Of a stretch of 64,000 nucleotides of DNA, positions 1-64,000 are shown one piece after another. Positions within the stretch are counted from its first letter, which is position 1. Each line of letters opens with the position of its first letter. The notes below the pieces were generated by a model. That model saw nothing but the letters and a program-made list of their open reading frames with translations. It did not search any database and was not told the DNA's origin. The stretch lies in NCBI GenBank assembly GCA_030549895.1, contig JAUQQM010000001.1, forward strand, positions 44,091-108,090, given 5' to 3'. The DNA comes from Patescibacteria group bacterium (GTDB taxonomy: Bacteria > Patescibacteriota > Minisyncoccia > UBA6257 > HR35). The position numbers and the translations under genes were made by a program.

Positions 1-82
1 TATGAAAAACTTAATTAATTTTTGGATCTTTATGATCTCTAAATGATTCATTAATATAAAAAAATTTAGGTATTTTTTATAA

Positions 83-386
83 TGTTCCTCGAGAAACATT
101 TTAAGGTATTTTCTAGAATGTTTCTCAAGAAACATTTATGGAAAATTTAATTAATTTCGTATATTTTAAGATATTTAGAAAGTATTTTAAAAAAACAGGA
201 TTATTTTTATAGTGTTCCTCGAGGAACATTTTTAGAGGAAATGTTCCTCGAGGAACATTTTTAAGAGGTAGTGTTTCTCGAGAAACACTTAGGTACTTGT
301 AGTGATGTTTCTCGAGGAACATCGGAGTATAGGCCGAATGTTTCTTGGGAAACACTTAAATACGGTGTGGTGTTTCTCAAGAAACA
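83..386. repeat. Tandem array of 8 copies of a 16-bp palindrome TGTTYCTCGAGRAACA. Cores start at 83, 119, 214, 243, 273, 306, 339 and 371; the last five are spaced 29-33 bp apart. It resembles parS (TGTTTCACGTGAAACA).
   Basis: Read directly. The extended copies are aATGTTYCTCGAGRAACAtt; centres are degenerate in copies 2, 7 and 8 (tcAaga, tTGgga). Confidence 0.85.
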
Positions 387-387
387 T

Positions 388-416
388 TGACAAAGATGAA
401 TTTTTGTGGTATAATA
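388..416 (+). promoter_or_regulatory. Near-consensus sigma70-type promoter: TTGACA, 17 bp, TATAAT. It sits immediately 3' of the last palindrome.
   Basis: ttgaca 388-393, 17-nt spacer, tataat 411-416. It points into the antisense of the downstream minus-strand gene. Confidence 0.5.
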
Positions 417-418
417 TG

Positions 419-1702
419 TTAATAACTTTTTGAGGTCTCTAATAAAACTCTTAAAGTATGAAAAATAATAATCAAATCTAAAAAGAGATTTTGATTTTTT
501 ATGTAAAAAAGATCATATTCTAGTTTTTTCTTTGTCCATTCTACTGATGGATATTTCCCTATATTTATTTGAGCCCAGCCGGTTAAGCCAGGTTTAACTA
601 AATGTCTTAAGGAATAATACGGTATTTTTTCTTTAAGTTCAGAGACGATTTTTACTTGCTCTGGTCTTGGGCCAACTAATGTTAAATCTCCTTTTAAAAT
701 ATTTATAGCTTGGGGGAGTTCATCAAGATGAAATTTTCTTAAAAATTTACCAAAAGGAAAGATAAGCCCCTCATCTTTTCCTATCCAAACATCCTTTTTT
801 TCTTGATGTAATGTTCTAAATTTTATAATTTCTATCTCTTTTTCACTCTTACCAACTCTTTTTTGTTTGAAAAATATTGGCCCTGGGCTAGAAAGTTTAA
901 TTCCTAAAGCAATAAAAGGAAAAGTTAAAATAAAAATAATCATCAATATAAAGCCAAAAATTAAATCTATTAGTCTTTTGAAAAAGTTATAAATCAATCT
1001 ATCTTTATTTGCTATATTCAAAATATCGATTTTTGAAAGATATTCTATTGGTAAAAACTCAAAAACATTCTCATAGAAATCTTTAATTGTTTTTACTTTT
1101 GTAATTTCTTCTTGATAGTTCTTTTCATCTATTATTTTTCTAACATCAAAATTTGGAGGGATAACAATAATTTTTGGTTCAGGAATTTCAGAAGCTTTTC
1201 CAAAAGACTTTATAAAAAAAACATTAAAACCAAGGTGCAAATTACGCTGAAGATCTTTTAAAAGTCTTTCAAAAATTTTCCTTTGCCCTAAAAGTAAAAG
1301 GTTTATCTTGGGTCTTTTAAAATAAAAGTAATTAGCAAATTTTCTTTTAAAGAAGGTATCAAAAATTAAAAAAAGGATCCAAAAAATTAAAAGATTTTTT
1401 TTTGGACTTATTTTACCCCCAAAAAGGTAAAAATAAATAAAAGAAAAAATAAAGGTTGTGATTATCGAGGTAAAGTTTTTTTTAAAAAATTCTTTTGCGC
1501 TTAGACTTTTATCTATTCTGTAAGATCTTATAAGGGTGCTAGTTAAGATGAAGAAAACAAAAATAGGTAAAAAATAATTAAAATGAATCTTAAACTGCTC
1601 TATATTGCCTTTAAACCTTAAAAATACAACTAAAAACAAAGAGAAAAAAAGTAAAAATATATCTCCTAAAATAAGAAAGAGTCTGTAAATTTTAAAATTC
1701 AT
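419..1702 (-). CDS. Polyprenyl-phosphate glycosyl-1-phosphate transferase (bacterial sugar transferase, WbaP/CpsE-like). Initiating enzyme for EPS/O-antigen synthesis.
   Basis: C-terminal domain KFRTL...DELPQ..NILKGDLTLVGPRPE is typical of the bacterial sugar transferase family. N-terminal TM helices. Confidence 0.8.
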   Translation of the reverse strand: MNFKIYRLFLILGDIFLLFFSLFLVVFLRFKGNIEQFKIHFNYFLPIFVFFILTSTLIRSYRIDKSLSAKEFFKKNFTSIITTFIFSFIYFYLFGGKISPKKNLLIFWILFLIFDTFFKRKFANYFYFKRPKINLLLLGQRKIFERLLKDLQRNLHLGFNVFFIKSFGKASEIPEPKIIVIPPNFDVRKIIDEKNYQEEITKVKTIKDFYENVFEFLPIEYLSKIDILNIANKDRLIYNFFKRLIDLIFGFILMIIFILTFPFIALGIKLSSPGPIFFKQKRVGKSEKEIEIIKFRTLHQEKKDVWIGKDEGLIFPFGKFLRKFHLDELPQAINILKGDLTLVGPRPEQVKIVSELKEKIPYYSLRHLVKPGLTGWAQINIGKYPSVEWTKKKLEYDLFYIKNQNLFLDLIIIFHTLRVLLETSKSY

Positions 1703-4101
1703 TATTCAATAACAAAATTTAAAAGCTTGTCCTGAATAAAGATAACTTTTTTGATATGAGCGTTAGAAATAATTTTTGAAATTTTATGATTCTCTTTTAC
1801 TTGAGCTAAAACTTCTTCTTGACTTTTACCTTTTGGAAGTGTCAATTTTAGTTTTAACTTCCCGTTAATTTGAATAAGATAGGTAACTTGATCTTCTTTA
1901 AGAAATTTTTTTTGAGGTTTTGGCCAAGCTATTCTATCTAAAAATGTCTTTTTACCTAAAATTTCCCAGCATTCTTGAGCAAGATGAGGAGCAAAAGGAA
2001 AGAGTAATTTTGCTAAGGTTTCAAGATATTTTTTATGAAATACTTGACCAAGAGAAAGTCTTCTTGTAAGTTCTCTTTGATATTCCATTAAAGCACTGAT
2101 AGCAGTATTGAATTTAAATTTTTCAATGTCATTTGTGACTTTAAAAATTATTTTACTTTCAAGTTTTTCTAATTCTTCTGGTTTTGCCTTTGATTTGTTT
2201 TTTAACTTTGTATAATCTTTAAAAAGACTATAAACCCTTCCTAAAAATCTATAAATTCCATTAATACCTTCATAAGACCAGGCTTTAGTTGCTTCTAAAG
2301 GACCCATAAACATCTCGTAAACTCTTAAAGTATCAACACTATATTTTTTAACAACATCTTCAGGATTAACAATATTTCCTCTTGATTTTGACATTTTCTC
2401 ATTATCAGGACCAAGAATAATACCTTGATTGATAAGCTTTTGAAATGGTTCTTTAGTTGGCACTAATTTAAGATCATATAAAACTTTATGCCAAAATCTT
2501 GCATAAAGAAGATGTAAGACAGCATGCTCGGCTCCACCAATGTAATAGTCAACTGGAAGCCAGAATTTTTGAAGTTTAAAATCAGCAAAAGTTCTTTTAT
2601 TTTTAGGATCAATATATCTTAAATAATACCAACAAGAACCAGCCCATTGAGGCATAGTATTTGTTTCTCTTTTTGCTTTCGAGCCGCATTTAGGACATTT
2701 AACTTCAACCCAATTTTTTATTTTAGCTAAAGGAGACTCACCAGTGCCTGTTGGCTCATAATATTTAACTTTAGGAAGTTTTAAGGGTAAATCTTTTTCA
2801 GGAACAGGTACATTACCACAAAAAGAACATTTAATTATAGGTATAGGCTCACCCCAATATCTTTGTCTTGAAAAAATCCAATCCTTAAGTTTGTAAGTAA
2901 CTTTGATCTGGGCTATACCTTTTTCTATTAAATAATTTGTTATTTTTTCTCTTGCCTCTTTAACAGACATATAAGTAAGAAATTCAGAATCAATCATTTT
3001 TCCTTCTTGCCCTTCATAAGGAATCTGGTCTGAAGAAATAACTTTAAAAATTGGTAAAGAAAACTTTTTGGCAAATTCATAATCTCTTTGGTCATGAGCC
3101 GGGACTCCCATAATAGCTCCACTTCCATAACTGGCGATCACATAATCACTAACCCATATTGGAATTTTTGTTTTTGTTAATGGATGAATAGCATAAGCAC
3201 CTGTAAAGACGCCTGTTTTTTCTTTAGTTTCTTTAAGTTGGCCACTAAAATGGCTTTTAATGTACTTTTCTACAAAATAAAAATAATCGCTTTCTGTTAT
3301 TTTTAAAACTAATGGATTTTCTGGAGAAACAACAATAAAAGTAACACCAAAAATTGTTTCTGGTCTTGTGGTAAAAACTCTTATACAGAAATTTCTGTTT
3401 TCTATAGGAAAATCTATTTCAAGACCTTCTTTTTTACCTATCCAGTTTCTTTGCATTTCTTTTATATTCTCTGGCCAGTCAAGTTCTTCTAAGTCTTCTA
3501 AAAGTCTATCAGCATACTTGGTTATTTTAAGATGCCATTGAAGTAGATTTCTTATTTCTGTTTCGCTCCCACAACGTTCACATTTTCCTTCTATTACCTC
3601 TTCATTGGCTAGGCCAGTTTTACAATTTGGACAGAAATTTATTGGAGCTTCTTTCTCATAAGCAAGACCCATTTTGAAGAATTGTAAAAACATCCATTGA
3701 GTCCATTTATAGTATTGAGGATCTGTTGTATTTATTTCTCTGGACCAATCATAAGAAAAACCTAAAGATTTTATTTGTTTTTTAAATCTTTCAATATTTT
3801 TAGGGACAAAAGTCATTGGGTTCTTTTTAACTTTAAGAGCGTAATTTTCTGCTGGAAGACCAAAAGCATCCCAACCCATAGGATGAAGAACATTAAAACC
3901 CTTCATTCTAAAATATCTTGTAATAATGTCTCCAGCAGTATAGTTTTCTACATGGCCAACATGAAGGCCAGTACCTGAAGGATAGGGAAACATAACTAAA
4001 ACATAAACTTTTGGTTTTCTATAGTTATCTGCTCTCCAAAGAGAAGGTTTTTTAGCCCATCTATTTTGCCATTTTTTTTCTATTTTATGGAAGATAGACA
4101 T
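1702..4101 (-). CDS. leuS: Leucyl-tRNA synthetase
   Basis: P-S-G-x-G-LHVGH (HIGH motif), KMSKSRGN, editing domain. 799 aa. Confidence 0.95.
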   Translation of the reverse strand: MSIFHKIEKKWQNRWAKKPSLWRADNYRKPKVYVLVMFPYPSGTGLHVGHVENYTAGDIITRYFRMKGFNVLHPMGWDAFGLPAENYALKVKKNPMTFVPKNIERFKKQIKSLGFSYDWSREINTTDPQYYKWTQWMFLQFFKMGLAYEKEAPINFCPNCKTGLANEEVIEGKCERCGSETEIRNLLQWHLKITKYADRLLEDLEELDWPENIKEMQRNWIGKKEGLEIDFPIENRNFCIRVFTTRPETIFGVTFIVVSPENPLVLKITESDYFYFVEKYIKSHFSGQLKETKEKTGVFTGAYAIHPLTKTKIPIWVSDYVIASYGSGAIMGVPAHDQRDYEFAKKFSLPIFKVISSDQIPYEGQEGKMIDSEFLTYMSVKEAREKITNYLIEKGIAQIKVTYKLKDWIFSRQRYWGEPIPIIKCSFCGNVPVPEKDLPLKLPKVKYYEPTGTGESPLAKIKNWVEVKCPKCGSKAKRETNTMPQWAGSCWYYLRYIDPKNKRTFADFKLQKFWLPVDYYIGGAEHAVLHLLYARFWHKVLYDLKLVPTKEPFQKLINQGIILGPDNEKMSKSRGNIVNPEDVVKKYSVDTLRVYEMFMGPLEATKAWSYEGINGIYRFLGRVYSLFKDYTKLKNKSKAKPEELEKLESKIIFKVTNDIEKFKFNTAISALMEYQRELTRRLSLGQVFHKKYLETLAKLLFPFAPHLAQECWEILGKKTFLDRIAWPKPQKKFLKEDQVTYLIQINGKLKLKLTLPKGKSQEEVLAQVKENHKISKIISNAHIKKVIFIQDKLLNFVIE

Positions 4102-4141
4102 ACTTGTTAGTTTTTCTATTCTGTATTAAAATTATTATACA

Positions 4142-4600
4142 ATGAATTTTAGGCATTATTGGGCAACTTTAGATTATATTCCTGAAGATAAATCAATTTT
4201 TTGGTATTTTTTATGGGGCATTCTTTTAGGTGGTAGTCTTGTTTATGCTATTTTTACTTTTAACTTTCTTTTTGCTGTTGTCATCATTATAGGTTTTATA
4301 TTTGTTTTTCACCCAGATTTTAGAAAATTAAAATCGATAAAGGTTGAGTTAACAGACGAATACATTAAAATAGACGATAATGAATTTAAATTAAATGACT
4401 ATTATACTTTTTCAATTCATAAAATAAATGAAAGAAACTTCTTAGAACTTTATCCAAAAAGTTTTTTCAAAAAAGAAATTCATCTTCCTTTACCAGAAGA
4501 CCTTGTAGAACAAGTAAGAGAAGATCTTAAAAAGATAATGCCCGAATCAAAAGAAGAGCCAAGTCTTTTAACTTTTATTTTTAGAAATCTTTGGCGTTAA
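4142..4600 (+). CDS. Hypothetical small membrane protein
   Basis: Two predicted TM helices. No recognisable motif. Ends 1 nt before tRNA-Arg. Confidence 0.5.
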   Translation: MNFRHYWATLDYIPEDKSIFWYFLWGILLGGSLVYAIFTFNFLFAVVIIIGFIFVFHPDFRKLKSIKVELTDEYIKIDDNEFKLNDYYTFSIHKINERNFLELYPKSFFKKEIHLPLPEDLVEQVREDLKKIMPESKEEPSLLTFIFRNLWR

Positions 4601-4671
4601 GCCCCCATAGCTCAAAGGAAGAGCGTAGCCCTGCGGAGGCTAAGATCCCTGTTCGAATCAGGGTGGGGGCA
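4601..4671 (+). tRNA. tRNA-Arg, anticodon read as GCG (unusual; ACG is expected)
   Basis: Manual cloverleaf: acceptor GCCCCCA/TGGGGGC, D stem GCTC/GAGC, anticodon stem TAGCC/GGCTA, loop CTGCGGA, T arm CCCTG-TTCGAAT-CAGGG, discriminator A. This explains the ORF-track extension MALSPHSS... Confidence 0.8.
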
Positions 4672-4677
4672 CAAAAG

Positions 4678-6741
4678 ATGGAAAAAGTCTATAACCATAA
4701 AAAAGTAGAAAAAGAAGTCTTAAAAATTTGGAGGAAAGAAAATTTAGGAAATCCAGAAAAAGAAAAAGGAAAAACTTTTTGTATTATCATGCCTCCTCCA
4801 AATGCTAATGGTAGACTCCATATGGGTCATGCTTTAATGCTCTCAATTCAAGACACAATTGTAAGATATCAAAGAATGAAGGGTAAAAAAGTTCTTTGGT
4901 TACCTGGTTTTGATCATGCTGGCTTTGAAACATTAGTTGTTTTTGAAAAAGAGTTAGAAAAAAAGGGATTAAGTAGATTTGAAATACCTAAAGAGAAGCT
5001 GTATAAGGAAATACTAAAATTTGCAAATCAGAAAAAGAAAGAAATAAGAAATCAGATGAAAGAATTAGGTATAAGTTGTGCTTGGAAATATGAAAAATAT
5101 ACTTTAGATAAAGACGTTGTAAAACTTGTACTTGAGACCTTTGAAAGACTAAAAAATGATGGATTAATTGAAAAAAGTGAAAGACTTGTAAATTGGTGTC
5201 CTAAGCATAAAACTGCTTTTTCTGATTTGGAGGTAATTTTTAAAGAAAAAAATTCATTTCTTTACTACATTAAGTATGGACCTTTTGAAGTAGCCACAGT
5301 AAGACCAGAAACAATTTTAGGAGATGTTGCTTTTGCTGTAAATCCTCAAGATGAAAGATATAAAAGTTACCTAAATAAAAAAGTAGAATTTGAACATCCT
5401 CTTACAGGAGAAAAAGTATCTTTTCCTGTAGTTTTTGACAAGAGAATTGATCCTAATTTTGGAACAGGAATTATAAAAGTAACTCCTGGTCATGATTTTT
5501 TTGACTTTGAACTTGCCAAAAAATTTAACCTTCCAATTATCCACATTTTTGATGAAAATGGAAAAATAAATCTCAAAGGATCAAAATATTATGGAATGAA
5601 TATTAAGGAAGCAAGAGAAGTAATAGTTAAAGATTTAGAGTTAAAAGGTCTTTTAATTAAAAAAGAGTCTTATCTTCATTCAGTGCCTGTATGCTATAAA
5701 TGCGAAAGTGAAATAGAACCAAGACCAATGGAGCAATGGTTCTTACTTTTAAACAAAAAGTTTAGACTACCTAAAAAGTTAAAGGAATTGATTAAAAAAG
5801 ATCATGCTTCTTTAAAAGAAATTGCTCTTGCTGGAGTAAAACTTATAAAATTTGAACCACCGCGATTTAAAAAAATATTAATCAATTGGCTAAAACAAAT
5901 AAAAGATTGGAATATTTCAAGACAAGTCGTTTGGGGCATTAAAATTCCTAACTCTGAAGATGTTTTCGATACTTGGTTTTCTTCTTCTCAATGGCCAGTA
6001 GTTACTCTTAAGTCTTTTGGAAATAATGTTTTTAAAAAATATTACCCAACAGATGTGATGGAAACTGGTTATGATATCTTACAATTTTGGGTCTCAAGAA
6101 TGATTTTTATGGGCCTTTATCTTACAGGAGATATACCTTTTAAAAAAGTTATCCTGCATGGAATTGTTAGAGACGAAAGAGGACAGAAAATGTCAAAATC
6201 AAAAGGAAATGTCATTGATCCAATAGATATTGTCCAAAAATATGGAGCTGATACGTTAAGACTTGGACTTTTAATGGGAAATGAAATGGGAAAAGATGTA
6301 ATTGTCTCTGAAAATAAATTTATTGGAGCTCAAAGATTTTTAAACAAAATTTGGAATGCAACAAGATTTTTAATTTTAAAAAGAAAAGAAATAGAAAAAT
6401 TAAACAGAAAATTAAAGGAGCCAAAGAAATTTTCTCAAGAAAGTAAAAAAATTTTAAAAGATTTTGAAAAATTTAAAAAAGAAATATTGACTCTTATGGA
6501 AAAAGATAAACTATCTTTAGCTTTAGAAAAACTTTATAAGTTCTTTTGGTTTACTTTTGCAGACCAGATAATTGAAAATACTAAGAAAAAAATAGCTCAA
6601 GGCGATTTTGAGGCTTATTTTGTTTGTGAAAGGCTTTTAAAAGAAGAGTTAAAACTTCTTCATCCATTTCTGCCATTTTTAACAGAATATTTATGGAAGA
6701 AAATTGGAAATAAAACTCTTCTTGCTCAACAGGGCCTATAG
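4678..6741 (+). CDS. valS: Valyl-tRNA synthetase (compact, 688 aa)
   Basis: True start is ATG 4678 (MEKVYNHKK...). PPPNANGRLHMGHAL and KMSKSKGN motifs. The upstream part of the ORF-track entry is the tRNA-Arg. Confidence 0.85.
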   Translation: MEKVYNHKKVEKEVLKIWRKENLGNPEKEKGKTFCIIMPPPNANGRLHMGHALMLSIQDTIVRYQRMKGKKVLWLPGFDHAGFETLVVFEKELEKKGLSRFEIPKEKLYKEILKFANQKKKEIRNQMKELGISCAWKYEKYTLDKDVVKLVLETFERLKNDGLIEKSERLVNWCPKHKTAFSDLEVIFKEKNSFLYYIKYGPFEVATVRPETILGDVAFAVNPQDERYKSYLNKKVEFEHPLTGEKVSFPVVFDKRIDPNFGTGIIKVTPGHDFFDFELAKKFNLPIIHIFDENGKINLKGSKYYGMNIKEAREVIVKDLELKGLLIKKESYLHSVPVCYKCESEIEPRPMEQWFLLLNKKFRLPKKLKELIKKDHASLKEIALAGVKLIKFEPPRFKKILINWLKQIKDWNISRQVVWGIKIPNSEDVFDTWFSSSQWPVVTLKSFGNNVFKKYYPTDVMETGYDILQFWVSRMIFMGLYLTGDIPFKKVILHGIVRDERGQKMSKSKGNVIDPIDIVQKYGADTLRLGLLMGNEMGKDVIVSENKFIGAQRFLNKIWNATRFLILKRKEIEKLNRKLKEPKKFSQESKKILKDFEKFKKEILTLMEKDKLSLALEKLYKFFWFTFADQIIENTKKKIAQGDFEAYFVCERLLKEELKLLHPFLPFLTEYLWKKIGNKTLLAQQGL

Positions 6742-6803
6742 TTTAACTGGTAAAACGCTGCTTTCGCTAAGCAGAGATCGGGGTTCAAATCCCCGTAGGT
6801 CCA
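6732..6803 (+). tRNA. tRNA-Ala (anticodon CGC). G3:U70 is present. It overlaps the last 10 nt of valS.
   Basis: Acceptor GGGCCTA/TAGGTCC with a G3:U70 wobble, anticodon stem CTGCT/AGCAG, loop TTCGCTA, T arm CGGGG-TTCAAAT-CCCCG, discriminator A. Confidence 0.75.
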
Positions 6804-6808
6804 CAAAA

Positions 6809-7483
6809 TTATTTTCTGAATTTTATTTCTTCTAAAAACTTTTTCGCTAAATCTTTACCACCTAAACCAAAAGCAAGGCCTCCAGCTAAAGCAAGCATAG
6901 CTACCATCCCTCCAATTATTATCTGAATTATATTTTGAGAAACACCAAGTTCATAAAAAGCTACTAAAAATCCAAAAACTACAATTGACCAGTAAATAAA
7001 GTTATAAATGACTTCACTTGACCAATGACCAGCACTCTTTATTGTTGCTTTGCCAAGTTTGCCCAAAACTTCACCTAAAAGTAAAGAAGCAACAAAAATA
7101 ACAAGAGCAACAACTACTTTTGGAATATAAAGAAATATTTCTTTAAGAAGATCTGTTGCTGCTTTAAGTCCTAAAGCATCAAAAGCAGCTAAAAAACCAA
7201 TTAAGATAAAAACCCAATAAACAATTGTTCCTAAAAATCTACCTGAGTTAAGAACATAACCAGCTCTTTCAAGATATCTCTCAAAGTTAAGCTTTCTTAA
7301 TGCTTCATCTATTTTCAAAAACTCAACAATTTTCCTTACAACCTCACCAACAGCATAACCAATTAAAATACTAATAAGAATAAAGACTATAGCTACAATA
7401 AGTCTTGGTAAAAAACCAAAAATACTATTCCAGACATTATAAAATGACTGGGTTATTAGATAGGCATAAGTTGTCTGGTCCAT
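6809..7483 (-). CDS. Membrane protein with repeated conserved TM helices (MscS-N-terminal / TM_helix-repeat-like)
   Basis: Five hydrophobic helices with recurring ...GxxxxxLxxxxxFLAAF... pattern. Family assignment tentative. Confidence 0.45.
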   Translation of the reverse strand: MDQTTYAYLITQSFYNVWNSIFGFLPRLIVAIVFILISILIGYAVGEVVRKIVEFLKIDEALRKLNFERYLERAGYVLNSGRFLGTIVYWVFILIGFLAAFDALGLKAATDLLKEIFLYIPKVVVALVIFVASLLLGEVLGKLGKATIKSAGHWSSEVIYNFIYWSIVVFGFLVAFYELGVSQNIIQIIIGGMVAMLALAGGLAFGLGGKDLAKKFLEEIKFRK

Positions 7484-7591
7484 GAAATTTAAGTCCGTCT
7501 TACTTTATTTAAAAGTTTGACGGACCTAAAAGAAATAATTTTAAAATTATAATTTAATATTAAAGAAAAATCAACTTAGTCTTAAGTTTTT

Positions 7592-7636
7592 TGTGGATAA
7601 AAACTCTTGACAAAAATAAAGCTTTAATAATATAAT
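7592..7636 (+). promoter_or_regulatory. Perfect DnaA box (TGTGGATAA, 7592-7600) immediately upstream of a sigma70-like promoter (TTGACA 7607-7612, 18 bp, TATAAT 7631-7636)
   Basis: Read directly. Confidence 0.5.
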
Positions 7637-7718
7637 TTTATATTATGGTTTATAGTTTGTTGAAGATTCAATTTGCTACTCTAAGGGGGGCTTAGGTTTT
7701 TTTAATTTTTTTAAAAAA

Positions 7719-7746
7719 ACCTAGGCCCCTAAAAGGGGCCTTTTTT
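7719..7746 (+). terminator. Intrinsic-terminator-like hairpin (GGCCCC-taaaa-GGGGCC plus a T6 run). It is preceded by a weaker hairpin (CTAAG-ggggg-CTTAG plus T7, 7681-7703) and ends 7 nt before the 7754 start codon.
   Basis: GC-rich 6-bp stem followed by tttttt. It lies about 85 nt downstream of the predicted -10. Confidence 0.55.
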
Positions 7747-7753
7747 AATTATT

Positions 7754-8356
7754 ATGGAAGAAGTAATTCTTAAAAAAACAATAGAGGTTTTCCAAGGAGC
7801 AAATTATAAAGAAGACTTTAATATTGAAAAACTAACAGAAGAAGATAAAGAATATTTTGGTTTTATTTTAAGTAATCTTGAAAACAAAAAATTAAAATTT
7901 TTAAACTCATCAGTCCAAAATTCAGATATCATAAAAGGAATAACGCTTAACTTAGGAGTTCATACTGTTTTTCATGAATATTTAGAAAAAAAACAAGATC
8001 CTCTTGAAGACGAATTTTCTAAAGTAACTTCACTTTTTATCCTTGAAAGTTCTCAAAATTTAAAAAAAGCCCTTGAAGAAAAAGAGATTAATCCAGAGAG
8101 TTTTCTAAAAAAAATAGCTTATGGATTCTTAGGAATTGTTTTAATTAGCTCCGACTTAAGACATGAAAGAGCAAAAATTGAAAGATCTATTACTTACCAG
8201 CTTTATTATGAATCAATTATTAAAAAATCCTTGTGGGGAATAGAAGTTGATGTGAAAGGATTTTATGAGGCTTTAAAAACATATAATTCTTTTTCAACTA
8301 AAAAAATAAAAAAACTGCTTAATGATGGTGGTTATTTTGTTTTAGAAAATATATAA
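7754..8356 (+). CDS. Hypothetical protein (200 aa)
   Basis: ORF only; no motif recognised. Its 3' end overlaps the convergent 8319..9065 gene by 38 nt. Confidence 0.45.
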   Translation: MEEVILKKTIEVFQGANYKEDFNIEKLTEEDKEYFGFILSNLENKKLKFLNSSVQNSDIIKGITLNLGVHTVFHEYLEKKQDPLEDEFSKVTSLFILESSQNLKKALEEKEINPESFLKKIAYGFLGIVLISSDLRHERAKIERSITYQLYYESIIKKSLWGIEVDVKGFYEALKTYNSFSTKKIKKLLNDGGYFVLENI

Positions 8357-9065
8357 AAACAAAAATACTCAAAATTAAAAGAAGTGGCCAAAAACTAAAA
8401 GATTTAGCCTCTAAAAAAGATGGGTAGTTTTTAAAATAAATATTTTCTTTACCTGGAGTAAGAAATTCGTTTTTTAAAAATTTCCCCTCAAAATTACTAT
8501 AACCAGCATAATAAGTACCTAAAAAGTAGTTATTAACAAAAACATCAAACTTTTCTCCTTCTAAATCTACAGTAAAAATTTCTTTTGGATTTATTTTTTT
8601 ATCTAAATTAATTTCTTTTTTATCTGATTTTATGTATATTTTCACCTCAGAAGAAAAATCTCCTAAAAATTTAAATTCTAACCAATTGTGGCCAATTTCG
8701 TTGACTGAAATCAACTTTTCTAAAATTGGCCATTCTTTCTGAGTAATCAAGTTATTATTTTCATCAAATATCTTAACTATTCCACCTGAATTTTTAAGAT
8801 AAAAACTAGATTCAACTAATTTTTTATCTTTAAATTGAGGAAAATTTTTTAAAAATTCATCTTTATTTTGAACTATGTAAACCTCTTCTTTTGGCCCTAT
8901 AATAACCGAACTTTTAAAATAATGATATTTGCCATCAAAAATTTTCCAACCTTTCTTTGACCCTTTTAAAAAATAAAACTTATCAGAAAAATTTTTCAAA
9001 ACTATCCATTCTTTATTTTTATCATTTCCTGGGGGATTAAAATTTATATCTATAATCTCTAACAT
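8319..9065 (-). CDS. LTD (lamin-tail-domain)-like protein with C-terminal TM anchor
   Basis: N-terminus LEIIDINFNPPGNDKNKEWIVLKN matches the LTD signature (NP.G.D...EWIEL.N). C-terminal hydrophobic helix. Confidence 0.5.
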   Translation of the reverse strand: MLEIIDINFNPPGNDKNKEWIVLKNFSDKFYFLKGSKKGWKIFDGKYHYFKSSVIIGPKEEVYIVQNKDEFLKNFPQFKDKKLVESSFYLKNSGGIVKIFDENNNLITQKEWPILEKLISVNEIGHNWLEFKFLGDFSSEVKIYIKSDKKEINLDKKINPKEIFTVDLEGEKFDVFVNNYFLGTYYAGYSNFEGKFLKNEFLTPGKENIYFKNYPSFLEAKSFSFWPLLLILSIFVFIYFLKQNNHHH

Positions 9066-9067
9066 GA

Positions 9068-9925
9068 CTATTTAAAAACTCTTTTGTGAATTTCTTTCAA
9101 GTCCTCCCTGGTAAGGTGAGTATAAATTTGGGTTGTACTCAAATTTGAATGACCTAAAAGTGCTTGAACAGAGCGAAGATCAACTCCATTTTTTAGGAGT
9201 TTTGTAGCAAATTGATGTCTTAAGGTATGAGGAGTAACTTTTTTAGTTATACCGCTTTTTCTTGCCCAAAAGGAGACAATTTTTTCAACTGCTCTTGGAG
9301 TGAGTCTTTTTGGTGGATTTTTTAAATTAACAAATAAAGCTTCTTCAAAATCATTCCTTTCTTTAAGATAACTTTTTATTGCTTCTTTAGCACTTGAAGA
9401 AAGAAAAACAGCCCTTATTTTACCTCCTTTACCTTTAATAATGATTTCCCCTTCTTTAAAATTTACTTGATCCTTATTAAGACTGACAAGTTCGCTCAAT
9501 CTTAAACCTGTACTTAAAAGTGTTTCTAAAATCGCTTTATCTCTTTTTTCTTTTAAAGTCTGACCTTTTGGTGCTGAAAGAAGTCTTACAACCTCTTCTT
9601 CTCTTAAAATTAAAATTTCTCTCTGACGAAGTTTTGGAAGTTCTATAAGTTCTGGATTAAAAGTTTTAATTCCTTTCTTAACTAGAAATCTTAAAAAATT
9701 TCTAAGAACGATTAAAGCATAACCATATGTCTGAGGTTTTAAATTTTTATCATAAAGATAAATTCTATATTTCTTTATTGTCTCTTCTGTTATCTGACTT
9801 GGCTTTTTCACTTTTGTAAGTTTCAAAAAAATATCAAGATATCTTTTATAACTTTCTATTGTCTTTGGTGACCTTGCTTTCTCTATTTTTAAATATTTAA
9901 TATAATCATCAACTAAGTCTTTCAT
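9068..9925 (-). CDS. Tyrosine site-specific recombinase (XerC/XerD-like)
   Basis: C-terminal catalytic motifs HTLRHQFAT...LLGHSNLSTTQIYTH. N-terminal SAM-like core-binding domain. Confidence 0.85.
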   Translation of the reverse strand: MKDLVDDYIKYLKIEKARSPKTIESYKRYLDIFLKLTKVKKPSQITEETIKKYRIYLYDKNLKPQTYGYALIVLRNFLRFLVKKGIKTFNPELIELPKLRQREILILREEEVVRLLSAPKGQTLKEKRDKAILETLLSTGLRLSELVSLNKDQVNFKEGEIIIKGKGGKIRAVFLSSSAKEAIKSYLKERNDFEEALFVNLKNPPKRLTPRAVEKIVSFWARKSGITKKVTPHTLRHQFATKLLKNGVDLRSVQALLGHSNLSTTQIYTHLTREDLKEIHKRVFK

Positions 9926-9977
9926 AAAAGAATTATAAAATAATTCTTTTCCTAAAAAATTATGGTATAATTAAAAT

Positions 9978-10241
9978 ATGGCCTTAACAAGAGAAGAAAA
10001 AGAAGAATTAATTAAAAAATTCAGGCTCCATGAAAAAGATGTAGGATCCCCAGATGTTCAAATAGCTCTTTTGACTGAAGAAATTAAAAAACTTATAAAG
10101 CATCTTAAAGATAACCCTCACGACAATAACTCAAAAAGAGGCCTAATTCTTAAAGTAGCTCATCGGAGGAAACTTTTAAAATATCTTAAAAGAGTATCTA
10201 TAAGAAGATATAAAAAAATAGTTGAAGAGCTAAATCTTTAA
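9978..10241 (+). CDS. rpsO: Ribosomal protein S15
   Basis: 87 aa. GSPDVQIALLTEEI...HLKDNPHDNNSKRGL is typical S15. Confidence 0.9.
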   Translation: MALTREEKEELIKKFRLHEKDVGSPDVQIALLTEEIKKLIKHLKDNPHDNNSKRGLILKVAHRRKLLKYLKRVSIRRYKKIVEELNL

Positions 10242-10277
10242 AATTACCTCTAATTTTGTGTTATAATCTTATCTATT

Positions 10278-10625
10278 ATGGAAAAAGAAATTCTAATTGA
10301 TGCTACCGGAAAAAGTTTTGGAAGACTTGCTTCTTTAGTTGCTCATTTACTTCAACAAAAAGATTTACCTAGTTGGATGCCAAACAAAGTAATTGAAAGA
10401 AAAGTAAAAGTCATTAATCTTTCAAAAGTAAAATTTACTGGAAAAAAATTTAAAATAAAAGTTTATCGTCATCATACTGGTTATATCGGTCATCTTAAAG
10501 AAATAAAACTTGAAGATCTTTGGAAAAGGGATCCAATAAAAGTTTTTAAAAAAGCAGTTAGAGGTATGTTACCAAAAAACAGACTTCTTAAAAAAAGATT
10601 AAAACTTTTAAAAGTTGAAGTTTAA
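10278..10625 (+). CDS. rplM: Ribosomal protein L13 (short)
   Basis: IDATGKSFGRLAS...YRHHTGYIGHLK...RGMLPKN pattern. Confidence 0.85.
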   Translation: MEKEILIDATGKSFGRLASLVAHLLQQKDLPSWMPNKVIERKVKVINLSKVKFTGKKFKIKVYRHHTGYIGHLKEIKLEDLWKRDPIKVFKKAVRGMLPKNRLLKKRLKLLKVEV

Positions 10626-10627
10626 TT

Positions 10628-11071
10628 ATGGAAGAATTAAAAGTAGAATCAATAAACTTAGAACCAATCGAAAAAAACTACCTGGAGGGAATAGGAAGAA
10701 GAAAAACGGCTGTCGCCAGAGTTAGGATTTATAAAAATCGATCGCAAGAGCCATTTAATATTTATATAAATGATGTTTACTATAAAAACTATTTTAAATC
10801 AATAGAGCTTGTAAAAATAGTTGATGCTCCATTAAGAAAATTAAAACTCCAAAACCTTTTAAAAGTGACAGTTAAAGTAAAAGGGGGAGGTTTTCGAGGA
10901 CAAGCAGAAGCTACAAGACTTGGACTGGCAAGAGCTATTGTCAAATTAATCCCTGAAGCTAGAACCAGACTTAAAAGAAGTGGGTTTTTAACTCGAGACC
11001 CAAGAGTAGTTGAAAGGAAAAAATATGGAAAGAAAAAAGCTAGAAAATCACCTCAATGGCACAAAAGATAA
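10628..11071 (+). CDS. rpsI: Ribosomal protein S9
   Basis: GGGFRGQAEA...RDPRVVERKKYGKKKARKSPQWHKR C-terminus. Confidence 0.9.
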   Translation: MEELKVESINLEPIEKNYLEGIGRRKTAVARVRIYKNRSQEPFNIYINDVYYKNYFKSIELVKIVDAPLRKLKLQNLLKVTVKVKGGGFRGQAEATRLGLARAIVKLIPEARTRLKRSGFLTRDPRVVERKKYGKKKARKSPQWHKR

Positions 11072-12114
11072 GACTAAGAACTATCTTTATAATTTTTATA
11101 ACTTTAAACCTCATAGGCCTTATAATTCTTTACTCAGCTTCAATAGCTCCTAGTCTTCATCTTTATAACGATCCTTATTTTTTTATAAAAAAGCAACTTT
11201 TATTTTTGTTTCTTTTAGCAATACCTGGTTTTTTGTTTTTTTTAATAGTTCCGGAAAAATTTTTAGAAAAACTTTCTTATATAATACTTTTAGCAAATCT
11301 AATTTTACTTGTCCTTGTCTTTTTTCCAGGAGTCTCTGAAGGTAAATTTAAAAGATGGATTACCGTAAGTAGTTTTTCTTTTCAACCAGCAGAATTTTGG
11401 AAATTTTCTTTTCTTTTGTTTTTTTCTTTTTATTTAACAAGAATAAACTTTAAAAAGTTTTTATTCTTTCTTTTTTTTCTTATTTTAGGTTTTATTCTAA
11501 TTCTTTTAGAGAAATCTTATAGTAATTCTTTTATTTTCTTGTGCATAGGAATTTCTTTAATTTTAAAATTACCAATTAAAAAAACAAGGTTAATTCTTCT
11601 CTTAGGGCCAGTTATTTTGATTTTACTTTTGATTGGAGCTATTTCAGCAAGTTATAGAATAGAAAGAATAAAAACATTTCTTGAAAAAAATGAAACAAGT
11701 ACTGGATTTTGGCAAATAGATCAGGCAAGAAATGCTTTTATTTCAGGTGGCCTATTTGGTAAAGGATTTGGTAATGGAAAAATAAAAACTTTTATTCCTC
11801 AAGCTTATAATGATGCTATCTTTACTGTTGTTGGTGAGGAATTAGGTTTTGTAGGTTCTTTTATAATTTTAGTCATTTTTTATGTGATGTTAAGTCTTAT
11901 GTTAAAAGTAAGTTTTAACTCAAACGATTTCCTTTCTCTTTATTCGTTTGGCCTTTTAGTTTGGGTTTTAATGCATCTTATTCTCCATTTAGTAACAGTT
12001 TTGGGTATTTTTATTCCTACAGGAATTAATTTTCCATTTTTTAGTTATGGAGGTTCTTCTTTAGTAAGTCTTTGGTGGGCTTTTGGAGTTCTTTTTAGAA
12101 AAAGTCTCTTTTAA
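11056..12114 (+). CDS. SEDS-family peptidoglycan polymerase (FtsW/RodA)
   Basis: Polytopic; conserved ...PTGINFPFFSYGGSSLV... motif. Confidence 0.8.
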   Translation: MAQKIRLRTIFIIFITLNLIGLIILYSASIAPSLHLYNDPYFFIKKQLLFLFLLAIPGFLFFLIVPEKFLEKLSYIILLANLILLVLVFFPGVSEGKFKRWITVSSFSFQPAEFWKFSFLLFFSFYLTRINFKKFLFFLFFLILGFILILLEKSYSNSFIFLCIGISLILKLPIKKTRLILLLGPVILILLLIGAISASYRIERIKTFLEKNETSTGFWQIDQARNAFISGGLFGKGFGNGKIKTFIPQAYNDAIFTVVGEELGFVGSFIILVIFYVMLSLMLKVSFNSNDFLSLYSFGLLVWVLMHLILHLVTVLGIFIPTGINFPFFSYGGSSLVSLWWAFGVLFRKSLF

Positions 12115-12912
12115 AAGATTTTGAGCTTCTTTCATAACTTCATCATATTTTTCTTTTAGAATATTTTTCAACAAATTTTTATCTTTATCAAAAAGATCTA
12201 AAACTAAAATAACATCAATATTTAAAAGCTCTTCTAATTTTTTTTGATCTAAGGTTAAAAGAATTCCTATTGGCCAAAGTCCCCAATGAGTAATAAGTTG
12301 AAAAAGATTCTCATCAAGTGGCCAATTCCAACTTGTTATTTTTATACCCCGACAGTTGCAAAATTTAAAAGCATCTAAAGTTATTTTTGTATTAGTTACA
12401 ATCCAAGGCACTAAATTACTTTGAGATTTTTCTTTTAAGTCTAAATATCTTGCCCAAAGAACTAAAATATGTTTTGTATCTGTTTTAATACCTTGAGTGT
12501 TATGAAATTTACACTCTATTATGTAATTTAAGTCTTGATTTTTTGCTAAAATATCTATCTCATGAATAGCGCATTTTCCTTCTAAAGTAACATTAAGCTT
12601 TGTTTGAAAACCATAAGCATTTAGAACTCTAGCAAAGTACTTTTCAAAAGGAAAACCAGTTGGTCCAAACCTTAAAATACCTTTTTTAAGATTGTATTTT
12701 GTAGCAAGAGTTGGATGGTTTATTTTTAAATAATCAAGAATTATTAAAAAAATTTCTTGACTTGATCTTGCTTGCAAAATTTTATCTTTTAAATTTTCAT
12801 AAATTTCTTCTGCTTCTTGGAGAGAAAAACCAAGTTTTGAAAGAGAGGTTAAAATTTTCTCTTTACTAAATTTTTCAAGCTCATTTGTTTGTTTGTAAAT
12901 TAATTTTTCCAT
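12061..12912 (-). CDS. ATP-cone domain fused to an Mrr-like (PD-(D/E)xK) restriction-endonuclease-fold domain
   Basis: N-terminus LIYKQTNELEKFSKEKILTSLSKLG is ATP-cone-like. Then FEKYFARVLNAYGF ... HEIDILAK ... YIIECKF, the Mrr_cat-type D...ExK arrangement. Confidence 0.55.
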   Translation of the reverse strand: MEKLIYKQTNELEKFSKEKILTSLSKLGFSLQEAEEIYENLKDKILQARSSQEIFLIILDYLKINHPTLATKYNLKKGILRFGPTGFPFEKYFARVLNAYGFQTKLNVTLEGKCAIHEIDILAKNQDLNYIIECKFHNTQGIKTDTKHILVLWARYLDLKEKSQSNLVPWIVTNTKITLDAFKFCNCRGIKITSWNWPLDENLFQLITHWGLWPIGILLTLDQKKLEELLNIDVILVLDLFDKDKNLLKNILKEKYDEVMKEAQNLLKETFSKKNSKSPPKTY

Positions 12913-13405
12913 AACTATACTTCAAAAATTCATAAAGTCCTATCAAAGTAAAAAATGTTAAAAATTTATCTAACCTTAAAAAATTAAAAACAAAAAAGGT
13001 CTGGCCTAAAATAAAAGAACTAAAAAGAAGGTTAAAGATTTTCTCTTTTTCGAGAATAAGAAAAATGAAAATAAAAATTAAAAACTCAACTAGATTTATA
13101 CCTGAAAAAGAAAGACCAAAAAAGGTGAAAATTTTTAATAGATCAAAATTCTGAGACCAATAAAAAATATGCAAAAGAAAGAAAAGAAAGCTTAAAATTA
13201 TCCCAAAAATTCCTTTTTCAAAGATAAAAATGAAAAGCAAATTTGAAAAAATGCTTTTTAAAATAAAGCTTATTTTGAAATTAAAATAAAAAGTACCTAC
13301 GAGGGTAAATAAAAAAACTAGAAAAGGAATTTTTTGAAAGTAATTAGCTAAAAGTAAAAATAAAAAAACCAGATCAAATATCAAGATTTTTGGCTTGAAT
13401 TGCAT
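12881..13405 (-). CDS. Polytopic hydrophobic membrane protein (174 aa), function unknown
   Basis: At least 5 TM helices. Overlaps gyrB 3' end by 32 nt and the ATP-cone gene 5' end by 32 nt. Confidence 0.45.
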   Translation of the reverse strand: MQFKPKILIFDLVFLFLLLANYFQKIPFLVFLFTLVGTFYFNFKISFILKSIFSNLLFIFIFEKGIFGIILSFLFFLLHIFYWSQNFDLLKIFTFFGLSFSGINLVEFLIFIFIFLILEKEKIFNLLFSSFILGQTFFVFNFLRLDKFLTFFTLIGLYEFLKYSYGKINLQTNK

Positions 13406-15266
13406 GTAATTCTATAAATTTCTTTCGAGGTTCAATTTCGTGACCCATTAAAATAGTAAAGTATTTCTCTGCTTCTTGAGCATCTTTTATGGTAGCTTTT
13501 TTAAGAATTCTTTTCTCAGGATTCATTGTTGTTTCCCAAAGTTCTTCAGGACTCATTTCTCCTAAACCTTTATATCTTTGAACCTCGAAGTTTTCTTTAA
13601 TTTCAGAAATTATTTTTTCTTTTTCTTCATCAGAATAAGCATATCTTACTTGGTTTTTAAATTTTATCTTATAAAGAGGAGGTTGGGCAATATAAATATG
13701 GCCAAACTCAATTAGTGGTCTTGTATATCTATAAAATAAAGTAAGAAGAAGAGTTTTAATATGATTTCCATCGATATCTGCATCAGTGGCAATTATAATT
13801 TTTGAATATCTTAAATTTTCTATCTTAAAATCTTTACCAAAACCTGTACCAAGAGCAATTATAAGATTTTTAATTTCTTCTGACTTTAAGATTTTATCTA
13901 AAGATGCTTTCTCGACATTTAAAATTTTTCCTCTTAAAGGAAGAACAGCTTGAAAGTGTCTGTCTCTTGCCTGTTTGGCTGAGCCACCAGCTGAATCACC
14001 TTCAACTATAAAAATTTCTCTTTCTTCTTTTTTTCTACTACTACAATCAGCTAACTTCCCTGGTAAGCCAAAACCTAAAATAGAACTTTTCTTTAAAACT
14101 GCTTCTCTAGCGCTTTTAGCTGCTATTCTTGCTTTTGCTGAAATTGAAATTTTATTTAAAATATACTTGGCATCAGTCTCATTTATTTCTAAAAATTCTT
14201 TAAATCTTTTATAAACAATACCCTCAACAATAGATCTTATCTCTGGGTTACCTAATTTTGACTTTGTCTGTCCTTCAAATTGAGGGTTAGGGATTTTAAC
14301 AGAAACAATTGCAATAATGCCTTCTCTTGTATCATCACCAGTGAAGTTTTCGTCTTTTTCTTTTAAAAATTTCTTTTCTCGAGCAAAATCATTTATAGCT
14401 TTAGTAAGGCCTGATCTAAAACCAGTAAGATGAGTTCCTCCTTCTTTATTTTTAATGTTGTTGGTAAAAGCTAGCTCAAGAGAGTCATTATCCTCTGTAT
14501 AAGCTAGAGCTAATTCAATAAAATTTTCGCCTTCTTTTTCGTTTACATAAAATACTTCTTTATGAATAGTTTTTTTAGAAAAAAGTAAATAATTTATAAA
14601 ACTTTTAATTCCATTTTCAAAATAAAAACAGTACTTCTTTAAATTTTTTCTTTCATCAAAAATGAAAAATCTTACACCTGGAGTCAAAAAAGCTTGCTCT
14701 CTAATATGAGAAATGATTCTTTCTAAATCAAATTCTATTTCTTTAAAAATTTTCTTGTCAGGTTTAAAAGTAACAACTGTTCCTGTTTTTTTTGTCTTTT
14801 CTAATTTTTTAACTGGACCAAGAGGTTTACCCTCTTTATATTGTTGAAACCAAACATAACCATCTCGATAAACCTTAGCTATTAAAGTCTCGGAAAGAGC
14901 ATTAACAACCGAAACTCCTACACCATGAAGTCCACCAGAAACTTTATAAACCTGATTAGAAAATTTTCCTCCAGCGTGAAGATAAGTCATAACAGTCTCT
15001 AGGGCTGTTTTTTTAGTTTTCTCATGAATATCAACTGGTATACCTCTACCATCATCTTCAACTTCAATGAAATTATCTGGTAAAAGTCTAATTTTTATGT
15101 TTTTTGCATAGCCAGCTAAAGCTTCATCTATAGAATTATCAACTACTTCCCAAATTAAATGGTGAAGCCCTTCAGGGCCAGTAGTTCCAATATACATTCC
15201 TGGTCTTTTTCTTACTGGCTCTAGACCTTCTAAAACCTCTATTTCTTTGGCAGTATATTCTGTCAT
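13374..15266 (-). CDS. gyrB: DNA gyrase subunit B (or topo IV ParE; type IIA topoisomerase ATPase subunit)
   Basis: GHKL ATPase EVVDNSIDEALAGY; TOPRIM EGDSAGGSAKQARDR; PLRGKILNVEKA. Confidence 0.9.
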   Translation of the reverse strand: MTEYTAKEIEVLEGLEPVRKRPGMYIGTTGPEGLHHLIWEVVDNSIDEALAGYAKNIKIRLLPDNFIEVEDDGRGIPVDIHEKTKKTALETVMTYLHAGGKFSNQVYKVSGGLHGVGVSVVNALSETLIAKVYRDGYVWFQQYKEGKPLGPVKKLEKTKKTGTVVTFKPDKKIFKEIEFDLERIISHIREQAFLTPGVRFFIFDERKNLKKYCFYFENGIKSFINYLLFSKKTIHKEVFYVNEKEGENFIELALAYTEDNDSLELAFTNNIKNKEGGTHLTGFRSGLTKAINDFAREKKFLKEKDENFTGDDTREGIIAIVSVKIPNPQFEGQTKSKLGNPEIRSIVEGIVYKRFKEFLEINETDAKYILNKISISAKARIAAKSAREAVLKKSSILGFGLPGKLADCSSRKKEEREIFIVEGDSAGGSAKQARDRHFQAVLPLRGKILNVEKASLDKILKSEEIKNLIIALGTGFGKDFKIENLRYSKIIIATDADIDGNHIKTLLLTLFYRYTRPLIEFGHIYIAQPPLYKIKFKNQVRYAYSDEEKEKIISEIKENFEVQRYKGLGEMSPEELWETTMNPEKRILKKATIKDAQEAEKYFTILMGHEIEPRKKFIELHAIQAKNLDI

Positions 15267-15267
15267 T

Positions 15268-16251
15268 TTAGATTAAATTCTTTGGGGAGTTAGTTAAAAA
15301 ACTTAATATATTCTCTAAAGAAGTTTTCAAAATTCTTTCTTTTGCTTCTTTACTATTAAATGCATTATGAGGTGAAATTAAAACATTTGGGTGCTTCATA
15401 AGAAGATGATTTTCAATTAAAGACTTTAATTTTTCTACTTTTTCTGAATTTTTTAAATATTCGAGCTCTTCTTTAAGAAGTTCTTCTTCTTCAAGAACAT
15501 CTAGAGCAGCACCAGCAATAATTCCATTTTCCAGGCCTAAAATCAGTGCCTCAGTCTCAATTACACTCCCTCGAGAGGTATTTACTATATAAACACCTTT
15601 TTTAACTATTTCAAGACAGTTTTTATTAAAAAGATGATAGGTATCTGGTGTTGCTGGAACATGAAAAGTTAAAATATCTGCTTCTTTTAAGATATCAAAA
15701 TAATCTTTGTAAATAACACCAATATCTTTTTTAATAAGGTCATAGGCAAGAACATTCATTCCAAAACATTTAGCTATTCTGCAAACTCTTTCTCCTATTT
15801 TCCCTGTACCAATTACTCCTAAAGTCTTTCCTTTAAGATCAGCACCTTCAAGTCCTTCAAAATCAAAAACTCCAGTTTCTTTTATTCTATCTATAGCAAA
15901 GTATATTTTCCTTAAAAGACTTATCATAAGACCAAAAGTATATTCTGCTACTGTATCTGAACCATAATCAGGTACATTACTTACAAGAATTTTATTTTTT
16001 TTGCAATAATCAATGTCTATATGGTCAAATCCTGTTGAGCGAGTGACAACAAGTTTTAAATTTTTGAATTTTGAAAGGTTTTCTTCGTTCAAGATTGAAT
16101 TAATAAAAACGCATAAAATTTGAGCATCGGGTAAATTTTTTAAATCTTGTAATTTTTCTTGAAAATAAAAAGTTTCTAAATCTTTATCTTTTAAATTTTC
16201 CTCAAAAAAACTCCTTTCTTTTTCATTAACTTCAAAAAAAGCTATTCTCAT
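15268..16251 (-). CDS. D-isomer-specific 2-hydroxyacid dehydrogenase (LdhA/SerA-like)
   Basis: NAD-binding GKTLGVIGTGKIGERV. True start MRIAFFEV at about 16251; the ORF-track N-terminal extension is the tRNA-Ile gene. Confidence 0.8.
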   Translation of the reverse strand: MRIAFFEVNEKERSFFEENLKDKDLETFYFQEKLQDLKNLPDAQILCVFINSILNEENLSKFKNLKLVVTRSTGFDHIDIDYCKKNKILVSNVPDYGSDTVAEYTFGLMISLLRKIYFAIDRIKETGVFDFEGLEGADLKGKTLGVIGTGKIGERVCRIAKCFGMNVLAYDLIKKDIGVIYKDYFDILKEADILTFHVPATPDTYHLFNKNCLEIVKKGVYIVNTSRGSVIETEALILGLENGIIAGAALDVLEEEELLKEELEYLKNSEKVEKLKSLIENHLLMKHPNVLISPHNAFNSKEAKERILKTSLENILSFLTNSPKNLI

Positions 16252-16253
16252 TG

Positions 16254-16325
16254 TGGGTGCGGGAGGGATTGAACCTCCGACCTCGGTCTTATCAGGACCG
16301 CGCTCTACCACTGAGCTACGCACCC
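16254..16325 (-). tRNA. tRNA-Ile (GAT)
   Basis: Reverse complement GGGTGCGTAGCTCAGTGGTAGAGCGCGGTCCTGATAAGACCGAGGTCGGAGGTTCAATCCCTCCCGCACCCA folds as a canonical cloverleaf. Confidence 0.9.
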
Positions 16326-16347
16326 AAAAAATAATTATATCATCTTT

Positions 16348-16530
16348 TTATTTTAGAAAATTTTTATACTCTAGGTCGTATGATTGGAGATTTTTTATTT
16401 CTTGAGGTGGGATTGTTACCTCATTAAAGAAATTAATAATCTTGTATAAAATAAAAACAAAACCAAAAACATAAATAACAAGAAAGACGATGGAAAGAAG
16501 GTTTATTAATTTTAATTTCAACTCTTTCAT
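16348..16530 (-). CDS. Small single-TM protein (60 aa)
   Basis: ORF translation with central hydrophobic helix. Overlaps upstream gene by 4 nt (operon). Confidence 0.35.
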   Translation of the reverse strand: MKELKLKLINLLSIVFLVIYVFGFVFILYKIINFFNEVTIPPQEIKNLQSYDLEYKNFLK

Positions 16531-17036
16531 TTTAAAATATAGCCAGTTGCTTCAATAATAAAATTACCCCCAGAAAAACTTATATTTTCTATTTTGATAA
16601 GATATCTACTTTCAAGCGCCTTTAAAAATTTAACAATATCATTCATGTTATTTTTAAGGTTATCAGTTTTTAAAAAAACAGAAAATTTTATTTTATTTTC
16701 ATTTTCTAAAATTTCATATTTTACTTCTGGTAAAAGATTATATAAAATAGCGATACTTGCTATTTTATTTTTAAAATCTAAAATATCATCCTGGTTAAAA
16801 AATAAATTTTTGATTTTTCTCATATCTTCTCCTATAGCTTGTCTTTCGTTTAAAAGTTGGTTGTAATGACTAATTTTTTGTTGATTATCAAAATTTTCTC
16901 TTTGAACAAGACTTATTTGTTGAGTAATTTTTTTTAGTTTATCTGACCAGTAAAAAATACTTAAAACAGTAAATAAAAGTAAAAATAAAAAAACTAATCC
17001 AGAGATCATCATTTTTTTTACTAAAATCTTTCTCAT
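16527..17036 (-). CDS. N-terminally membrane-anchored coiled-coil protein (PilO/PilN-like or divisome-like; uncertain)
   Basis: TM at residues 10-30 then coiled coil. No firm motif. Confidence 0.4.
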   Translation of the reverse strand: MRKILVKKMMISGLVFLFLLLFTVLSIFYWSDKLKKITQQISLVQRENFDNQQKISHYNQLLNERQAIGEDMRKIKNLFFNQDDILDFKNKIASIAILYNLLPEVKYEILENENKIKFSVFLKTDNLKNNMNDIVKFLKALESRYLIKIENISFSGGNFIIEATGYILK

Positions 17037-17247
17037 TAAGGAGCTAGCCTTTTTCTTCCTTTTCTTCTTCTTGATCTAAGAATTCTTCTACCTGAGGGCG
17101 TTGAAGATCTCTTTAAAAAACCACTTTTCCTTTTTCTTTTTAAATTTGTCCCCATATTTTCCACAACTTTTATTCAAAGTTATTCTTTTTTATGGCAAGA
17201 ACATTCTGTTTACAATTTGTTTATAATATTATAATTGATAAATTAAA
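17037..17247. other. Putative oriC segment upstream of dnaA: AT-rich unwinding element and a DnaA-box-like TTTTCCACA at about 17157. The dnaA-dnaN spacer also carries TGTAGATAA and TTATCAACA.
   Basis: Position relative to dnaA/dnaN; 8/9 matches to TTATCCACA. This is weak evidence in an AT-rich genome. Confidence 0.4.
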
Positions 17248-18618
17248 ATGGAGCGAGTTGATGAAAAATTACCCCAAGAAGAATTAGAAAAAATATGGAA
17301 AGAGGTTTTATCTGAGATAGAATTAGAAGTCTCTAAACCAGCTTTCAAGACATGGTTTACAAATACAACTTTAGTTGCTAAAAAAAATGAAAAATTAATA
17401 ATTGGAGTTCCTTCTAATTTTGTAAAAGAATGGCTTAAAAAAAGATTTTCAAATATTATTTTAAAACATCTTCGAAAGTTTTTCTCGGATATAAAAACTC
17501 TAGACTATACTGTAATTTCAAAACCAACAACCATAGAAACAATAACAAAAGATCAAATTCAATTTTCAACAAAATTAGAAATATTTCAAATTGATCCAAA
17601 AACAAATCTTAACAAAAAATATAAATTCTCAAATTTTGTTGTTGGTCCAAATAATGAGATAGCCTTTGCTGCAAGTCAGTCTGTTGTTCAGATGTTAGGA
17701 AAAAAATATAATCCCTTATTCATTTACGGTGGGGTTGGTTTAGGTAAGACTCATCTTCTTCAAGCTATAGGAAATGAAATTGTTGAAAAGTACAAAAACA
17801 TTAATGTAAAATATCTTACTTGTGATAAATTTGTTAGTGACCTAGTGAATTATATTAAAAATCAACAATTAGAAGAATTTAAAATTAAGTTTAAAAGTGT
17901 CGATGTTCTTTTAATTGATGATATTCATTTCCTTTCTCAAAAAGAAAGAGCTCAAATAGAACTTTTTCATATTTTTAATTTCCTTTATGAAAGAGAAAAA
18001 CAAATAGTATTTTCATCTGATAGACCCCCTTCGCTTATAAATGATATTGAAGAAAGACTAAGATCAAGATTTTCTGGAGGACTTATCGTTGATATTGAAC
18101 CACCTGATTATGAAACAAGAGTTGCAATTTTGAAAATGAAAATGGCCGAAAAAAATGGAAATTTACCAGATAAAATTCTCAGCATTATTGCTGAAAAAGT
18201 TCAAAAAAATGTAAGAGAACTTGAAGGAGTTTTAACTAAAGCTTTAATTTATTATTCAAAAAAACAAAATTTAACTTCAGAAGATTTAGAAAAAATTCTA
18301 AAAGACTATTATCAAGACAGTTATAGACTAGTTACGCCAACAAGAATAATTAATATTATTTCTTCTTTTTATGAAATAAATTCTAAATATCTTTTAGAAC
18401 CAACAAGGAAAAAAGAGTATGTAAAACCAAGGCAAATTTTAATGTATCTTTTAAGAGAGTTAACCAATCTTTCTTATCCAACAATTGGAGAAAAAGTTGG
18501 GGGAAGAGATCATACAACAGTCATGTACGCTTATGAGAAAATAAAAAAAGAAATTCAAAAAAACCAAGATCTAGCAAAAGAAATAGAAATATTAAAAGAA
18601 AGAATTTTAAGTAGTTAA
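17248..18618 (+). CDS. dnaA: Chromosomal replication initiator DnaA
   Basis: AAA+ Walker A GGVGLGKTHLL; C-terminal DNA-binding domain ...DHTTVMYAYEKI. Confidence 0.95.
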   Translation: MERVDEKLPQEELEKIWKEVLSEIELEVSKPAFKTWFTNTTLVAKKNEKLIIGVPSNFVKEWLKKRFSNIILKHLRKFFSDIKTLDYTVISKPTTIETITKDQIQFSTKLEIFQIDPKTNLNKKYKFSNFVVGPNNEIAFAASQSVVQMLGKKYNPLFIYGGVGLGKTHLLQAIGNEIVEKYKNINVKYLTCDKFVSDLVNYIKNQQLEEFKIKFKSVDVLLIDDIHFLSQKERAQIELFHIFNFLYEREKQIVFSSDRPPSLINDIEERLRSRFSGGLIVDIEPPDYETRVAILKMKMAEKNGNLPDKILSIIAEKVQKNVRELEGVLTKALIYYSKKQNLTSEDLEKILKDYYQDSYRLVTPTRIINIISSFYEINSKYLLEPTRKKEYVKPRQILMYLLRELTNLSYPTIGEKVGGRDHTTVMYAYEKIKKEIQKNQDLAKEIEILKERILSS

Positions 18619-18751
18619 CTTGTAGATAAATTATGGAAAAAAATTATAAAGAAAATTATCAACAAGATATAAAGATTTTAAAATTTAAACGTTTTAAAAA
18701 GAAGCGCGTCTTGATTGGAATTTTAACATTTCACAATCAAGACAAGATTTT

Positions 18752-19855
18752 ATGGAATTTATTATTTTAAAAGAAAAACTTAAAAATGCTCTTAATATAG
18801 CTGAACGTGTAGGTGGAAAAAAGAGTGGCCTTAATATTTTAGATAAATTTTTATTAAAAACTATAGATAAAAAACAAATAGAAATAAAAGCAACAGACTT
18901 AGATATAGGGTACACCGCTTACCTCCCAGCTCAAATAGAAAAAGAAGGAGAAATAGCTTTACCAATTAAAATAGTTAACGATTTTGTAAGTAAATTCCAA
19001 GAAGAAACAATTAGGTTTAAAGTAAAAGAAAACAACCTAGAAATAATAGGAAAAAATTCTTATTCTTTAATTCCAGGAACAACAACAGAAGATTTTCCAA
19101 TTATTCCTAAAACAGAAAGAAAAAATAAAATAACAATAAAATTTAAAGACTTTCAAGACTCAATAGAAAGGATTTTACCTGTTTTAAAATCTTCAGAATT
19201 AAAACCAGAATTAAATGGTGTTTATTTTTACCTCAATGGAGGTTATTTGAAAATAGTAACAACAGACAGTTTTAGATTAGCAGAAAAAACAATAAATTCA
19301 TTTAAAAGTTCAGAAAAAGATTTAAATTTATATATTCCTAAAAGAATAATTCAAGAAGTAAATAATCTAGAGTGTAGCCCAGAGAGTGATCTTAATATTT
19401 GGTATGATGAAAATCAAGTTGAGTTTGAAATTGAAAATAACTTTCTTATTTCAAGACTTATAAATTTAGAGTATCCAAAATATCAAGAGATTATTCCTAA
19501 AGATTTTAAAGTTGAAATAATTTTAAGTTATAAAGAACTCTTTGAGGCTCTTAATTTAAGCAAAGTTTTTGCTTCAAGAATAAACGAGGTAATTTTTGAA
19601 TTTGATGGAAAACTAACATGTTTAGCTAAAAACGAGCTTGTTGGTGAAAATAAGGTTATTTTAGAACCTAAAACAATAAAAAAAGAAGTAAAAAACTTTA
19701 AAATAGCTTTTAATATAGATTTTTTTGTTGATGGCCTGAAAGCAGTTGAGGATGATGAGATTTATATAGGATTTAATGATAGCGAAAAACCATCTCTTAT
19801 TAAAAATCCAAAAGATGAGTCTTTCTTTTACATTTTAATGCCTGTTTATGTTTAA
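18752..19855 (+). CDS. dnaN: DNA polymerase III beta sliding clamp
   Basis: 367 aa. Three-domain clamp pattern; synteny directly after dnaA. Confidence 0.9.
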   Translation: MEFIILKEKLKNALNIAERVGGKKSGLNILDKFLLKTIDKKQIEIKATDLDIGYTAYLPAQIEKEGEIALPIKIVNDFVSKFQEETIRFKVKENNLEIIGKNSYSLIPGTTTEDFPIIPKTERKNKITIKFKDFQDSIERILPVLKSSELKPELNGVYFYLNGGYLKIVTTDSFRLAEKTINSFKSSEKDLNLYIPKRIIQEVNNLECSPESDLNIWYDENQVEFEIENNFLISRLINLEYPKYQEIIPKDFKVEIILSYKELFEALNLSKVFASRINEVIFEFDGKLTCLAKNELVGENKVILEPKTIKKEVKNFKIAFNIDFFVDGLKAVEDDEIYIGFNDSEKPSLIKNPKDESFFYILMPVYV

Positions 19856-20048
19856 AAAAATTCAACTTAAAAAACCACAAGAATTTATTTTAGCTCAAGA
19901 AATTCAAAAAAATTTTCCAGGCTATAAAATAAGATTTAAAAAACAAGAAGATAAATTCATTTTTTACCTTCAAGATGGAGTTATTTATGAGGTTCTTAAA
20001 AATTTTTTAAAAGGAAAAAATATTAATTTTGAGATAAAGATTGAATAA
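19848..20048 (+). CDS. Small hypothetical protein (66 aa) after dnaN
   Basis: ORF only. Overlaps dnaN stop. Confidence 0.3.
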   Translation: MFKKIQLKKPQEFILAQEIQKNFPGYKIRFKKQEDKFIFYLQDGVIYEVLKNFLKGKNINFEIKIE

Positions 20049-22209
20049 AAGACTCATCATACCATAAAGGAAGCTCAAATTCGTTTTTTTTACTTAAAGC
20101 CCAATTAATTACTCCTTTTTCCCAATTTTCAAACTGAGCATCTGAATAAGGATTTTTTGGTGGTGGACCTAAAGGATCTTTTCTATCTATAAAATAAAGT
20201 TCGCTATGGATGACAATTGCATTTTTAAAGTTGACATTATCATAATTTTTTGTTGGTTGATTAGTTATTTTATCAAATGGTTTTATTTCTATAAATTGCC
20301 ATTCTCCATTTAAAAGAGGTTTATCAATTCTTTGAATTTCTGGTTTATTGAACTTTTTAATATTTTTAAGTTTTAGATATTCAGGTCTTGAAAGAGCATA
20401 AGATAAAAATTCGTTCCATAAAGGTACCGAAACCGAAAAACCAGCTCCAGCTTGATCCATAGGAGTTTCATCATTATTTCCTCCCCAAACACCAACAACA
20501 AGAAAAGGCAGATAGCCAACTGTCCAAGCATCACGAGAATTTTGAGTTGTTCCGGTTTTAACAGCTACTTGCCATCCAGGAATATTTAGTTTGCTGTTTG
20601 GCATAAAAACACCAATTCTAGCATCATCGTCCGAGAGAATATCATTTATTATTCTAGCTATATTTTCGGGTATTACTTTTTTTCTTTGAGGCTCGTATTT
20701 ATAAATCAAATTTCCCTTAGAATCATATATTTCTTTTACGAAACTAAAAGAAGGTTGAAAACCCTCGGTAGCTAAAGCACTATAAGCTCGAACAAGATCA
20801 ATTAGTCTAATTTCTGGAGTTCCTAAAACTAAAGAAAGTCCATAATCTTTTTCTTGTTTTATAAGTTCTAGTTCTTTTAATTTTTTAATAACTTCATCAT
20901 AACCAGCAAGATAAAGTACTTTTATAGAAGTTACATTTATTGATTGAGCTAAAGATTGTCTTACAGTTATCGGCCCTCTAAAGTTTTTATCCCAGTTATT
21001 AGGAGTAAATGGCCTTCGAGGATTTACAGAAAAGTTAGTTGGAACATCAAACAAAATCATGTTATCAGGATAACCTTTTTCAAAAAAAACACTATAGATA
21101 AATGGTTTTATTGTTGAACCAACTTGTTTTGGTCTTAAAGTTACATTTACAGCTCCATCAATTGATTTGTCGAAGTAATCTTTTGAGCCAACCATAACTA
21201 AAACTTCTCCTGTTTCTGGATCCATTGCTAGTAAGGCAGCATTTTTTGCTTTAAATTTTTCTTTATTTATTTCTGCATATTTTTTTACTAACTCTTCTGC
21301 TTTTTTTTGAAGCTCATAATTTAAAGTTGTAATTACTTTAAGGCCAGCAACTTCTAGGTTAATATCAGGAAAGTTATTTTCAAGAAAACTTTTAACTTCT
21401 AAAGAAAAATGAAGAGCTTGAAGATTTTTTTCTCTGTTTATATTTAGTTGAATTGGCGTTTCAAGAGCTTTTTTGTAGTCCTCTTGGCTTATATAGCCAT
21501 CTTCTAGCATTCTTTTAAGTACATAATTTCTTCTTTTAAGAGCAAGATCTAAATTTTTTATTGGAGAATAAATACTTGGGGCTTTAGGTATTCCAACTAA
21601 AAGAGCAATTTCCTCAAGACTTAATTCTTTTGCTTTTTTACTAAAATAAAATTCTGCCGCAGATTCTATTCCGTACCTTCCCTCACCAAAGTTTATATTA
21701 TTAAGATAAGCTGCTAAAATTTCGTCTTTTGAGTATTTTTTTTCAAGAATAATAGCCAAAATTATTTCCTTTATTTTTCTAGTGAAAGTTTTTTTAGTTG
21801 AAAGGAAAAGGTTTCTAGCAAGTTGTTGAGTTATAGTAGAACCGCCATAGCGAGGTGAGCCTTCTTTTACATTTAACCATATAGCTCTTATAATTCCTTT
21901 TAGACTAATACCTTTATGCTTGTAAAAGTCTTTATCTTCAGCAGAAATTACTGCTTTTTTTACTAAATCAGGTATTTCTTGGGGACTTATTAATGTTTTT
22001 TTTGGGCCAATTTCATAAATTAAATAATTTCCAGTTCTATCATAAATTTTAGTTGACTCATTCTGATTAACATATATATCTGGAAGAGATAAAATTAAAA
22101 AACTAAGATAAAATAAAAATAAAGTTAAAAATAAAAAAAGGAAAGAAGAAAGATAAATAGCAATTTTTTTGATTTTTCTCTTCAAAAAAATTCTTTTTCG
22201 AGAAGCCAT
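20023..22209 (-). CDS. Class A penicillin-binding protein (GT51 transglycosylase plus transpeptidase)
   Basis: GT51 motifs EDKDFYKHKGI...RYGGSTITQQLARN; TPase SxxK (VGSTIKPF), KTGTT. Confidence 0.9.
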   Translation of the reverse strand: MASRKRIFLKRKIKKIAIYLSSFLFLFLTLFLFYLSFLILSLPDIYVNQNESTKIYDRTGNYLIYEIGPKKTLISPQEIPDLVKKAVISAEDKDFYKHKGISLKGIIRAIWLNVKEGSPRYGGSTITQQLARNLFLSTKKTFTRKIKEIILAIILEKKYSKDEILAAYLNNINFGEGRYGIESAAEFYFSKKAKELSLEEIALLVGIPKAPSIYSPIKNLDLALKRRNYVLKRMLEDGYISQEDYKKALETPIQLNINREKNLQALHFSLEVKSFLENNFPDINLEVAGLKVITTLNYELQKKAEELVKKYAEINKEKFKAKNAALLAMDPETGEVLVMVGSKDYFDKSIDGAVNVTLRPKQVGSTIKPFIYSVFFEKGYPDNMILFDVPTNFSVNPRRPFTPNNWDKNFRGPITVRQSLAQSINVTSIKVLYLAGYDEVIKKLKELELIKQEKDYGLSLVLGTPEIRLIDLVRAYSALATEGFQPSFSFVKEIYDSKGNLIYKYEPQRKKVIPENIARIINDILSDDDARIGVFMPNSKLNIPGWQVAVKTGTTQNSRDAWTVGYLPFLVVGVWGGNNDETPMDQAGAGFSVSVPLWNEFLSYALSRPEYLKLKNIKKFNKPEIQRIDKPLLNGEWQFIEIKPFDKITNQPTKNYDNVNFKNAIVIHSELYFIDRKDPLGPPPKNPYSDAQFENWEKGVINWALSKKNEFELPLWYDESFIQSLSQN

Positions 22210-22222
22210 TTATAATTATACA

Positions 22223-23872
22223 ATGGAGCAACAATTAAGAAAAATTTGGGAAGAACAAGAGGAAAAAATTGCTCAAAGCTTAGCTGAAATTTTAGGCCTT
22301 CCTTATATTAATTTGAATTATACATTTATCAATCCAGAAACAGGAAAAATAGTCAATCTTGAAGAATTAAAAAATGCCTCAGCTGTAATTTTTTGGAGGG
22401 ATGCTCATAAAATAAAAATAGGAGTAATTGATCCCAAAAAACCGGAAACAGAAAAACTAATAGAGGAATTAAGACAGAAAAATTATCAAGTTGAAATTTA
22501 TATCATCTCCCAGAATTCCCTTAATAAAGCCCTTAAAGATCTTGAAGAATTTGAAAACAGAAAAACTTTATCTTCATATATCAGTGTTTTAACTTTAAAT
22601 AAATCTCTTATCGAGAAAATAAAAAATGAAATTTCTTCTTTAGGAGATGTTGATAAAGTAATTAAAGAATATGATTCCCCAAACAGAGGTTATGATATTT
22701 TAGAAATTATCTTTGCTGCTGTTAGTGTTCTAAAACCATCAGACGTTCATCTTGAACCTCAAAAGGATTTTGTTGTTGTAAGATTTAGAATTGATGGAAT
22801 TTTACATGAAGTTAGCAATCTTTCTTATAACTCTTATCAAATTTTAAAAAACAGACTCAAACTTCTTTCTGGAATGAAACTAACATTTAAAAAGATTGCT
22901 CAAGATGGAAGATTTTCTTTAGACTTAGGGGAAAAAATTTTAGAAGTCCGAAGTTCTTTAATTCCAGGAGATTATGATGAGTCTTTTGTTTTAAGAATTC
23001 TTGATCCTGAAGTAGCTAAGTTTCCTTTAGAGAAGTTAGGTTTTAGAGAAGAAGATTTAGAAATTGTAAAAAGAAATCTTCTTCAGCCAAACGGAATGAT
23101 CCTTGTTACTGGTCCTACTGGATCAGGAAAAACAACAACTCTTTATAGCTTTATTCATCAGATAGCCTCTCCAACTATCAAAATAATAACTCTTGAAGAT
23201 CCAATTGAATACAAAATTCCAGGAATTCAACAAACTCAAGTTAATCCAAAAAGTGGTTATACTTTTGCTTCTGGCCTTAGAGCTATCTTAAGACAAGATC
23301 CAGATGTTATCTTGGTTGGGGAAATAAGAGATGAAGAAACAGCTCAAATTGCTATTACCGCAGCTCTTACAGGCCATCTTGTGATTTCTACTTTACATAC
23401 TAATAACTCTTTAGGTGCTATTCCAAGACTTGTTAATTTAAAGGTTAAAAGAGATTTAATTCCGCCAGCTTTAAGACTTGTAATTGCTCAAAGATTAGTA
23501 AGAAGAGTTTGCCAGTTATGTACTCAATTTATCGATCCTCAACCAAGTCTTAGAGAAAGAATAATGAAAGAATTAGAAACTATACCAAAAGAAATAAAAT
23601 CAAAAATACCAGAGGATTTTAAGATTCCAAAAATAGTTGGATGCAAAAATTGTAACTTTTTAGGTTATAAAGGGAGAATAGGAATTTTTGAGATGTTTGA
23701 AATGTCTTTGGATTTAGAAGAAGTTATTTTAAAGGATCCATCAGAACAAAATATTTGGAACTCTTTAAAAGATAAAGGTTTTGTAACTCTTCTTCAAGAT
23801 GGCCTTTTAAAGGTAATATTTCATCAGACAAGTCTTGAGGAGCTAACAAGAGTTGTTGGTTTTATTTTATGA
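22223..23872 (+). CDS. Type II/IV secretion (type IV pilus) assembly ATPase, GspE/PilB family
   Basis: Start MEQQLRKIW at 22223. Walker A VTGPTGSGKTTTLYS; Asp box, His box GHLVISTLHTN. Confidence 0.85.
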   Translation: MEQQLRKIWEEQEEKIAQSLAEILGLPYINLNYTFINPETGKIVNLEELKNASAVIFWRDAHKIKIGVIDPKKPETEKLIEELRQKNYQVEIYIISQNSLNKALKDLEEFENRKTLSSYISVLTLNKSLIEKIKNEISSLGDVDKVIKEYDSPNRGYDILEIIFAAVSVLKPSDVHLEPQKDFVVVRFRIDGILHEVSNLSYNSYQILKNRLKLLSGMKLTFKKIAQDGRFSLDLGEKILEVRSSLIPGDYDESFVLRILDPEVAKFPLEKLGFREEDLEIVKRNLLQPNGMILVTGPTGSGKTTTLYSFIHQIASPTIKIITLEDPIEYKIPGIQQTQVNPKSGYTFASGLRAILRQDPDVILVGEIRDEETAQIAITAALTGHLVISTLHTNNSLGAIPRLVNLKVKRDLIPPALRLVIAQRLVRRVCQLCTQFIDPQPSLRERIMKELETIPKEIKSKIPEDFKIPKIVGCKNCNFLGYKGRIGIFEMFEMSLDLEEVILKDPSEQNIWNSLKDKGFVTLLQDGLLKVIFHQTSLEELTRVVGFIL

Positions 23873-24624
23873 GCTGGCGAGTTAAACAAAGACTAAAAAT
23901 TTTGAGTATAATTTTTATTATCTTTATTTTTCTTTTTATTTATTTTTTTGAAAAAACAAAACCAGAACCAACTTGTTTTGATGGGATAAAAAATCAAGGA
24001 GAACTTGGTGTTGATTGTGGTGGCCCATGCCCTCCATGCAGACTTTTTGAGTTAAAAGAAATAAAAGTTCAAGATATTTTGAAATTTGACTATCGAAAAG
24101 TTCTTGATGTTTTAGTTATTCTTTTAAATGAAAATCCGGATTATGGCATAGAGAATTTTAAGGTTACTTTAGAATTTCTAAAAGAAGATGTTGTTCTAGC
24201 TAAATTTGAAAAATCTATTTTTATCAATCCTGGCCAAAGGAAATATGTAACTTTTTACAATTTACCTCTTAATCTTAAGGACTATCAAATAAGTGTAAAA
24301 TTAGAAAAACAAGGTATTTATAATTGGAAAAATCCAAAAATTTTTCCTTCTCAAGTTAATTTTGATTTTTTAAATACAACCTTAAGCCAAGAAGGTTCTT
24401 TTTATAGTCTTGAAGGCCAAATTTATAATAAGACGAATTTAGATTTTGATAATTTAAAATTGATAGGGCTCTTACTTGATGATTATGAGACAATTCTTTC
24501 TTTTAATGAATATGATCTTGGTTCAATTAGGGGTTTTGAGAAAAAAAATTTCAAATTTTTATTATTTAAACCATTAATTCAGCCCAAAAAACAAAAAATT
24601 ATAGTCGATGTTAATCTCTTTTAA
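23869..24624 (+). CDS. Hypothetical membrane-anchored protein with Cys-rich motif CxDGxxNQGExGVDCGGPCPPC
   Basis: ORF translation. Start overlaps the ATPase gene stop (ATGA). Confidence 0.4.
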   Translation: MSWRVKQRLKILSIIFIIFIFLFIYFFEKTKPEPTCFDGIKNQGELGVDCGGPCPPCRLFELKEIKVQDILKFDYRKVLDVLVILLNENPDYGIENFKVTLEFLKEDVVLAKFEKSIFINPGQRKYVTFYNLPLNLKDYQISVKLEKQGIYNWKNPKIFPSQVNFDFLNTTLSQEGSFYSLEGQIYNKTNLDFDNLKLIGLLLDDYETILSFNEYDLGSIRGFEKKNFKFLLFKPLIQPKKQKIIVDVNLF

Positions 24625-25675
24625 AGAAGAATTAAAAATTAAAATAATTATTCTTCTTTTATTTTTAGCAGGGCTTTCTTTTATAAGCCTTGAGGGGATA
24701 AACAATAAAGAGTTTATTGGTTCTTTTCCTTTTAGGCAGCTAATTTTTTTTGTTATCTCCTTTTTTATTTTATTTTTTCTTCAAAAATTTAATTTTAATT
24801 TTTTTAGCGAAAAATTTTTATATTTTTTTAGCTTTTTAAGTGTTTTTCTTATGATCGTAGCTATATTTTTTGGCTATAAAAAATCTTGGATAAATTTTAA
24901 AACTTTTAGTCTTCAACCAATAGAATTTTTAAAAATTGCTTACATTTTAGTTTTAGCAGAATTTTTAAGTAAGATTAAAAAAATCGTAAGCCTAAGAGTA
25001 CTTTTAAAGACTCTAGGAGTTTTATTGGGTGCTAGTTTTTTAGTTTTTCTTCAAGGAGATTTCGGCGGCCTTTTAGTTTTTATTTTAATATGGCTAGGAC
25101 TTGTGTTTTTTTATTTAAATAGAAATCTTAAAGTCTTTATTTTACTTTCTTTGATTTTATTTAGTTTCATTTCTTGGAATTATTTACTTAAAGATTATCA
25201 AAAAGAAAGAATTCTTAATTTTCTTTTTCCTGAAAGAGATATTTTTGGATCTGGTTATAATGCTTTTCAAAGTAGGACAGCCTTTGGCTCTGGTGGAGTT
25301 TTTGGTAAGGGCTTTAAATTAGGTTATCAAGCTTACTATGGATTTTTACCAAATGCTCATACAGATTTTCTTCTTTCTTCATTTGTTGAACAATTCGGTT
25401 TTCTAGGATTTTCGATATTTTTGATTTTAAATATCCTTTTATGGAATTATCTTAACAAAATTAAAGAATTTTTAAAAGAACCAAGAGAGATAATTTTTGT
25501 TAATGGTTTTAAGCTATGGTTTTTAATTCAGTTTGTTATAAACACTTTTATGAATTTAGGATTTTTCCCAATTATAGGTCTCCCCCTACCTTTTTTTAGT
25601 TATGGAGGTTCTCATATAATTGCTGAATTTTTTTCGATAGCTATTATTTTTAACTTTTTAAAAAGAGTGGTATAA
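24608..25675 (+). CDS. Second SEDS-family protein (FtsW/RodA)
   Basis: ...FPIIGLPLPFFSYGGSHIIAEF... motif; polytopic. Confidence 0.8.
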   Translation: MLISFKEELKIKIIILLLFLAGLSFISLEGINNKEFIGSFPFRQLIFFVISFFILFFLQKFNFNFFSEKFLYFFSFLSVFLMIVAIFFGYKKSWINFKTFSLQPIEFLKIAYILVLAEFLSKIKKIVSLRVLLKTLGVLLGASFLVFLQGDFGGLLVFILIWLGLVFFYLNRNLKVFILLSLILFSFISWNYLLKDYQKERILNFLFPERDIFGSGYNAFQSRTAFGSGGVFGKGFKLGYQAYYGFLPNAHTDFLLSSFVEQFGFLGFSIFLILNILLWNYLNKIKEFLKEPREIIFVNGFKLWFLIQFVINTFMNLGFFPIIGLPLPFFSYGGSHIIAEFFSIAIIFNFLKRVV

Positions 25676-25684
25676 TTAAAATTT

Positions 25685-26182
25685 ATGGAAAACATAATTT
25701 TTACCAAAGGCTCAGGCTCGCAAGTTAGTTTTGAGGAGATGATAAAAGAAATAATAAATTTCACTAAAGACAAAAAATTTCCCTATAGAGTTATGATAGG
25801 TACCGACTCTGAGATAGAAAATAATGAGGTTGATTTTGTTTCTGCTGTAGTTGTTCATAGAGTTGGTTTTGGTGGGAAATTTTACTATCGAAGATGGAAA
25901 AAGAAAGGCGATTCCAATAGTGGGGAGAAGTTTTACCTTATCTATCAAAGGATATGGGATGAAGTTTTAGCTTCTGTTGATCTTGCCCAAAAACTAGTTG
26001 AGGCTTTTAAAAAATACAAGACTAATGTAAATTTTGAATTACATGTAGATGTCGGCTATAATGGTCATACAAAAGATATAATTCAGGAAGTTGTAAATTA
26101 TATAAGAACTTATGGTCTTGATGTAAAAGTAAAACCAGATTCTTTTGTAGCCTCAAAAGTTGCCGATAGATACGTCATTTAG
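25685..26182 (+). CDS. YkuK/DUF458-like RNase-H-fold protein (tentative)
   Basis: Motif RVMIGTDSE...FVSAVVVHR resembles YkuK-family IGTDSQ...; 165 aa. Confidence 0.4.
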   Translation: MENIIFTKGSGSQVSFEEMIKEIINFTKDKKFPYRVMIGTDSEIENNEVDFVSAVVVHRVGFGGKFYYRRWKKKGDSNSGEKFYLIYQRIWDEVLASVDLAQKLVEAFKKYKTNVNFELHVDVGYNGHTKDIIQEVVNYIRTYGLDVKVKPDSFVASKVADRYVI

Positions 26183-26266
26183 CCTGGGTGGCGGAATTGG
26201 AAGACGCAGAGGACTCAAAATCCTCTGGCCATTTAGGCCGTGAGGGTTCGACTCCCTCCCCAGGCA
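26183..26266 (+). tRNA. tRNA-Leu (CAA), class II with long variable arm
   Basis: GCCTGGG acceptor, anticodon loop CTCAAAA, variable hairpin GGCC-attta-GGCC, T arm GAGGG-TTCGACT-CCCTC. Begins the nucleotide after the upstream stop codon. Confidence 0.85.
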
Positions 26267-26301
26267 CAATAAAAAACTTTTAGGATATTTTATAATTTTT
26301 A

Positions 26302-27918
26302 ATGCTTCAAAAACTAGCTTTAGTTTTTACCTTTACTTTCCTAGTCACTTTTTTATTTTCTTTATTAAATCAACCAGTAATAAGTAGCTACATTTTAAGT
26401 GGTTTTTTAATTTCTCATCTAGTTAATATCGATCCTATTTTTGAAGAGTTAATAAATTTTTCTACTGAATTAGGCCTCATCCTTCTTCTTTTTCTTGTTG
26501 GCCTTAATTTAAATCTAGATTCTTTAAAAGAAGTGAGTAAAAAATCATTTATTTTAGGAATTTTTCAGGAAATAATTACAACTTTTATTGGTTTTTTATT
26601 TTTAAAAATTTTAGGTTTTTCTAATGTTCTTTCTTTAATTTTGGCTCTTGCTTTTTCTTTTTCTTCAACAATTCTTACAGTGAAAATTTTTTCTGATAAA
26701 AAAGTTTTCGATACTTTGTATGGAAAAATAGCTATAGGTTTTATGATAGTTCAAGATCTTATAGCTGTAATTTTAATTTTAGTCTTACCTTTATTTTTTT
26801 CAAATGATAAAGTTTTTGGCTTGGAAAAATTTTTTATAGGTTTGCTAACTCTTGGTTTAATTTCTTTTTTAGTTTTAAAATTTATTAGGAAAGTAGAAAG
26901 ATTTTTGGAAAAATCTATAGAAATTTTGTTTTTATTTTCTTTATTTTTTGTTTTATTTTTAAGCACCTTATTTTTGAATTTTAATATTCCCATAGAAGTA
27001 AGTGCTTTCATTTCAGGTGTTTTACTTTCAGGTACTTATTTTGCTAAAGAGATCTCATCCAGACTTTCACCTTTAAGGGACTTCTTTTTAATTTTGTTTT
27101 TTGTTTATATCGGCTCTTTATTTAAATTTTCATCTTTTGATTTTATTTTGAAAGGGCTAGTGATTTCTCTTTTTATTTTAATTTTCAATCCTTTAATAAT
27201 TTGGTTTATCTTACTATTTTTAAAGGTTCCCCCACGAGTTAATTTTATAGTTTCTCTTACAGGGGGCCAGATAAGTGAATTTTCTTTTATTTTAGCTAAT
27301 TTAGTTAAAAAATATAACCTCTTAGATGAAAAAATTCTAAGCTTGATTTCTTTTGTAGGTTTTACCACAATTTTTATTTCTTCTTATTTTATTTATTACA
27401 GCGATAAACTTTATGAGAAAATTAGATTGAAATTTGGTTTTTATAGAAAAGAAAGAATCCAAGACGAACGAATAGAAGGAATAGAAGTTATTTTGTTTGG
27501 TTGTGATCGAACAGGTTATTTAGTAAAAGAGTCTCTTAAAGAACTTAACAAAAAATTTTTAGTTATTGATTATAATGTTTCAATTATTGAGAAGCTTCAA
27601 GCTGAAAATATAAAAGCAATTTACGGCGATGCTGGGGATATAGATTTACTTTTAGATATTTTAAAACCATCAGTAAAAGCTATCATCAGTACTATTCCAG
27701 ATGCAAACATTAATGAACTTATATTTAGGATAGCAAAAAGTAAAAATAAAGATATTATAACTATAGTGGCTGCAAAAGATAAAAATGACTTTGAAAAAAT
27801 GCAAAAATTAGGTGTTGATTATGTTTTTTGGCCGCATCTTTTAGGTGGTAAATTTATTTCAGATTTGATAAAAAATTTTGGTTTTGAGGTAGAAAATTAT
27901 CCAAGATTACAAGTTTAG
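26302..27918 (+). CDS. Monovalent cation:proton antiporter (CPA2/Kef-type) with C-terminal RCK/TrkA-N domain
   Basis: About 12 TM helices, then Rossmann-like VILFGCDRTGY...YGDAGD. Confidence 0.75.
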   Translation: MLQKLALVFTFTFLVTFLFSLLNQPVISSYILSGFLISHLVNIDPIFEELINFSTELGLILLLFLVGLNLNLDSLKEVSKKSFILGIFQEIITTFIGFLFLKILGFSNVLSLILALAFSFSSTILTVKIFSDKKVFDTLYGKIAIGFMIVQDLIAVILILVLPLFFSNDKVFGLEKFFIGLLTLGLISFLVLKFIRKVERFLEKSIEILFLFSLFFVLFLSTLFLNFNIPIEVSAFISGVLLSGTYFAKEISSRLSPLRDFFLILFFVYIGSLFKFSSFDFILKGLVISLFILIFNPLIIWFILLFLKVPPRVNFIVSLTGGQISEFSFILANLVKKYNLLDEKILSLISFVGFTTIFISSYFIYYSDKLYEKIRLKFGFYRKERIQDERIEGIEVILFGCDRTGYLVKESLKELNKKFLVIDYNVSIIEKLQAENIKAIYGDAGDIDLLLDILKPSVKAIISTIPDANINELIFRIAKSKNKDIITIVAAKDKNDFEKMQKLGVDYVFWPHLLGGKFISDLIKNFGFEVENYPRLQV

Positions 27919-28672
27919 TTTTTTAGATAATTTTTTATTTCTCTATAAAAGTAAATTAAATCCTCTGGTTTAAGTTCATGAGCTCTTAAATTTTTAATAT
28001 CTTTTTCAGGAAAACATTTTTTTAGGACCTTTTCTAGATCCTCCTCATTTATAAATTTTTTCAAGTTATTTTTTAATGTTTTTCGAGGAGATTTAAAACA
28101 TATTTTTAGAAATTTTACAATTTTTTCTACATCTTCAGGTAACTCTTTAAATTCAAATTTTATAGCTATTGAATTTAATTTTGGTTTTGGTCTGAAAAGA
28201 TTTTTGTCTATAAAAAGAATCTTTTTTGGTTTTGAAAAAATGTGAATATAATAGGAAAGAAAATTTCCTTTTGGCGATTCTTTTAAGATTTTCTCTCCTA
28301 ATGTCTCTGGAAAAGTAAAGACAGCAATTTCTGGTGGTTTTTTAGGGTTAAAGACTTTTCTTATTATTTTTCCTGCGATTGAATATGGTATATTTCCGAT
28401 TATTTTGTATTTTTGTTTTGGTAAGGGGAATTTTAAAAAATCACCGCAATATATTTTTATATTTTCTTTTTCTTTGAATTTTTCTTTTAAAATTTCTGCT
28501 AAAAGAGGATCTTTTTCGACAACTATTATTTTTCCTTTTAAAAATTGAGTTATCCTTCCCTTACCACCTCCTATTTCAATTACTAAGTCATCACTTTTAA
28601 TTTCTAAAGCTTCTACTAATTTTTTAGCAACCCAATTTTTTGTTAAAAACTTTTGATCCTTTTTTATCAAAA
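27915..28672 (-). CDS. rsmA: 16S rRNA (adenine1518/1519-N6)-dimethyltransferase RsmA/KsgA
   Basis: SAM motif VIEIGGGKGRIT; N-terminus KKDQKFLTKNW. Probable TTG start near 28670. The ORF-track extension MARTPLFQGG is the tRNA-Glu gene. Confidence 0.75.
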
Positions 28673-28675
28673 TTG

Positions 28676-28747
28676 CGCCCCCAACCGGAGTCGAACCGGT
28701 GTTTCCGCCTTGAAAGAGCGGTGTCCTAGCCACTAGACGATGGGGGC
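28676..28747 (-). tRNA. tRNA-Glu (TTC)
   Basis: Reverse complement GCCCCCATCGTCTAGTGGCTAGGACACCGCTCTTTCAAGGCGGAAACACCGGTTCGACTCCGGTTGGGGGCG folds as a cloverleaf; anticodon loop CTTTCAA. Confidence 0.85.
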
Positions 28748-28921
28748 ATTAATTTTCATAGTTTACCAAAGGATTTAAATAATAAAAAAAGCTTTTAAAG
28801 TTTTCTTTTTTACCAATTTCATTTCTAAAATAAAAAAGAAAACTTGCTGCCAGATACCCTAAAATAATTCCTATAATAAAAAATACCTTCCAAGTTGTAT
28901 TCCAAACTTTCATAAATTTAA

Positions 28922-29251
28922 TTATAACATATTAAGATGTTTAGAGCAAAAAAAGGAAGTGGGATCAACTTCTAGTCTTTCTTTTTCAATAGGTTGGCCA
29001 CATTTTTCACATATTCCATAGCTACCTTCCTCTATTTTTTTAAGAGCAAGATTTATTTTTGAGATTCTTTTTTTGATATTTTCTTCTAATACTTCTTCTG
29101 CTTGAGTGCTTTCAAAAATATCAGCAACTTCATCTTCGCTTAAAACATCAGTAAATTCTACATTTTTATGAAATTCAGCCATCATTTTTTCTAGATCATC
29201 TCTTTCTTTTTCTAATCTTTTTTTAAAATTTATTAAATCCTCTTTTTTCAT
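28922..29251 (-). CDS. DksA/TraR-family C4 zinc-finger protein
   Basis: C-terminal CEKCGQPI...FFCSKH four-Cys finger preceded by a coiled coil. Confidence 0.75.
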   Translation of the reverse strand: MKKEDLINFKKRLEKERDDLEKMMAEFHKNVEFTDVLSEDEVADIFESTQAEEVLEENIKKRISKINLALKKIEEGSYGICEKCGQPIEKERLEVDPTSFFCSKHLNML

Positions 29252-30225
29252 TCTAATTTTTTTAATACATTTAATATAAATTCTAACACAGAATCATGCG
29301 GGAAAATAGCCAAGTGATTTTTACCTATTAAAATATTAAAACCATAACCAGGTCTTTCATAAGGGATATTTACAAGATCAAAATTTTCGATTTTTTTAGT
29401 CTCATATTTACCTTTATTCGCCCCACCACTTTCTCCTAAAAATATAAAATCAAGATTATTATTTTTAGGATTTGGTTTTAACCAGTAATCAAGAAAAGTT
29501 CTTACTACACTGTCATTTTTTATTTTCGAAAATATAACAAAATATTCTCTTGTTGGGCTGTAATAAATTCCTAAGTCGTAATCTTGGAAGTTATCTAAAA
29601 ATCCTTTTAAAGAAAGTTGATTTTCAACTTGAGGGTTGAATATTTTCTGAAAAAGATGACCAAGAGAGATTTTTTCTTTAGCAAAAGTAAATTTTATTTT
29701 CTTAAAAGTAAATGGTTCTTCTTTTTTGATTTTCTCTGTAATTAACGCTTCTTTTATTGTTTGATTTGTTATTTCTTGAAGAGCTATTTCAACTTCTTTT
29801 TGACTTGGCACAAGAAAACTTTCTTCAATCTTTTCTGGTTCTTTAGTTTCCTCAGGTAAGCTTGTTTCTACTGGAAGAGTAATTTGTGATGTTGTTGGAG
29901 TTGTTTCTTTTTGAGTTTGTTTTTGTTGGACTGGCTGAGATACTTCAATTTTTGGTTTTGATTTTAAAGAAAGAAAAATACCTCCCAAAATCAAAACTAT
30001 TCCTAAAATTGGTCCTATTATAATTAAAGGACTTATCTTTTTTTCTTTTTCTATAACCTCTTCTTTTTCTTTAGGTTTTTCTTTTTCTTCTTTCTCTAAA
30101 ATTAAGCTTATCTGACTTAGAGAAAACTCTGGGATTTTTTCAATATCTTGTTTTCCTAAAGCTTCTAAGTCTTTTTTTAATGTTTCAATTTTTACATTTA
30201 TTTTCACCATCTTAGACAAGAACAA
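29248..30225 (-). CDS. Hypothetical membrane-anchored protein with Pro/Thr/Gln-rich linker
   Basis: ORF translation, one TM. Co-oriented with and overlapping the dksA-like and pnp genes. Confidence 0.4.
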   Translation of the reverse strand: MFLSKMVKINVKIETLKKDLEALGKQDIEKIPEFSLSQISLILEKEEKEKPKEKEEVIEKEKKISPLIIIGPILGIVLILGGIFLSLKSKPKIEVSQPVQQKQTQKETTPTTSQITLPVETSLPEETKEPEKIEESFLVPSQKEVEIALQEITNQTIKEALITEKIKKEEPFTFKKIKFTFAKEKISLGHLFQKIFNPQVENQLSLKGFLDNFQDYDLGIYYSPTREYFVIFSKIKNDSVVRTFLDYWLKPNPKNNNLDFIFLGESGGANKGKYETKKIENFDLVNIPYERPGYGFNILIGKNHLAIFPHDSVLEFILNVLKKLE

Positions 30226-32305
30226 GACTTAGCCTTCCTAGTTTGTCTTTTTCTTTAATTTTAACAGAAATTTTCTGCCCTAATTGAAGACCAAAATTCT
30301 TTTTGTTTTTCATCTCATTTTCCATATTTGAAATATGTAAAAGAGCATTAATTCCTCCCTCAAGTTCTACTAAAACACCAAAATCAAAGAATTTTATAAC
30401 TGTTCCTTGAGTAACATCACCAACATTGTATTCTCTAGGGGCAATAATTTTTTTAACCTTTTCCATTGCTTTTTGGAGATTTTCTTCATTTTCACAGATA
30501 ACATAAACATAGTTTTCTTCTGTGTCAATAAAAATTTCTGAATTAGTTTCTTGAGCTATTTGGTTGATAGTTCGACCGCCAGTTCCAATTAAAAGACCAA
30601 TTTTTTCTGGATCAATTTTAATTCTTTGAATTTTTGGAGCATGTTCAGATATTTTATTTGGCATGGATTTTACTGAATTCATTTTCTCTAAAATTTCTAA
30701 TCTTGCTTTTTTAGCTTTTTCTAAAGCATCTTTTAAAATTTCTAAAGTGATTCCTTTTATTTTTACATCCATTTGAAGAGCTGTAATTCCAGCATTAGTT
30801 CCAGCAACTTTAAAATCCATATCTCCATAATGATCTTCTATACCTTGAATATCAACTAGAGTAAGCCAATTATTTTTATTTTCTATATTTCCTTTACTTA
30901 TAAGCCCTATTGAAATTCCAGCAACATTTCTTTTTAAAGGTACACCAGCATCAAGTAAAGCTAACGAAGAAGCACAAACTGAAGCCATGGAGGTTGAACC
31001 ATTTGAAGAAAGTACTTCTGAGACAACCCTAATAGCATAAGGAAATGTTTCTAAATCTGGTACTAGAGGAAGAAGAGCTTTTTCGACAAGAGCGCTATGA
31101 CCTATTTCTCTTCTCATTGGTCCTTTTATTGAACCAACCTCTCCAGTACAGTAAGGAGGAAAATTATAGTGATGCATAAATCTTTTCCCACCGATAAATT
31201 CTATCTCTTTAACTAAAAGTTCTTGCTGAATTGAATCTAAAGTAACAAAAGACATAACTTTTGTAAGACCCCTTCCAAAATAAGCAGAACCATGAACACG
31301 TGGAATTACAGAAGTTTCAACTTCTATATTTCTTATTTGATTTAAATCCCTTCCATCAGGCCTTTTGCCTTTACTAAAAATATAATTTACAAATTCTTCT
31401 TTAATTTTTTCTTTAAATAAAAAATCAGCTAATGATTTTTCTTCTTCGCTTAATTCTTGGGCAAAACTTTTATCTAACTCATATTCACCTGGACTTTCTT
31501 TACCAAAATCTTTTTCTATTATTTTTAATGATCTGTTTACTATATCTTCTATTTTAAGAGGCACAGAAAAATTAAAAGAAATTTGCTGTTTTTTATTTAA
31601 GAATTCATATTCTGGTTTTGATTTTAGATCTTCTATTATCTCATTTTGAAAATCTATTAATTTTTTAATATTTTCATTAGCAATTTGGAAAGAGTCTATC
31701 AGATAACTTTCATCTATTTCTTTTGCTTTTAATTCAATCATATCTACTAAATTTCCATCACCAGCAAAGATAATTTCACCATCTAAACTGCTAGAAATAT
31801 CAAAAGATGGCTCAACTATTTTTTCTCCTTGTAAAATTCCAATTCTCACTCCCGCTAGAGGTCCGTCGAATGGTAAAGGTGAAAGGCAAAGAGCTAAGGA
31901 AGCCCCAAAAAGACCAAGTAAATCTGGATCATTTTTATAATCAAAGGAAAAGACAGTTACTGTTATGTGAGTTGGCCAGAAAAAGAATTTATCAAATCTT
32001 GGCCTTAAGCTTCTGTCAATCAATCTTGCATTTAAAATAGCACTTTCCGATGGCCTGCCTTCACGTCTTAAGAATTTACTTCCAAGAATTTTGCCAATGG
32101 AATAAAATTTTTCCTCATAATCAACTGTAAGGGGTAAAAAGCCTAAAAATTTATTTTCTTTTTTAACATTTAAAGTAACAAGAACAGTAGTATTTTCCTG
32201 CTGAATCCAAACAGAAGAAAGGGATCTTGCTACAAGAGGATTTATATAGACTTTAAGAGTTTTTCCATTAAAATTTAAATTGTAACTTTTACCTAAAATA
32301 CTCAT
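30212..32305 (-). CDS. pnp: Polyribonucleotide nucleotidyltransferase (PNPase)
   Basis: Two RNase PH domains, then KH (GPGGRTINQI-like: IGTGGRTINQI) and S1 domains. Confidence 0.9.
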   Translation of the reverse strand: MSILGKSYNLNFNGKTLKVYINPLVARSLSSVWIQQENTTVLVTLNVKKENKFLGFLPLTVDYEEKFYSIGKILGSKFLRREGRPSESAILNARLIDRSLRPRFDKFFFWPTHITVTVFSFDYKNDPDLLGLFGASLALCLSPLPFDGPLAGVRIGILQGEKIVEPSFDISSSLDGEIIFAGDGNLVDMIELKAKEIDESYLIDSFQIANENIKKLIDFQNEIIEDLKSKPEYEFLNKKQQISFNFSVPLKIEDIVNRSLKIIEKDFGKESPGEYELDKSFAQELSEEEKSLADFLFKEKIKEEFVNYIFSKGKRPDGRDLNQIRNIEVETSVIPRVHGSAYFGRGLTKVMSFVTLDSIQQELLVKEIEFIGGKRFMHHYNFPPYCTGEVGSIKGPMRREIGHSALVEKALLPLVPDLETFPYAIRVVSEVLSSNGSTSMASVCASSLALLDAGVPLKRNVAGISIGLISKGNIENKNNWLTLVDIQGIEDHYGDMDFKVAGTNAGITALQMDVKIKGITLEILKDALEKAKKARLEILEKMNSVKSMPNKISEHAPKIQRIKIDPEKIGLLIGTGGRTINQIAQETNSEIFIDTEENYVYVICENEENLQKAMEKVKKIIAPREYNVGDVTQGTVIKFFDFGVLVELEGGINALLHISNMENEMKNKKNFGLQLGQKISVKIKEKDKLGRLSLVLV

Positions 32306-32355
32306 AGAATAATTATAAAGTAATCTTAAAAGTTAAAATTTTTAGATCATTTAAA

Positions 32356-32922
32356 TTACTTTATTACTTTTGGCAAAACTATTCCTTTTTGATTCTGATA
32401 TTTTCCTTTTCTATCTGCGTAAGAAACTTGACAAGGTTCATCAGCTTCCAAAAATATAACCTGAGCTATTCCTTCGTTAGCATAAATTTTTGCTGGCAAG
32501 GGAGTAGTGTTAGAAATTTCAATAGTCACATGTCCAGCCCATTCACTTTCTAAAGGTGTAACATTGACGATTATTCCACAACGAGCATAAGTTGATTTTC
32601 CAACAACAAGAGCAAGGATATTTCTTGGAATTCGGAAATACTCAACAGATCTTCCTAAAACAAAAGAATTAGGTGGGATAACACAAACTTTTCCTTTATG
32701 TTTAATGAAATAAGTCTCTTTGGCATTTTTAGGATCAATAATTTCAGTTGGATAAGCATTGTGAAAAATATAAAATTCATCAGCAATTCTCATATCATAA
32801 CCATAACTTGAAAGGCCATAAGAAATTTTGCCTTTACTTATAAGTTTTTCAACGAAAGGCTCGATCATTTTGTGCTTTTTTGCCATATATTTTATCCACT
32901 TGTCATTTTTTATCCCAGCCAT
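32356..32922 (-). CDS. dcd: dCTP deaminase
   Basis: 188 aa; dUTPase-like fold motifs ...[10 protein letters not shown]..., ...[12 protein letters not shown]... Confidence 0.85.
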
Positions 32923-32942
32923 TTTAGAAATAATTATAGCAT

Positions 32943-34220
32943 TTATTTTATAATTTCAATGACTCCGTTTACTGGTTTTTTAGAACTGACTACCAAAATT
33001 ATTTTTGTTTTTTCGATAGAGGGCAGAAAATCTTTTCCAATAATTTCTTTGTCATCCAACCAATACAGCTTTAAATCAACAAATGTGTTTTTATTCCAAA
33101 AATATCTTATTTGTTTTTCAGGAAAAATAAAAATCATACCATCATAATCCAGAGGTTTTTTGACAAACATCAAGCCTTTTTCCCATTCTTGAGGATTTTT
33201 AGCTATCCTTAATTTGTAAACATTTCCTTCTATCTCAGAAATCATTAATTTGTCACTTATTTTTTCTATTTGAAATTTTTCATTTAAATATAGCCAACGA
33301 AAATAAATCTCTTTAATTCTTTTATCTTCAATTTCAAGTTCAACAAGTCCTCCTTTTGTAGTTTGTTCTGAGAAATCTTGATCGAAAGTAAAATTTCCTA
33401 AGGAATAAAAAATTAATTTTTCTTTATATTTTTCTATTTTTTGAACAACATGAGGATGATGACCTACAACAAGATCAGCTCCAAGATCTATAGCTTTATG
33501 GGCAAAGTATTTTTGATTTTCAGTTGGTTCAATCTCATATTCATTCCCCCAGTGAAAGACTACTATTAAAATATCAACAATTCTTTTCGCTTCTTTTATT
33601 TTTCTTTCAAAAATCTCTTCTTCTAAAAAAGCAATTCCTGGGGAGTTTTTTGCTTTAAGATGTTCTAAAAATTGGCTAAAACCTAGGATTCCAATTTTAT
33701 TTCCATATTTTTCTAAAATTAAAGGCGCATATGCGCTAATTTCGTCTTGGCCAACTCCGAAAAAGAAAAATTCATTTTCTTTTAAAATTTTTAAAGTATC
33801 ATCAAATGCTTCTTTACCATAATCAAAAATGTGATTATTAGCTAGATTAAAAACTTTTAAATTAGCATTTTTTAAAGCTTCAATTATTTCTGGCTCCATT
33901 CTAAAAGAATATTTACTTCCTATTTTAGTTCCTCTATTTGAAACTGGCCCCTCTAAATTTAAAACAACATAATCAAAATTATTAAAGTAATTTAGATATT
34001 TTTCAAAAAGTTTAAGATAATTACCCTCAAAGTTTTCTTTAACACTCTTTTTAACACGGCGATCCATCATTAAATCCCCGCCAAAAAGAATTTTAATTTT
34101 TTTATTTTCTTGAAAGGTTAAAGAACTATTTTTAGAGATATTTTTTTGAGGGTTACTTTTTGATAAAAATATTAAACTTATAAAGAAAACTACTAAAATT
34201 ATAAAAATAATTTTCTTCAT
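32943..34220 (-). CDS. CapA/PGA_cap-family metallophosphatase fused to a C-terminal DUF192 (COG1430) domain; signal peptide
   Basis: [24 protein letters not shown] motifs. C-terminal ...[20 protein letters not shown]...[16 protein letters not shown]... is DUF192-like. Confidence 0.65.
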
Positions 34221-34233
34221 AAAAATTTTAGAG

Positions 34234-34746
34234 TTATTTTGCTAATTTCTCACAATAATGTTTTAGCTCATCAAATAAATTTTTTAGAGGCTCTTTAAAT
34301 TTTTCTTCATCAAAGTCACTTACATTAGAAAAATAAACTGCATTCTTCAAAGGCATCATTGAAAACTCAAGACAGACAAGTCTTAATTGTTCAACCATTC
34401 TTGCTCCACCAATCATTCCTATACTTACTCCACAAATTCCAACTGGTTTTTCTTTATATTCTTCATAAAAGTTATCTAGAAGAAGTTTTAATTCTCCTGG
34501 AAAAGAATGGTTATATTCAGGGGAGACAATAATAAAACCATTTGCTTTTTGAAAAATTTCAGAAAGCTTGTTTCTTTTTTCTTCTTCCATCTCACCAGTA
34601 AAAGGACTATCTAACCAATCTCTTGGATTTATTAGTTGAGAATCAAATCCATAACTTTGAGCCTCTTTTAAAACAAAATTAGCAACTTTTAAAGAATTAC
34701 TACCCTTTCTACCCGTTCCTAAAATTATTGGAATGAATGATTTCAT
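34234..34746 (-). CDS. NAD(P)H-dependent FMN reductase / flavodoxin-like oxidoreductase
   Basis: N-terminal IPIILGTGRKGSNSLKVANFV pattern. Confidence 0.65.
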   Translation of the reverse strand: MKSFIPIILGTGRKGSNSLKVANFVLKEAQSYGFDSQLINPRDWLDSPFTGEMEEEKRNKLSEIFQKANGFIIVSPEYNHSFPGELKLLLDNFYEEYKEKPVGICGVSIGMIGGARMVEQLRLVCLEFSMMPLKNAVYFSNVSDFDEEKFKEPLKNLFDELKHYCEKLAK

Positions 34747-34753
34747 AATTTAA

Positions 34754-35632
34754 TTATATCTTAAAAGTCTTTAAGAATTTTTTGAATTCATTTTTTAATT
34801 CTTTGTTTTTAAGAGCAAAATTTGCTATCGCTTTTAAATATCCTATTTTACTTCCACAATCGTAGCGAATGCCTTTAAATTTAAGACCATATACTGGTTT
34901 TATCTTTAAAAGTTCATTTAAAGCCTCACTAAGTGTAATTTCTTTTCCTTTTTTTGGTTTTAGTTTTTTTAAGATCTCGAAAATATCTGGTTCTAAAATG
35001 AATCTTCCAACAATAGCCAAATTTGAAGGAGCATCTTTAGCTTTTGGTTTTTCGAAAATCCTTTTAATTTTTAAAATATTTTTTTCAACTAAGACTCCTT
35101 CAATGATTCCATATTTTTCTACATCTTTTTTATTTACTTTTTCTAAAGCAATAACAGGACTTTTATACTTTTTAAAAATATTTATCATTTGCTCTAGACA
35201 AGGCATTCGGCTGTCAATAACATCGTCAGCAAAAAGGACAGCAAAGGGTTCGTTTTTTATTAAATGACTAGCACAAAGCAGAGCATGCCCACTTCCTAAA
35301 GGTTCTTTTTGTCTTACATAAGCAAAATTAGCTAATTTTGAGATAGCTCTTATTTCTTTTAAAAGGCGGTAATTTTTGTTTGAAATTAGTTTCAATTCAA
35401 TCTCGGGTGCATAATCAAAATAATCTTCAATTGCTCTTTTATTTCTTCCAGTGACAAAAATTATATTTTCAATTCCAGAATTTACTGCCTCTTCAACAAC
35501 ATACTGAATGACTGGTTTATCAATTAGAGGTAACATTTCTTTTGGTTGAGCTTTAGTTACTGGTAAAAATCTTGTTCCTAAGCCAGCTACAGGAATGATA
35601 GCAGTTTTAATAGTTTTGGTCATTTTTTGCAT
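34754..35632 (-). CDS. galU: UTP-glucose-1-phosphate uridylyltransferase
   Basis: [34 protein letters not shown] is the classic GalU N-terminus. Confidence 0.9.
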
Positions 35633-35886
35633 TCTCCTTTATATTTGATTTTAACTCCAGCTGCTTTGGCCATGCATTCATTAGAATAAGTTTTGTTGTT
35701 TGTGCCGCAAACAGGATTCCATTCTTGAGTACAAAAAATTGGCCTAGATTTTTTGTGTTCTTTAGGTTTTTTTAAAAAATAAAAGATATTTTTTAAATTG
35801 CTCTCTGGTTTTTTTGAATTTTGTTTTGTTTGAGCAAAAATATTAAAAGTTAGCGAGAAAATAATTAAAATAACAAAAACTTTCAT
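35620..35886 (-). CDS. Secreted Kazal-type serine-protease-inhibitor domain protein (88 aa)
   Basis: Signal peptide, then ...[35 protein letters not shown] (PVCG..TYsNeC Kazal core). Confidence 0.65.
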
Positions 35887-35926
35887 TTTAAAGTTAATTT
35901 TAACATATTTCGTTTAAAATTAATTT

Positions 35927-36625
35927 ATGAAGGAATTTAAAAAATTTGGAAAGGGTGAAAGAACTTTTGAGGACTATTTAAACTCACTAGCACAGACTTA
36001 TTTTCCTGGTAATCGAGAAAAAGATAAAAGAGCAAGGGAGTTATTTAAAAAAGAAATTCTCGGTTTAATTACCGACGAAGAAAAAAAGGAATTAGAAAGT
36101 TATTTTCAAGATCAAGAGAGAGAATTTTATAAACTTTTTGATCTTTCTTTAAAAAATCCTGAAAAATTTGTCTTAGTGAATATAAGCGAAGGAAAAATGA
36201 TTGAGGCTTCTGAAGAAGATGAAAAAACAATTTGGACATATGGGCTTGGTGGTTGTTATTCTTGTTTAATATTTGCTAAAAAAGAAAATAATAGTTTTTG
36301 TATTTTAACTCATTACCCACAAAGCGAAACAGAAGAACATTTAAAGCAAATAGAAAGATTAATTAAAGGGAAACCAGAGATAATCACTGCCGAAAGAAAA
36401 CTTACTTTAATTTTTAGTCCTTTACTAGCAGTCACCGGACCAATTAGTTTTCCTAAAAAATTAGAAATGATTTCTAATCATATAAAAAATTTATTTGGCG
36501 GAAGTGTGATTGAAAAATTTTATCCAATTGAACCTCTTGAGTGGGAAAACTATGGCCTTTTAATTGCTAAAATAGGTAAAGGATTAAGTTATAAAACTTG
36601 GTTTGAAGAAGAAAGTTTTGAATGA
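35927..36625 (+). CDS. Hypothetical protein (232 aa)
   Basis: ORF only. Confidence 0.4.
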   Translation: MKEFKKFGKGERTFEDYLNSLAQTYFPGNREKDKRARELFKKEILGLITDEEKKELESYFQDQEREFYKLFDLSLKNPEKFVLVNISEGKMIEASEEDEKTIWTYGLGGCYSCLIFAKKENNSFCILTHYPQSETEEHLKQIERLIKGKPEIITAERKLTLIFSPLLAVTGPISFPKKLEMISNHIKNLFGGSVIEKFYPIEPLEWENYGLLIAKIGKGLSYKTWFEEESFE

Positions 36626-36692
36626 GATTTTAAAGTTTGGAATTAAAAAGTGAAAAGACAATTTTGAATAAAAGTTTTTATGATAAAATTTT

Positions 36693-36761
36693 ATGATGAA
36701 AAAAATAGGCATTATCGGTCTAGGAATAGTTGGTAAAACCCAAGATGTTAAGATTAATTAA
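36693..36761 (+). pseudogene. 22-codon remnant of a Gfo/Idh/MocA-type NAD-binding oxidoreductase N-terminus (MMKKIGIIGLGIVGKT...stop)
   Basis: Rossmann GxGxxG fingerprint KIGIIGLGIVGK followed by a stop after 22 codons. It is in a different frame from the downstream ORF. Confidence 0.5.
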
Positions 36762-37155
36762 AAAATCAATTTTTGTTCTTAAGAATTATGGTTTGAAAGT
36801 TTTTTTGATTAAAGCTATAAAGTGGCCAATTAATAGAATAAATCTTCTTTTAAGAAAAGACTCTCATAACCAGGAAACCTTGGAAGAAGTTAAAAATATT
36901 TTAAGCGGTAATCAATTAGATTTTCTTTTTATTGATGGTGATCATACTTATGAAGGAGTTAAAAAAGATTTTGAAATGTATAGTCCTTTAGTTAGAAAAG
37001 GAGGAATCATTGCGTTTCATGATATTATAAATAAAGATCCCTTAAGGAAAGATATTGAAGTGCCTAAATTTTGGTCAGTACTTAAAAATCGCTACAGAAT
37101 TAACGAGATAATTTTTGATAAGTTTAATTATGGTATAGGTTTAATATTTTTATAA
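36745..37155 (+). pseudogene. 5'-truncated class I SAM-dependent methyltransferase (Methyltransf_24/TylF-like). Only the C-terminal half is present.
   Basis: ...LDFLFIDGDHTYEGVKKDFEMYSPLVRKGGIIAFHDI is the C-terminal MT24 core. The N-terminal SAM-binding GxGxG motif is absent. Confidence 0.5.
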
Positions 37156-37175
37156 GCTTAAATAATAATTTTAAG

Positions 37176-38201
37176 ATGAAAATTTCAGTAGTTGTACCAA
37201 CAATAAGAGAAAGTTCTATAAGAAGATTTATTGGTGAATGGGGAGAAATTTTTGATAAATATAAAATTAATTTAATTATTATTGAAGATAATCCTATTAA
37301 ATCTTTTGAAATAAATAAGAATTTAAAATTTCCAATCTTTCATTACAGTTGGGAGGATATAGAAAAAGATTTGGGAAAAGATAGTTGGATTATTCCAAGA
37401 AGAACTTCAGCAATTAAAAGTTATGGTTTTTGGAAAGCATATCAGATGAAAAGTGATATGATAATAGCTTTGGACGATGATTGTTACCCATTAGAGAATT
37501 ATATTAAAAACTTCAATAAGAATAATTTTATTAAATCTCATTATGATGCATTGTTTAAGAATACATACCGGGAAATAAAATGGGTTTCAACTATCAGATT
37601 AAAAGACAATATTAGGCCAAGAGGATTACCTTATAAACAAGTGGAAGATATTATTGATCCAAACAAGATTATTTTAAATCATGGTTTATGGGCAAATGTT
37701 CCAGATTTTGATGCTATTACTCAATTAAAATTTAAAAGATTCCCCAGAATTGAAAATTATTTTATTCAACAAATTATCCCTGTAGGGAAATATTTTCCAA
37801 TGTGTGGTATGAATTTAGCATGGAAACGGGAATTGACTCCAGTAATGTATTTTATGTTGATGGGTAAAGACAAAAATGAAAAACCTTGGGGTTTTGATAG
37901 ATTTGATGATATTTGGGCCGGAATTTTTATTAAAAAAATTTGTGATCATTTGGGTTTTAGGATAGTTTCAGGTTATCCGGTTATTTGGCATGATCGAGCA
38001 AGCGATCCTTATAAAAATTTAGAAAAAGAAAGGAGGGGTATAAAAATTAATGAATATTTATGGAAAGAGGTAGATAGGGTTAAATTAACTAAAGATAATT
38101 TAAAAGATTGCTATAGGGAGTTAGTTATTAAGCTTAAAATAAAGGGCGATTATTTTAAAAAATTGAAAAAATCAGTTAATATTTGGATAGAATTGTTTTA
38201 G
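37176..38201 (+). CDS. Reversibly-glycosylated-polypeptide / UDP-L-arabinopyranose mutase family protein (GT75, plant-type RGP/UAM homologue)
   Basis: Long collinear motif matches to plant RGP1 recalled from memory: VVVPTIRE, IALDDDCYP, HGLWANVPDFDAITQL, FPMCGMNLAW.RELTPVMYFMLMG, RFDDIWAGIFIKKICDHLG, IWHDRASDPYKNLEKE. Confidence 0.7.
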   Translation: MKISVVVPTIRESSIRRFIGEWGEIFDKYKINLIIIEDNPIKSFEINKNLKFPIFHYSWEDIEKDLGKDSWIIPRRTSAIKSYGFWKAYQMKSDMIIALDDDCYPLENYIKNFNKNNFIKSHYDALFKNTYREIKWVSTIRLKDNIRPRGLPYKQVEDIIDPNKIILNHGLWANVPDFDAITQLKFKRFPRIENYFIQQIIPVGKYFPMCGMNLAWKRELTPVMYFMLMGKDKNEKPWGFDRFDDIWAGIFIKKICDHLGFRIVSGYPVIWHDRASDPYKNLEKERRGIKINEYLWKEVDRVKLTKDNLKDCYRELVIKLKIKGDYFKKLKKSVNIWIELF

Positions 38202-38213
38202 TTTTTTAAAATC

Positions 38214-39122
38214 ATGAGAAAAAAATTAGGTGCAGGGATAGTAACTTATAACAAAAAAGAATTATTTCAAGAATGCTTAAATTCTTTATTAAATCAGACT
38301 TTTAAACCAGATAGTATTTATATATTTGATAATGCATCAACTGATGGCACAACAGAATTTATTTTAAGATTATTTTTTAATGATTTGGTCTATAACCAAG
38401 ACTGGATTAATAGTATTTTTAATAATGTAAGAATCTTTTATAAAAGAAATAATGAAAATATGGGAAGCTCTGTGGGTTTTTTTGAGCTTTCAAAAAAAAT
38501 GTTTGATGATGGGCATGAGTATATTTTGATTACGGATGACGATGTTTTATTTAAGGAAGATTATATAGAAAGATTGCTAAATTTTACAGAAAAAAATAAC
38601 TACAAAATGGTAACATCTTTAATGGTTGAGAATTTTAAAGATTTTAAAGTAAAAAGTGAAAGTCCTATTTTTGCTGGTGGTTTAGTTTCTAGAGATGTTT
38701 TTGAAAAAATAGGTTTTCCAGTTAATGATTATTTTATATATTGGGATGATGTTGAATTTGTTATTAGAGCTGAAAAAGCCGGCTTTAGAATACAAGTTTG
38801 TAAAGAGGCTTTTTGTATTCATGACCAATTTAGGTTTAATAAAGAGGTTATAAAAAAACAAATTAATTTTTTAGGATTTAAAAAAGAGTATTCTAATACA
38901 AATGATTGGAAATTTTATTATGCTTACAGAAATATGGTAATAACTTTAATAAAGCATAAAAAATTTTTTGATTTATTTGTAAAAATTATAAGAGCAATAA
39001 TTTTGGCTTTTATTTTTTTAATTTATAAAGAAATAAATAAATTTAGATTAATTTTATGGGGATTAAAAGATGGTTTATTAATGCGAAAAGGTAAAAATGA
39101 AAAAGTTTTCAAATTTAAGTAA
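38214..39122 (+). CDS. Family 2 glycosyltransferase (rhamnosyl/galactofuranosyl-transferase-like)
   Basis: GIVTYNKKE...IFDNASTDGT...ITDDDV motifs. Confidence 0.75.
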   Translation: MRKKLGAGIVTYNKKELFQECLNSLLNQTFKPDSIYIFDNASTDGTTEFILRLFFNDLVYNQDWINSIFNNVRIFYKRNNENMGSSVGFFELSKKMFDDGHEYILITDDDVLFKEDYIERLLNFTEKNNYKMVTSLMVENFKDFKVKSESPIFAGGLVSRDVFEKIGFPVNDYFIYWDDVEFVIRAEKAGFRIQVCKEAFCIHDQFRFNKEVIKKQINFLGFKKEYSNTNDWKFYYAYRNMVITLIKHKKFFDLFVKIIRAIILAFIFLIYKEINKFRLILWGLKDGLLMRKGKNEKVFKFK

Positions 39123-39130
39123 TAATTAAT

Positions 39131-40105
39131 ATGAAAAAACTATCTTTTATTATTCTAACCTATAACTCAGAAGACGATATAAAAGATTGTTTGGATTCTT
39201 TGTTAAAAAATTTTGATTCAAAAGAAGCAGAGATAATAATCTGGGATAATGATTCATCTGATAATACAAAAAAGATTTTAGAAGATTACAAAAAATTTGA
39301 TTTTATAAAAATTATTTTCAATAACTCTAATATTGGTTTTGCTGAAGGAAATAATGAAGCAAGTAAGTTTGCTAATGGTGAATATATTTGTTTGTTAAAT
39401 GCGGATACTATTTCGGATTACAAGGTTTTTAAGGAAATTTTATATTATATGGAAAATAATAAAGAAATAGGAATCGTTGGCCCTAAATGTGTTAGCGAAA
39501 ATGGTGTTATTCAAGAATCATACGGTTATTTTCCTACCATTCTAAGAGAATTTTTAGGTAAGTTTTTTATGTCATTATACCTAGAAAAAATACCTCTAAT
39601 AAAAAAACTTAAAAATAAATTATTATATCAAGATAATCTGAAAGAAGTTGATTGGGTTGGAGGAGCCTGTGCTATTATAAGAAAAAATGTATGGGATAAG
39701 ATAGGGGGTTTAGATGTTACCTACTTTTTTAGTAATGGTGATATGATAGACTTTTGTTATAAAGCAAAAAATTTAGGATATAAAGTAATTTATTATCCTT
39801 TAGTTTCTATAATTCATAAAGGAAGTCGTTCGGTTACTAAAAATCTTCAATCAAGAATAACTGGCTTGAAAAGTGGATATTTAGGAACACTTTATTTCTT
39901 TAGTCAACATAATAAAAGTTTAGGTTATGTTTATTTTGTTAAATTCTGTTTTATATTTATTTCTTTAACTAAAGGTATAATAGGTAGTTTGCTTATTGTT
40001 TTTAATAGAAAATTTAAGGATTTAGCTTTAAGTCATTTTTATGTTGCTTTGTTTTTATTCAAAAATTTTTTCAATAATAATTTTAAAAAATTATGCAAAG
40101 AATAA
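39131..40105 (+). CDS. Family 2 glycosyltransferase
   Basis: LSFIILTYNSEDDI...IIWDNDSSDNT; C-terminal TM helices. Confidence 0.75.
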   Translation: MKKLSFIILTYNSEDDIKDCLDSLLKNFDSKEAEIIIWDNDSSDNTKKILEDYKKFDFIKIIFNNSNIGFAEGNNEASKFANGEYICLLNADTISDYKVFKEILYYMENNKEIGIVGPKCVSENGVIQESYGYFPTILREFLGKFFMSLYLEKIPLIKKLKNKLLYQDNLKEVDWVGGACAIIRKNVWDKIGGLDVTYFFSNGDMIDFCYKAKNLGYKVIYYPLVSIIHKGSRSVTKNLQSRITGLKSGYLGTLYFFSQHNKSLGYVYFVKFCFIFISLTKGIIGSLLIVFNRKFKDLALSHFYVALFLFKNFFNNNFKKLCKE

Positions 40106-41166
40106 TAATTTGTTCTCCGTCAAAAAATAACATAGTTGGTGGCGTAGAAAGGTTTTGTTATTTATTAAAAGATATTTTAGTTAATAATAATTTTAACGTT
40201 GAAATAGTTAGCAAAGAAGATATAGAAAATAATATTTTTTGGAAAATTTTTAAAAAAATAAAAGGTTTAGATTTAATTATTTTAGGATATTTACTAGGGA
40301 AACTGGCTAATAAACTGAAACCAGATTTAGTTATTACCAATGGTTTGTATGGTTTTAGTACTAAAATTAAATCAATTAATATAGAACACGGAACTTTTGC
40401 TGGTGCTTCAGATAAAATAGATAAAAATATTTTTAAAAAAATAATAAGAAAATATATTTGGGGTTATTTTGAAAAATTAGCTGTTCAAAAAGCAATAAAA
40501 GTTGTTGCTGTTTCAAAATATACCGAAGATTTAATTAAGAAATATTATAAAAGAAAAGACATAGAAGTTATTTTAAATGGGGTTGATATAAATTTATTTT
40601 CAAAAAAAGATAAATTTGAATCAAGAAAGATTTTCAACTTACCCCAAGATAAAAAATTAATTCTCTTTGTTGGTAGATTAAGCTACCAAAAATCTCCCGA
40701 AATTATTTATGAATTAGCAAAAAAATTTGAAAAAGATGATATATTTTTTGTTTTTGCAACTGATAGAGTTTTAAATTGGAATTTAAAAAACGCTATTTTT
40801 CTTTTAAATGTTGATTATCAAAAATTACCATTTTTATATTCAGCTTGTGATGTTTTTATTCTTCCTTCCAAACACGAAGGTTTTGCTTTTACTTTAATAG
40901 AAGCAATGGCGTGTGAAATTCCTTTTGTTATTTCAAAAGTAGGAGGTGCTTATGAAATTTTAGAAAAAACACCAGAATTAAGTGAGTTTGTTTTAGATAA
41001 TTTAAATGTTGATGAATGGTACAATAAAATAAAAAAAGTTTTATTTTTGGAAGAAAAGAAATTGGAGAAAATTAGAAAAATAGAAAGAAAGTTTGTCTTA
41101 GAAAATTGCTCTTTACAAATTTTTGAAAGAAAATATTTAAATTTGATAATGGGTATAATTAAATAA
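40093..41166 (+). CDS. Family 4 (group 1) glycosyltransferase
   Basis: C-terminal GT-B motifs FVGRLSYQKSPE...EGFAFTLIEAMACEIPFV. Confidence 0.75.
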   Translation: MQRIIICSPSKNNIVGGVERFCYLLKDILVNNNFNVEIVSKEDIENNIFWKIFKKIKGLDLIILGYLLGKLANKLKPDLVITNGLYGFSTKIKSINIEHGTFAGASDKIDKNIFKKIIRKYIWGYFEKLAVQKAIKVVAVSKYTEDLIKKYYKRKDIEVILNGVDINLFSKKDKFESRKIFNLPQDKKLILFVGRLSYQKSPEIIYELAKKFEKDDIFFVFATDRVLNWNLKNAIFLLNVDYQKLPFLYSACDVFILPSKHEGFAFTLIEAMACEIPFVISKVGGAYEILEKTPELSEFVLDNLNVDEWYNKIKKVLFLEEKKLEKIRKIERKFVLENCSLQIFERKYLNLIMGIIK

Positions 41167-42042
41167 ATGATTGACGTAATAATTCCAACAAGAAATAGAA
41201 CTAATAGTTTAAAGAAAGTTTTGCCTACTTATTTAAGGCAGAAATATTTAAATAAGATAATAATTATTGATGATGCCTCTGATGAAAATAATAGAAGAGA
41301 ACTTGAAAATTTATTAAAAATTGACAATAGAATTATTTATAAGAGATTTGAAAAACAAATATTTCTTCCTCAAGCAAGAAATGAAGGGATAAATCTTTCA
41401 ACAGCCGAATATATTTTTATGGGAGAAGATGATGTTTATTTAGAAGATAATCATCTTGAAATTCTGGTAGATTTAATGAATAAATATAACGCAGATTTAA
41501 TTGCTGGAAGGAGAATTTATATTAAAGAAAATCAAAACTTTGAAGAAGCTAAAAAAGAGGCTGATAAAGATAAAAGACCAATATTTACTCGATTTCCATT
41601 AGAAGGGTATTTTGAGAGATATTTTGAGGAAGAGATCTTAGATCCTTTATTTCTTCATTCAAATGTTTTAGTAAAAAGAAAGGTGTATGAAAATGTTTTA
41701 TATGATCCTTGGTATAGAGGAAATTCCTTTAGAGAAGATTTAGATTTTTTCCTTAGAGTTTCTGAGTTGGGGTTTAAAATGGTTTTAACTAATAAAACTT
41801 CTTGTTTTCATATAAAAGATTCGATTAATAAAAAAGGTGGGGCAAGAATGAAAAGATTGATTTATGAATACTATGTATGGAAAAATACATTTTATTGTTT
41901 TTACAAAAATAGAAGGATTTTAAGAAAAAAATTAAAGATAAAATTTCCCTTACTTCATGCTTTCTTATCTTTAATTTTGAGGTATCCTTACGCTTTATAT
42001 AGAAGAATAATATGGAAAATTCATCAAAGAAAAAACTATTAA
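41167..42042 (+). CDS. Family 2 glycosyltransferase
   Basis: IDVIIPTRNRTNSL...IIIIDDASDE. Confidence 0.7.
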   Translation: MIDVIIPTRNRTNSLKKVLPTYLRQKYLNKIIIIDDASDENNRRELENLLKIDNRIIYKRFEKQIFLPQARNEGINLSTAEYIFMGEDDVYLEDNHLEILVDLMNKYNADLIAGRRIYIKENQNFEEAKKEADKDKRPIFTRFPLEGYFERYFEEEILDPLFLHSNVLVKRKVYENVLYDPWYRGNSFREDLDFFLRVSELGFKMVLTNKTSCFHIKDSINKKGGARMKRLIYEYYVWKNTFYCFYKNRRILRKKLKIKFPLLHAFLSLILRYPYALYRRIIWKIHQRKNY

Positions 42043-43256
42043 TTTTTCTTCACAAGTTCCCTTATCCAGATAATGACAGCACTAAATTTAGGATTTTAAA
42101 TTCTGTAATTTTACCTCTCAGACAATATTTTGATATTAAAATTTTTGTAGTTACTTATGAAAATATAAAAAAAGAGGATTTGAATTTTCTAAAAAATATT
42201 GCTCCTTTAGAGTTTTATATTTTTCCTAAGTGGAGATTTTTTTTAAATATTTTATTAAACTTTTTTAGCTTTAGACCCTTTCAGACAGAAATGTTTTTTT
42301 TTAGAAATATTTTTTTGAAATTTCAAGAAGAAGCTAAAAAATTTGATGTAATATACATTCATACTGTCCGTTTAGGTAAATACATAGAAAAATTGTCTCC
42401 AGAATTAAGAGAAAAGATAATTCTTGATTTTAATGATTCAATTGCGATGCATTATTTAAATGGCTGGAAATATTATCCATGGCATTTAAAATTTGGAATA
42501 TTATTTGAGGGTTATAAATTATATTTTTATGAAAAGTTACTACTTAAAATTTTGAATAATTTTACGATAGTTTCAGAAGTAGATAAAGAATTTATTCTTA
42601 AAAATGTTAAAGAGGATTATATGAAAAATAAAAATTTTATTGTTACTTACATAAGCGCAAAAGTTAAAGACATCGAAAAATCAAATGTCGTAGATAATAA
42701 AAATGCCAGTAAATACATTTGCTTTATGGGTAATTTGAGATATTATCCTAATTGTGAGGGTATTATTCATTTTTTAAAGGATATTTGGCCATCCATTAAA
42801 AGAGAGTTTAAAGATTTAGAGTTTTTAATAATCGGCGATGTTGATAATTCCTTAAAAAAGAAATTTAAAAAAATAGATGGAGTTAAATTTTTAGGTTTTG
42901 TAGCTGACCCTACTTTAATAATTTTGAAAAGTTTAGCCTTTGTCTCACCGGTTAGAATTGGGGCTGGTTTACAAGGAAAAATTGTTGAAGCTATGGTATT
43001 GGGTCAAATTGTTATTTGTTATTATTTGAATATAAAAAAAGTGAATGGATTTGAGGATAGAAAAAATATTATGATATGTAAAGATTTTAACCCCACCGAA
43101 TGGGTAGAAGCTTTAAAATTTATTATAAATAATCGAGAAGAAGCAGAAAAAATTAAAAAAATTGCTAAAAATTTAGCTTTAACTGAATTTACTCCCCAAA
43201 AGGTTTGGGAAAAATACTTTTTTATTTTTAAAAACGTCTCTAATTATGAAGAATAA
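42012..43256 (+). CDS. Glycosyltransferase, group-1-like (GT-B)
   Basis: C-terminal half ...FMGNLRYYPNCEG...GAGLQGKIVEAMVLGQIV resembles GT4 donor-binding domain. Confidence 0.55.
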   Translation: MENSSKKKLLIFLHKFPYPDNDSTKFRILNSVILPLRQYFDIKIFVVTYENIKKEDLNFLKNIAPLEFYIFPKWRFFLNILLNFFSFRPFQTEMFFFRNIFLKFQEEAKKFDVIYIHTVRLGKYIEKLSPELREKIILDFNDSIAMHYLNGWKYYPWHLKFGILFEGYKLYFYEKLLLKILNNFTIVSEVDKEFILKNVKEDYMKNKNFIVTYISAKVKDIEKSNVVDNKNASKYICFMGNLRYYPNCEGIIHFLKDIWPSIKREFKDLEFLIIGDVDNSLKKKFKKIDGVKFLGFVADPTLIILKSLAFVSPVRIGAGLQGKIVEAMVLGQIVICYYLNIKKVNGFEDRKNIMICKDFNPTEWVEALKFIINNREEAEKIKKIAKNLALTEFTPQKVWEKYFFIFKNVSNYEE

Positions 43257-44157
43257 AAATATATTAATTGTTAAAATTGGAGCGTTGGGCGATGTGGTAA
43301 GAACAACACCTATTTTGAGGGTTTTAAGAGGAAATAGAATATACTGGTTAACAAGCAAAAAGGCTATTCCCCTTTTGCCATCTAAAGGGTATTTTATAAA
43401 AAAAATTTTTTCTGTCGAAGAAATAAATAAGCTTAAAAATATTAAATTTGATTTGGTGATTAATTTAGAAGAAGACCTGGAAATTGCTAAATTTATAACG
43501 AAAGAGTTAATTTATAAAAAAATTATTGGTGTATTTTACTCTGAGAAAGAAAATAAATTAAGATATACAAAAGAATCTAAGAAATGGTACGATATGAGTT
43601 TAATTTCAGAGCTTGGTTTAAAGAAGGCTAATAAACTGAAATGGGAAAATAAATTATCTTATCAGGAAATTTTATTTTCAATGATAGGTAAAAAATTTAA
43701 GGGTGAGGAATACGTAATTAACTATAAAGTTCGAAATAATTTTAAAAATAAACCCAAAATAGTAGCTATAGAAAAAAATGTAGGAGAAAGATGGCCGATG
43801 AAAAGATGGCCTTTTTATCATTTTTTAAAACCTAAATTAGAAAAGATGGGTTATAAAGTTTTTTATTTAAAATATTACCGAGACATTATAGATTATGTAA
43901 GAGAAATAGATAAATGTGATATTTTAATTTGTGGCGATACTTTAGCAATGCATTTAGGTTTAGCTCTAAAAAAGAAAATTTTAGCTATATTTATTTGCAC
44001 ATCTCCTTCTGAAATTTATGATTACGGCATGATGGTAAAAGTTGTTAGCCCAAAACTTAAACAAGCTTTTTATAAGAAAAGTTATGATAGAAAATTAGTT
44101 TCTGCTTTAAAAGTTAAAGATGTTCTAAGTAAATTTTATGAATTGTTAAAGCTTTAA
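43246..44157 (+). CDS. Family 9 glycosyltransferase (heptosyltransferase-like)
   Basis: N-terminus ILIVKIGALGDVVRTTPIL; C-terminal ...ILICGDTLAMHLGLAL (GT9 signature). Confidence 0.65.
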   Translation: MKNKNILIVKIGALGDVVRTTPILRVLRGNRIYWLTSKKAIPLLPSKGYFIKKIFSVEEINKLKNIKFDLVINLEEDLEIAKFITKELIYKKIIGVFYSEKENKLRYTKESKKWYDMSLISELGLKKANKLKWENKLSYQEILFSMIGKKFKGEEYVINYKVRNNFKNKPKIVAIEKNVGERWPMKRWPFYHFLKPKLEKMGYKVFYLKYYRDIIDYVREIDKCDILICGDTLAMHLGLALKKKILAIFICTSPSEIYDYGMMVKVVSPKLKQAFYKKSYDRKLVSALKVKDVLSKFYELLKL

Positions 44158-44169
44158 TTCTGTTAGTTT

Positions 44170-44367
44170 CTACTTAATACCAAAATACTTTTTACAAATT
44201 TCTATTCCTTCTTCTAATTTACAAAATTTTGCTTTAGGATTTAAATTTTCTTTTTTACCTTCACTTAAATTATCAACAACAATAACTTTATGGCCATCAT
44301 TTATGAGTCTGTTCGTTAAGTGACTTCCAATAAATCCTGCTTCACCAGTGACTAAAATTTTTGCCAT
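44170..44367 (-). pseudogene. 65-codon 5' remnant of an NAD-dependent sugar epimerase/dehydratase (GalE/RmlB-like)
   Basis: [37 protein letters not shown] is the canonical SDR N-terminus. The ORF ends after about 45 conserved residues, abutting the convergent GT9 gene. Confidence 0.65.
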
Positions 44368-44516
44368 ATTCTTAAATTATAAACTAGAAAGCATTATTAC
44401 TAGATATAGACTATTATAAGGAGAGATTAAATGAGATTGAAATTTGAGTAAATAATATAAAATTATTGAGCCATTTGTTGAAGAGCCTATAACTAGATAA
44501 AGTTTCTTATGGTCTT

Positions 44517-45194
44517 TTAAGTTATGGTTATGATATTGGTTTTTAACTTTAAGAGATCTAAAGTAGTCTTTATTCCATGTTTTATTGGAAAAAGTTTTGA
44601 CTCGCCCGCGCGTGGATAATAAGGAATATTTATTTCATCAAATTTGAATCCAGCTAAAATTGTTTTTATTTTTAATTCTTGAGATAAAGGCATATCGCCT
44701 GATTCAAGATTTATTTTCTTTAAAATTTCTTTTTTAAAAATCATCATTCCTGATTGAGAATCTTTTAGTTTTAAGCCAAAAAGAAAATTTGCTAATAAAG
44801 TTAAAAATTTATTTCCTAAAACTCTTGTAAAATTTAAAGAATTTTTATTTTGTAAAGGAAAACGAGAGCAATTTAAAAAATCTAAATTATTTTTTTCTAA
44901 ATATTCCACAACTTCTAAAATTTTTTCTCCTGGATATTGAGCATCAGCATCTAGGGTTACAATAATATCTCCCTTTGCTTCTCGGAAACCTCTTTGTAAA
45001 GCATAACCATAACCTTGTTTTGTTTCTTTTACAACTTTTGCTCCCAATTTTTTCGCAACTTCTGCTGTTTTGTCACTTGAGTTATTGTTAACAACGATAA
45101 TTTCTAGTATTTTTTCTGTTTTTGGTATTTTATTTAAAGTTTTAGCTATGCCTCTTTCCTCGTTATAAGCTGGTATAACTATAGAGATTTTCAT
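44517..45194 (-). CDS. Family 2 glycosyltransferase (polyprenyl-phosphate hexose transferase, DPM1/ArnC-like)
   Basis: ISIVIPAYNEERGI...VVNNNSSDKTAEVA...TLDADAQY. Confidence 0.75.
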   Translation of the reverse strand: MKISIVIPAYNEERGIAKTLNKIPKTEKILEIIVVNNNSSDKTAEVAKKLGAKVVKETKQGYGYALQRGFREAKGDIIVTLDADAQYPGEKILEVVEYLEKNNLDFLNCSRFPLQNKNSLNFTRVLGNKFLTLLANFLFGLKLKDSQSGMMIFKKEILKKINLESGDMPLSQELKIKTILAGFKFDEINIPYYPRAGESKLFPIKHGIKTTLDLLKLKTNIITIT

Positions 45195-45279
45195 ATAAAA
45201 ATTTTAAAACAAAATTTTTGTAGATATCCACAAATTTACTTGCAATTTTTTTTGAGTTTTTATAAAATTTTCAAAATTT

Positions 45280-45987
45280 ATGAAATGGATTTTGACTGTT
45301 ATTTTTAATTTTTTAGTTTGTATTTTTCTTTTATTTTGGGGTTTTTTAGCTGGATATAATCTTAGAAAGATTACAGCAAGGCTTTACGATAAATATCAAC
45401 TTTATCTTTTAGAGAAAGAATTTTCTAAAACTCCCTATGCAATTGAAATGAGAAATGACTTTTTTGGAGGGAATACTCCTCGGGAGGCTTGGAAAAAGTT
45501 TAGAAACGAACTTCAAGCAGGAAATTTAGATAAGGCAGTTAACTATTTTTGGGGTATTTGGGGAGATGAAAAAGAAAAAAAGCGCTGGAGAGAATATTTA
45601 GAAGAAAAGAAAGATAGCATTTTAAAGTATCCTGAAAAGTTAGTTTTTTCTAAAGAGCTTTTAAATGAAGATCTTTTTGACGAAGAAGTAGGCGCGATTT
45701 TAGCTAGAAAAGAGAATGGAAAACTTTATGGCGGCGAAATTGTTTTTAGAAAAAATCACTATACTAATCTTTGGAAAATAAGAGATATTGATGTAGATGA
45801 AGATTTTTCTTATAGTTTAGAAGAATATTATAAAGAAGCCTACAAAGGTTTTGAAAATTTTGTTCATTGGAAATTTACAGAAGAAGAGAAAGTAGAACAA
45901 TCAAAATTGATTACCCAACATTATTATAGAGATAAAATGCTTGTTGAAAAAGCTTATGAAATCTTATATGGAGAAAAATTAAAGTAA
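45280..45987 (+). CDS. Hypothetical membrane-anchored protein
   Basis: N-terminal TM. Stop overlaps the start region of the giant gene (operon). Confidence 0.4.
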   Translation: MKWILTVIFNFLVCIFLLFWGFLAGYNLRKITARLYDKYQLYLLEKEFSKTPYAIEMRNDFFGGNTPREAWKKFRNELQAGNLDKAVNYFWGIWGDEKEKKRWREYLEEKKDSILKYPEKLVFSKELLNEDLFDEEVGAILARKENGKLYGGEIVFRKNHYTNLWKIRDIDVDEDFSYSLEEYYKEAYKGFENFVHWKFTEEEKVEQSKLITQHYYRDKMLVEKAYEILYGEKLK

Positions 45988-45989
45988 TT

Positions 45990-48900
45990 ATGACAATAAA
46001 ATTATTTTTAATTTTATTGTCACCGATAATAATTTTAGGTAGTTTACTTTCTTATTCTCCTTATAATACTCATCAGGTTTTAACTGAACAAATAGCAGAA
46101 TTTTATAATCTAACTACTAATGAAAGAAGACTGACAGCTCAAGAAATTGAGTGGATGAAACAAGGAGCTGCTGATGAAGATTATCCACCAAGATGGTACA
46201 ATCATTTTTATAATCCTTTAACTGGTAAAGGTTGGACGGGTTCAAGATTAGGTAAACTTAATGCTCAACATGTTTTAAATAAATTGAAAGAATTAGGTTT
46301 AATGGTTTATGATCCAGTAAGTTCTATTGAGTGGGCAAAAAATCATTATTTTCAAGCAAGAGAAGATGATTATTGGACTTGGGATTTTGGTATAGCAAAA
46401 TATGGTGAAGGTGATTATGAAAAGGCATTCAAAACATTAGGACATATTTTGCATCTTTTAGAAGATCTAACTGTACCAGAACATGTAAGAGACGATGCTC
46501 ATCCAGATTTAGGAATTATTGGAGAGATATTTAAGAATCTTCAAGATGGTTCTCCTTATGAATCATGGGCTAAAGAATATACTCTTTCAAATTACAATAA
46601 AATTAATCTAGCTAAAGAGCTTTTTGAAAAAGGCCAAATTCCTTATGAAGTTAGTTCTCTTGAAGAAGCTTTTCATAATCTTGCTTTATTTGTAAATGCT
46701 AGCTTTTTCAGTCCTGATACAATAGGAGTTCCAGAATTTCCTGAACCAGATATAAATAAACTTGAGATAAATAAAGATCTTGTTTACTATAAAAATACAG
46801 TCGTGGCTAAACTTGAAAAAGAAGGGATAAAAGTGGTTAAAGAAATAGCTCCTTATATTTGGGAGAAAGTTACTCCAGAACTTTTAAAATATGGAGCAGG
46901 TTTAGTTAATTTGTTTTTGAAAGAAGCTGAAAATACAAAACAAGATGCTGATATTATGAGTTATTATATCTACAGAACTTCACTAACTCAAATGGGGGAA
47001 AGAATATTAAGTTGGAATATTTATCATACTTCACCTTTGATGCAAATTATAAGATTCACTAATTCAATAGATAAAGTAAAAGGTAAAATTACTCTTTCCT
47101 ATTATAGTTTGAAAGACAAATTTTTAAAGAAGACTAATGAAGTTAATGAGGATCAAATAAAAAGTGAAGAAATATCTCAAAAGGATGTAAGTTTATGGAA
47201 AAATCAAGTAATTGAAGATAGTAACCTTTCAGTTAAAGAAGAATCAAATAAAATTGAAGAAGAAAAAAGTTTTCAAAAAGAAGGAAAAGTTGCTGGATTA
47301 ATTTCAGAAGAGCCCAAAAAGATTCTTGAGGACAAAATTGAAATTTCTGAAAATAAAGTCACTGAAAATAAAATTTCTCAAAAAGACTCTAAAGTAAATA
47401 AAATAGAAACTTTAAAACCCTTACCAACATTAATTAAAAAACAAAAATCTGATGAAAAGCCTGAAGAAGATAAAGAAAATAAAAAATTACAAGACTCGAA
47501 CAAAAAAGACGCTCGTCAGCCGATTGTAATTGGTGGAGGTTATAGTTCAACTCAACAATCTGACTCTAGTAGTTCAAAATGCAAATTTGATAGTTCAGAG
47601 AAGTTTCCTAAAGTAATAATTAATGCAATAAAATTTGAAGGAGAAAATTCTAAAGATGAATTTATAGAACTTTATAATCCAAATAATTTTGAAGTTAATC
47701 TTTCTTGCTGGTCATTAGCGAAAAAGACAGCTGGAACTCAAAATACTGAATTTAGTCCTTTAGTTACAAAAAAAGAATTTAGTGGTAAGATTCCGCCTTA
47801 TAGTTTCTTTTTAATAGTTCATCCATCTTCATCTTTAAAAGAAAAAGACTTAGAGTATTCATCATTTTCTTATAGTATCTCTAAAAATAATGTTGTTGCT
47901 CTTTTAGATCCTAACAATCAGATTGTCGATCTTGTTGGTTTTGGTGACAATAAAGAGAAAATTAAGGATTTTGAAAAAGAACCATTTATTTTTCAAGACT
48001 TACCCACAGGGGCTTTTATAGAAAGAATTAATATGAAAGATTCAGATGACAATAGTCAAGATTTTCAAATAACAAAGCGATCTCCCTATAATTCAAAAAT
48101 TTCAAAAAGACCAAAAGAAAAAATTTACAAATTAAGCGAACTTGCAAGTTTGAGTCCAGATGATTTTCAAATTTTTCCTCAAAATAGAAAGCTTTTAATC
48201 TATGTTAAAGAACCATATTTTCCTGATGATCTTCAGCCAGTAAGTAATATTTTAATTTTTTCAACCTCAATTCAACCAGTCTCTCTTGAACTTACTTATA
48301 AAGGGAAAGAAAACACTTTTGTTTTAGATTTTTGCCAGGAAGGAAATTATGAGGCAGAACTTAAAATATATGATAGCGATAATGAACTTAACTTTGTAAG
48401 TTTTAAGACAAACTTTACTATAGAAAACTCAGCTTGCACCTTAGAGAGTTTCCCAAAAATTTTAATAAGCGAAGTTTTAATTGAAACAGAAACAAACTCT
48501 AAAGATGAATTTATAGAACTTTATAACCCTAATGACTTTGAAATTGATCTTTCAAATTATAAAATAGTAAAGAAAACATCAAGTGGCTCCCAGAAGACAA
48601 TACTTTCTTCAAATACTCAACCAAAACTTGAAGGTAAAATTCCACCTTATGGATACTTTTTAATTACTAATTCAAGCTCTACTTTTGTAGATATTGCTGA
48701 TTTAGTTTATCCTTATTCAAGTTCAAAAGCCTTAGCCGATAATAATACAATTTTAATTTTAGACTTAAATAATAAAGTTATTGATAAACTTGGTTGGGGC
48801 AGCGCAAAAGACTATGAGGGAAGTCCTTCTAATATTAAAGATGGTTATAGTCTAGAAAGAAAAGTTACCAAAGATTCAACTCCAGAAAGTTTAAGAAACT

Positions 48901-50549
48901 TCGAGGCTAATTTTGGAAATGCTTACGATACTGATAATAATTCTTTTGATTTTGTTCTTCAACCAAATCCAAAACCAGAAAACAAAAAAATTTCTAAACC
49001 ACTGCCAACAAGACCAACTGGTTTTAAAATTAAAACTTATTTTTCTGATCTAAATCTTGAGGGAAAATATTTGAGTTGGTATGAAAAAGTAAAAGAAGAA
49101 AATCAAATAATAGAGTTAATTTGGAATCAACCATTGATTAATGAATTTCAAGGTTACTCTTATAGAGTTGGATATAAATTTAATAATCAAGAGTCTTTAA
49201 ACTATCTTCAAGTTCAAGAGCCTATAAGAGATGATTTTTCTCTTGTTAGGATTCCTTTAAATGTCTGCCAACTAAGATCAGGACCTTATGAATTTTTTCT
49301 TGAGGTTTATAATGGCGAAGTCTCAAAAACTCTTGCCTCAACTACTTTTTTTAAAGATCCTTTTCTTTTTCCTTGTCCACCAAAAGCACCAGAAGTAAAG
49401 TTAGAGTTTGTAAATTTAAATAACGCTCAATTTCCTCCTCTTCCCGTATGGTACTCATCAAATTATTTTCTCAAACTCACTCTTAAAGATCCAGAAGATA
49501 CAGATTTTTTAGCTACACCTATATCTTGGCAGGAAATACCTCAATATAAAAGTTTTTATTTTATAAAAGTTGCTACTAGTCCAGAGCTTTTAAGTGATGA
49601 AAATTTTTTTAAAAGAAAAGATCTTTGGGGGATAGACTATGTAAGATCTGATAGTCCAAATAATCCTAGCAATCAAGCTTTAGAACCAGGGCAGAGAATA
49701 ATTTATATAGATCTTTTTGATTTTGAAAAAGGTAAAACCTACTATCTTGGTATTAAAGCATTCAGTGTTTATGATTTTCTTTACTATATGGAACAAGATA
49801 AACAAACTTTTAGGGATTATCCTTTAGAACCTTGTAAGGTAGGTAGCTTTCGGGCAAGATTTAAAGATGGCCTTATTAATATTACAAATAACTGCATCTT
49901 TACTCATTATAATGGATATTATAGTAATTTTTACGATCGAATAAGTTATCCCCAAAACACCGGAATTTGGCAAGATCCAAATTTTTATGATACCGAGAAT
50001 CATTTAGAACCAATACCTAATATTCCACCTTCAAATTGGCAAGAAGTACCCCTAGAAAAACATGTTCAAAATTATCCTCATCTTCTTTCTTCAACTACGA
50101 TTGTTACTTTTACAGTTCCAGAAGATCTACCGATTCCTGATTCTTCAAGATTTTTTAAGTATGCAAAATTTTTTCAAGAAGATGGCTCTATTTATTTTGA
50201 ATTTACTCCAAGAAACAGAATTCCTCAAGTCTGGCGAATTATGGTCTCGCTTAAGACAGTAAAAGATAACACTTTCACCCCAAATATTCCTGGAGAAGAA
50301 AATTTTTATAATATGGTAACTCCTATTTTTACAATTTTTAGCGGTCCAGTAAGAGATTTTCCTTCTAAAGATCAAGATGGAAATGATCTTGTCTATAAAT
50401 TTAAAGTTTTAGATATTCCTCAAGATTATATTTTTGACGAAAATGATATCTTTTCTCTTGTTTTAGAATATTCCCCATATGGATATCCACGACCAAGTCT
50501 TCATTTTGATGATTTTAAATATAAATTTAACAACGAATACAGAGAATAA
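45990..50549 (+). CDS. Giant (1519 aa) secreted/surface protein: N-terminal Zn-dependent phospholipase C / nuclease-P1-like domain, K/E-rich linker, two lamin-tail (LTD) domains, C-terminal beta-rich region
   Basis: WYNHFYNPLTGKG and LGHILHLLEDLTVPEHV match PLC zinc motifs (HFYDP; LGxSLHYLGDxNQPMHA). Two copies of ...NSKDEFIELYNPN.FE..LS...KIPPY..FLI. Confidence 0.6.
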   Translation: MTIKLFLILLSPIIILGSLLSYSPYNTHQVLTEQIAEFYNLTTNERRLTAQEIEWMKQGAADEDYPPRWYNHFYNPLTGKGWTGSRLGKLNAQHVLNKLKELGLMVYDPVSSIEWAKNHYFQAREDDYWTWDFGIAKYGEGDYEKAFKTLGHILHLLEDLTVPEHVRDDAHPDLGIIGEIFKNLQDGSPYESWAKEYTLSNYNKINLAKELFEKGQIPYEVSSLEEAFHNLALFVNASFFSPDTIGVPEFPEPDINKLEINKDLVYYKNTVVAKLEKEGIKVVKEIAPYIWEKVTPELLKYGAGLVNLFLKEAENTKQDADIMSYYIYRTSLTQMGERILSWNIYHTSPLMQIIRFTNSIDKVKGKITLSYYSLKDKFLKKTNEVNEDQIKSEEISQKDVSLWKNQVIEDSNLSVKEESNKIEEEKSFQKEGKVAGLISEEPKKILEDKIEISENKVTENKISQKDSKVNKIETLKPLPTLIKKQKSDEKPEEDKENKKLQDSNKKDARQPIVIGGGYSSTQQSDSSSSKCKFDSSEKFPKVIINAIKFEGENSKDEFIELYNPNNFEVNLSCWSLAKKTAGTQNTEFSPLVTKKEFSGKIPPYSFFLIVHPSSSLKEKDLEYSSFSYSISKNNVVALLDPNNQIVDLVGFGDNKEKIKDFEKEPFIFQDLPTGAFIERINMKDSDDNSQDFQITKRSPYNSKISKRPKEKIYKLSELASLSPDDFQIFPQNRKLLIYVKEPYFPDDLQPVSNILIFSTSIQPVSLELTYKGKENTFVLDFCQEGNYEAELKIYDSDNELNFVSFKTNFTIENSACTLESFPKILISEVLIETETNSKDEFIELYNPNDFEIDLSNYKIVKKTSSGSQKTILSSNTQPKLEGKIPPYGYFLITNSSSTFVDIADLVYPYSSSKALADNNTILILDLNNKVIDKLGWGSAKDYEGSPSNIKDGYSLERKVTKDSTPESLRNFEANFGNAYDTDNNSFDFVLQPNPKPENKKISKPLPTRPTGFKIKTYFSDLNLEGKYLSWYEKVKEENQIIELIWNQPLINEFQGYSYRVGYKFNNQESLNYLQVQEPIRDDFSLVRIPLNVCQLRSGPYEFFLEVYNGEVSKTLASTTFFKDPFLFPCPPKAPEVKLEFVNLNNAQFPPLPVWYSSNYFLKLTLKDPEDTDFLATPISWQEIPQYKSFYFIKVATSPELLSDENFFKRKDLWGIDYVRSDSPNNPSNQALEPGQRIIYIDLFDFEKGKTYYLGIKAFSVYDFLYYMEQDKQTFRDYPLEPCKVGSFRARFKDGLINITNNCIFTHYNGYYSNFYDRISYPQNTGIWQDPNFYDTENHLEPIPNIPPSNWQEVPLEKHVQNYPHLLSSTTIVTFTVPEDLPIPDSSRFFKYAKFFQEDGSIYFEFTPRNRIPQVWRIMVSLKTVKDNTFTPNIPGEENFYNMVTPIFTIFSGPVRDFPSKDQDGNDLVYKFKVLDIPQDYIFDENDIFSLVLEYSPYGYPRPSLHFDDFKYKFNNEYRE

Positions 50550-50552
50550 ATT

Positions 50553-52058
50553 ATGACAAAAACAATTTCAGGGGAAATTATAGGTATAGAAGCCATACCA
50601 ATTGAAGTTGAGGTTGGAATTTTAAGTGGCCTTCATACTTTTAACATTGTTGGTCTAGCTGATAAATCTATAAATGAGGCGAAAGAAAGAATATCTCTAG
50701 CAATCAAAAGTATTGGCGCTAAACCACCTCTTCAGTTTTCAAAAAAGATAATTGTTAATTTAGCCCCAGCTGATCTTAAAAAAGAAGGCTCTCATTATGA
50801 CCTTGCTATCACTTTAGCTTTTCTTAAGGCCTCAGGTCAGATAAAAGGAGATATTGAAGATAAAATTTTTATTGGTGAACTTTCATTAAAGGGCCAAATT
50901 AGAAAGGTAAAAGGAGCTATTTGTTATGTTTTGATGGCAAAAAAGTATGGGATAAAAGAAATATTTATCCCAAAAGAAAATGAACATGAGGTTAGTTTTA
51001 TAAAAGGAATTAAGATCTTTCCAATTTCAACTCTTAGAGAGCTTATAGATTACTTAAGTGGAGTTAGAGAATTAAAACCATTAGAAACAAAAGAATTTTC
51101 TCCCGAATGGCCAGAAGAAAAATTTTACAGTTATATTAAAGGTTTAGATTTTCTAAAAAGAGTTCTTCAAATTGTTTCAAGCGGCGGTCATCATCTTTTA
51201 CTTTTTGGTTCTCCAGGTACAGGTAAGTCTTTACTAGCTCAGTCAATAGTTGATCTTTTACCACCACTTAATTTCGATGAGCTAATTGAAGTGATTACAA
51301 TTCATTCAATTTATGGATCAAAAATTAACTTCACTAGGCCATTTAGATCACCCCATCATTCTGCTTCAGAAGTTTCTATTTTGGGAGGAGGACAAAAAGT
51401 AAAAGCTGGAGAGATAACTCTTGCTCATAATGGTGTTTTATTTTTAGATGAATTTCCAGAATTTTCAAGAAAAGTTCTTGAAGGATTAAGAGAACCTTTA
51501 GAAAATGGCTATATAGTAATTTCCAGAGCAAAAGAAAAAATAAATTTTCCAGCAAAATTTATATTAATTGCTGCTATGAATCCCTGTCCTTGTGGTTGGT
51601 TTGGTGATCCAGAAAAAGATTGTCGCTGCACTTTAAGCGAGGTAAGAAAATATCAGAAAAAAATTTCAGGTCCAATCTTGGATAGATTTGATATTTTTGT
51701 AAATGTTCCCAGGATAGAAACCGAAAAGATTTTAAATGAAAGAAAAGAAATAGAAAACATAGGTAAAATAAGAGAGAAAATATTAAAAACAAGAGAGATT
51801 CAATTAGAAAGGCAAGGTAAACTTAACAGAGATTTAACCTTTAAAGAGTTAGAGAAATTTATAAAAATTGGGAAAGAAGAAAAAGAATTTTTGATAAATG
51901 TTGGCGAAAGACTTAAAATATCTCCAAGAGGTATTCATAAGATTTTGAAAGTTGCCAGAACCATAGCTGATTTTGAAGAGAAAGAAAAGATAGAGATTCA
52001 ACATCTTCAAGAAGCTTTATGGTATCGTGAAAGTCAAGTTTTTGAAAACCAAGTTTAG
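50553..52058 (+). CDS. YifB/ComM-family Mg-chelatase-like AAA+ ATPase
   Basis: N-terminal ChlI-like domain, Walker A LLFGSPGTGKS, C-terminal Mg_chelatase_C. Confidence 0.8.
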   Translation: MTKTISGEIIGIEAIPIEVEVGILSGLHTFNIVGLADKSINEAKERISLAIKSIGAKPPLQFSKKIIVNLAPADLKKEGSHYDLAITLAFLKASGQIKGDIEDKIFIGELSLKGQIRKVKGAICYVLMAKKYGIKEIFIPKENEHEVSFIKGIKIFPISTLRELIDYLSGVRELKPLETKEFSPEWPEEKFYSYIKGLDFLKRVLQIVSSGGHHLLLFGSPGTGKSLLAQSIVDLLPPLNFDELIEVITIHSIYGSKINFTRPFRSPHHSASEVSILGGGQKVKAGEITLAHNGVLFLDEFPEFSRKVLEGLREPLENGYIVISRAKEKINFPAKFILIAAMNPCPCGWFGDPEKDCRCTLSEVRKYQKKISGPILDRFDIFVNVPRIETEKILNERKEIENIGKIREKILKTREIQLERQGKLNRDLTFKELEKFIKIGKEEKEFLINVGERLKISPRGIHKILKVARTIADFEEKEKIEIQHLQEALWYRESQVFENQV

Positions 52059-52069
52059 TATAATTTTAA

Positions 52070-53152
52070 ATGAAAAGTGTACTTGAAATTAAAAACTTAA
52101 AAGATAAAAAAATTTTTTTGAGAGTTGATTTTAATATAACTCTTCTAGGAAATAAGGCAACTGATCTTTATAGGATTAAAGAATCTCAGGAAACTATAAA
52201 ATATCTTGTCAAAAACGGTGCAAAAGTATTTTTGGTTTCTCATTTTCAAGATCCAGAAAAATTCTCTAAGAAATTTTCTCTTGACAGAATTTTAAAATAT
52301 GTTAAAAAGTTTTTTCCTTATATAGAATTTTTAGACTTTAAAAAAACTAATGATCTTTTAAACGGAAGATTCACTCCAGTTGGCAAGATTTTTCTTTTAG
52401 AAAATATAAGGTTTTTTGGCGATAAAGAAAATGATTTAGAAAAAGCTAAAAATTGGAGTAAAAATTTTGATATTTATGTAAATGAAGCTTTTTCTGCTTC
52501 TCATCGAGAGCATATCTCTACCTATTTACTTAGTAAATTTTTGCCTACCTATTTTGGTTTTAATTTTATAAAAGAGGTAAAAAATCTTTCTATTTGGGAA
52601 AGAGGAAAAGATATAATTTTAGTTTTAGGAGGTTCAAAAATTTCTACAAAATATCAACTTCTTAAGAATTTTCAAAAAGAAAAACTTGTAAAAAAAATAA
52701 TTTTAGGCGGAGCTCTTTTAAATTTTTACTTAAAGCAAATTGGTTTTGATATTAAGAAATCTTATTATGATAAAGATTTTAAAGAAATTTTGAGTCCAGA
52801 AAAAATACTTTATTTAGATGATGTTGTTTTTTTTAAAGAAAAAATTGTTGATCTCGGGAAAGACTCTTTAAAGAAAATAGAGGAAGAACTTAAAGATTTT
52901 AAAGGAATTTTAGTTTGGAATGGGCCATTAGGAGTTGTTGAAAAAAAACCATTTGATGAAGGCACAAAAAGATTTGCAAAGTTTTTAGTTAAAAAGAAAT
53001 TTTTCAAAATTGTTGGCGGTGGAGATACAATTTCTTTTTTGAATAAAATCAGGCTTTTAAAAAAATTTAACTATGTTTCTACTGGAGGAGGAGCGATGCT
53101 TTACTTTTTAGCTCATCGCACTCTTCCAATTTTAAATCTTGTCAGAAAATGA
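52070..53152 (+). CDS. pgk: Phosphoglycerate kinase (short form)
   Basis: LRVDFNITL...TIKYLVKNGAKVFLVSH; C-terminal GGGDT. Confidence 0.7.
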   Translation: MKSVLEIKNLKDKKIFLRVDFNITLLGNKATDLYRIKESQETIKYLVKNGAKVFLVSHFQDPEKFSKKFSLDRILKYVKKFFPYIEFLDFKKTNDLLNGRFTPVGKIFLLENIRFFGDKENDLEKAKNWSKNFDIYVNEAFSASHREHISTYLLSKFLPTYFGFNFIKEVKNLSIWERGKDIILVLGGSKISTKYQLLKNFQKEKLVKKIILGGALLNFYLKQIGFDIKKSYYDKDFKEILSPEKILYLDDVVFFKEKIVDLGKDSLKKIEEELKDFKGILVWNGPLGVVEKKPFDEGTKRFAKFLVKKKFFKIVGGGDTISFLNKIRLLKKFNYVSTGGGAMLYFLAHRTLPILNLVRK

Positions 53153-53702
53153 ACTTTTTAGGGAGAGAAAGTTTGTTTTTTTAGATTTAGAGTTTTCTTC
53201 TCTTATGCCTAATGCTGAAATTCTTGAAATAGGTGGTCTTTTAGTTGACCAACGGACTTTAAGGATAGAAAAAGAGTTCGAATATAAGATAAGGCCAAAA
53301 AATATCAAGCTTGCTGATCCAGAATCATTAAGGCTTATAAATTACACTCCAGAATCCTGGGAAGATTCAAGACCACTAAATGAAGTTCTTGAAGAGCTAA
53401 TCCCTATCTTTAAAGACAATATTATGGTTGGTTTTAATATTGCTATGGATTATGCGCGCCTCGAAAGGGTTTTCTTTGAAAATGGCTATATTTTCTATCA
53501 AAGAAAATCAGATCCGTTTTATAGGAGAAGGATAGATGTTCTTTCTATAGCTTATGCAAAACTTAAGGATGAGCCCCAGATAAAGTATTTTAGTTTAAGG
53601 GAACTTTGCGATTATTTTCAAATACCAATAAAAAAGGAGCATAGCGCCTTAGAAGACTCACGCGCTACATATAAACTTTTTCTTAAATTACTCGAGTTTT
53701 AA
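53139..53702 (+). CDS. DEDDh 3'-5' exonuclease (DnaQ/epsilon-like)
   Basis: Exo I VFLDLEFSS, Exo III HSALEDSRATYKLF. Confidence 0.7.
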   Translation: MSENELFRERKFVFLDLEFSSLMPNAEILEIGGLLVDQRTLRIEKEFEYKIRPKNIKLADPESLRLINYTPESWEDSRPLNEVLEELIPIFKDNIMVGFNIAMDYARLERVFFENGYIFYQRKSDPFYRRRIDVLSIAYAKLKDEPQIKYFSLRELCDYFQIPIKKEHSALEDSRATYKLFLKLLEF

Positions 53703-53715
53703 ATTATAATTTAAA

Positions 53716-54069
53716 ATGCAAAGAAAAAGCTTTATCGAGAAAAAAACAATTCTGTTTTTAAATATAGCAGTTTTTTTAATCCTAGTTTTTAGTTTTATAA
53801 AATCTCTTGAAGAGACAAAACCAGTAAAAAAAGAACTTAAGAAAGTTTTAAATCAACTTAATTTTTTAAAAAATGAAAACTCAGCTTTGCAAGAAAAAAT
53901 AGACTATCTAAAGTCAAAATATAATCTAGAGAAAGAGATTAAAAAAATTCTTGGACTTGGTTATGAGGGTGAAAGGTATATAATTGTAAATGAAGAAACA
54001 ATTCAACTGCCACAAGAAAAATCTTTTAAAGAAAAATTTAAAGATTTAATTAAAAAAATTCTACCATGA
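53716..54069 (+). CDS. FtsB/DivIC-like septum-formation initiator (tentative)
   Basis: TM plus coiled coil ...LKNENSALQEKIDYLKS...EKEIKKILGLGYEGERYIIVNE. Confidence 0.45.
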   Translation: MQRKSFIEKKTILFLNIAVFLILVFSFIKSLEETKPVKKELKKVLNQLNFLKNENSALQEKIDYLKSKYNLEKEIKKILGLGYEGERYIIVNEETIQLPQEKSFKEKFKDLIKKILP

Positions 54070-54584
54070 AAAAAGTAATTATCATCTTCTTTATTTTATG
54101 TTTTTTAGCCTTCATTATTTATCTTATCTCTACCAAAAATTATCCTATAATATTTGTTAATGGCAATTTTATTCCCGCTAAAGATTATTTTTTACATAAA
54201 AAGTCGTTTGATTATTTGAAAATAAATTCAAAACCAGAAAATCTTACTGAAGACATCAAAGAGTTATTTTTAGACAAAAAACTTTTAAAAAAGGTAATTT
54301 TTAAAAAGTTAATAGATTCTAAAATTTATGAAAAAGAAGTTAAAAGATTAAATTTATATTTAGAATCTGAAAAAAAGCTTCAAGAATATATCAGTCAGTT
54401 TCCCGAAACTTTTATCACTGAAATTGAAGCTTCTTATGGTCTTGATTTTGATGATTTTAAACGTTTAGTTTTAAGACCATTTTTCCAAAGGGAGGTTCTT
54501 AATGAAAAAATAAATGATTTAGATAACTACTTAAATTCTAAAAAATCTGTTATAATTATTTTACCTTGGGCAAAAATTATCTAG
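54066..54584 (+). CDS. Hypothetical membrane-anchored protein
   Basis: ORF only; N-terminal TM. Confidence 0.35.
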   Translation: MKKVIIIFFILCFLAFIIYLISTKNYPIIFVNGNFIPAKDYFLHKKSFDYLKINSKPENLTEDIKELFLDKKLLKKVIFKKLIDSKIYEKEVKRLNLYLESEKKLQEYISQFPETFITEIEASYGLDFDDFKRLVLRPFFQREVLNEKINDLDNYLNSKKSVIIILPWAKII

Positions 54585-54585
54585 A

Positions 54586-54921
54586 ATGGACAAGAAAATA
54601 AGCTTGATTACAAGTAAATATCTTCGAGATGTTCCAGAAATTAAAAGTGGTATGAAAGTAAGAGTAACAGAAAAACTTAAAGAAGGAAAGTTTCAACAGT
54701 TTGAAGGAATTGTTATTGCTGTAAAACATGGGAGAGGAATTAATGCAACTTTTACAGTTAGGGGCCAAGTTGCTGGTGAATGGGTTGAAAAAATTTACCC
54801 CCTTCATTCACCCATGATTGAGAAAATAGAAATTTTAAAAAAGGGGAAATCTAGAAAAGCTAAACTTTACTTTATAAGAGATTGGCCAGAAAGTAAAATT
54901 AGAAAAAGACTAAAATTATAG
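54586..54921 (+). CDS. rplS: Ribosomal protein L19
   Basis: ...GMKVRVTEKLKEGKFQQFEGIVIAVKHGRG...KAKLYFIRD. Confidence 0.9.
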   Translation: MDKKISLITSKYLRDVPEIKSGMKVRVTEKLKEGKFQQFEGIVIAVKHGRGINATFTVRGQVAGEWVEKIYPLHSPMIEKIEILKKGKSRKAKLYFIRDWPESKIRKRLKL

Positions 54922-54992
54922 CGGGTGTAGTTCAATGGTAGAACGTCTCCCTTCCAAGGAGAAGGTTGCGGGTTCGAGTCCCGTCACCCGCT
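54921..54992 (+). tRNA. tRNA-Gly (TCC)
   Basis: GCGGGTG acceptor, anticodon loop CTTCCAA, T loop TTCGAGT. The first nt is shared with the rplS stop codon. Confidence 0.85.
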
Positions 54993-54993
54993 C

Positions 54994-55066
54994 GGGCCGG
55001 TAGCTCAGTTGGTAGAGCGCCGCTATGGCATGGCGGAGGTCACGGGTTCAAGTCCCGTCCGGTCCA
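54994..55066 (+). tRNA. tRNA-Ala (GGC), G3:U70
   Basis: GGGCCGG/CCGGTCC acceptor with G3:U70, anticodon loop ATGGCAT, T arm ACGGG-TTCAAGT-CCCGT. Confidence 0.85.
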
Positions 55067-55109
55067 CAATTTTATTTTGTAGATTTTCAAAGATTAGTTA
55101 TAATTTTTA

Positions 55110-56126
55110 ATGCCAAGAAAAAAGAGAATTTTTGAAAAATTACCTGAACCTATAATTGAACCTCAAAGCGAAAATTTTTGGGAAGCTTGGCAAACTTTCA
55201 ATCCAGGAGTACTTTTTTGTGATGGGAAAATTCATTTTCTTTATAGAGCAATAGGATATGATGGTATTTCTAGATTTGGTTATGCTTTTTCTTATGATGG
55301 TTTTGAAATAGAAGAAAGACTTCAAGAGCCTGTATATGAACATAAAACTCATTTTCGGGAATTTTCATTTTATTCATATTTTTCAGGTGGATGTCTTGGT
55401 GGTGCTGAAGATCCAAGAATTACTTTAATTGAAGATACAATCTATGTTCTTTATGTAGGTTTTGATAATTATTTACCTCAACTTTATATAACTTCAATTA
55501 AAAAAGATGATTTTCTTTCTTATAACTGGAACTTTACTAAAGCAATAAATATTTCCCCGCCTAACATTATTGTTAAAAGCGGAGTTCTTTTTCCAGAAAA
55601 AATTAAAGGTAGGTATCTTATTTTCTATAGAATCTTTCCTGATATTTGGGGAGATTTTGTTGATGATTTAGAGTTTAAAGAGAAGAAATATCTTCAAGGA
55701 GAAATTTTTATAAAAATAAGGGAAAATAGTTGGGACAGTAGAAAAATAGGAGCAGGGGCGCCCCCAATTAAAACTCGCTATGGTTGGCTTTTAATTTACT
55801 ATGGGGTTAACGATAAAGATCCGGGTAAATATCATATTGGGGCAATGATTCTTGATTTAGAAGATCCTAGGAAAGTAATTGTAAGATCAGAGCCACTTAT
55901 AAGTCCTTCTGAGTGGTATGAACTTAATGGTCATAAACCAGGAATTTGTTATCCTACTGGAGCAGTGGTTAAAGATGGAAAAATTTTAATTTACTATGGT
56001 GCAGCTGATAGTTATGTAGCTGTTGCTTGGGCTAGCTTTGATTACTTTTTAGAAGAGTTAATAAGAGGTAAAAAAGCTTATTTTGAGAAAAAACTTGTAG
56101 GTAAAAAATCAAAAACTAGAAAATGA
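55110..56126 (+). CDS. GH130-family glycoside phosphorylase-like protein (single domain)
   Basis: WQTFNPGVLFCDGKIHFLYRAIGYDGISRFGYAFSYDG...GGAEDPRITLIEDTIYVLYVG, the GH130/DUF377 signature. Confidence 0.7.
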   Translation: MPRKKRIFEKLPEPIIEPQSENFWEAWQTFNPGVLFCDGKIHFLYRAIGYDGISRFGYAFSYDGFEIEERLQEPVYEHKTHFREFSFYSYFSGGCLGGAEDPRITLIEDTIYVLYVGFDNYLPQLYITSIKKDDFLSYNWNFTKAINISPPNIIVKSGVLFPEKIKGRYLIFYRIFPDIWGDFVDDLEFKEKKYLQGEIFIKIRENSWDSRKIGAGAPPIKTRYGWLLIYYGVNDKDPGKYHIGAMILDLEDPRKVIVRSEPLISPSEWYELNGHKPGICYPTGAVVKDGKILIYYGAADSYVAVAWASFDYFLEELIRGKKAYFEKKLVGKKSKTRK

Positions 56127-58021
56127 TAAAAAGGTATGAAAAAAACCCAATTTTAAGCCCTGATTTTAAATCATCTTGGGAAGCATATGCAGTTTTTAAC
56201 CCTTGTCCAGTAATTTTTAAAGGAAAAATTTATCTTTTATATAGAGCTCTTTCTTTGCCTCACTATCATCATTTAGCAAGAATGGTTCTTTCTGTCTCAG
56301 ATATAGGAATTTGTGAAAGTAAAGATGGAATTAATTTTAAAAAAAGAAGAAAATTTATTTGGCCAGAGTATGAATGGGAAAAATTTGGTTGCGAAGATCC
56401 AAGAATTGTTGAGTTCGAAGGTAACTTTTACATTTTTTATACAGCTCTTTCTGTTTATCCTTTCTCAAGTGAAGGAATTAAAGTTGGTTTAGCAATCTCT
56501 AAGGATTTGAAAAGTATAAAAGAAAAACATCTTATTAGTCCTTTTAATGCAAAAGCAATGAGTCTTTTTCCGGAAAGAATAGATGGAAAAATTTGGGCAA
56601 TTCTTACAGTAAACACTGATAGACCCCCGGTTGAAATTTGTCTTTGGCAAGGAGAAAGAATTGAAGATTTATGGAATGAGAAAAAATGGATAGAGTGGTA
56701 TAAAGAGCACAAGAATTGGGCTCTTAATCTTAAAAGAAAAGACAACGACTACATAGAAGTTGGCTCTCCTCCACTAAAGACTCCTTATGGTTGGTTACTT
56801 TTTTTCAGCTATATTAAAGATTATTTTTCTCCCTCAAGAGTTTTTACTATCGAAGCCATGCTTTTAGATTTAAAAGATCCAAGAAAAATTATAAGCAGAA
56901 CAAAATTTCCTCTTCTTTTTCCTTTGCAGCATTACGAAAGGATAGGCATTGTAAACAATGTTGTTTTTCCTTCAGGAGCAATTTTAAAAGGAAAAAAGAT
57001 TTATCTTTACTACGGAGCAGCGGATACTGTTTGTGCTCTTGCTTTTGTTGATTTTGAAGAATTAATTAAAAAGTTAACCGAGAAAAAAGAATTTCAAGTT
57101 ATAAAGTTAGAGAAACCAATAATTTCACCAACAGAACTTCCCTGGGAAAGTAAAGCAACATTTAATCCTGGAGTAATTTATCTAGAAGGCAAATTTCATA
57201 TTCTTTACCGGGCAATGAGCCAAGATAACACCTCTGTTTTTGGTTATGCTCAAAGTGATGATGGTCTACATATTACTTATAGATCAAAAGAGCCAGTTTA
57301 TATTCCAAGAGAGGACTTTGAAAAGAAAATTATCCCCAAAGGAAATAGTGGTTGTGAAGATCCACGAATCACCTACATAAAAGAAGATAAAAAAATTTAT
57401 CTTCTTTATACAGCTTTTGATGGTCTTAACCCTCCAAAAGTTGCTTTTTCTTCAATTAAAGTTGATGATTTTCTTTCAAAAAATTGGAACTGGGAAAAAC
57501 CAAAAGTAATTTCTTTTCCTAATTTAGATGATAAAGATGCCTGTTTGTTTCCGGAGAAAATTAATGGTAAATATTGGATTGTCCATCGCGTTGGTGATGA
57601 TATAGATATTACTTGTGTAGATAATTTAGAATTTAAAGATTATTTAGGCGAGATAAGATGGATTTGGCCAAGACCTGGATTTTGGGATAGCAGAAAAGTA
57701 GGAGCTGGTGCTCCACCAATAAAGACTCCTTATGGTTGGCTTTTGATTTATCATGGAGTAGACGAGAAAGGAGTTTATCGAGTTGGCTTTATCCTTACTG
57801 ATCTTAAGAATCCTTTGAAAATTATTTCCAGAAGTTACGAGCCATTTATGGAACCAGATAAAGATTGGGAAATTAAAGGATTAGTTGATAATGTAGTTTT
57901 TCCTTGTGGGATGGTTATGCTTAAAGATAAAATTTTTATTTACTACGGAGGAGCAGATAAGGTTGTTGGTGTTGCTTTAACATCTTTAAAAGATGTTTTA
58001 GCTCATTTAGGGATTAAATGA
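56123..58021 (+). CDS. Tandem double-GH130-domain protein (beta-mannoside phosphorylase-like)
   Basis: Two repeats of ...FNP..V...GK...LYRA...GCEDPRI......Y..YTA...PPIKTPYGWLL.YHGV... Confidence 0.7.
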   Translation: MIKRYEKNPILSPDFKSSWEAYAVFNPCPVIFKGKIYLLYRALSLPHYHHLARMVLSVSDIGICESKDGINFKKRRKFIWPEYEWEKFGCEDPRIVEFEGNFYIFYTALSVYPFSSEGIKVGLAISKDLKSIKEKHLISPFNAKAMSLFPERIDGKIWAILTVNTDRPPVEICLWQGERIEDLWNEKKWIEWYKEHKNWALNLKRKDNDYIEVGSPPLKTPYGWLLFFSYIKDYFSPSRVFTIEAMLLDLKDPRKIISRTKFPLLFPLQHYERIGIVNNVVFPSGAILKGKKIYLYYGAADTVCALAFVDFEELIKKLTEKKEFQVIKLEKPIISPTELPWESKATFNPGVIYLEGKFHILYRAMSQDNTSVFGYAQSDDGLHITYRSKEPVYIPREDFEKKIIPKGNSGCEDPRITYIKEDKKIYLLYTAFDGLNPPKVAFSSIKVDDFLSKNWNWEKPKVISFPNLDDKDACLFPEKINGKYWIVHRVGDDIDITCVDNLEFKDYLGEIRWIWPRPGFWDSRKVGAGAPPIKTPYGWLLIYHGVDEKGVYRVGFILTDLKNPLKIISRSYEPFMEPDKDWEIKGLVDNVVFPCGMVMLKDKIFIYYGGADKVVGVALTSLKDVLAHLGIK

Positions 58022-58770
58022 AAATTAATTTTAAAGATAAAAAACTTTTAGCTTTTGATTTAGATGGAACTTTAACTTTAAGTAAATCAAAAATTAAAAA
58101 AAAGATGAAAAAATTACTTTTAGATCTGAGTAATTTTTATTTTATCTTTATAATTGGAGGTGGAAGAAAAAAAGAAATTGAAAGACAAATAGAAGACCTT
58201 AGAGACTATGTTTTTCTTGGTGCTGTTTCTGGCACCAGAATTTATAAGAAAGGAAAACTAATATTAAAAGAAAAGAATATGACAAAAAAACAAATTGAAC
58301 TTATAAAGAAAAATCTTAAATTTTATTTAAAAAGTTTAAAACTTAATTTTAAAACATTTGGCAGAAGAATTGATTTTCGCGGTTCTCAACTTACTTTTTC
58401 TTTTTTAGGCGTTAAAGCACCACTTGAAGAAAAGTTAAAATTTTCCAAACTTGATGAGAAAATTAAAATAAGAAAAAAATTAATTTATTATATGAAGAAA
58501 AGATTAAAAAATATTGACTCTTCCATAGGTGGCTTAACTTCAGTTGATTTTAATTTAAAAAATCAAAATAAAGGTTCAATGATTTTAAAGCTTGCTAAAT
58601 TTTTAGGAATTAAAAAGAGGGAAATTTTATTTTTTGGGGATAAAATTTTTCCTTATGGTAACGATTATTCTGTTTTTAAAAAAGGAATAGAATGTATTTT
58701 AGTTAAAAATCCAGAGGAGACTTTTAAAATTTTAAAGAAAATTTATGGATATTTTAAAAATAATAATTGA
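58018..58770 (+). CDS. HAD-IIB hydrolase, eukaryotic-type phosphomannomutase-like
   Basis: LLAFDLDGTLT DxDGT motif; about 250 aa; operon context with GH130 genes. Confidence 0.55.
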   Translation: MKINFKDKKLLAFDLDGTLTLSKSKIKKKMKKLLLDLSNFYFIFIIGGGRKKEIERQIEDLRDYVFLGAVSGTRIYKKGKLILKEKNMTKKQIELIKKNLKFYLKSLKLNFKTFGRRIDFRGSQLTFSFLGVKAPLEEKLKFSKLDEKIKIRKKLIYYMKKRLKNIDSSIGGLTSVDFNLKNQNKGSMILKLAKFLGIKKREILFFGDKIFPYGNDYSVFKKGIECILVKNPEETFKILKKIYGYFKNNN

Positions 58771-59668
58771 ACATTTTTTTAAAAGCTTAAAATTCAGACC
58801 AAAAATTTCAAAAGGATTTAAACTTAAAAAAAGAGTTTTATTTTTTGGACTTGGTGGCTCTGGTTTTGGCGGAGAGATTTTAAAATTCCTTAGCAAAAGA
58901 GTTATTTTAGTTGAAAAGAATTATAAGTTTAGTTTTCAGCAAAAATTAGATGATTTTTCTACTATTGTCTGTTCTTGGTCAGGAAAAACAAAAGAGATTC
59001 AACTTGTTTTAAATGAAATAAAAAAAACAAAACCACTTATTGTGAGTTCTGGTGATCTTGCAAGTAAATTTAAAAATTTACCAACGATAATTTTACCAAA
59101 AAATGAGTTTCCTCCTCGTTTTAATCTAGGTTACTTTATTTCTGTTTTTTCTTTTCTTGAAGAAAAAAAGCTTTGGAGAAGACTTCAAAAAATAAATACA
59201 AAAAAAATTTTAAAGAAAGTATTGGAAATTTTAGATGATAAATTTTCAAAAGATGTTATTTTAAAAATTAAAAAGAGAATTTCTTTGGTTTATAGTTCAA
59301 AAGAAAATTTTCCTCTTGCTTATCTTATGAAGATAAAATTAAATGAAAATTCAAAAATTCCAGCTTTTTGCAATTTTTTTCCTGAGCTTGCTCATAATGA
59401 ACTTTCTTTTCTTCCAAGATATTCTCGAAAATTTTTGTTTGTTATTTTAAAAGATAAAAAAGAAAAGTTTATAGAGTTCCAAGTTGAAATTTTTAAAAAA
59501 ATTCTAAAAAATTCAGAAATAATCGAGATAATTTTACCTGAAGAAAAACTCGAAAAGCTTATCTTTGTAAATCTTCTTTCCGACGTCCTTACTTATAAGA
59601 TTTCTGGTTCGAATATAATAAAAAATAAGACTTTAGAAGTTTTTAAAAAAAAATTTAGGAAAATATGA
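58745..59668 (+). CDS. SIS-domain bifunctional phosphoglucose/phosphomannose isomerase (PGI/PMI-like)
   Basis: VLFFGLGGSGFGGEIL (GMGGSxIGG-like), ...FPELAHNEL...; about 300 aa as in archaeal-type PGI/PMI. Confidence 0.5.
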   Translation: MDILKIIIEHFFKSLKFRPKISKGFKLKKRVLFFGLGGSGFGGEILKFLSKRVILVEKNYKFSFQQKLDDFSTIVCSWSGKTKEIQLVLNEIKKTKPLIVSSGDLASKFKNLPTIILPKNEFPPRFNLGYFISVFSFLEEKKLWRRLQKINTKKILKKVLEILDDKFSKDVILKIKKRISLVYSSKENFPLAYLMKIKLNENSKIPAFCNFFPELAHNELSFLPRYSRKFLFVILKDKKEKFIEFQVEIFKKILKNSEIIEIILPEEKLEKLIFVNLLSDVLTYKISGSNIIKNKTLEVFKKKFRKI

Positions 59669-60558
59669 GGGAGATAAAATACAATAAGAATTTTAAAATA
59701 ATTACAGTTATTGATCCAGGTGCTGATGATTTTGATTTCATCGAGAATGAATTCAAGATAGAAAAGAACGATTTAGAAGAATTTAAAATGCCCTATCATC
59801 TTTCTGATTATGATGTAAGGACTAAGTACAGTTTTTTAGTTATTTCTTTCCCTAAAGAGAAAAATTTTTTAAAAGAGGCCCTTGAAATAGAAAATGTTTA
59901 CTTTTTCTTTTCTAATACTTTCTTTATTTGTCTTTCTAAAGGAGAGTCACTAGTAAACAAGATAATAGATGATATTTTAGATAACCCAAAAATTTCTCTT
60001 CCTAATACTGAAAAATTACTTTATTACATTTTAAAATCCCTTCTTAAAGTTTACTATTCAATTTTAAGAACAATAGATCATGAAATAAATTTTTTAGACA
60101 AAAATATAAATAAATTATCACCTCAAATCCTTAACCAGAGAATTGTCTTTTTAAAGAAAAATCTCATTTTATTTTTAACAAACACAAAATCTTTTTATGA
60201 AGTTTTTGAAGAAATTGTCAAAAACCGCATGCCAAATTTTAGAAGATATTCTCATCTTTGGGAAGGTTTTTTGGATGAAGTAAATTATATCTATGTTAGG
60301 CTTGAAGACTATCAACTTATCATTGATGGCTATCAAAGATCAATTGAAAATATCCTTTCTATCAACATTAACAAAAATATTTTGCTTATAACTTTGATTC
60401 AGACATTATTTTTACCTCCAACACTTATAGCTTCAATTTATGGCATGAATGTAAATTTACCACTTGCTCATAAAAATTATGCTTTTTATCTTATTTTATT
60501 TTTTATGTTTTTTATAAGTATTCTTTTTTGGCTTTTGTTAATTAAAAAGAAAGGCTAA
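59665..60558 (+). CDS. CorA-family divalent-cation (Mg2+/Co2+) transporter
   Basis: C-terminal two TM helices with YGMN signature (IYGMNVNLP). Confidence 0.75.
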   Translation: MREIKYNKNFKIITVIDPGADDFDFIENEFKIEKNDLEEFKMPYHLSDYDVRTKYSFLVISFPKEKNFLKEALEIENVYFFFSNTFFICLSKGESLVNKIIDDILDNPKISLPNTEKLLYYILKSLLKVYYSILRTIDHEINFLDKNINKLSPQILNQRIVFLKKNLILFLTNTKSFYEVFEEIVKNRMPNFRRYSHLWEGFLDEVNYIYVRLEDYQLIIDGYQRSIENILSININKNILLITLIQTLFLPPTLIASIYGMNVNLPLAHKNYAFYLILFFMFFISILFWLLLIKKKG

Positions 60559-61955
60559 TCAATTATTTTAATTTTAAGCTCTTTGAGTTTTTCTTCATCT
60601 AAGTTATCAGGAGAATTCATCATTAAGTCTTGTCCTTCACCAGTTTTTGGAAAAGCAATAACTTCTCTTATTGAGGGTTCATTAAAAATTACCATTAAGA
60701 ATCTATCTATTCCAGGAGCAATACCACCATGAGGTGGTACGCCATATTTGAAAGCTTCAATAAGATGACCAAACTTTTTTTCTATATCTTCTTTTTTATT
60801 TCCCATCACCTCAAAGACTTTAATTAAAATGTCAATATCAGTTTCTCTTAAAGATCCGCCACCAATCTCATAACCATTACAAACAAAGTCATATTGAAAA
60901 GCAAACAAACTTTGAGGCTCTTTTTCTAATTTTTCTATCAAATCTTTTTTTGTTCCAGTTCTTTTTATTTTTACGAAAGGATGATGAACAGCGTCCCATC
61001 TTTTTTCAGTTTCTTTCCATTCGAACATTGGAAAATCAACAATAAAAGCAAAAGCAAGCTCGTTTGGGTCATTTTTATTTTCTCTTAAATCAGGTTTATC
61101 AGTTTTGTATTTTTCTATAACTTCTTGATATTTAAGTCGTGGAAAAGGAACTTTAGTAATTTTTTTCTCTGGAAATAGCTCTTTTACAAGATCTAGGTAT
61201 AAGTTTTCTATTAAACTTAGAATTTCTTCTTGATCTTCAACCCAAGAAATTTCAATATCTAATTGAGTAAATTCAGGTTGTCTATCACCTCTTGGATCTT
61301 CATCGCGAAAGCATCTAGCTATTTGAAAATATTTCTCAAAACCAGCTATCATTAAAAGTTGCTTATATTGTTGAGGTGATTGGGGCAAAGCATAAAATTT
61401 TCCAGGATAAAGTCTTGAAGGAACAACATAATCTCTTGCTCCTTCAGGTGTAGATTTTGTTAGAATCGGAGTTTCAATTTCTATAAAACCTCTTTCAGTA
61501 AGCCAGTTTCTTATAAAAAGAATAGTTTTGTGTCTGTAAAGAAGATTTCTAAATAGTCTTTCTCTTCGAAGATCAAGATATCTATACTTTAATCTTAACT
61601 CTTCGCTTATTTCGTACCCCTCGGTTTCCAAAGGAAAGGGTGGGATGAGGGAGCTAGAGAGAACTTCTAATTTTTCAACTTTTAGTTCGATTTCGCCAGT
61701 TTTTATTTTTGGGTTAATTAAATTTTCAGGTCTTTTTTGGATAATTCCTTCAACTTTTAGAGCACCATATTTTGATTTTTTAAGAATTTGAAAACCTGGA
61801 TTTGTAGAGTCAATGACTGCTTGTAAAATTCCTGAACGATCTTTTAAATCAAAAAAGATTAATTTTCCATGATCTCTAAAATTCCAAACCCAACCATAAA
61901 GAGTTACTCTTTTGTTTATAAATTTTAAAGTATCTTCAATGAATATTTCTTTCAT
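60555..61955 (-). CDS. aspS: Aspartyl-tRNA synthetase, compact archaeal/eukaryal-type (probably non-discriminating)
   Basis: OB-fold N-terminus; class II motifs FRDEDPRGDRQPEFTQLD, QSPQQYKQLLM; 466 aa with no GAD insertion. Confidence 0.85.
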   Translation of the reverse strand: MKEIFIEDTLKFINKRVTLYGWVWNFRDHGKLIFFDLKDRSGILQAVIDSTNPGFQILKKSKYGALKVEGIIQKRPENLINPKIKTGEIELKVEKLEVLSSSLIPPFPLETEGYEISEELRLKYRYLDLRRERLFRNLLYRHKTILFIRNWLTERGFIEIETPILTKSTPEGARDYVVPSRLYPGKFYALPQSPQQYKQLLMIAGFEKYFQIARCFRDEDPRGDRQPEFTQLDIEISWVEDQEEILSLIENLYLDLVKELFPEKKITKVPFPRLKYQEVIEKYKTDKPDLRENKNDPNELAFAFIVDFPMFEWKETEKRWDAVHHPFVKIKRTGTKKDLIEKLEKEPQSLFAFQYDFVCNGYEIGGGSLRETDIDILIKVFEVMGNKKEDIEKKFGHLIEAFKYGVPPHGGIAPGIDRFLMVIFNEPSIREVIAFPKTGEGQDLMMNSPDNLDEEKLKELKIKIID

Positions 61956-62665
61956 AATAAAGTATTAAAGTAAATATCTTCTACTTCATTTTGATTATCT
62001 AGGGCCTCAAGTAGTTTTTTTAATTTTTCTTTTCCTTCATCTGAGATGGTTATTATTTCTTTTGGTACCCAAGAAATTTCTATTTCATTTTTTATTTCTT
62101 TATTTTCCTCTAAAAATTTCTTAAAATTTTTAAAATCTTCAAGATCAAAATAAACTTCAACAGAATCATCAATTTTTATATCTTTTGCTCCTAAATCAAT
62201 TAATTTTTCTTCTAATTTTTCATTAAATACATTTTTTTCAAATCTTATAATTCCTTGTTCTTCAAAAAGCCATTTTACTGCACCGCCCTCAGCAAGTTTT
62301 CCCCCGAATTTGTTAAGGATTCCTTTAATTTCAGATGTTGTTCTATTTCTATTTTCAGTAATAGCTTTTACCAAAATTGCTACTCCTTCTGGTCCATAAA
62401 TTTCATAAAAGACTTCTTCAAGATTTTCATGCTCAACTATTCCACTTGCTCTTTTTATTGCTCTTTCAATATTTTCCTGAGGCATTCCTAAAGACTTTGC
62501 TTTTTCTATAGCTGCTTTTAATTTGAAATTTCCTTCAACATCTGGCCCTCCCTGTCTTACAGCTACAGTTATTTCATTAGCAAGTTTGGAGAAAAGCTGC
62601 CCCCTTTTTTGATCTAAGATAGCTTTCTTATGTTTTATTTGTGCCCACTTAGAATGACCAGCCAT
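61952..62665 (-). CDS. YebC/PmpR-family transcriptional regulator
   Basis: MAGHSKWAQIKHKKA... signature N-terminus. Confidence 0.9.
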   Translation of the reverse strand: MAGHSKWAQIKHKKAILDQKRGQLFSKLANEITVAVRQGGPDVEGNFKLKAAIEKAKSLGMPQENIERAIKRASGIVEHENLEEVFYEIYGPEGVAILVKAITENRNRTTSEIKGILNKFGGKLAEGGAVKWLFEEQGIIRFEKNVFNEKLEEKLIDLGAKDIKIDDSVEVYFDLEDFKNFKKFLEENKEIKNEIEISWVPKEIITISDEGKEKLKKLLEALDNQNEVEDIYFNTLL

Positions 62666-62675
62666 AAAAATAATT

Positions 62676-64000
62676 TTAACTTAATTTTTCGATAGCTTTT
62701 TTTACTCTTTGGATTGTTCTTTCTTTGCCTAATATTGAAGCTATCTCAAATGGTCCCGGTGAAGCTTCAAGTCCAGTTAGAGCTACTCTAAATGGCCAAA
62801 AAACAAGACCTAAGTCATTAGGAGAAAGTTTTGAAAGTTCTAACTTTATTTTTTCAGGATTAAATTCTTTTTCTTCAATTCCTTCGAGGACATTTAAAGT
62901 TTTTTCTAAAAATTCTTTTATAGCTGTAGATGGTGCTTTATTCCAAATTAAAAGTTCAGGTTTATAATCTGGTTCTTCAAAAAAGTAAAATGAATTTTCT
63001 ATAAGTTCTTTTAGGGTTGAAGCTCTTTCTTTAGCTAAATTAATTATTTTTAAAATATAACTTTCATCTTGGAAGTTATATTTTTCTTTAAAATCTTTAT
63101 AGGTTAAACTTAAAATTTCACTAGGACTTTTTCTTAGAAGATAGTATCTATTAAACCAAATAAGTTTTTTCTCGTTAAAAACAGCTGGCTTTTTCTGGAT
63201 TCTTTCAAGAGAAAAAGCTTCAATTGCTTCATTTAAAGAATAAATTTCTCTATCACTTGATTCATGCCATCCTAAAAGTAAAATAAAGTTTATTATTGCT
63301 TCAGGCAAAAATCCTTCTTCTTTTAACTCCGAAATACTTGTTGCTCCATGCCTTTTAGAAAGTTTAGAATAATCTTTAGAAAGGATCATCGGAAGATGAG
63401 CATATTGGGGAATTGGCATGTTTAAAGACTTTAAGACTATTATCTGTTTTGGTGTATTTGAAAGATGATCTTCGCCTCTTATTACATGAGAGATACCCAT
63501 TAAAGCATCATCTACTGGAGTAGCGAAGTTAAATAATGGCTCTTCTTCTGATTTTGCTATTATAAAGTCTCCAATCAAGAGTGTATCGAAGATAACTTTT
63601 CCTTTTATAAGATCATTTATTTCTAATTTTTGAGGTTCAACTTTTATTCGGAAAACATAACTTCTTGTTCTTTCAAAAAAGCTTATTTCTTCTTTTGTTA
63701 GTTTTGAACATCTACCAGAGTATCTTGGAGCAATACCTTGAGATATCTGTTCTAGCTTTTGAGCTTCGAGTTCTTCTTTGGTACAGAAGCATTTATATAC
63801 TTTTCCTTCTGATTGAAGTTTTTTTATTAGCTCTTTATAAGTTTCAATTCTTTCTGATTGTCTGAAAAAGGAGTCAAATTCAATGTTAAGCCATAAAAGA
63901 GAATTTTTAATATCTTCCTCAAACTCTTTTTTAGATCTTTCTTTATCTGTGTCTTCTATTCTTAAGATAAATTTGCCTTTATTTTTTCTTGCAAAAAGAA
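62676..64000 (-). CDS. gltX: Glutamyl-tRNA synthetase; the 5' end runs beyond the window
   Basis: The frame stays open upstream of the ORF-track TTG start. Hand translation of 63579-64000 gives ...GKFILRIEDTDKERS...YKCFCTKEEL...KGKVIFDTLLIGDF..., the GluRS catalytic core. Confidence 0.85.
   Translation of the reverse strand, partial: LFARKNKGKFILRIEDTDKERSKKEFEEDIKNSLLWLNIEFDSFFRQSERIETYKELIKKLQSEGKVYKCFCTKEELEAQKLEQISQGIAPRYSGRCSKLTKEEISFFERTRSYVFRIKVEPQKLEINDLIKGKVIFDTLLIGDFIIAKSEEEPLFNFATPVDDALMGISHVIRGEDHLSNTPKQIIVLKSLNMPIPQYAHLPMILSKDYSKLSKRHGATSISELKEEGFLPEAIINFILLLGWHESSDREIYSLNEAIEAFSLERIQKKPAVFNEKKLIWFNRYYLLRKSPSEILSLTYKDFKEKYNFQDESYILKIINLAKERASTLKELIENSFYFFEEPDYKPELLIWNKAPSTAIKEFLEKTLNVLEGIEEKEFNPEKIKLELSKLSPNDLGLVFWPFRVALTGLEASPGPFEIASILGKERTIQRVKKAIEKLS

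Follow-up and report, generated by a model that had tools for sequence, protein, structure and literature searches.

A tandem array of parS-like palindromes near dnaA as a candidate chromosomal centromere in a Minisyncoccia lineage

The stretch of DNA analysed here, which we call the window, is 64 kb long and has a GC content of 27.7%. Its genes, as assigned by Pfam, include LeuRS, ValRS, an XerD-like recombinase, L13/S9, FtsW, gyrB, dnaA, dnaN, a PBP, PilB, a glycosyltransferase cluster and PNPase. The dnaA gene occupies positions 17248-18618, with dnaN behind it and gyrB (13374-15266) ahead of it. The closest named relatives of the DnaA and LeuRS proteins are found in MAGs of Minisyncoccia, Parcubacteria, Paceibacterota and Patescibacteria. 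The window shows no enrichment of DnaA boxes, and its GC skew is uninformative for oriC; as neither of them maps the origin, we place the region near it on the basis of dnaA-dnaN-gyrB synteny. To judge by its genes, the window is an ordinary chromosomal region of the origin type.

At one end of the window, next to a sugar-transferase gene, lies an array of 16-bp palindromes (Table 1). Eight of them match TGTTYCTCGAGRAACA with at most two mismatches, five exactly, against an expectation of 0.05 from dinucleotide shuffles of the 64-kb window; in 100 shuffles the count never reached nine. The eight copies that an earlier note on this DNA had placed at 83-416 are thus well beyond chance. The sole further match in the window is a two-mismatch site at 30401, within the PNPase gene. 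The coordinates of dnaA confirm that the array lies about 17 kb from this gene, and the clustering of the sites in its vicinity, also claimed in the earlier note, is equally clear, as the array is the only cluster in the ~74 kb formed by the window and its flanks.

Table 1. Features of the palindrome array and its immediate surroundings (window coordinates).
Feature	Position	Strand	Remarks
Array portion inside the window	1..386	.	continues ~52 bp upstream of position 1 (L001)
21-nt direct repeat TATGRAAAAYTTAATTAATTT, copy 1	1..21	+	second copy at 137..157
Palindrome TGTTCCTCGAGAAACA	83..98	.	exact match
Palindrome TGTTTCTCAAGAAACA	119..134	.	centre TCAA; at most 2 mismatches
21-nt direct repeat TATGRAAAAYTTAATTAATTT, copy 2	137..157	+	in long spacer
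Palindrome TGTTCCTCGAGGAACA	213..228	.	exact match; 16-mer also between parA and parB in L168
Palindrome TGTTCCTCGAGGAACA	242..257	.	exact match
Palindrome TGTTTCTCGAGAAACA	272..287	.	exact match
Palindrome TGTTTCTCGAGGAACA	306..321	.	exact match; half-sites unlike at the Y/R position
Degenerate palindrome TGTTTCTTGGGAAACA	339..354	.	2 mismatches
Palindrome TGTTTCTCAAGAAACA	371..386	.	directly adjoins the -35 hexamer
Sigma-70-type promoter TTGACA-17-(TG)TATAAT	387..415	+	12/12 consensus; TG extended -10
Sugar-transferase gene, Bac_transf (PF02397)	419..1702	-	Pfam; stop codon 3 nt from the -10 box
Predicted antisense transcript, start	422..500	+	complementary to the last ~26 sugar-transferase codons

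The array does not stop at the window edge, as the earlier note had suspected. L001 and L002, two Logan contigs with the adjoining sugar-transferase gene, both reach beyond the window start and add two palindromes upstream of it, at 2656-2671 and 2691-2706 of L001 (the L001 coordinate equals 2654 minus the window coordinate). The full array comprises ten TGTTYCTYRAGRAACA sites over ~440 bp. The palindromes follow each other at a regular pitch of 29-36 bp, and the spacers between them are variable (13-89 bp). The 21-nt direct repeat marks a higher-order duplication of ~136 bp, made of two palindromes and a long spacer.

The sugar-transferase gene is transcribed toward the array, and the promoter that begins directly after the last palindrome is directed outwards and reads into the 3' end of this convergent gene. 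On the far side of the array, L001 and L002 carry three tandem TTGACT-17-TATAxT promoters, a tRNA-Thr(CGT) gene and then a cluster of genes for unknown proteins, which in relatives runs on into TraC-like and VirB4-like genes (hereafter the T4SS-like cluster).

The palindrome closely resembles the ParB-binding site parS (TGTTTCACGTGAAACA, consensus TGTTNCACGTGAAACA). Alignment gives 14 identities over 16 positions, the very figure put forward in the earlier note, and the two mismatches fall at the symmetric positions 7 and 10, where A is replaced by T and T by A. The parS centre TGTTTCaCGtGAAACA is TGTTTCtCGaGAAACA here: the centre differs from that of parS, as had been noticed, but only two of its four bases are changed, and not all four, the central CG being retained. 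By simple arithmetic, a random 16-bp palindrome would match a given half-site at seven or more of its eight positions with p ~4e-4. Motif position 7/10 corresponds to 'position 6' in the numbering of Jalal et al., and it is this position that also separates parS from the Noc-binding site, NBS (PMC7383237). The two sites differ at positions 1 and 6; position 1 is read by R173 or Q173, position 6 by residue 201, a Gly in ParB and an Arg in Noc, and a Lys at 179 or 184 is permissive (PMC7383237). The array site, with G1 and T6, differs from parS at the specificity position alone, and reads as a parS variant in which base 7 of each half-site (position 6) is T, not A. With the parS sites bound by ParB (Spo0J) it otherwise shares the 16-bp palindromic form, identical arms, the central CG and the tolerance of Y/R at 5/12.

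The array is found at the same locus in five lineages (L001, L202, L286, L288 and L289), with 3-10 copies and a LeuRS identity of 76-99%. L202, at 99% LeuRS identity, is ~90% identical over the aligned intergenic region and has nine copies, its array being that of the window minus one 32-bp unit. In L286, L288 and L289 (76-79% LeuRS identity; five, three and nine copies, respectively, at a pitch of 36-105 bp) the order LeuRS, Bac_transf, array, tRNA-Thr, T4SS-like cluster is kept. Each orthologous locus of 17-22 kb holds a single cluster. Relatives further off, with a LeuRS identity of 60-63%, lack the array and have a rearranged locus, and for this reason no deep footprint could be obtained.

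Between L001 and L202, the palindromes have diverged by 7.7% and the spacers by 17.9% (Fisher p = 0.005), and seven of the eleven palindrome changes are at the degenerate Y/R positions. Over the 36 sites of the five lineages the consensus extends to A-R-TGTTYCTYRAGRAACA-Y-T. A10 has no exception and T7 a single one (35/36); TCGA and TTGA are each the centre of 14 sites and TCAA of 8, and TTAA does not occur. The half-sites vary independently, and the would-be stem pairs 5/12 (C.A in 3/36) and 0/17 (A.C in 11/36) do not covary, which fits recognition by a symmetric protein dimer rather than an RNA stem. The array is real, conserved and selected. Palindromes that diverge more slowly than their spacers and lack RNA-type covariation are the signature that a symmetric protein-binding site under selection would leave, with the array turning over by duplication and loss of units, and not that of an RNA stem or of a repeat in decay.

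An activity at the RNA level would make the palindromes hairpins in LeuRS/sugar-transferase read-through transcripts or in tRNA precursors, where they could act as terminators, processing signals or stabilisers. Indeed, the array follows the sugar-transferase gene in the direction of its transcription, and this gene has no other terminator; T-rich runs follow some of the copies, terminator-like sites are flagged at 213-257, and in three low-GC, CPR-like contigs (L172, L175 and L262) a palindrome pair sits inside the leader of tRNA-Ala(GGC). However, the mismatched pairs just described come without compensatory covariation, the stems are AT-rich and span just 6-8 bp, and positions 7 and 10, which would belong to the loop, are invariant or nearly so. 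Moreover, the exact sequence is conserved on both strands, as for DNA recognition, and Rfam, by gathering and E-value thresholds, identified tRNAs and otherwise only sub-threshold matches (miRNA-hairpin noise). An intrinsic terminator or structured RNA was rejected on the mismatched stem pairs, the invariant loop and the lack of any Rfam family above threshold, and we hold an RNA-level role to be very unlikely.

The regular pitch with variable 'spacers' also recalls guide-RNA-type or selfish repeats, be they TIGR-like, CRISPR-like or the remnant of a MITE or tandem duplication without host function, and TIGR systems do exist in CPR bacteria, sometimes operonised with parB-like genes (PMC12045711). 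In TIGR arrays two repeats of 8-12 nt alternate, separated by 9-nt spacers in a unit of 36 nt, and a gene for Tas, a Nop-domain protein, adjoins them (PMC12045711), whereas we find one palindrome of 16-20 bp, spacers of the wrong length and neighbours without Nop or Cas domain; a TIGR array was rejected for these reasons. Against a CRISPR array stand the repeat length (16-20 bp vs 24-48), the spacers, which are interrelated and orthologous where a CRISPR array would have unique ones of a size similar to the repeat, and the lack of cas genes. A MITE was also rejected, the anatomy being different, the locus single and the spacers orthologous between relatives, merely diverged. With one locus per genome sample, single sites only on viral contigs and palindromes under purifying selection, a guide-type or selfish repeat is extremely unlikely.

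Both edges of the array carry promoters that point outwards. A 12/12 TTGACA-16/17-TATAAT promoter stands at the sugar-transferase edge in all five lineages, directed away from the array and antisense to the gene, and an 11/12 TTGACT-17-TATAAT promoter drives toward tRNA-Thr, in the opposite direction, again in five out of five. The gap between the first palindrome and the -35 hexamer is 0-1 nt in four of the five lineages and 16 nt in L286; the abutment of the final palindrome on the -35 of a perfect promoter, which the earlier note had pointed out, is therefore also a property of relatives. The hairpin and T-run at ~470-500 are not kept in relatives, nor is any other structure or terminator of the predicted antisense transcript conserved (the covariation term of RNAalifold is unfavourable), which suggests that promoter activity, and not the RNA product, is the conserved feature of the antisense promoter. 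From this arrangement we infer that the array occupies a transcription-free pocket between divergent promoters. A protein bound to it may modulate the flanking promoters, and repression of the promoter at 387-415 is plausible, as judged from geometry alone.

Such a geometry is also what would be seen in an operator array for a transcription factor, perhaps a ParB-fold protein similar to KorB, that represses or activates the promoter at 387-415 and those of tRNA-Thr and the T4SS-like operon. KorB belongs to the ParB family and regulates neighbouring promoters as well. Apart from the 0-1 nt spacing to a 12/12 promoter in four lineages and the divergent consensus promoters that bracket the array in all five, the motif keeps similar company elsewhere: in four low-GC, CPR-like contigs, L176 and the three with a tRNA-Ala leader, the palindrome pair follows a TTGACx-17-TAT promoter at a distance of 25-60 nt, the classical roadblock position. 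An operator more typically keeps such company with promoters, and among the matches listed none of 120 canonical parS arrays has a tRNA within 300 bp. However, 3-10 sites over 100-440 bp are far above what promoter control needs, the copy number is freely variable among close relatives, and L286 illustrates that the distance from the -35 can change. Furthermore, the palindrome is missing from the remaining seven tRNA genes and from every other promoter of the 64 kb, and the likeness to parS, together with the parAB neighbourhood of the same motif in other genomes (see below), would have to be a coincidence. We regard the operator as unlikely, and it is the promoter and tRNA company of the motif, here and in the CPR-like contigs, that keeps the transcription-factor reading alive.

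Tandem parS sites are by no means restricted to plasmids. We scanned genomes for two adjacent TGTTYC-N4-GRAACA sites, all counts being among the matches listed. Canonical ACGT centres made up most of these matches (Streptomyces, Collinsella, Clostridia, Bacteroidota, Acidobacteriota, Proteobacteria and others), and at least 45 loci had three or more adjacent sites. A Bacilli MAG (L122) has ten sites in 2 kb and a Parcubacteria MAG (L128) ten perfect canonical parS in 800 bp; on the evidence of this assembly, dense parS arrays demonstrably exist in CPR genomes. Viral contigs gave 39 single variant sites, at chance level, and no array. The suggestion that eight tandem sites are more plasmid- or phage-like did not survive this comparison: chromosomal pairs, triplets and ten-copy arrays are common, and since tandem canonical arrays stand on chromosomal contigs and viral contigs have single sites only, the inference is unsupported. 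Tandem iteration of palindromes is shared with sopC of F, but in contrast to the plasmid centromeres and repressors (F sopC, P1 parS, RK2 KorB/OB) the array is embedded in a housekeeping chromosomal context, its motif is unrelated to sopC or OB, it has no adjacent partition genes, and it is without counterpart on viral contigs. Its position in the origin region and the clustering of several sites are those of canonical parS, which comes as pairs to 10-mers in many chromosomes. It departs from canonical parS in having T/A for A/T at 7/10, in its ten copies at a 29-36-bp pitch, which put it at the dense end, and in its surroundings, as it is not beside parAB and is bracketed by divergent promoters and a tRNA, unlike the 120 canonical arrays listed.

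Arrays with T at position 6 (T6 arrays) do occur next to partition genes in other bacteria. In a scan of metagenome contigs for two adjacent TGTTYC-TNNA-GRAACA sites (counts again among the matches listed), at least ~20 high-GC contigs had 3-6 TGCA-centred sites ~150 bp upstream of parA-parB. In L168, three TGTTCCTCGAGGAACA sites lie between parA and parB, and in L216 five TGTTCCTTGAGGAACA sites lie just upstream of parA. The 16-mers of these two contigs are identical to those of the window, and they are the sole full 16-mer matches among the matches listed. Their tandem occurrence beside parA/parB speaks for the interpretation of the palindromes as ParB sites, which was that of the earlier note. 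The Acidobacteriota-like T6 arrays (TGTTYC-TGCA/TCGA/TTGA-GRAACA) have the same arms and the same T/A at 7/10 as ours, a resemblance which for the arms is partly by construction, since these were fixed by the search pattern. They differ in that they come from high-GC genomes, stand at the parAB promoter or between parA and parB, and are accompanied by a ParB with Ser or Ala at 201. Among the matches listed, centres of the classes TATA, TCCA, TAAA and TACA were present as well. In the literature searched we found no description of T6-type arrays upstream of parAB and nothing on CPR ParB or non-canonical parS; for the variant sequences, shRNA loop constructs were the only hits.

We aligned the ParBs encoded at the loci of the listed matches to Caulobacter ParB numbering. 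Among those adjoining arrays with A at position 6 (A6 arrays), 36 of 40 have Gly201 (the exceptions are Ser201 in three and Ala201 in one), whereas among the 17 adjoining T6 arrays one has Gly201, eleven have Ala and five Ser. The association of residue 201 with the array type gives a Fisher p = 1.3e-9, a statistic which ignores shared ancestry. ParBs of T6 arrays typically have Tyr179, Lys184 and Phe200. With its Ser201, the L168 ParB shares 60-62% identity with the Gly201 ParBs of Terriglobus and further Acidobacteriaceae but only ~45% with the TGCA clade; as its nearest relatives are canonical Gly201 ParBs, at least two independent switches to T6 are implied. On these alignments, residue 201 is an imperfect predictor of the position-6 base.

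NBS sites, a system of Bacillota, lie scattered along the chromosome and serve to tether its DNA to the membrane. The array, by contrast, is one cluster, and the Noc-family role that had been entertained for it is not borne out. It matches NBS (TATTTCCCGGGAAATA) at 12 of 16 positions, and NBS has A at position 1 and C at position 6. An NBS identity was rejected on the 12/16 match, the single cluster and the lack of any ParB-family gene in the ~74 kb reached, the marks of an NBS system including a Noc with Q173, K179/184 and R201. What the array has in common with Noc/NBS is a natural change of ParB-family specificity at position 6, the base read by residue 201 (PMC7383237).

A search with motif regexes and a ParB HMM (built from 56 ParBs), with E up to 10, detected no ParB or ParA in the 64-kb window, in 4.5 kb upstream, in 5.4 kb downstream or in ~150 kb of the clade, a result that counts against a ParB reading. 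SMC, Nop and Cas domains were likewise absent from the window, these flanks and the ~150-kb clade sample, and parAB was not found around dnaA of relatives. A homologue search with the DNA-binding domain of the L168 protein, which reaches near neighbours alone, returned high-GC ParB fragments only.

All evidence considered, we think it probable that the array is a chromosomal centromere, that is a candidate ParB loading site, of a Minisyncoccia (Patescibacteria/CPR) lineage, built of a natural parS variant. This reading is favoured because the motif matches parS at 14/16 and differs at the specificity position only, because identical 16-mers stand beside parA/parB in L168 and L216, and because residue 201 covaries with the position-6 base. 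It further draws on the frequency of tandem canonical parS on chromosomes, including that of the Parcubacteria MAG L128, on the retention of the locus in five lineages, with palindromes slower than spacers and half-sites independent, and on the position of the array. As is typical of parS, the copies are clustered and origin-proximal, in one cluster ~17 kb from dnaA/dnaN/gyrB, and, the lone PNPase match aside, no other site occurs in ~74 kb.

We infer the identity of the binding protein and every step after binding from the sequence of the array, its conservation, its pattern of selection and its context. In the mechanism that we propose, ParB-family dimers would recognise each 16-20-bp palindrome, A-R-TGTTYCTYRAGRAACA-Y-T, and the 3-10 adjacent sites would lead to a high local loading of ParB clamps near the origin region, which would serve segregation and/or SMC loading. 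The outward promoters between which the array sits, antisense at the sugar-transferase side and tRNA-Thr at the other, could keep transcription out of the array, or be modulated by the bound protein, or both. The copy number would turn over by tandem duplication and deletion, with the binding sequence held constant.

A more speculative extension, which we advance tentatively and consider rather doubtful, is that T6 constitutes a third natural specificity class beside parS (A6) and NBS (C6), read by Ser/Ala201, which would have arisen at least twice in Acidobacteriota-like lineages and whose DNA variant would also be present in CPR. In Minisyncoccia it would form a fast-turnover centromere of 3-10 copies between outward promoters, where the bound ParB-family protein would double as a KorB-like regulator or insulator on the chromosome, possibly with no adjacent ParA/ParB operon.

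To our knowledge, parS has been treated as nearly invariant across bacteria, and the evolution of DNA-binding specificity in the ParB family has its textbook case in the switch from parS to NBS. The array suggests that a natural variant of the parS code has gone undescribed, and ParB/parS recognition may be less uniform than assumed. If true, the natural T6 variant would provide an independent, ready-made test of the model in which residue 201 reads position 6, as it is present in two very different phyla and, where a ParB is visible, residue 201 is changed to match. Searches for origins or centromeres with the canonical parS consensus could then miss whole lineages. As far as we know, the chromosome biology of CPR bacteria is essentially unstudied, and our reading, if correct, would pin down a probable centromere in one of them, with a conserved promoter-centromere-promoter architecture. 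The natural T6-class parS arrays with a changed residue 201, a broader outcome of the analysis, are the more interesting lead.

Finally, the centre of the palindrome, CTYRAG, is a SmlI site, and its CTCGAG form a XhoI site; a restriction-site reading was set aside because conservation spans all 16-20 bp.

Since a gap of only 12 nt separates tRNA-Thr(CGT) from the first gene of the T4SS-like cluster in L001, the contig extending past the window start, the tRNA and the operon may be co-transcribed; tandem TTGACT-17-TATAxT promoters precede the tRNA. The cluster encodes large proteins and is conserved in L286 and L288, relatives that keep the array at the same locus. At its end lie genes that are TraC-like, VirB4-like (DUF87/TraG P-loop) and, weakly, TrbL/VirB6-like, and in the distant relatives L291-L293 the same cluster adjoins LeuRS or dnaA. 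The cluster has the look of a type-IV-secretion-like apparatus belonging to the CPR core, not of an integrated element.

Within the array itself, both long spacers carry a 21-nt direct repeat with the palindrome TTAATTAA (window 1-21 and 137-157). This repeat is a candidate second protein site, or it may be a mere trace of the 136-bp duplication. The central hexamer CTYRAG is found in 36 of the 36 sites compared across the five lineages carrying the array; enzymes of the SmlI type recognise this hexamer, and XhoI recognises CTCGAG. The isolated copy inside the PNPase gene probably arose by chance, because shuffles reached at most one match.

Related palindromes recur in several other settings. 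Among the matches listed, tandem arrays of TGTTYC-N4-GRAACA also occur with other centres, namely TATA (11 copies), TCCA (7), TAAA and TTTA, and pairs centred on TACA/TGTA come from gut metagenomes. No ParB gene was found near the other-centre arrays within the fetched DNA of those contigs; the arrays may represent additional classes of parS specificity. On contig L268 (40% GC), TGTTTCTCGAGAAACA is repeated four times with a period of exactly 34 bp (1741-1858), and long ORFs traverse the repeats on both strands. Pairs of TGTTCCTYRAGGAACA occur on other low-GC contigs. Three of these pairs (L172, L175 and L262) are flanked by a consensus promoter and tRNA-Ala(GGC), with tRNA-Arg(CCT) upstream and a bactofilin-like gene close by, the exception being L176, in which an ORF follows the pair instead.

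The canonical parS array of L128 is laid out as three triplet modules of about 130 bp plus one additional site, all within an unbroken membrane-protein ORF of 364 aa (6840-7934, minus strand), whose putative product looked O-antigen-ligase-like. This layout would fit the in-frame insertion of a parS cassette followed by its amplification.

Four ParB paralogues carry Noc-type residues at the specificity positions (Caulobacter ParB numbering), and a normal ParB adjoins three of them. As the labels of their contigs include one Bifidobacteriaceae and one Limnochordales, Noc-like proteins may also exist outside the classical Bacillota. Finally, lamin-tail-domain proteins, which are probably common in CPR genomes, are also encoded in the window.

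Coordinates of the features discussed, in the window or on fetched contigs
Feature	Location	Remarks
Isolated 2-mismatch copy, TGTTCCTTGAGTAACA	window 30401-30416	within PNPase gene
Lamin-tail-domain protein, 1519 aa	window 45990-50549	
Lamin-tail-domain protein, 248 aa	window 8319-9065	
Near-consensus promoters TTGACT-17-TATAxT, two or three in tandem	L001 2756-2868	ahead of the window start; on the minus strand (window terms)
Conserved cluster, large unannotated proteins	L001 2962-7145; L286 14175-22415; L288 14001-22397	
Other-centre arrays	L183 5160-5774; L248 1494-2034; L234, L245, L169; L270; L162, L165, L225 and others	
TGTTCCTYRAGGAACA pairs	L172 648-701; L175 1042-1097; L262 10993-11037; L176 702-745	low-GC contigs
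Canonical parS array, ten perfect sites	L128 7008-7813	Parcubacteria MAG JBAYWF010000010.1
ParB paralogues, Noc-type	L051 3252-4109; L146 1-819; L161 6523-7848; L106 6650-7507	Q173, K179, R184, R201

Follow-up and report, generated by a model that had tools for sequence, protein, structure and literature searches.

Three overlapping minus-strand genes in the stretch of DNA analyzed here (64,000 nucleotides; hereafter, the window) raise the question of whether a nuclease and a small membrane protein encoded beside gyrB form a dedicated DNA surveillance or defense module, as a preliminary description of the locus had proposed, or are simply neighbors. On the basis of the ORF list, database profiles, orthologs, AF2 models, and Foldseek searches, the genes encode DNA gyrase subunit B (positions 13374 to 15266; 630 aa, no intein), a polytopic membrane protein (12881 to 13405; 174 aa), and an ATP-cone nuclease (12061 to 12912; 283 aa). 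The identity of the first gene is certain: its product scores 911 bits against NCBIfam TIGR01059 (cutoff, 882; i.e., an equivalog-level match) and has all four expected Pfam domains (HATPase_c, DNA_gyraseB, Toprim, and DNA_gyraseB_C), and its nearest named relatives are from Parcubacteria/Paceibacterota (approximately 60 to 62% identity). Exactly as first described, both junctions are 32-nt overlaps on the minus strand (13374 to 13405 between the 3' end of gyrB and the start of the membrane ORF; 12881 to 12912 between the 3' end of the membrane ORF and the start of the nuclease gene). On the far side of gyrB, a D-2-hydroxyacid dehydrogenase gene (15268 to 16251, minus strand; Pfam 2-Hacid_dh_C, 8e-48) stops 1 nt short of the gyrB start and is probably on the same transcript; since a tRNA-Ile gene occupies positions 16253 to 16325, we take an inner ATG to be the true start of the dehydrogenase. 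At the other end, the nuclease gene converges on an ftsW/rodA family gene (11056 to 12114, plus strand; Pfam FTSW_RODA_SPOVE, 8e-65), and the two 3' ends overlap by 54 nt (12061 to 12114).

Both start codons within the trio are supported, because M1 aligns across all orthologs of the membrane ORF and of the nuclease and because the first strand of the ATP-cone begins at residue 4 of the latter. In the conserved C terminus of gyrB, the H-A codons (CAT GCA) supply the ATG of the membrane ORF. In the orthologs, the membrane ORF overlaps gyrB by 23 to 32 nt and the nuclease gene by 20 to 26 nt. Such overlaps, including the 32-nt ones, are unexceptional in this genome, in which overlapping is habitual (among the 46 pairs of same-strand neighboring ORFs in the window, 20 overlap; the overlap is 10 nt or longer in 12 pairs and 20 nt or longer in 4). 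No minus-strand terminator-like sites were found between the genes, and it is plausible, in our judgment, that the three genes are cotranscribed and translationally coupled, as the earlier suggestion of cotranslation had it.

The nuclease has three domains, all read on the minus strand: an ATP-cone (residues 1 to 80; 12673 to 12912; assigned with Pfam PF03477, the family profile, AF2, and Foldseek), a PD-(D/E)xK core of the Mrr_cat type (residues 83 to 196; 12325 to 12666; assigned from invariant residues and the AF1548 alignment), and an AF1548-like helical domain at the C terminus (residues 200 to 270; 12103 to 12315; assigned with PF22357 and the 1Y88 alignment). The preliminary description had named the ATP-cone and the nuclease core correctly and had missed the third domain. 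On the window protein alone, the Pfam matches are weak (E = 0.005 for ATP-cone, 0.004 for Mrr_cat, and 0.004 for AF1548-like_C; all under the gathering scores), and it is through the homologs, the match to 1Y88, and the AF2 model that the three assignments become solid. At an E value of ≤1e-3, 104, 103, and 87 of 117 homologs match ATP-cone, Mrr_cat, and AF1548-like_C, respectively, with best scores of 2e-11 for PF03477 and 4e-15 for PF22357. The AF2 model (pLDDT, 95; pTM, 0.90) has as its best Foldseek match PDB entry 1Y88 (E = 2.5e-15; target-normalized TM, 0.79), i.e., AF1548 of Archaeoglobus fulgidus (199 aa; Mrr_cat plus AF1548-like_C). AF1548 is homologous to residues 93 to 266 of the window nuclease (phmmer, E = 2e-32, with the alignment extending to residue 266; family profile, E = 7e-57), and it lacks an N-terminal ATP-cone. 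Six residues (E90, E118, D120, E133, K135, and N174) are invariant in the 117 sequences, that of the window included. Three of them (D120, E133, and K135) align with D38, E51, and K53 of AF1548, which have been predicted to be its catalytic residues (PMC1821046), so that the two proteins have the catalytic D...ExK in common. The Pfam matches in the homologs, the fold, and the invariant residues thus bear out the proposed fusion of an ATP-cone to an Mrr-type PD-(D/E)xK nuclease with an intact catalytic set.

The N-terminal domain is modeled as a beta-hairpin followed by four helices, and it has the fold and motif layout of the NrdR, NrdA, and NrdD ATP-cones in common (i.e., a beta-hairpin with a lysine and then a four-helix bundle), whereas it is fused to a nuclease instead of a reductase or a zinc-ribbon repressor. 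Foldseek aligns it with NrdR (9a6n_B) over 81 columns (rmsd, 3.3), and a PDB search with the family profile matched the ATP-cones of NrdD and NrdR (E = 0.007 to 0.02); a phmmer query with the cone only found no PDB ATP-cone. Within the 117-sequence set, K7 is invariant (117/117), K19 is present in 115 sequences, and T/S51, Y73, and K/R76 are each conserved in >95%. We take K7, K19, T/S51, Y73, and K76 of the window protein to be the counterparts of K9, K21, T55, and the C-terminal basic/aromatic patch of Escherichia coli NrdA. The arginine of the KRDG motif is not conserved within the family (of the KR dyad, only the K is left), and nucleotide binding by the domain is putative. In the clade of the window, the ATP-cone is divergent (the window protein scores 17.8 bits versus a cutoff of 25.8), with the near-universal G10 of the hairpin replaced by N. 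Within the close clade, its identity is 65%, so that it is under purifying selection there.

The architecture had been presented as undescribed, and this claim does not hold. With all three domains (PF03477, PF04471, and PF22357), full length and collinear, the window protein belongs to the cataloged NCBI family "ATP cone domain-containing protein," with which it shares the invariant residues and 32 to 65% full-length identity (mostly 32 to 46% outside the close clade). We found 260 homologs at an E value of ≤1e-3; the best 119 nonself matches listed have E values of 2e-104 to 3e-40 and, mostly, query coverage of 83 to 98%. At least 589 species genomes carry a member of the family (Patescibacteria, DPANN, Hadesarchaea, Bacteroidota, Chlamydiae, Nitrospirae, and others), and the structure of its core has been solved (AF1548, a structural genomics entry that is itself uncharacterized). 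A full-text search of a literature library returned no paper on the function of the family, which agrees with the earlier view of the nuclease as functionally uncharacterized. The fusion belongs to a widespread, cataloged family, but only one small lineage pairs it with the membrane protein and gyrB, a peculiarity of that lineage and not a conserved module. The clade of the window differs from the rest of the family in the diverged hairpin, in this genomic setting, and in a short C-terminal tail encoded antisense to ftsW; the tail (approximately residues 270 to 283) has pLDDT values of 54 to 72 and is missing from ortholog P0002.

The membrane ORF, an orphan, is found in only about five Patescibacteria lineages, all of them closely related. 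It had no match in Pfam, NCBIfam, PADLOC, or PHROGs and 2 matches among 1.84 billion representative proteins, and the 2 metagenome loci that carry it both belong to the same clade. Orthologs of 172 to 178 aa (38 to 44% identity) occupy the same position in four relatives; their conserved polar residues include the motif TFYFNFK, which is invariant in the orthologs (L004, L006, and L008). These positional orthologs and conserved polar residues indicate a real, functional gene, and the product is polytopic, as had been described. Its AF2 model is poor (pLDDT, 48), with 8 helices in the secondary structure.

One reading is that the membrane protein (as a sensor or an anchor) and the nuclease (as the executor) form a dedicated surveillance or defense module whose function explains its position beside gyrB. 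In favor of such a module are the overlaps at both junctions (32 nt in the window and 20 to 32 nt in the orthologs), the retention of the order gyrB, membrane ORF, nuclease in about five lineages, and the polar residues that mark the membrane ORF as functional. However, every occurrence of the trio falls within a fully syntenic block (dnaA...gyrB...ftsW-rpsI-rplM), with ftsW in place in every relative that carries the trio; since ftsW, rpsI, rplM, and dnaA are equally syntenic in the clade, the adjacency of the trio gives nothing beyond background synteny. The pairing of nuclease and membrane protein is thus limited to these syntenic lineages: in our neighborhood survey (80 of the at least 589 genomes, with a crude ORF caller), neither gyrB nor the membrane ORF was near the nuclease gene at any of 80 other loci. 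Small polytopic neighbors on the same strand were present beside the nuclease at 4 of 73 loci. The family has no common neighbor (the largest neighbor cluster accounts for 12 of the 83 loci), and neighbor sets are lineage specific (i.e., MnmA with MltG; DUF2079 with DinB; a beta-CASP nuclease with Usp and HPF; and copper resistance genes). Moreover, in a sister lineage, a different polytopic ORF overlaps gyrB by 32 nt and is followed by ClpP, without the nuclease, which links the slot to gyrB and not to the nuclease. Given also that this genome normally overlaps its genes and that PADLOC offers no real match, we consider a two-gene module very improbable. In all five lineages, the membrane ORF nevertheless overlaps both of its neighbors, which may reflect a clade-specific functional link.

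The nuclease might instead defend against phages by itself, either by solitary restriction of the type IV kind or by abortive infection in response to perturbed ATP/dATP pools. Like the type IV restriction endonucleases Mrr, MspJI, and AspBHI, it combines an Mrr_cat-type core with a solitary gene lacking an adjacent DNA methyltransferase, and its top Foldseek matches include the nuclease domains of MspJI and AspBHI as well as those of Card1, Can2, and Cdn1 (E = 5e-4 to 2e-2 for these three). The last three follow the same logic (i.e., an N-terminal small-molecule sensor and then a PD-(D/E)xK nuclease), but the sensor here is an ATP-cone and not CARF, the putative ligand is a primary metabolite (ATP/dATP) and not a second messenger, and the genomic context is neither that of CRISPR nor that of CBASS. 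The best match in PADLOC-DB v2, to CARF_PDDEXK (E = 5e-4), is limited to 56 residues in the nuclease motif, and no known defense family rose above noise. Unlike the type IV enzymes, neither the window protein nor the 117 homologs have an Mrr_N or SRA-like reader of modified DNA. The family has no member in 50,697 phages and is nearly absent from other mobile DNA (2 of 72,556 plasmids; 2 weak partial matches, with 27% identity and in the nuclease core only, in 2.9 million viral contigs). Its neighbors are housekeeping and stress genes in stable, lineage-specific synteny instead of defense islands, and the gene is kept in very small genomes. No DNA methyltransferase partner was present in the window neighborhood and none formed a recurrent cluster in the surveyed loci, where the sole methyltransferase was a UbiE-like small-molecule enzyme; a type II restriction-modification system was rejected for want of an adjacent cognate methyltransferase. 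The lack of a PADLOC model and of a methyltransferase partner and the scarcity in phages, plasmids, and viral contigs thus count against the defense or DNA surveillance module first envisaged, and an antiphage role for the nuclease alone is unlikely. A structure-specific repair or recombination enzyme, like Hjc or NucS/EndoMS and tuned to dNTP/ATP levels and hence to the replication state, is also unlikely, by a shade more so. Foldseek does match NucS/EndoMS (2vld and 5gke) and Hjc (1ob8), JGI annotates some family members as "Holliday junction resolvase-like," a DinB polymerase gene converges on the nuclease gene in 9 Levyibacteria-type loci, and the nuclease gene of the window's clade adjoins gyrB, dnaA, and dnaN. 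The Foldseek similarities, however, are what the PD-(D/E)xK fold gives in general (E = 1e-3 to 1e-2), and repair genes are neighbors in one lineage only, with no family-wide repair partner.

We therefore favor, as the probable reading, a stand-alone nuclease, encoded on the chromosome within a housekeeping gene string and gated by adenine nucleotides, rather than a two-gene defense module. The locus is a compact string beside the origin of replication in a Parcubacteria-like genome of the Patescibacteria, running from tRNA-Ile through the 2-hydroxyacid dehydrogenase, gyrB, and the orphan membrane protein to the solitary nuclease. Because this genome packs genes with overlaps, the string is probably cotranscribed and translationally coupled, and only its last member belongs to a broad family. 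By analogy with the ATP-cones of ribonucleotide reductases and NrdR, the N-terminal domain of this chromosomally inherited enzyme may bind ATP or dATP and toggle the nuclease between inactive and active states, most likely by nucleotide-dependent oligomerization, while the AF1548-like C-terminal domain is presumed to hold nucleic acid. The predicted role would most likely be the turnover or processing of nucleic acid (DNA or RNA) linked to the energy or nucleotide state of the cell.

More tentatively, the family may possibly represent the first ATP-cone that controls a nuclease, a reader of the ATP/dATP state that would break down or process nucleic acid upon a collapse of energy or nucleotide pools. 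Such an enzyme could serve dormancy, nucleotide salvage, or abortive infection, and it would be especially relevant to the salvage-dependent Patescibacteria and DPANN. The clade of the window may, in addition, cotranslate it with the orphan membrane protein behind gyrB. In Bacteroidota, where family members cluster with genes for HPF, Usp, and a beta-CASP nuclease, it would be wired into hibernation and stress clusters.

The three minus-strand genes flagged in the preliminary description were recovered as gyrB (positions 13374 to 15266; 630 aa), a polytopic membrane ORF (12881 to 13405; 174 aa), and an ATP-cone nuclease (12061 to 12912; 283 aa), with 32 nt common to each junction. Profile matches leave no doubt that the first ORF is gyrB (NCBIfam TIGR01059, 911 bits, above the cutoff; four Pfam domains matched). 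On the basis of the proximity of dnaA and dnaN (close upstream of the trio, opposite strand), the closest named gyrB relatives (Giovannonibacteria, Azambacteria, and Paceibacterota; approximately 60 to 62% identity), and the low G+C content of the window (approximately 27%), we assign the region to the origin-proximal part of a Patescibacteria (Parcubacteria-like) genome. Since a 2-hydroxyacid dehydrogenase gene ends 1 nt ahead of the gyrB start, the co-directional string probably begins further upstream and is longer than the three flagged genes. The longest ORF of this dehydrogenase (15268 to 16323, minus strand) holds a tRNA-Ile (GAT) gene (16253 to 16325, minus strand) inside its 5' end; its true start codon is thus an internal ATG (16251). 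At the other end of the trio, ftsW converges on the nuclease gene, with a 54-nt overlap (12061 to 12114). Inteins interrupt gyrB in the closest relatives, with lengths of 969, 989, and 1141 aa (the last truncated at a contig end) among L006 (2552 to 5521), L008 (2 to 3427), and P0130; Intein_splicing was matched in L006 and P0130, and the window gyrB has no intein.

The overlaps, as read from the sequence, support co-transcription of the trio and possibly translational coupling as well. They reflect a general style of this genome and are not the mark of a functional module: 20 of the 46 same-strand neighbouring ORF pairs in the window overlap (by ≥10 nt in 12 and by ≥20 nt in 4), which indicates that long overlaps are a genome-wide trait. 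The equal length of the two 32-nt overlaps is coincidental, because those of the orthologous trios differ: L004 has 32 and 26 nt, and L006 and L008 each have 23 and 20 nt. When 11900 to 17300 was scanned for promoters and terminators, the counts did not exceed the shuffled expectation (32 versus 23.7 ± 5.0 and 3 versus 1.8 ± 1.4, respectively), and the terminator scan, itself no better than shuffles, detected no minus-strand terminator-like site between the trio genes. A repeat search of the region returned only AT-rich low-complexity words. Elsewhere in the window, same-strand overlaps of 31 and 26 nt occur on the plus strand within 41167 to 43256 and 58018 to 59668, and the stretch from 36000 to 44000 has a very low G+C content (23 to 27%) and a strongly positive GC skew (0.28 to 0.39), coinciding with seven co-directional plus-strand ORFs of approximately 290 to 415 aa each.

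The fusion of an ATP-cone to a PD-(D/E)xK core, proposed from the sequence alone, is sub-threshold in the window protein (Pfam ATP-cone, residues 5 to 70, E = 0.005; Mrr_cat, residues 86 to 153, E = 0.004) and solid when its homologs, a solved structure, and a structural model are considered. A third domain at the C terminus, AF1548-like_C (residues 214 to 267; E = 0.004, also sub-threshold), had been missed. The protein database contains 260 homologs at an E value of ≤1e-3, and among the matches listed (119 non-self), E values range from 2e-104 to 3e-40. Several homologs already bear the NCBI name "ATP cone domain-containing protein" together with precomputed PF03477, PF04471, and PF22357 matches; the architecture is therefore a catalogued one. 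At an E value of ≤1e-3, the three domains are detected in 104 (ATP-cone), 103 (Mrr_cat), and 87 (AF1548-like_C) of the 117 aligned members. Residues 93 to 266 match AF1548 of Archaeoglobus fulgidus (PDB 1Y88; phmmer, E = 2e-32). The AlphaFold2 model from the 117-member alignment (pLDDT 95; pTM 0.90) comprises a beta-hairpin followed by four helices (residues 4 to 80), an alpha/beta core, and a helical C-terminal domain; the window protein also has a short C-terminal tail (pLDDT 54 to 72), which orthologue P0002 lacks. The best Foldseek match of the model is 1Y88 (E = 2.5e-15), followed by the PD-(D/E)xK domains of MspJI, Cdn1, NucS, Card1, Can2, and Hjc, and the NrdR ATP-cone was aligned over 81 columns (rmsd 3.3). 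Run against the PDB, the family profile matched NrdD and NrdR in their ATP-cone segments (E = 0.007 to 0.02). Because phmmer with the window cone segment alone matched no ATP-cone in the PDB, the assignment for this protein draws on family-level evidence.

All 117 nuclease sequences share six invariant residues (E90, E118, D120, E133, K135, and N174), of which D120, E133, and K135 align with D38, E51, and K53 of AF1548. The latter residues were predicted in the 2007 GOS paper, which also predicted AF1548 to be a restriction-type endonuclease (PMC1821046). The putative catalytic set of the window nuclease is thus intact, a point that the preliminary description had left for checking. In the cone, all family members have K7 and almost all have K19, T/S51, Y73, and K/R76; conservation does not extend to the arginine of the canonical KRDG motif, and in the clade of the window a near-universal hairpin glycine is replaced (G10 to N). 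The cone is 65% identical within the close clade, at least matching the conservation of the nuclease core, and is therefore under selection.

The 174-aa membrane ORF is a real gene, with ORFs of 172 to 178 aa (38 to 44% identity) in the same slot of four relatives and polar residues, including a TFYFNFK motif, invariant among the orthologues. It matched nothing in Pfam, NCBIfam, PADLOC, or PHROGs. A word-index search returned only a 99%-identical copy, a full HMMER search of 1.84 billion representative proteins gave two matches only, and a metagenome pattern scan identified only two loci, both of its own clade. By these searches it is an orphan confined to that clade. Its AlphaFold2 model, built from three sequences, is all-helical with eight helices and is unusable (pLDDT 48).

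Conservation of the nuclease with the membrane protein, a check that the preliminary description had called for, was found only within a syntenic block. The order gyrB, small ORF, and nuclease occurs in approximately five lineages (the window and loci L004, L006, L008/L090, and L093 of other genomes), among which gyrB is 77 to 78% and the nuclease 54 to 65% identical. Since ftsW, rpsI, and rplM are equally syntenic there, as are dnaA and dnaN where the contig extends that far, the adjacency carries no signal above background synteny. Among 80 other nuclease loci, none had gyrB within 6 kb and none had a homolog of the membrane ORF; small same-strand polytopic neighbours were present at 4 of 73 loci. 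Polytopic membrane neighbours as a general partner (15.8% versus 9.5%; p = 0.036) were rejected, the excess being due to the DUF2079 gene of one lineage. The trio locus is a catalogued family inside a clade-specific synteny block.

A sister Patescibacteria lineage (gyrB 62 to 63% identical) has the order KhpA, gyrB, polytopic ORF, and ClpP, with no nuclease. Its ORFs of 193 to 197 aa (L091, 5868 to 6449; L096, 4371 to 4964) lie 3' of gyrB and overlap its end by 32 nt, as in the window, because conserved (H/Y)-A codons of gyrB create the ATG. Diverged homology to the window ORF was considered and rejected (BLASTP E = 2.6; hhalign probability, 0.5%), and these ORFs were treated as positional analogues only. 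This arrangement links the position of the small membrane ORF with gyrB and not with the nuclease; the slot could be a recurrent site of fast-evolving membrane genes or a case of convergence.

When a single genome was scanned for each species, at least 589 genomes carried a family member, with matches spanning Patescibacteria, DPANN, Hadesarchaea, Nitrososphaera, Bacteroidota, Chlamydiae, Nitrospirae, and MAGs labelled Gammaproteobacteria. At the loci surveyed, no neighbour is common to the whole family, the largest neighbour cluster comprising 12 loci. MnmA and MltG/YceG are neighbours of the nuclease in Kaiserbacteria- and Nomurabacteria-type genomes, and copper ATPase and multicopper oxidase genes are near some other loci. 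Levyibacteria-type loci (L019, L038, L043, L052, L067, L069, L078, L087, and L088) have the DUF2079 membrane protein gene directly upstream, whereas the downstream gene encodes a DinB (IMS) polymerase; several MAGs sharing this synteny are labelled "uncultured Gammaproteobacteria," and these labels may consequently be unreliable. At 12 of 24 Bacteroidota loci (L026, L028, L033, L034, L044, L056, L066, L071, L072, L081, L084, and L086; approximately 5980 to 8250 in each), a beta-CASP metallo-beta-lactamase nuclease gene (Lactamase_B, Beta-Casp, and RMMBL) adjoins the ATP-cone nuclease gene. It is directly downstream on the same strand in 10 of the 12, where it abuts the 3' end or overlaps it (median distance, −1 nt). 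Upstream are Usp genes in tandem and a gene for the ribosome-hibernation factor HPF/RaiA. For the family, this cluster offers the strongest candidate for a truly conserved partner and for a physiological context.

In the most likely reading, the nuclease is a PD-(D/E)xK enzyme that acts on its own and is passed on vertically. Ribonucleotide reductases and NrdR undergo nucleotide-dependent oligomerization through their ATP-cones; by analogy, the cone would act as an adenine-nucleotide gate on the nuclease, probably through such oligomerization, and substrate would be held by the AF1548-like domain at the C terminus. The hibernation/stress neighbours in Bacteroidota and the family's abundance in Patescibacteria and DPANN that depend on salvage suggest a function tied to the energy or nucleotide status of the cell, e.g., nucleic acid turnover or salvage during stress. 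A role in repair or defense is less probable, and a minority view would make the protein a solitary type IV-like or abortive-infection enzyme. PADLOC gave weak local matches, to the nuclease motif only; these, the near-absence of the family from mobile DNA (0 of 50,697 phage genomes, 2 of 72,556 plasmids, and 2 weak partial matches among 2.9 million viral contigs), and genomic settings in housekeeping/stress clusters with stable lineage-specific synteny argue against the type IV-like or abortive-infection reading. The loci surveyed lack a recurrent DNA methyltransferase partner. The plasmids with an annotated "ATP cone domain-containing protein" are those of Pontibacter actiniarum (NZ_CP021236.1; H1) and Criblamydia sequanensis (NZ_LK031773.1; H2), and IMG/VR contigs L098 and L099 encode a relative (27% identity) confined to the nuclease core.

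A literature search on ATP-cone with nuclease, endonuclease, Mrr, AF1548, and the NCBI name yielded no functional study, its sole relevant paper being the 2007 GOS prediction for AF1548. The window nuclease is a member of an already known, uncharacterised family; the overlapping genes and the fusion of the preliminary description stand, but the fusion had been catalogued before, and its pairing with the membrane protein does not hold as a conserved module. For the window locus alone the consequences are small, and the whole family, with its beta-CASP partner in Bacteroidota, is the better target, with at least 589 species, a high-confidence model, and a solved core. To our knowledge, the regulatory role of ATP-cones is understood solely for ribonucleotide reductases and NrdR; a widespread ATP-cone nuclease, if confirmed, would extend ATP/dATP allostery to nucleic acid cleavage and open a way to study how nucleic acid turnover is coupled to nucleotide state in ultra-small bacteria and archaea that depend on salvage. 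The question can be tested directly, since the family has cultivable carriers, including members of Flavobacterium, Arenibacter, Psychroflexus, and Winogradskyella.

Follow-up and report, generated by a model that had tools for sequence, protein, structure and literature searches.

The window, 64 kb of Patescibacteria DNA in whose numbering all positions below are given, carries a gene for a predicted sugar mutase of family GT75 at the head of a run of glycosyltransferase genes. A sugar-supply gene and two gene remnants precede it, and a further glycosyltransferase gene converges on the run:

34754..35632, minus strand: GalU, UTP-glucose-1-phosphate uridylyltransferase for UDP-glucose supply (TIGR01099, 362 bits against a cut-off of 326.8)
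36696..36764, plus strand: stub of a UDP-glucose-dehydrogenase-like (UGDH-like) gene, 22 codons (MMKKIGIIGLGIVGKTQDVKIN and stop), read directly
36730..37155, plus strand: remnant methyltransferase, 141 aa, with an internal deletion (PF13578/PF04989, C-terminal part only)
37176..38201, plus strand: predicted GT75 (RGP/UAM family) NDP-sugar pyranose-furanose mutase, 341 aa (PF03214)
38214..39122, plus strand: GT2, partner of the mutase and candidate furanosyltransferase (PF00535)
39131..40105, plus strand: GT2 (PF00535, 88.9 bits; syntenic in L004, L080, L088, L090, L095 and L114)
40093..41166, plus strand: GT4 (PF00534 and PF13439; syntenic in relatives)
41167..42042, plus strand: GT2 (PF00535, 83 bits; syntenic in relatives)
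42012..43256, plus strand: GT4-type, stp1-like (PF13692 and PF00534; TIGR03087-like at 108 bits, below cut-off)
43246..44157, plus strand: GT9-like, weak and partial (PF01075, 34.2 bits against a cut-off of 22, C-terminal part only)
44517..45194, minus strand: convergent GT2 of the polyprenyl/dolichyl-phosphate hexose transferase type, DPM1/AglJ/GtrB-like (PF00535, 111.7 bits)

A preliminary description of this DNA had placed the GT75 gene at the head of a glycosyltransferase run with a convergent GT2, and Pfam confirmed the six downstream genes as well as the gene at 44517..45194. The seven co-directional genes from GT75 on are separated by 12, 8, -13, 0, -31 and -11 nt, spacings that make the run operon-like; galU is divergent from it, 1.5 kb upstream of GT75. 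The weak GT9-like gene has orthologues (57-61% identity) in the corresponding place of L088, L095 and L114 (L numbers denote the loci used for comparison). The convergent GT2 resembles the dolichyl-phosphate hexose transferase (5.8e-36) and AglJ (1.1e-32) models of NCBIfam, both below cut-off, and its L001 orthologue (88% identity) is part of a 720-aa protein. In this AT-rich window, scans for promoters and terminators were uninformative: the first turned up 66 candidate sites where 61.5 were expected, the second three where 2.1 were expected.

The open reading frame of the mutase gene starts with ATG, encodes 341 amino acids and is free of internal stops. The protein is a true member of GT75: it matches the Pfam family PF03214 (RGP) end to end with 147.2 bits (E=9.2e-43; gathering cut-off 23.8 bits), residues 3-340 covering profile positions 6-336 of 342. 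This bears out the earlier assignment as an RGP/UAM homologue as opposed to an unrelated GT-A protein. A profile search of NCBIfam with the protein matched no model. The AF2 model (pLDDT 91.4, pTM 0.91) comprises a GT-A Rossmann-like N-domain, the GT75-specific core and a C-terminal helical region. Foldseek returned TM-scores of 0.74-0.75 to MtdL and 0.72 to rice UAM2 (8cid), while the remaining GT-A folds stayed below 0.45; the two solved GT75 proteins are the only folds that superpose on the predicted structure. The gene is under strong purifying selection (dN/dS 0.09-0.17 against L080, L001, L002 and L004), and its base composition of 24-27% GC is the same as that of the host.

The sequence motifs that had been quoted as shared with plant UAMs were checked against database proteins from Raphanus (P0268), Miscanthus (P0282), Physcomitrium (P0307), Chlamydomonas (P0341) and Coccomyxa (P0370) and found as quoted. 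These references carry HGLWLNIPDYDAPTQL, FPMCGMNLAF..MYFGLMG, RYDDMWAGWCIKVICDHLG and SKASNPFVNLKKE; the IWH preceding the last motif block is present in P0282, P0341 and P0370 and reads IYH in P0268. BLASTP aligned the GT75 protein with P0268 over the full length (34% identity, E=3e-51), and the resemblance is well beyond chance.

The same description had called the protein plant-type and the family essentially a plant family with rare bacterial members, which the distribution and phylogeny of GT75 do not support. Clustered at 50% identity, the PF03214 matches of an exhaustive HMMER scan form at least 1360 groups, which are mostly prokaryotic or metagenomic and of which 336 reach E<=1e-30. 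Among species-representative genomes, at least 175 carry the family, spread over Patescibacteria, Planctomycetota, Chloroflexota, Acidobacteriota, Ignavibacteriota, Myxococcota and other phyla. In 100 neighbour-joining bootstraps, the plants were monophyletic in every replicate and the clade of the window protein was recovered in 86, but the two were sisters in none. The GT75 protein groups with Patescibacteria proteins in a clade that lies within the prokaryotic radiation. A recent gain from a plant or alga is thus very improbable, although the motif likeness to class-1 UAMs and the plant-like sugar pocket described below would fit it: the protein shares 34-37% identity with plant class-1 proteins, but 41-57% with other bacteria and 71-94% with its relatives in Patescibacteria, and the GC content suits the host. 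The choice offered earlier, deep conservation or inter-domain transfer, is narrowed to this extent, that a recent transfer from plants has left no sign.

The predicted active site of the protein is intact. The catalytic set consists of D100/D101/D102, R149, D177, R242, D245, H272 and R274; a residue map showed it to be invariant across 23 relatives, and mutagenesis of MtdL has found the counterparts of all these residues essential (PMC9937993). D100-D101-D102 is the DDD motif for Mn2+ and diphosphate. The reversibly glycosylated, nucleophilic Arg of the family, for which a check had been suggested, is conserved as R149 within RPRGLPY (OsUAM1 R158, MtdL R159). D177 corresponds to the Arg-orienting Asp (plant D182, MtdL D195), R242 to the beta-phosphate Arg (MtdL R257), D245 to the general-base Asp (plant D246, MtdL D260) and H272 to the Mn2+-ligand His (MtdL H287); the DDD motif, R242 and H272 are likewise shared with plant class-1 enzymes.

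This sets the protein apart from the class-2 RGPs (rice UAM2, AtRGP5), to which it is related in family and fold (E=9.6e-19 to 8cid). The class-2 structure has N, T and R in the columns of the third DDD Asp, Arg257 and His287, and class-2 RGP does not bind UDP (PMC9937993). All three residues are retained in the GT75 protein, which therefore belongs to the active type. By analogy with its characterised relatives it is predicted to be a catalytically competent, Mn2+-dependent NDP-sugar mutase. Its retained residues, the single GT75 gene in the window, and the combination of strong purifying selection with a conserved GT2 pairing, which suits a donor-supplying enzyme, make it quite improbable that the protein acts in vivo as a self-glycosylating primer, an arginine glycosyltransferase or a non-catalytic, class-2-like partner. 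Such a role would have precedents, since autoglycosylation of an Arg occurs in GT75 proteins and is the property under which they were originally described (PMC9937993), and plant class-2 members are inactive and work in complexes (PMC9937993, PMC6861824); moreover, in L002, L085 and L003 the locus has a pair of GT75 genes.

For the substrate, we compared the pocket at those columns which distinguish MtdL (GDP-L-Fuc/Gal) from plant UAM (UDP-L-Ara). Only two bacterial GT75 enzymes, MtdL and Hyg20, have been characterised, and their substrates are GDP-L-Gal or GDP-L-Fuc (PMC9937993). The MtdL sugar-contact residues D87, N112, S228, Q229 and H292 are replaced in the GT75 protein by S78, C103, G211, M212 and S276. 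This is the plant state, identical in the five plant and algal UAMs (in P0268 as S91, C113, G216, M217 and S277). Pro8 also has the plant state and occupies the position of MtdL T13. Judged by these residues, the sugar pocket is plant-like. In MtdL itself, D87S and Q229A abolish activity on GDP-L-Fuc, and T13P lowers the affinity for GDP about 28-fold (PMC9937993).

The base-binding side gives a mixed picture. Pro27, Asp54 and Asp90 have been proposed as the uracil-selecting residues of plant UAMs (PMC9937993). In the GT75 protein P8 agrees, T77 replaces the GDP-blocking Asp90, and N39 falls in the Asp54 column if a one-residue gap is allowed, a tentative placement. T77 and probably N39 are similar to the guanine contacts S86 and N42 of MtdL, so that two of the three proposed base-selecting positions are MtdL-like, an observation we counted against UDP-L-arabinopyranose (hereafter UDP-L-Arap) as the substrate. 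The N-terminal nucleotide-binding domain as a whole aligns with the plant proteins throughout and not with MtdL, to which the protein is 27% identical and alignable only from residue ~70 on; a PDB search with the N-terminal part alone, run to align the MtdL base-binding residues, returned no matches. Further departures from the plant enzymes are EDN for DGD in the first DxD motif, DFD for DYD in the third (plant, bacterial and archaeal states after PMC6861824), K81 for Arg and R274 for Lys.

The surroundings of orthologous operons add a second line of evidence. Enzyme classes of UDP-arabinose precursor synthesis adjoin GT75 in L114, L009, L003, L087, L088 and L001. L114 keeps the operon order and is flanked by UGDH-like, SDR, GalE-like (43%) and GalU (67%) genes. 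In L009, GalE-like, UGDH-like and SDR genes lie upstream of GT75 and GalU (71%) downstream; L003 has UGDH-like, SDR and GT75 in series with gaps below 15 bp, and L088 a UGDH-like gene just upstream. L001, whose GT75 orthologue is 89% identical, contains a UXS/ArnA-like SDR and a UDP-hexose 4-epimerase (2e-99 to 4zrm). The nearest relatives of the UGDH-like protein are UDP-glucose 6-dehydrogenases, although it is without their usual C-terminal domain; the SDR is putatively decarboxylase-like, a guess from its motifs. In L114 the UGDH-like and SDR genes look like pseudogenes, but we did not take this for decay, as a core GT4 is frameshifted there too, which suggests assembly indels. Together, the plant-like sugar pocket and the GalU, UGDH-like, SDR and 4-epimerase genes around orthologous operons make UDP-L-Arap the most likely substrate.

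The window itself retains traces of this arrangement. The N-terminus of the stub matches the UGDH-like protein of L003 (MKKIGIIGLGITGK), and positions 36675-36734 align with the 5' end of the L009 UGDH-like gene; the next segment aligns with the L009 methyltransferase, 1.7 kb further along. A deletion of ~1.7 kb has taken the UGDH-like gene and the following SDR from the window. The methyltransferase, 260 aa in relatives, was shortened as well: by blastn, positions 36754-36860 match 2415-2520 of L004 and positions 36846-37140 match 2882-3176. Tblastn found no UDP-glucose dehydrogenase, UXS or 4-epimerase in the 64 kb. With these absent, and the dehydrogenase and SDR deleted, the window accounts for no precursor supply beyond GalU, which we counted against UDP-L-Arap. 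The suggestion that the operon makes a furanose-containing surface glycan, such as an arabinofuranose one, is affected accordingly: a furanose glycan is the most reasonable product, while the arabinofuranose part, conditional on the comparisons above, is weakened in the window, where GalU is the only UDP-arabinose precursor gene and the UGDH-like gene is reduced to a stub.

Genes for GDP-mannose 3,5-epimerase (GME), the source of the MtdL substrate GDP-L-Gal, point in another direction. True GME (E=1e-97 to 2c59) lies within 10 kb of a window-type GT75 gene in L002, L085, L087, L050, L067 and L021, that is in six of 113 loci. GME is uncommon in bacteria. The protein could accordingly be a mutase of the MtdL and Hyg20 type, acting on GDP-beta-L-galactopyranose (or GDP-L-fucopyranose), fed by GME and serving an L-galactofuranose glycan. 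A GME-then-mutase route is established for A201A (PMC6678494), the substrates of MtdL and Hyg20 and the MtdL-like T77 and probable N39 would agree with it, and genes for PMM, PGI/PMI and GH130 mannoside phosphorylases lie 17-21 kb downstream in the window. We consider it unlikely, given the missing MtdL sugar contacts, two of whose single replacements inactivate MtdL, the Pro at the T13 position, the small number of loci with GME and the absence of GME and guanylyltransferase genes from the window. In addition, GME in L002 and L085 is directly followed by a separate MtdL-type GT75 paralogue (DDDN, NSQNT), which is invisible to Pfam, matches only MtdL in the PDB (E=2.7e-14) and would be the more natural user of GDP-L-Gal. 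This paralogue also weakens GME as a direct precursor enzyme for the window-type mutase; L087, L050, L067 and L021, which have GME and no second GT75 gene, keep that idea partly alive and were counted against UDP-L-Arap. A 24-member single-linkage SDR cluster first taken as the GME set proved heterogeneous with few GME, and the 19-locus count based on it was discarded.

The conserved partner of the mutase is the adjacent GT2, separated from it by 12 nt. Of the 22 loci in the window clade, 16 have such a GT2 after GT75, and in 15 of these the distance is no more than ~50 bp; a GT2 abuts GT75 in loci of other phyla too. The locus counts here and above include near-duplicate populations such as L004/L090 and L005/L085. 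A Pfam batch scan of upstream neighbours revealed no dominant GT75 partner family-wide, the signal being confined to the window's own clade. The C-terminal part of the GT2 is weakly similar to the GlfT1 model of NCBIfam (8.6e-13, below cut-off), and the protein to the galactofuranosyltransferase structure 9dtp (3.8e-4). It is likely a furanosyltransferase that would use the mutase product.

The latter similarities bring UDP-galactose into play. The physiological substrate may be UDP-alpha-D-galactopyranose (or UDP-D-galacturonate), with the mutase as a flavin-independent stand-in for Glf and the GT2 as galactofuranosyltransferase. D-Gal, D-GalA and L-Ara are alike in C1-C4 configuration, and the plant-like pocket would suit all three. 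D-Galf is common in bacterial glycans. GalE-type 4-epimerase genes occur near GT75 in L001, L009, L095 and L114, and none of the window's annotated ORFs looked like a flavoenzyme of Glf size. GalU and GalE-like genes suit UDP-Galf equally well, which we noted as a point against UDP-L-Arap. Plant UAMs also act on UDP-D-Galp, as shown for OsUAM1 (PMC9937993) and AtRGP2 (PMC6861824), but inefficiently (PMC6861824). Moreover, the window has GalU but no GalE (tblastn), and the recurrent UGDH-like and decarboxylase-like SDR genes immediately upstream of GT75 would be unaccounted for unless the product were UDP-GalA. We regard this substrate as unlikely, though both it and GDP-L-Gal are live alternatives to UDP-L-Arap. 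Glf/UGM would in any case be a likeness in function, in that it converts a UDP-pyranose to a furanose donor for cell-envelope glycans and passes through a covalent adduct at C1 (PMC9937993, PMC6861824); it is FAD-dependent, unrelated in fold and outside GT75, and uses flavin in place of Arg and Mn2+.

Our main reading, drawn entirely from sequence, structure prediction and gene context, is that the GT75 protein converts UDP-beta-L-arabinopyranose to UDP-L-arabinofuranose (hereafter UDP-L-Araf) for a cell-surface glycan built by the operon glycosyltransferases; we put it at about an even chance. By analogy with MtdL and the plant UAMs, Arg149, oriented by Asp177, would attack the NDP-pyranose at C1 and Asp245 would act as general base, while the diphosphate would be held by Asp102 and His272 via Mn2+ and by Arg242. 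The ring would then open and reclose through O4, and the NDP-furanose would be released. UDP-L-Araf would be passed to the adjacent GT2, which together with the five further operon glycosyltransferases would build it into a glycan of the Patescibacteria (CPR) cell surface.

On this reading, the protein probably shares its reaction, as the UDP-pentose genes in orthologous loci suggest, with plant class-1 UAM/RGP (OsUAM1/3, AtRGP1-3; EC 5.4.99.30), to which it aligns over the full length of PF03214. The plant UAM is a Golgi-associated cell-wall enzyme, whereas the window protein is bacterial, predicted to be cytoplasmic, has no class-2 partner in the window and is encoded in an operon with glycosyltransferases for a putative surface glycan. 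With MtdL (Marinactinospora thermotolerans, A201A) and Hyg20 (Streptomyces hygroscopicus) it shares a bacterial host, the fold, the catalytic residues and a presumed Arg-mediated, Mn2+-dependent mechanism. Those enzymes serve antibiotic biosynthesis in Actinobacteria; the window gene heads a putative cell-envelope glycan operon in Patescibacteria, with no MtdL-like paralogue beside it.

GT75 is widespread in uncultured bacteria, and the window gene is a solid rather than an extraordinary case. More tentatively, and with some doubt, the window clade could represent a widespread flavin-independent furanose-donor route of uncultured bacteria, of which the plant UAMs are an offshoot and whose product is new for GT75 or for these hosts. 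That product may be UDP-L-Araf in the Patescibacteria envelope, or UDP-D-Galf/UDP-GalAf made without Glf. The plant UAMs would then stem from a prokaryotic, possibly also phage-borne, radiation and not be a plant invention, and paired paralogues, MtdL-like beside GME and plant-like beside GT2, would make two furanose donors for one glycan.

In the cell walls of plants, and by another route in those of mycobacteria, L-arabinofuranose donors hold a central place. Patescibacteria live attached to host cells, and plant UAMs express poorly. If the clade does make UDP-L-Araf or UDP-Galf, metal- and arginine-dependent mutase chemistry would be a mainstream bacterial route to furanoses, and the origin of the plant UAMs would be recast as prokaryotic. 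Small soluble bacterial enzymes would become available for scarce NDP-furanoses, in place of the poorly expressed plant proteins, and there would be a first biochemical handle on the surface glycans of Patescibacteria.

The gene at 37176..38201 (+) starts with ATG and encodes a protein of 341 residues, which a Pfam search assigned to PF03214 (reversibly glycosylated polypeptide, CAZy GT75) with 147 bits (E=9.2e-43; cut-off 23.8), over essentially the entire protein and the entire profile; none of the NCBIfam models searched matched it. An Arabidopsis RGP1-like sequence was used as bait only, for fetching genuine plant and algal UDP-arabinopyranose mutases (UAMs) from the database. The fetched sequences hold the blocks cited in the preliminary description and, together with the Pfam score, confirm its assignment to the RGP/UAM family. 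In BLASTP, the protein shares 34% identity with Raphanus UAM2 (P0268) over the full length (E=3e-51). Six co-directional genes follow on the 3' side in the order GT2, GT2, GT4, GT2, GT4 and weak GT9, with gaps of -31 to +12 nt among the seven, and a convergent GT2 of the polyprenyl-phosphate hexose-transferase type lies beyond the operon. Orientation and families agree with the arrangement described earlier. Other genes of the window are:

419-1702 (-), Bac_transf (polyprenyl-phosphate sugar-phosphate transferase) initiating enzyme, 35 kb from the operon
8319-9065, second lamin-tail domain (LTD) protein, 248 aa
44517-45194 (-), the convergent polyprenyl-phosphate-sugar-synthase-like GT2, 225 aa
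45280-45987, 235-aa ORF, no confident family match
45990-50549, 1519-aa protein with two LTDs, right after the glycan operon
55110-59668, co-directional genes for two GH130 mannoside phosphorylases, a eukaryotic-type phosphomannomutase and a bifunctional-type PGI/PMI

Judging by their families, the genes at 55110-59668 represent a mannose-1-phosphate salvage module; no guanylyltransferase was seen within the window. Both LTD proteins are probably large surface proteins, and the Bac_transf enzyme is a possible primer for the operon's glycan. In the Patescibacteria contig L001 (18719-20881), an 88%-identical counterpart of the convergent GT2 forms the N-terminus of a 720-aa protein, the remaining ~550 residues of which gave no Pfam match.

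The structural analysis of MtdL, a bacterial GDP-sugar mutase of GT75, defines the residues for Mn2+ binding, diphosphate binding and catalysis (PMC9937993). In an alignment of the window protein with 22 bacterial relatives, five plant/algal UAMs, rice UAM2 (8cid) and the part of MtdL shown in PDB alignments, every one of these residues has a counterpart.

Residues of MtdL and their counterparts in the window protein
D109/D110/D111: D100/D101/D102
R159 (glycosylated/nucleophilic Arg; R158 in OsUAM1): R149
D195: D177
R257: R242
D260 (proposed general base): D245
H287 (Mn ligand): H272
R289: R274

The alignment recovers the published plant numbering (D182, D246; PMC9937993), which serves as an internal check on the mapping. 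The reversibly glycosylated Arg is therefore present, and the mapped residues are unchanged across 23 relatives; three of them are missing in rice UAM2, a non-catalytic class-2 protein. An AlphaFold2 model built from the 23-sequence alignment (pLDDT 91.4, pTM 0.91) gave close Foldseek matches only to MtdL (TM 0.74-0.75) and rice UAM2 (TM 0.72), with other GT-A enzymes below 0.45, and pairwise dN/dS against the relatives L080, L001, L002 and L004 was 0.09-0.17. Sequence and model describe an intact, selected GT75 enzyme of the active type, with catalysis itself predicted. Very probably, it is an NDP-sugar pyranose/furanose mutase in a Patescibacteria surface-glycan operon, whose product would be the furanosyl donor for the adjoining GT2; the family and probable function proposed earlier were correct.

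The nearest GT75 relatives are L080 (94%, metagenome), L001 (89%, Patescibacteria MAG, 302-kb contig), which shares the genes flanking GT75 with the window, and L002 (88%), followed at 71-74% identity by a group from Patescibacteria/Paceibacterota MAGs and metagenomes. The host is accordingly assigned to the Patescibacteria (CPR), and the housekeeping genes of the window mark it as bacterial. The Paceibacterota contig L003 carries two full-length PF03214 genes, 5025-6038 (+) and 8876-9895 (-), with 71% and 50% identity to the window protein, the second having Asn-Ala at the T77/S78 positions. An exact plant-like Asp-Ser dyad is found in P0199, the GT75 protein of JGI Ga0604669_0000230 (L115, 63 kb), a contig that also has a terminase-nuclease domain, along with numerous short unannotated ORFs reading in one direction. 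Relatives also occur on 65 IMG/VR viral contigs (L116-L180); phage-borne GT75 mutases may exist, with provirus flanks or misclassified contigs as other possible sources.

Plant UAMs convert UDP-L-Arap and, poorly, UDP-D-Galp (PMC9937993, PMC6861824), whereas MtdL and Hyg20 act on GDP-L-Gal and GDP-L-Fuc (PMC9937993). At the sugar contacts S78, C103, G211/M212 and S276, the window protein has the plant state and differs from MtdL (D87, N112, S228/Q229, H292), in which D87S and Q229A abolished activity (PMC9937993). Its N-terminal nucleotide-binding domain could be aligned with the plant proteins but not with MtdL, and Pro replaces MtdL T13. On the other hand, T77 is closer to MtdL S86 than to the Asp by which plant UAMs exclude GDP, and N39 possibly corresponds to MtdL N42. 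By these residues the sugar pocket looks plant-like; the base pocket is ambiguous. Outside the window clade, Ser78 turns up in only a few lineages, and Asp takes this position in most of the other bacterial relatives.

Across the whole family, the upstream partners of GT75 are mixed. Among 22 sampled window-clade loci, some of them near-duplicates, a GT2 of the type encoded at 38214 comes next after GT75 in 16, at a distance of at most ~50 bp in 15; the same GT2 type lies directly beside GT75 in MAGs of Planctomycetota, Eisenbacteria and Dormibacterota. Within the clade, UDP-sugar enzymes recur around GT75:

L001: UXS/ArnA-like SDR and UDP-hexose 4-epimerase (2e-99 to 4zrm), before GT75
L003: UGDH-like (3280-4101), SDR, GT75, gaps <15 bp
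L009: GalE-like (72% to that of L001), UGDH-like (~4400-5196) and SDR upstream of GT75, GalU downstream
L087: UGDH-like (712-1548), SDR, GDP-mannose 3,5-epimerase (GME), FkbM-type methyltransferase, GT75, GT2
L088: UGDH-like (4206-5042) just 5' of GT75, then the window's operon
L114 (660-kb contig): UGDH-like (7826-8655), SDR, methyltransferase remnant, GT75-GT2-GT2-GT4-GT2-GT4-GT9, then GalE-like (43%) and GalU (67%)

The short UGDH-like proteins upstream of GT75 in Patescibacteria (274-279 aa) comprise the N-terminal and central domains with the catalytic Cys motif, without the C-terminal domain. They are nearest to UDP-glucose 6-dehydrogenases (1.4e-19; GDP-mannose dehydrogenase, 9e-13) and retain the NPEFLREA and GGKCLPKD motifs. 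The SDR carries an SSREVYG...YSASK pattern, which we take to be typical of dehydratase/decarboxylase-type SDRs and not of simple epimerases. In the NCBI MAG contig L114, three genes (UGDH-like, SDR and GT4) each run across more than one reading frame (7826-9573 and 12919-14000), probably because of assembly indels and not as pseudogenes. GalU, UGDH, a decarboxylase and a 4-epimerase constitute the standard route from UDP-Glc via UDP-GlcA and UDP-Xyl to UDP-L-Arap, and the match of the neighbouring enzymes to this route favours UDP-L-Arap. The furanose-donor role proposed earlier remains very probable, and arabinofuranose in particular is the likeliest of several possibilities: UDP-L-Arap is the leading candidate for the physiological substrate, with about an even chance of being correct. 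UDP-D-Gal, to which plant UAMs show their poor activity, or UDP-GalA is unlikely.

GDP-L-Gal has its own genomic argument. A true GME (1e-97 to Arabidopsis GME) is found near window-type GT75 in L002, L085, L087, L050, L067 and L021, and GME with a GT75 mutase as the next step has been proven to lead to L-galactofuranose in A201A (PMC6678494), which gives this route a precedent. However, L002 (1288-2220) and L085 (1258-2184) encode, directly 3' of GME, a second, highly divergent GT75 paralogue (311 aa), which would be the more natural consumer of GDP-L-Gal. A Pfam search of this paralogue detected nothing; its sole PDB matches are to MtdL (2.7e-14), and it has the DDDN and NSQNT signatures of MtdL, though Ile stands in place of D87 and Gln in place of H287. 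The occurrence of two GT75 genes with unlike pockets in one glycan operon argues for two different substrates. No such paralogue was found in L087, L050, L067 and L021, where GME keeps the hypothesis alive. We regard GDP-L-Gal or GDP-L-Fuc as an unlikely but live rival for the window protein and retain UDP-L-Arap as the leading candidate.

The window itself (GC ~27%; also encoding dnaA, dnaN, gyrB, PBP1A, RodA/FtsW, PilB, PNPase and several aminoacyl-tRNA synthetases) has a GalU gene 1.5 kb upstream of the operon on the opposite strand (TIGR01099, 362 bits vs 326.8) and no extended SDR in its 64 kb. Just upstream of GT75, the window shows the following:

36552-37175, recombination/deletion scar with dehydrogenase stub and internally deleted methyltransferase
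36696-36764, 22-codon ORF MMKKIGIIGLGIVGKTQDVKIN*, revealed by direct reading of 36600-37260, its beginning matching the N-terminus of UGDH-like proteins
36730-37155, 141-aa 'methyltransferase', an internally deleted remnant

At the DNA level, 36675-36734 matches the start of the L009 UGDH-like gene, and the stretch from 36745 onwards matches the methyltransferase of L009, which lies 1.7 kb beyond. Dehydrogenase and SDR have therefore been deleted from the window, and precursor would be supplied from elsewhere in the chromosome. Stub and remnant are also present in L001 (93% over 534 nt). The upstream flank of L002 is 99.5% identical to the window at the nucleotide level and then continues into a different cassette, GME-X-Y-GT75, with dS ~0.56 between the two GT75 genes. 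On sequence grounds, this pattern indicates that very closely related strains have swapped cassettes at a hotspot of glycan diversity. The operon (36000-44000) has a GC content of 0.23-0.25 vs 0.26-0.32 in the rest of the window and an unusually strongly positive GC skew (0.28-0.39). Gene orientation switches at ~35.7 kb, the cumulative skew minimum; dnaA lies at 17.2 kb.

GT75 had been described as essentially a plant family with rare bacterial members. This view does not hold. The CAZy entries of 2019 were 109 plant, 43 archaeal and 9 bacterial (PMC6861824), and there were 308 entries in 2023 (PMC9937993). An exhaustive HMMER search of 1.84 billion cluster representatives yielded 1360 clusters at 50% identity with E<=1e-3 (336 with E<=1e-30), a word-indexed search 1683 clusters at 90% identity, and a strict pattern scan with one genome per species at least 175 genomes. 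All 79 retained loci of the scan are from MAGs, spanning Patescibacteria, Planctomycetota, Chloroflexota, Acidobacteriota, Ignavibacteriota, Gemmatimonadota, Nitrospirota, Myxococcota and Actinomycetota, plus one Thermoplasmata archaeon. Our literature search found no paper connecting GT75 with Patescibacteria. The third DxD motif is DFD in the window protein, compared with DYD in plants, DLD in bacteria and DVD in archaea (PMC6861824); the window clade was therefore absent from the entries surveyed in 2019.

The suggested link to plants was likewise overstated. An NJ tree of 174 sequences placed the window protein in a terminal clade with its Patescibacteria relatives, nested among other prokaryotic and metagenomic sequences and apart from the single long branch that unites both plant classes (1 and 2). 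An NJ analysis of 69 taxa with 100 bootstraps recovered plants as monophyletic in 100 replicates, the window clade in 86, and a sister relationship between them in 0. On trimmed columns, the protein shares 35-37% identity with plant class 1, 27% with MtdL, 23% with 8cid and 41-57% with other bacteria. The gene therefore did not reach its host from plants in recent times; rather, the plant enzymes may be a single branch within a radiation dominated by prokaryotes, in a tree whose rooting on partial MtdL leaves the direction unsettled. The window GT75 adds a member, from a bacterial clade so far uncharacterised, to an enzyme family already known; it is not a new kind of system, but it merits a straightforward enzyme assay.
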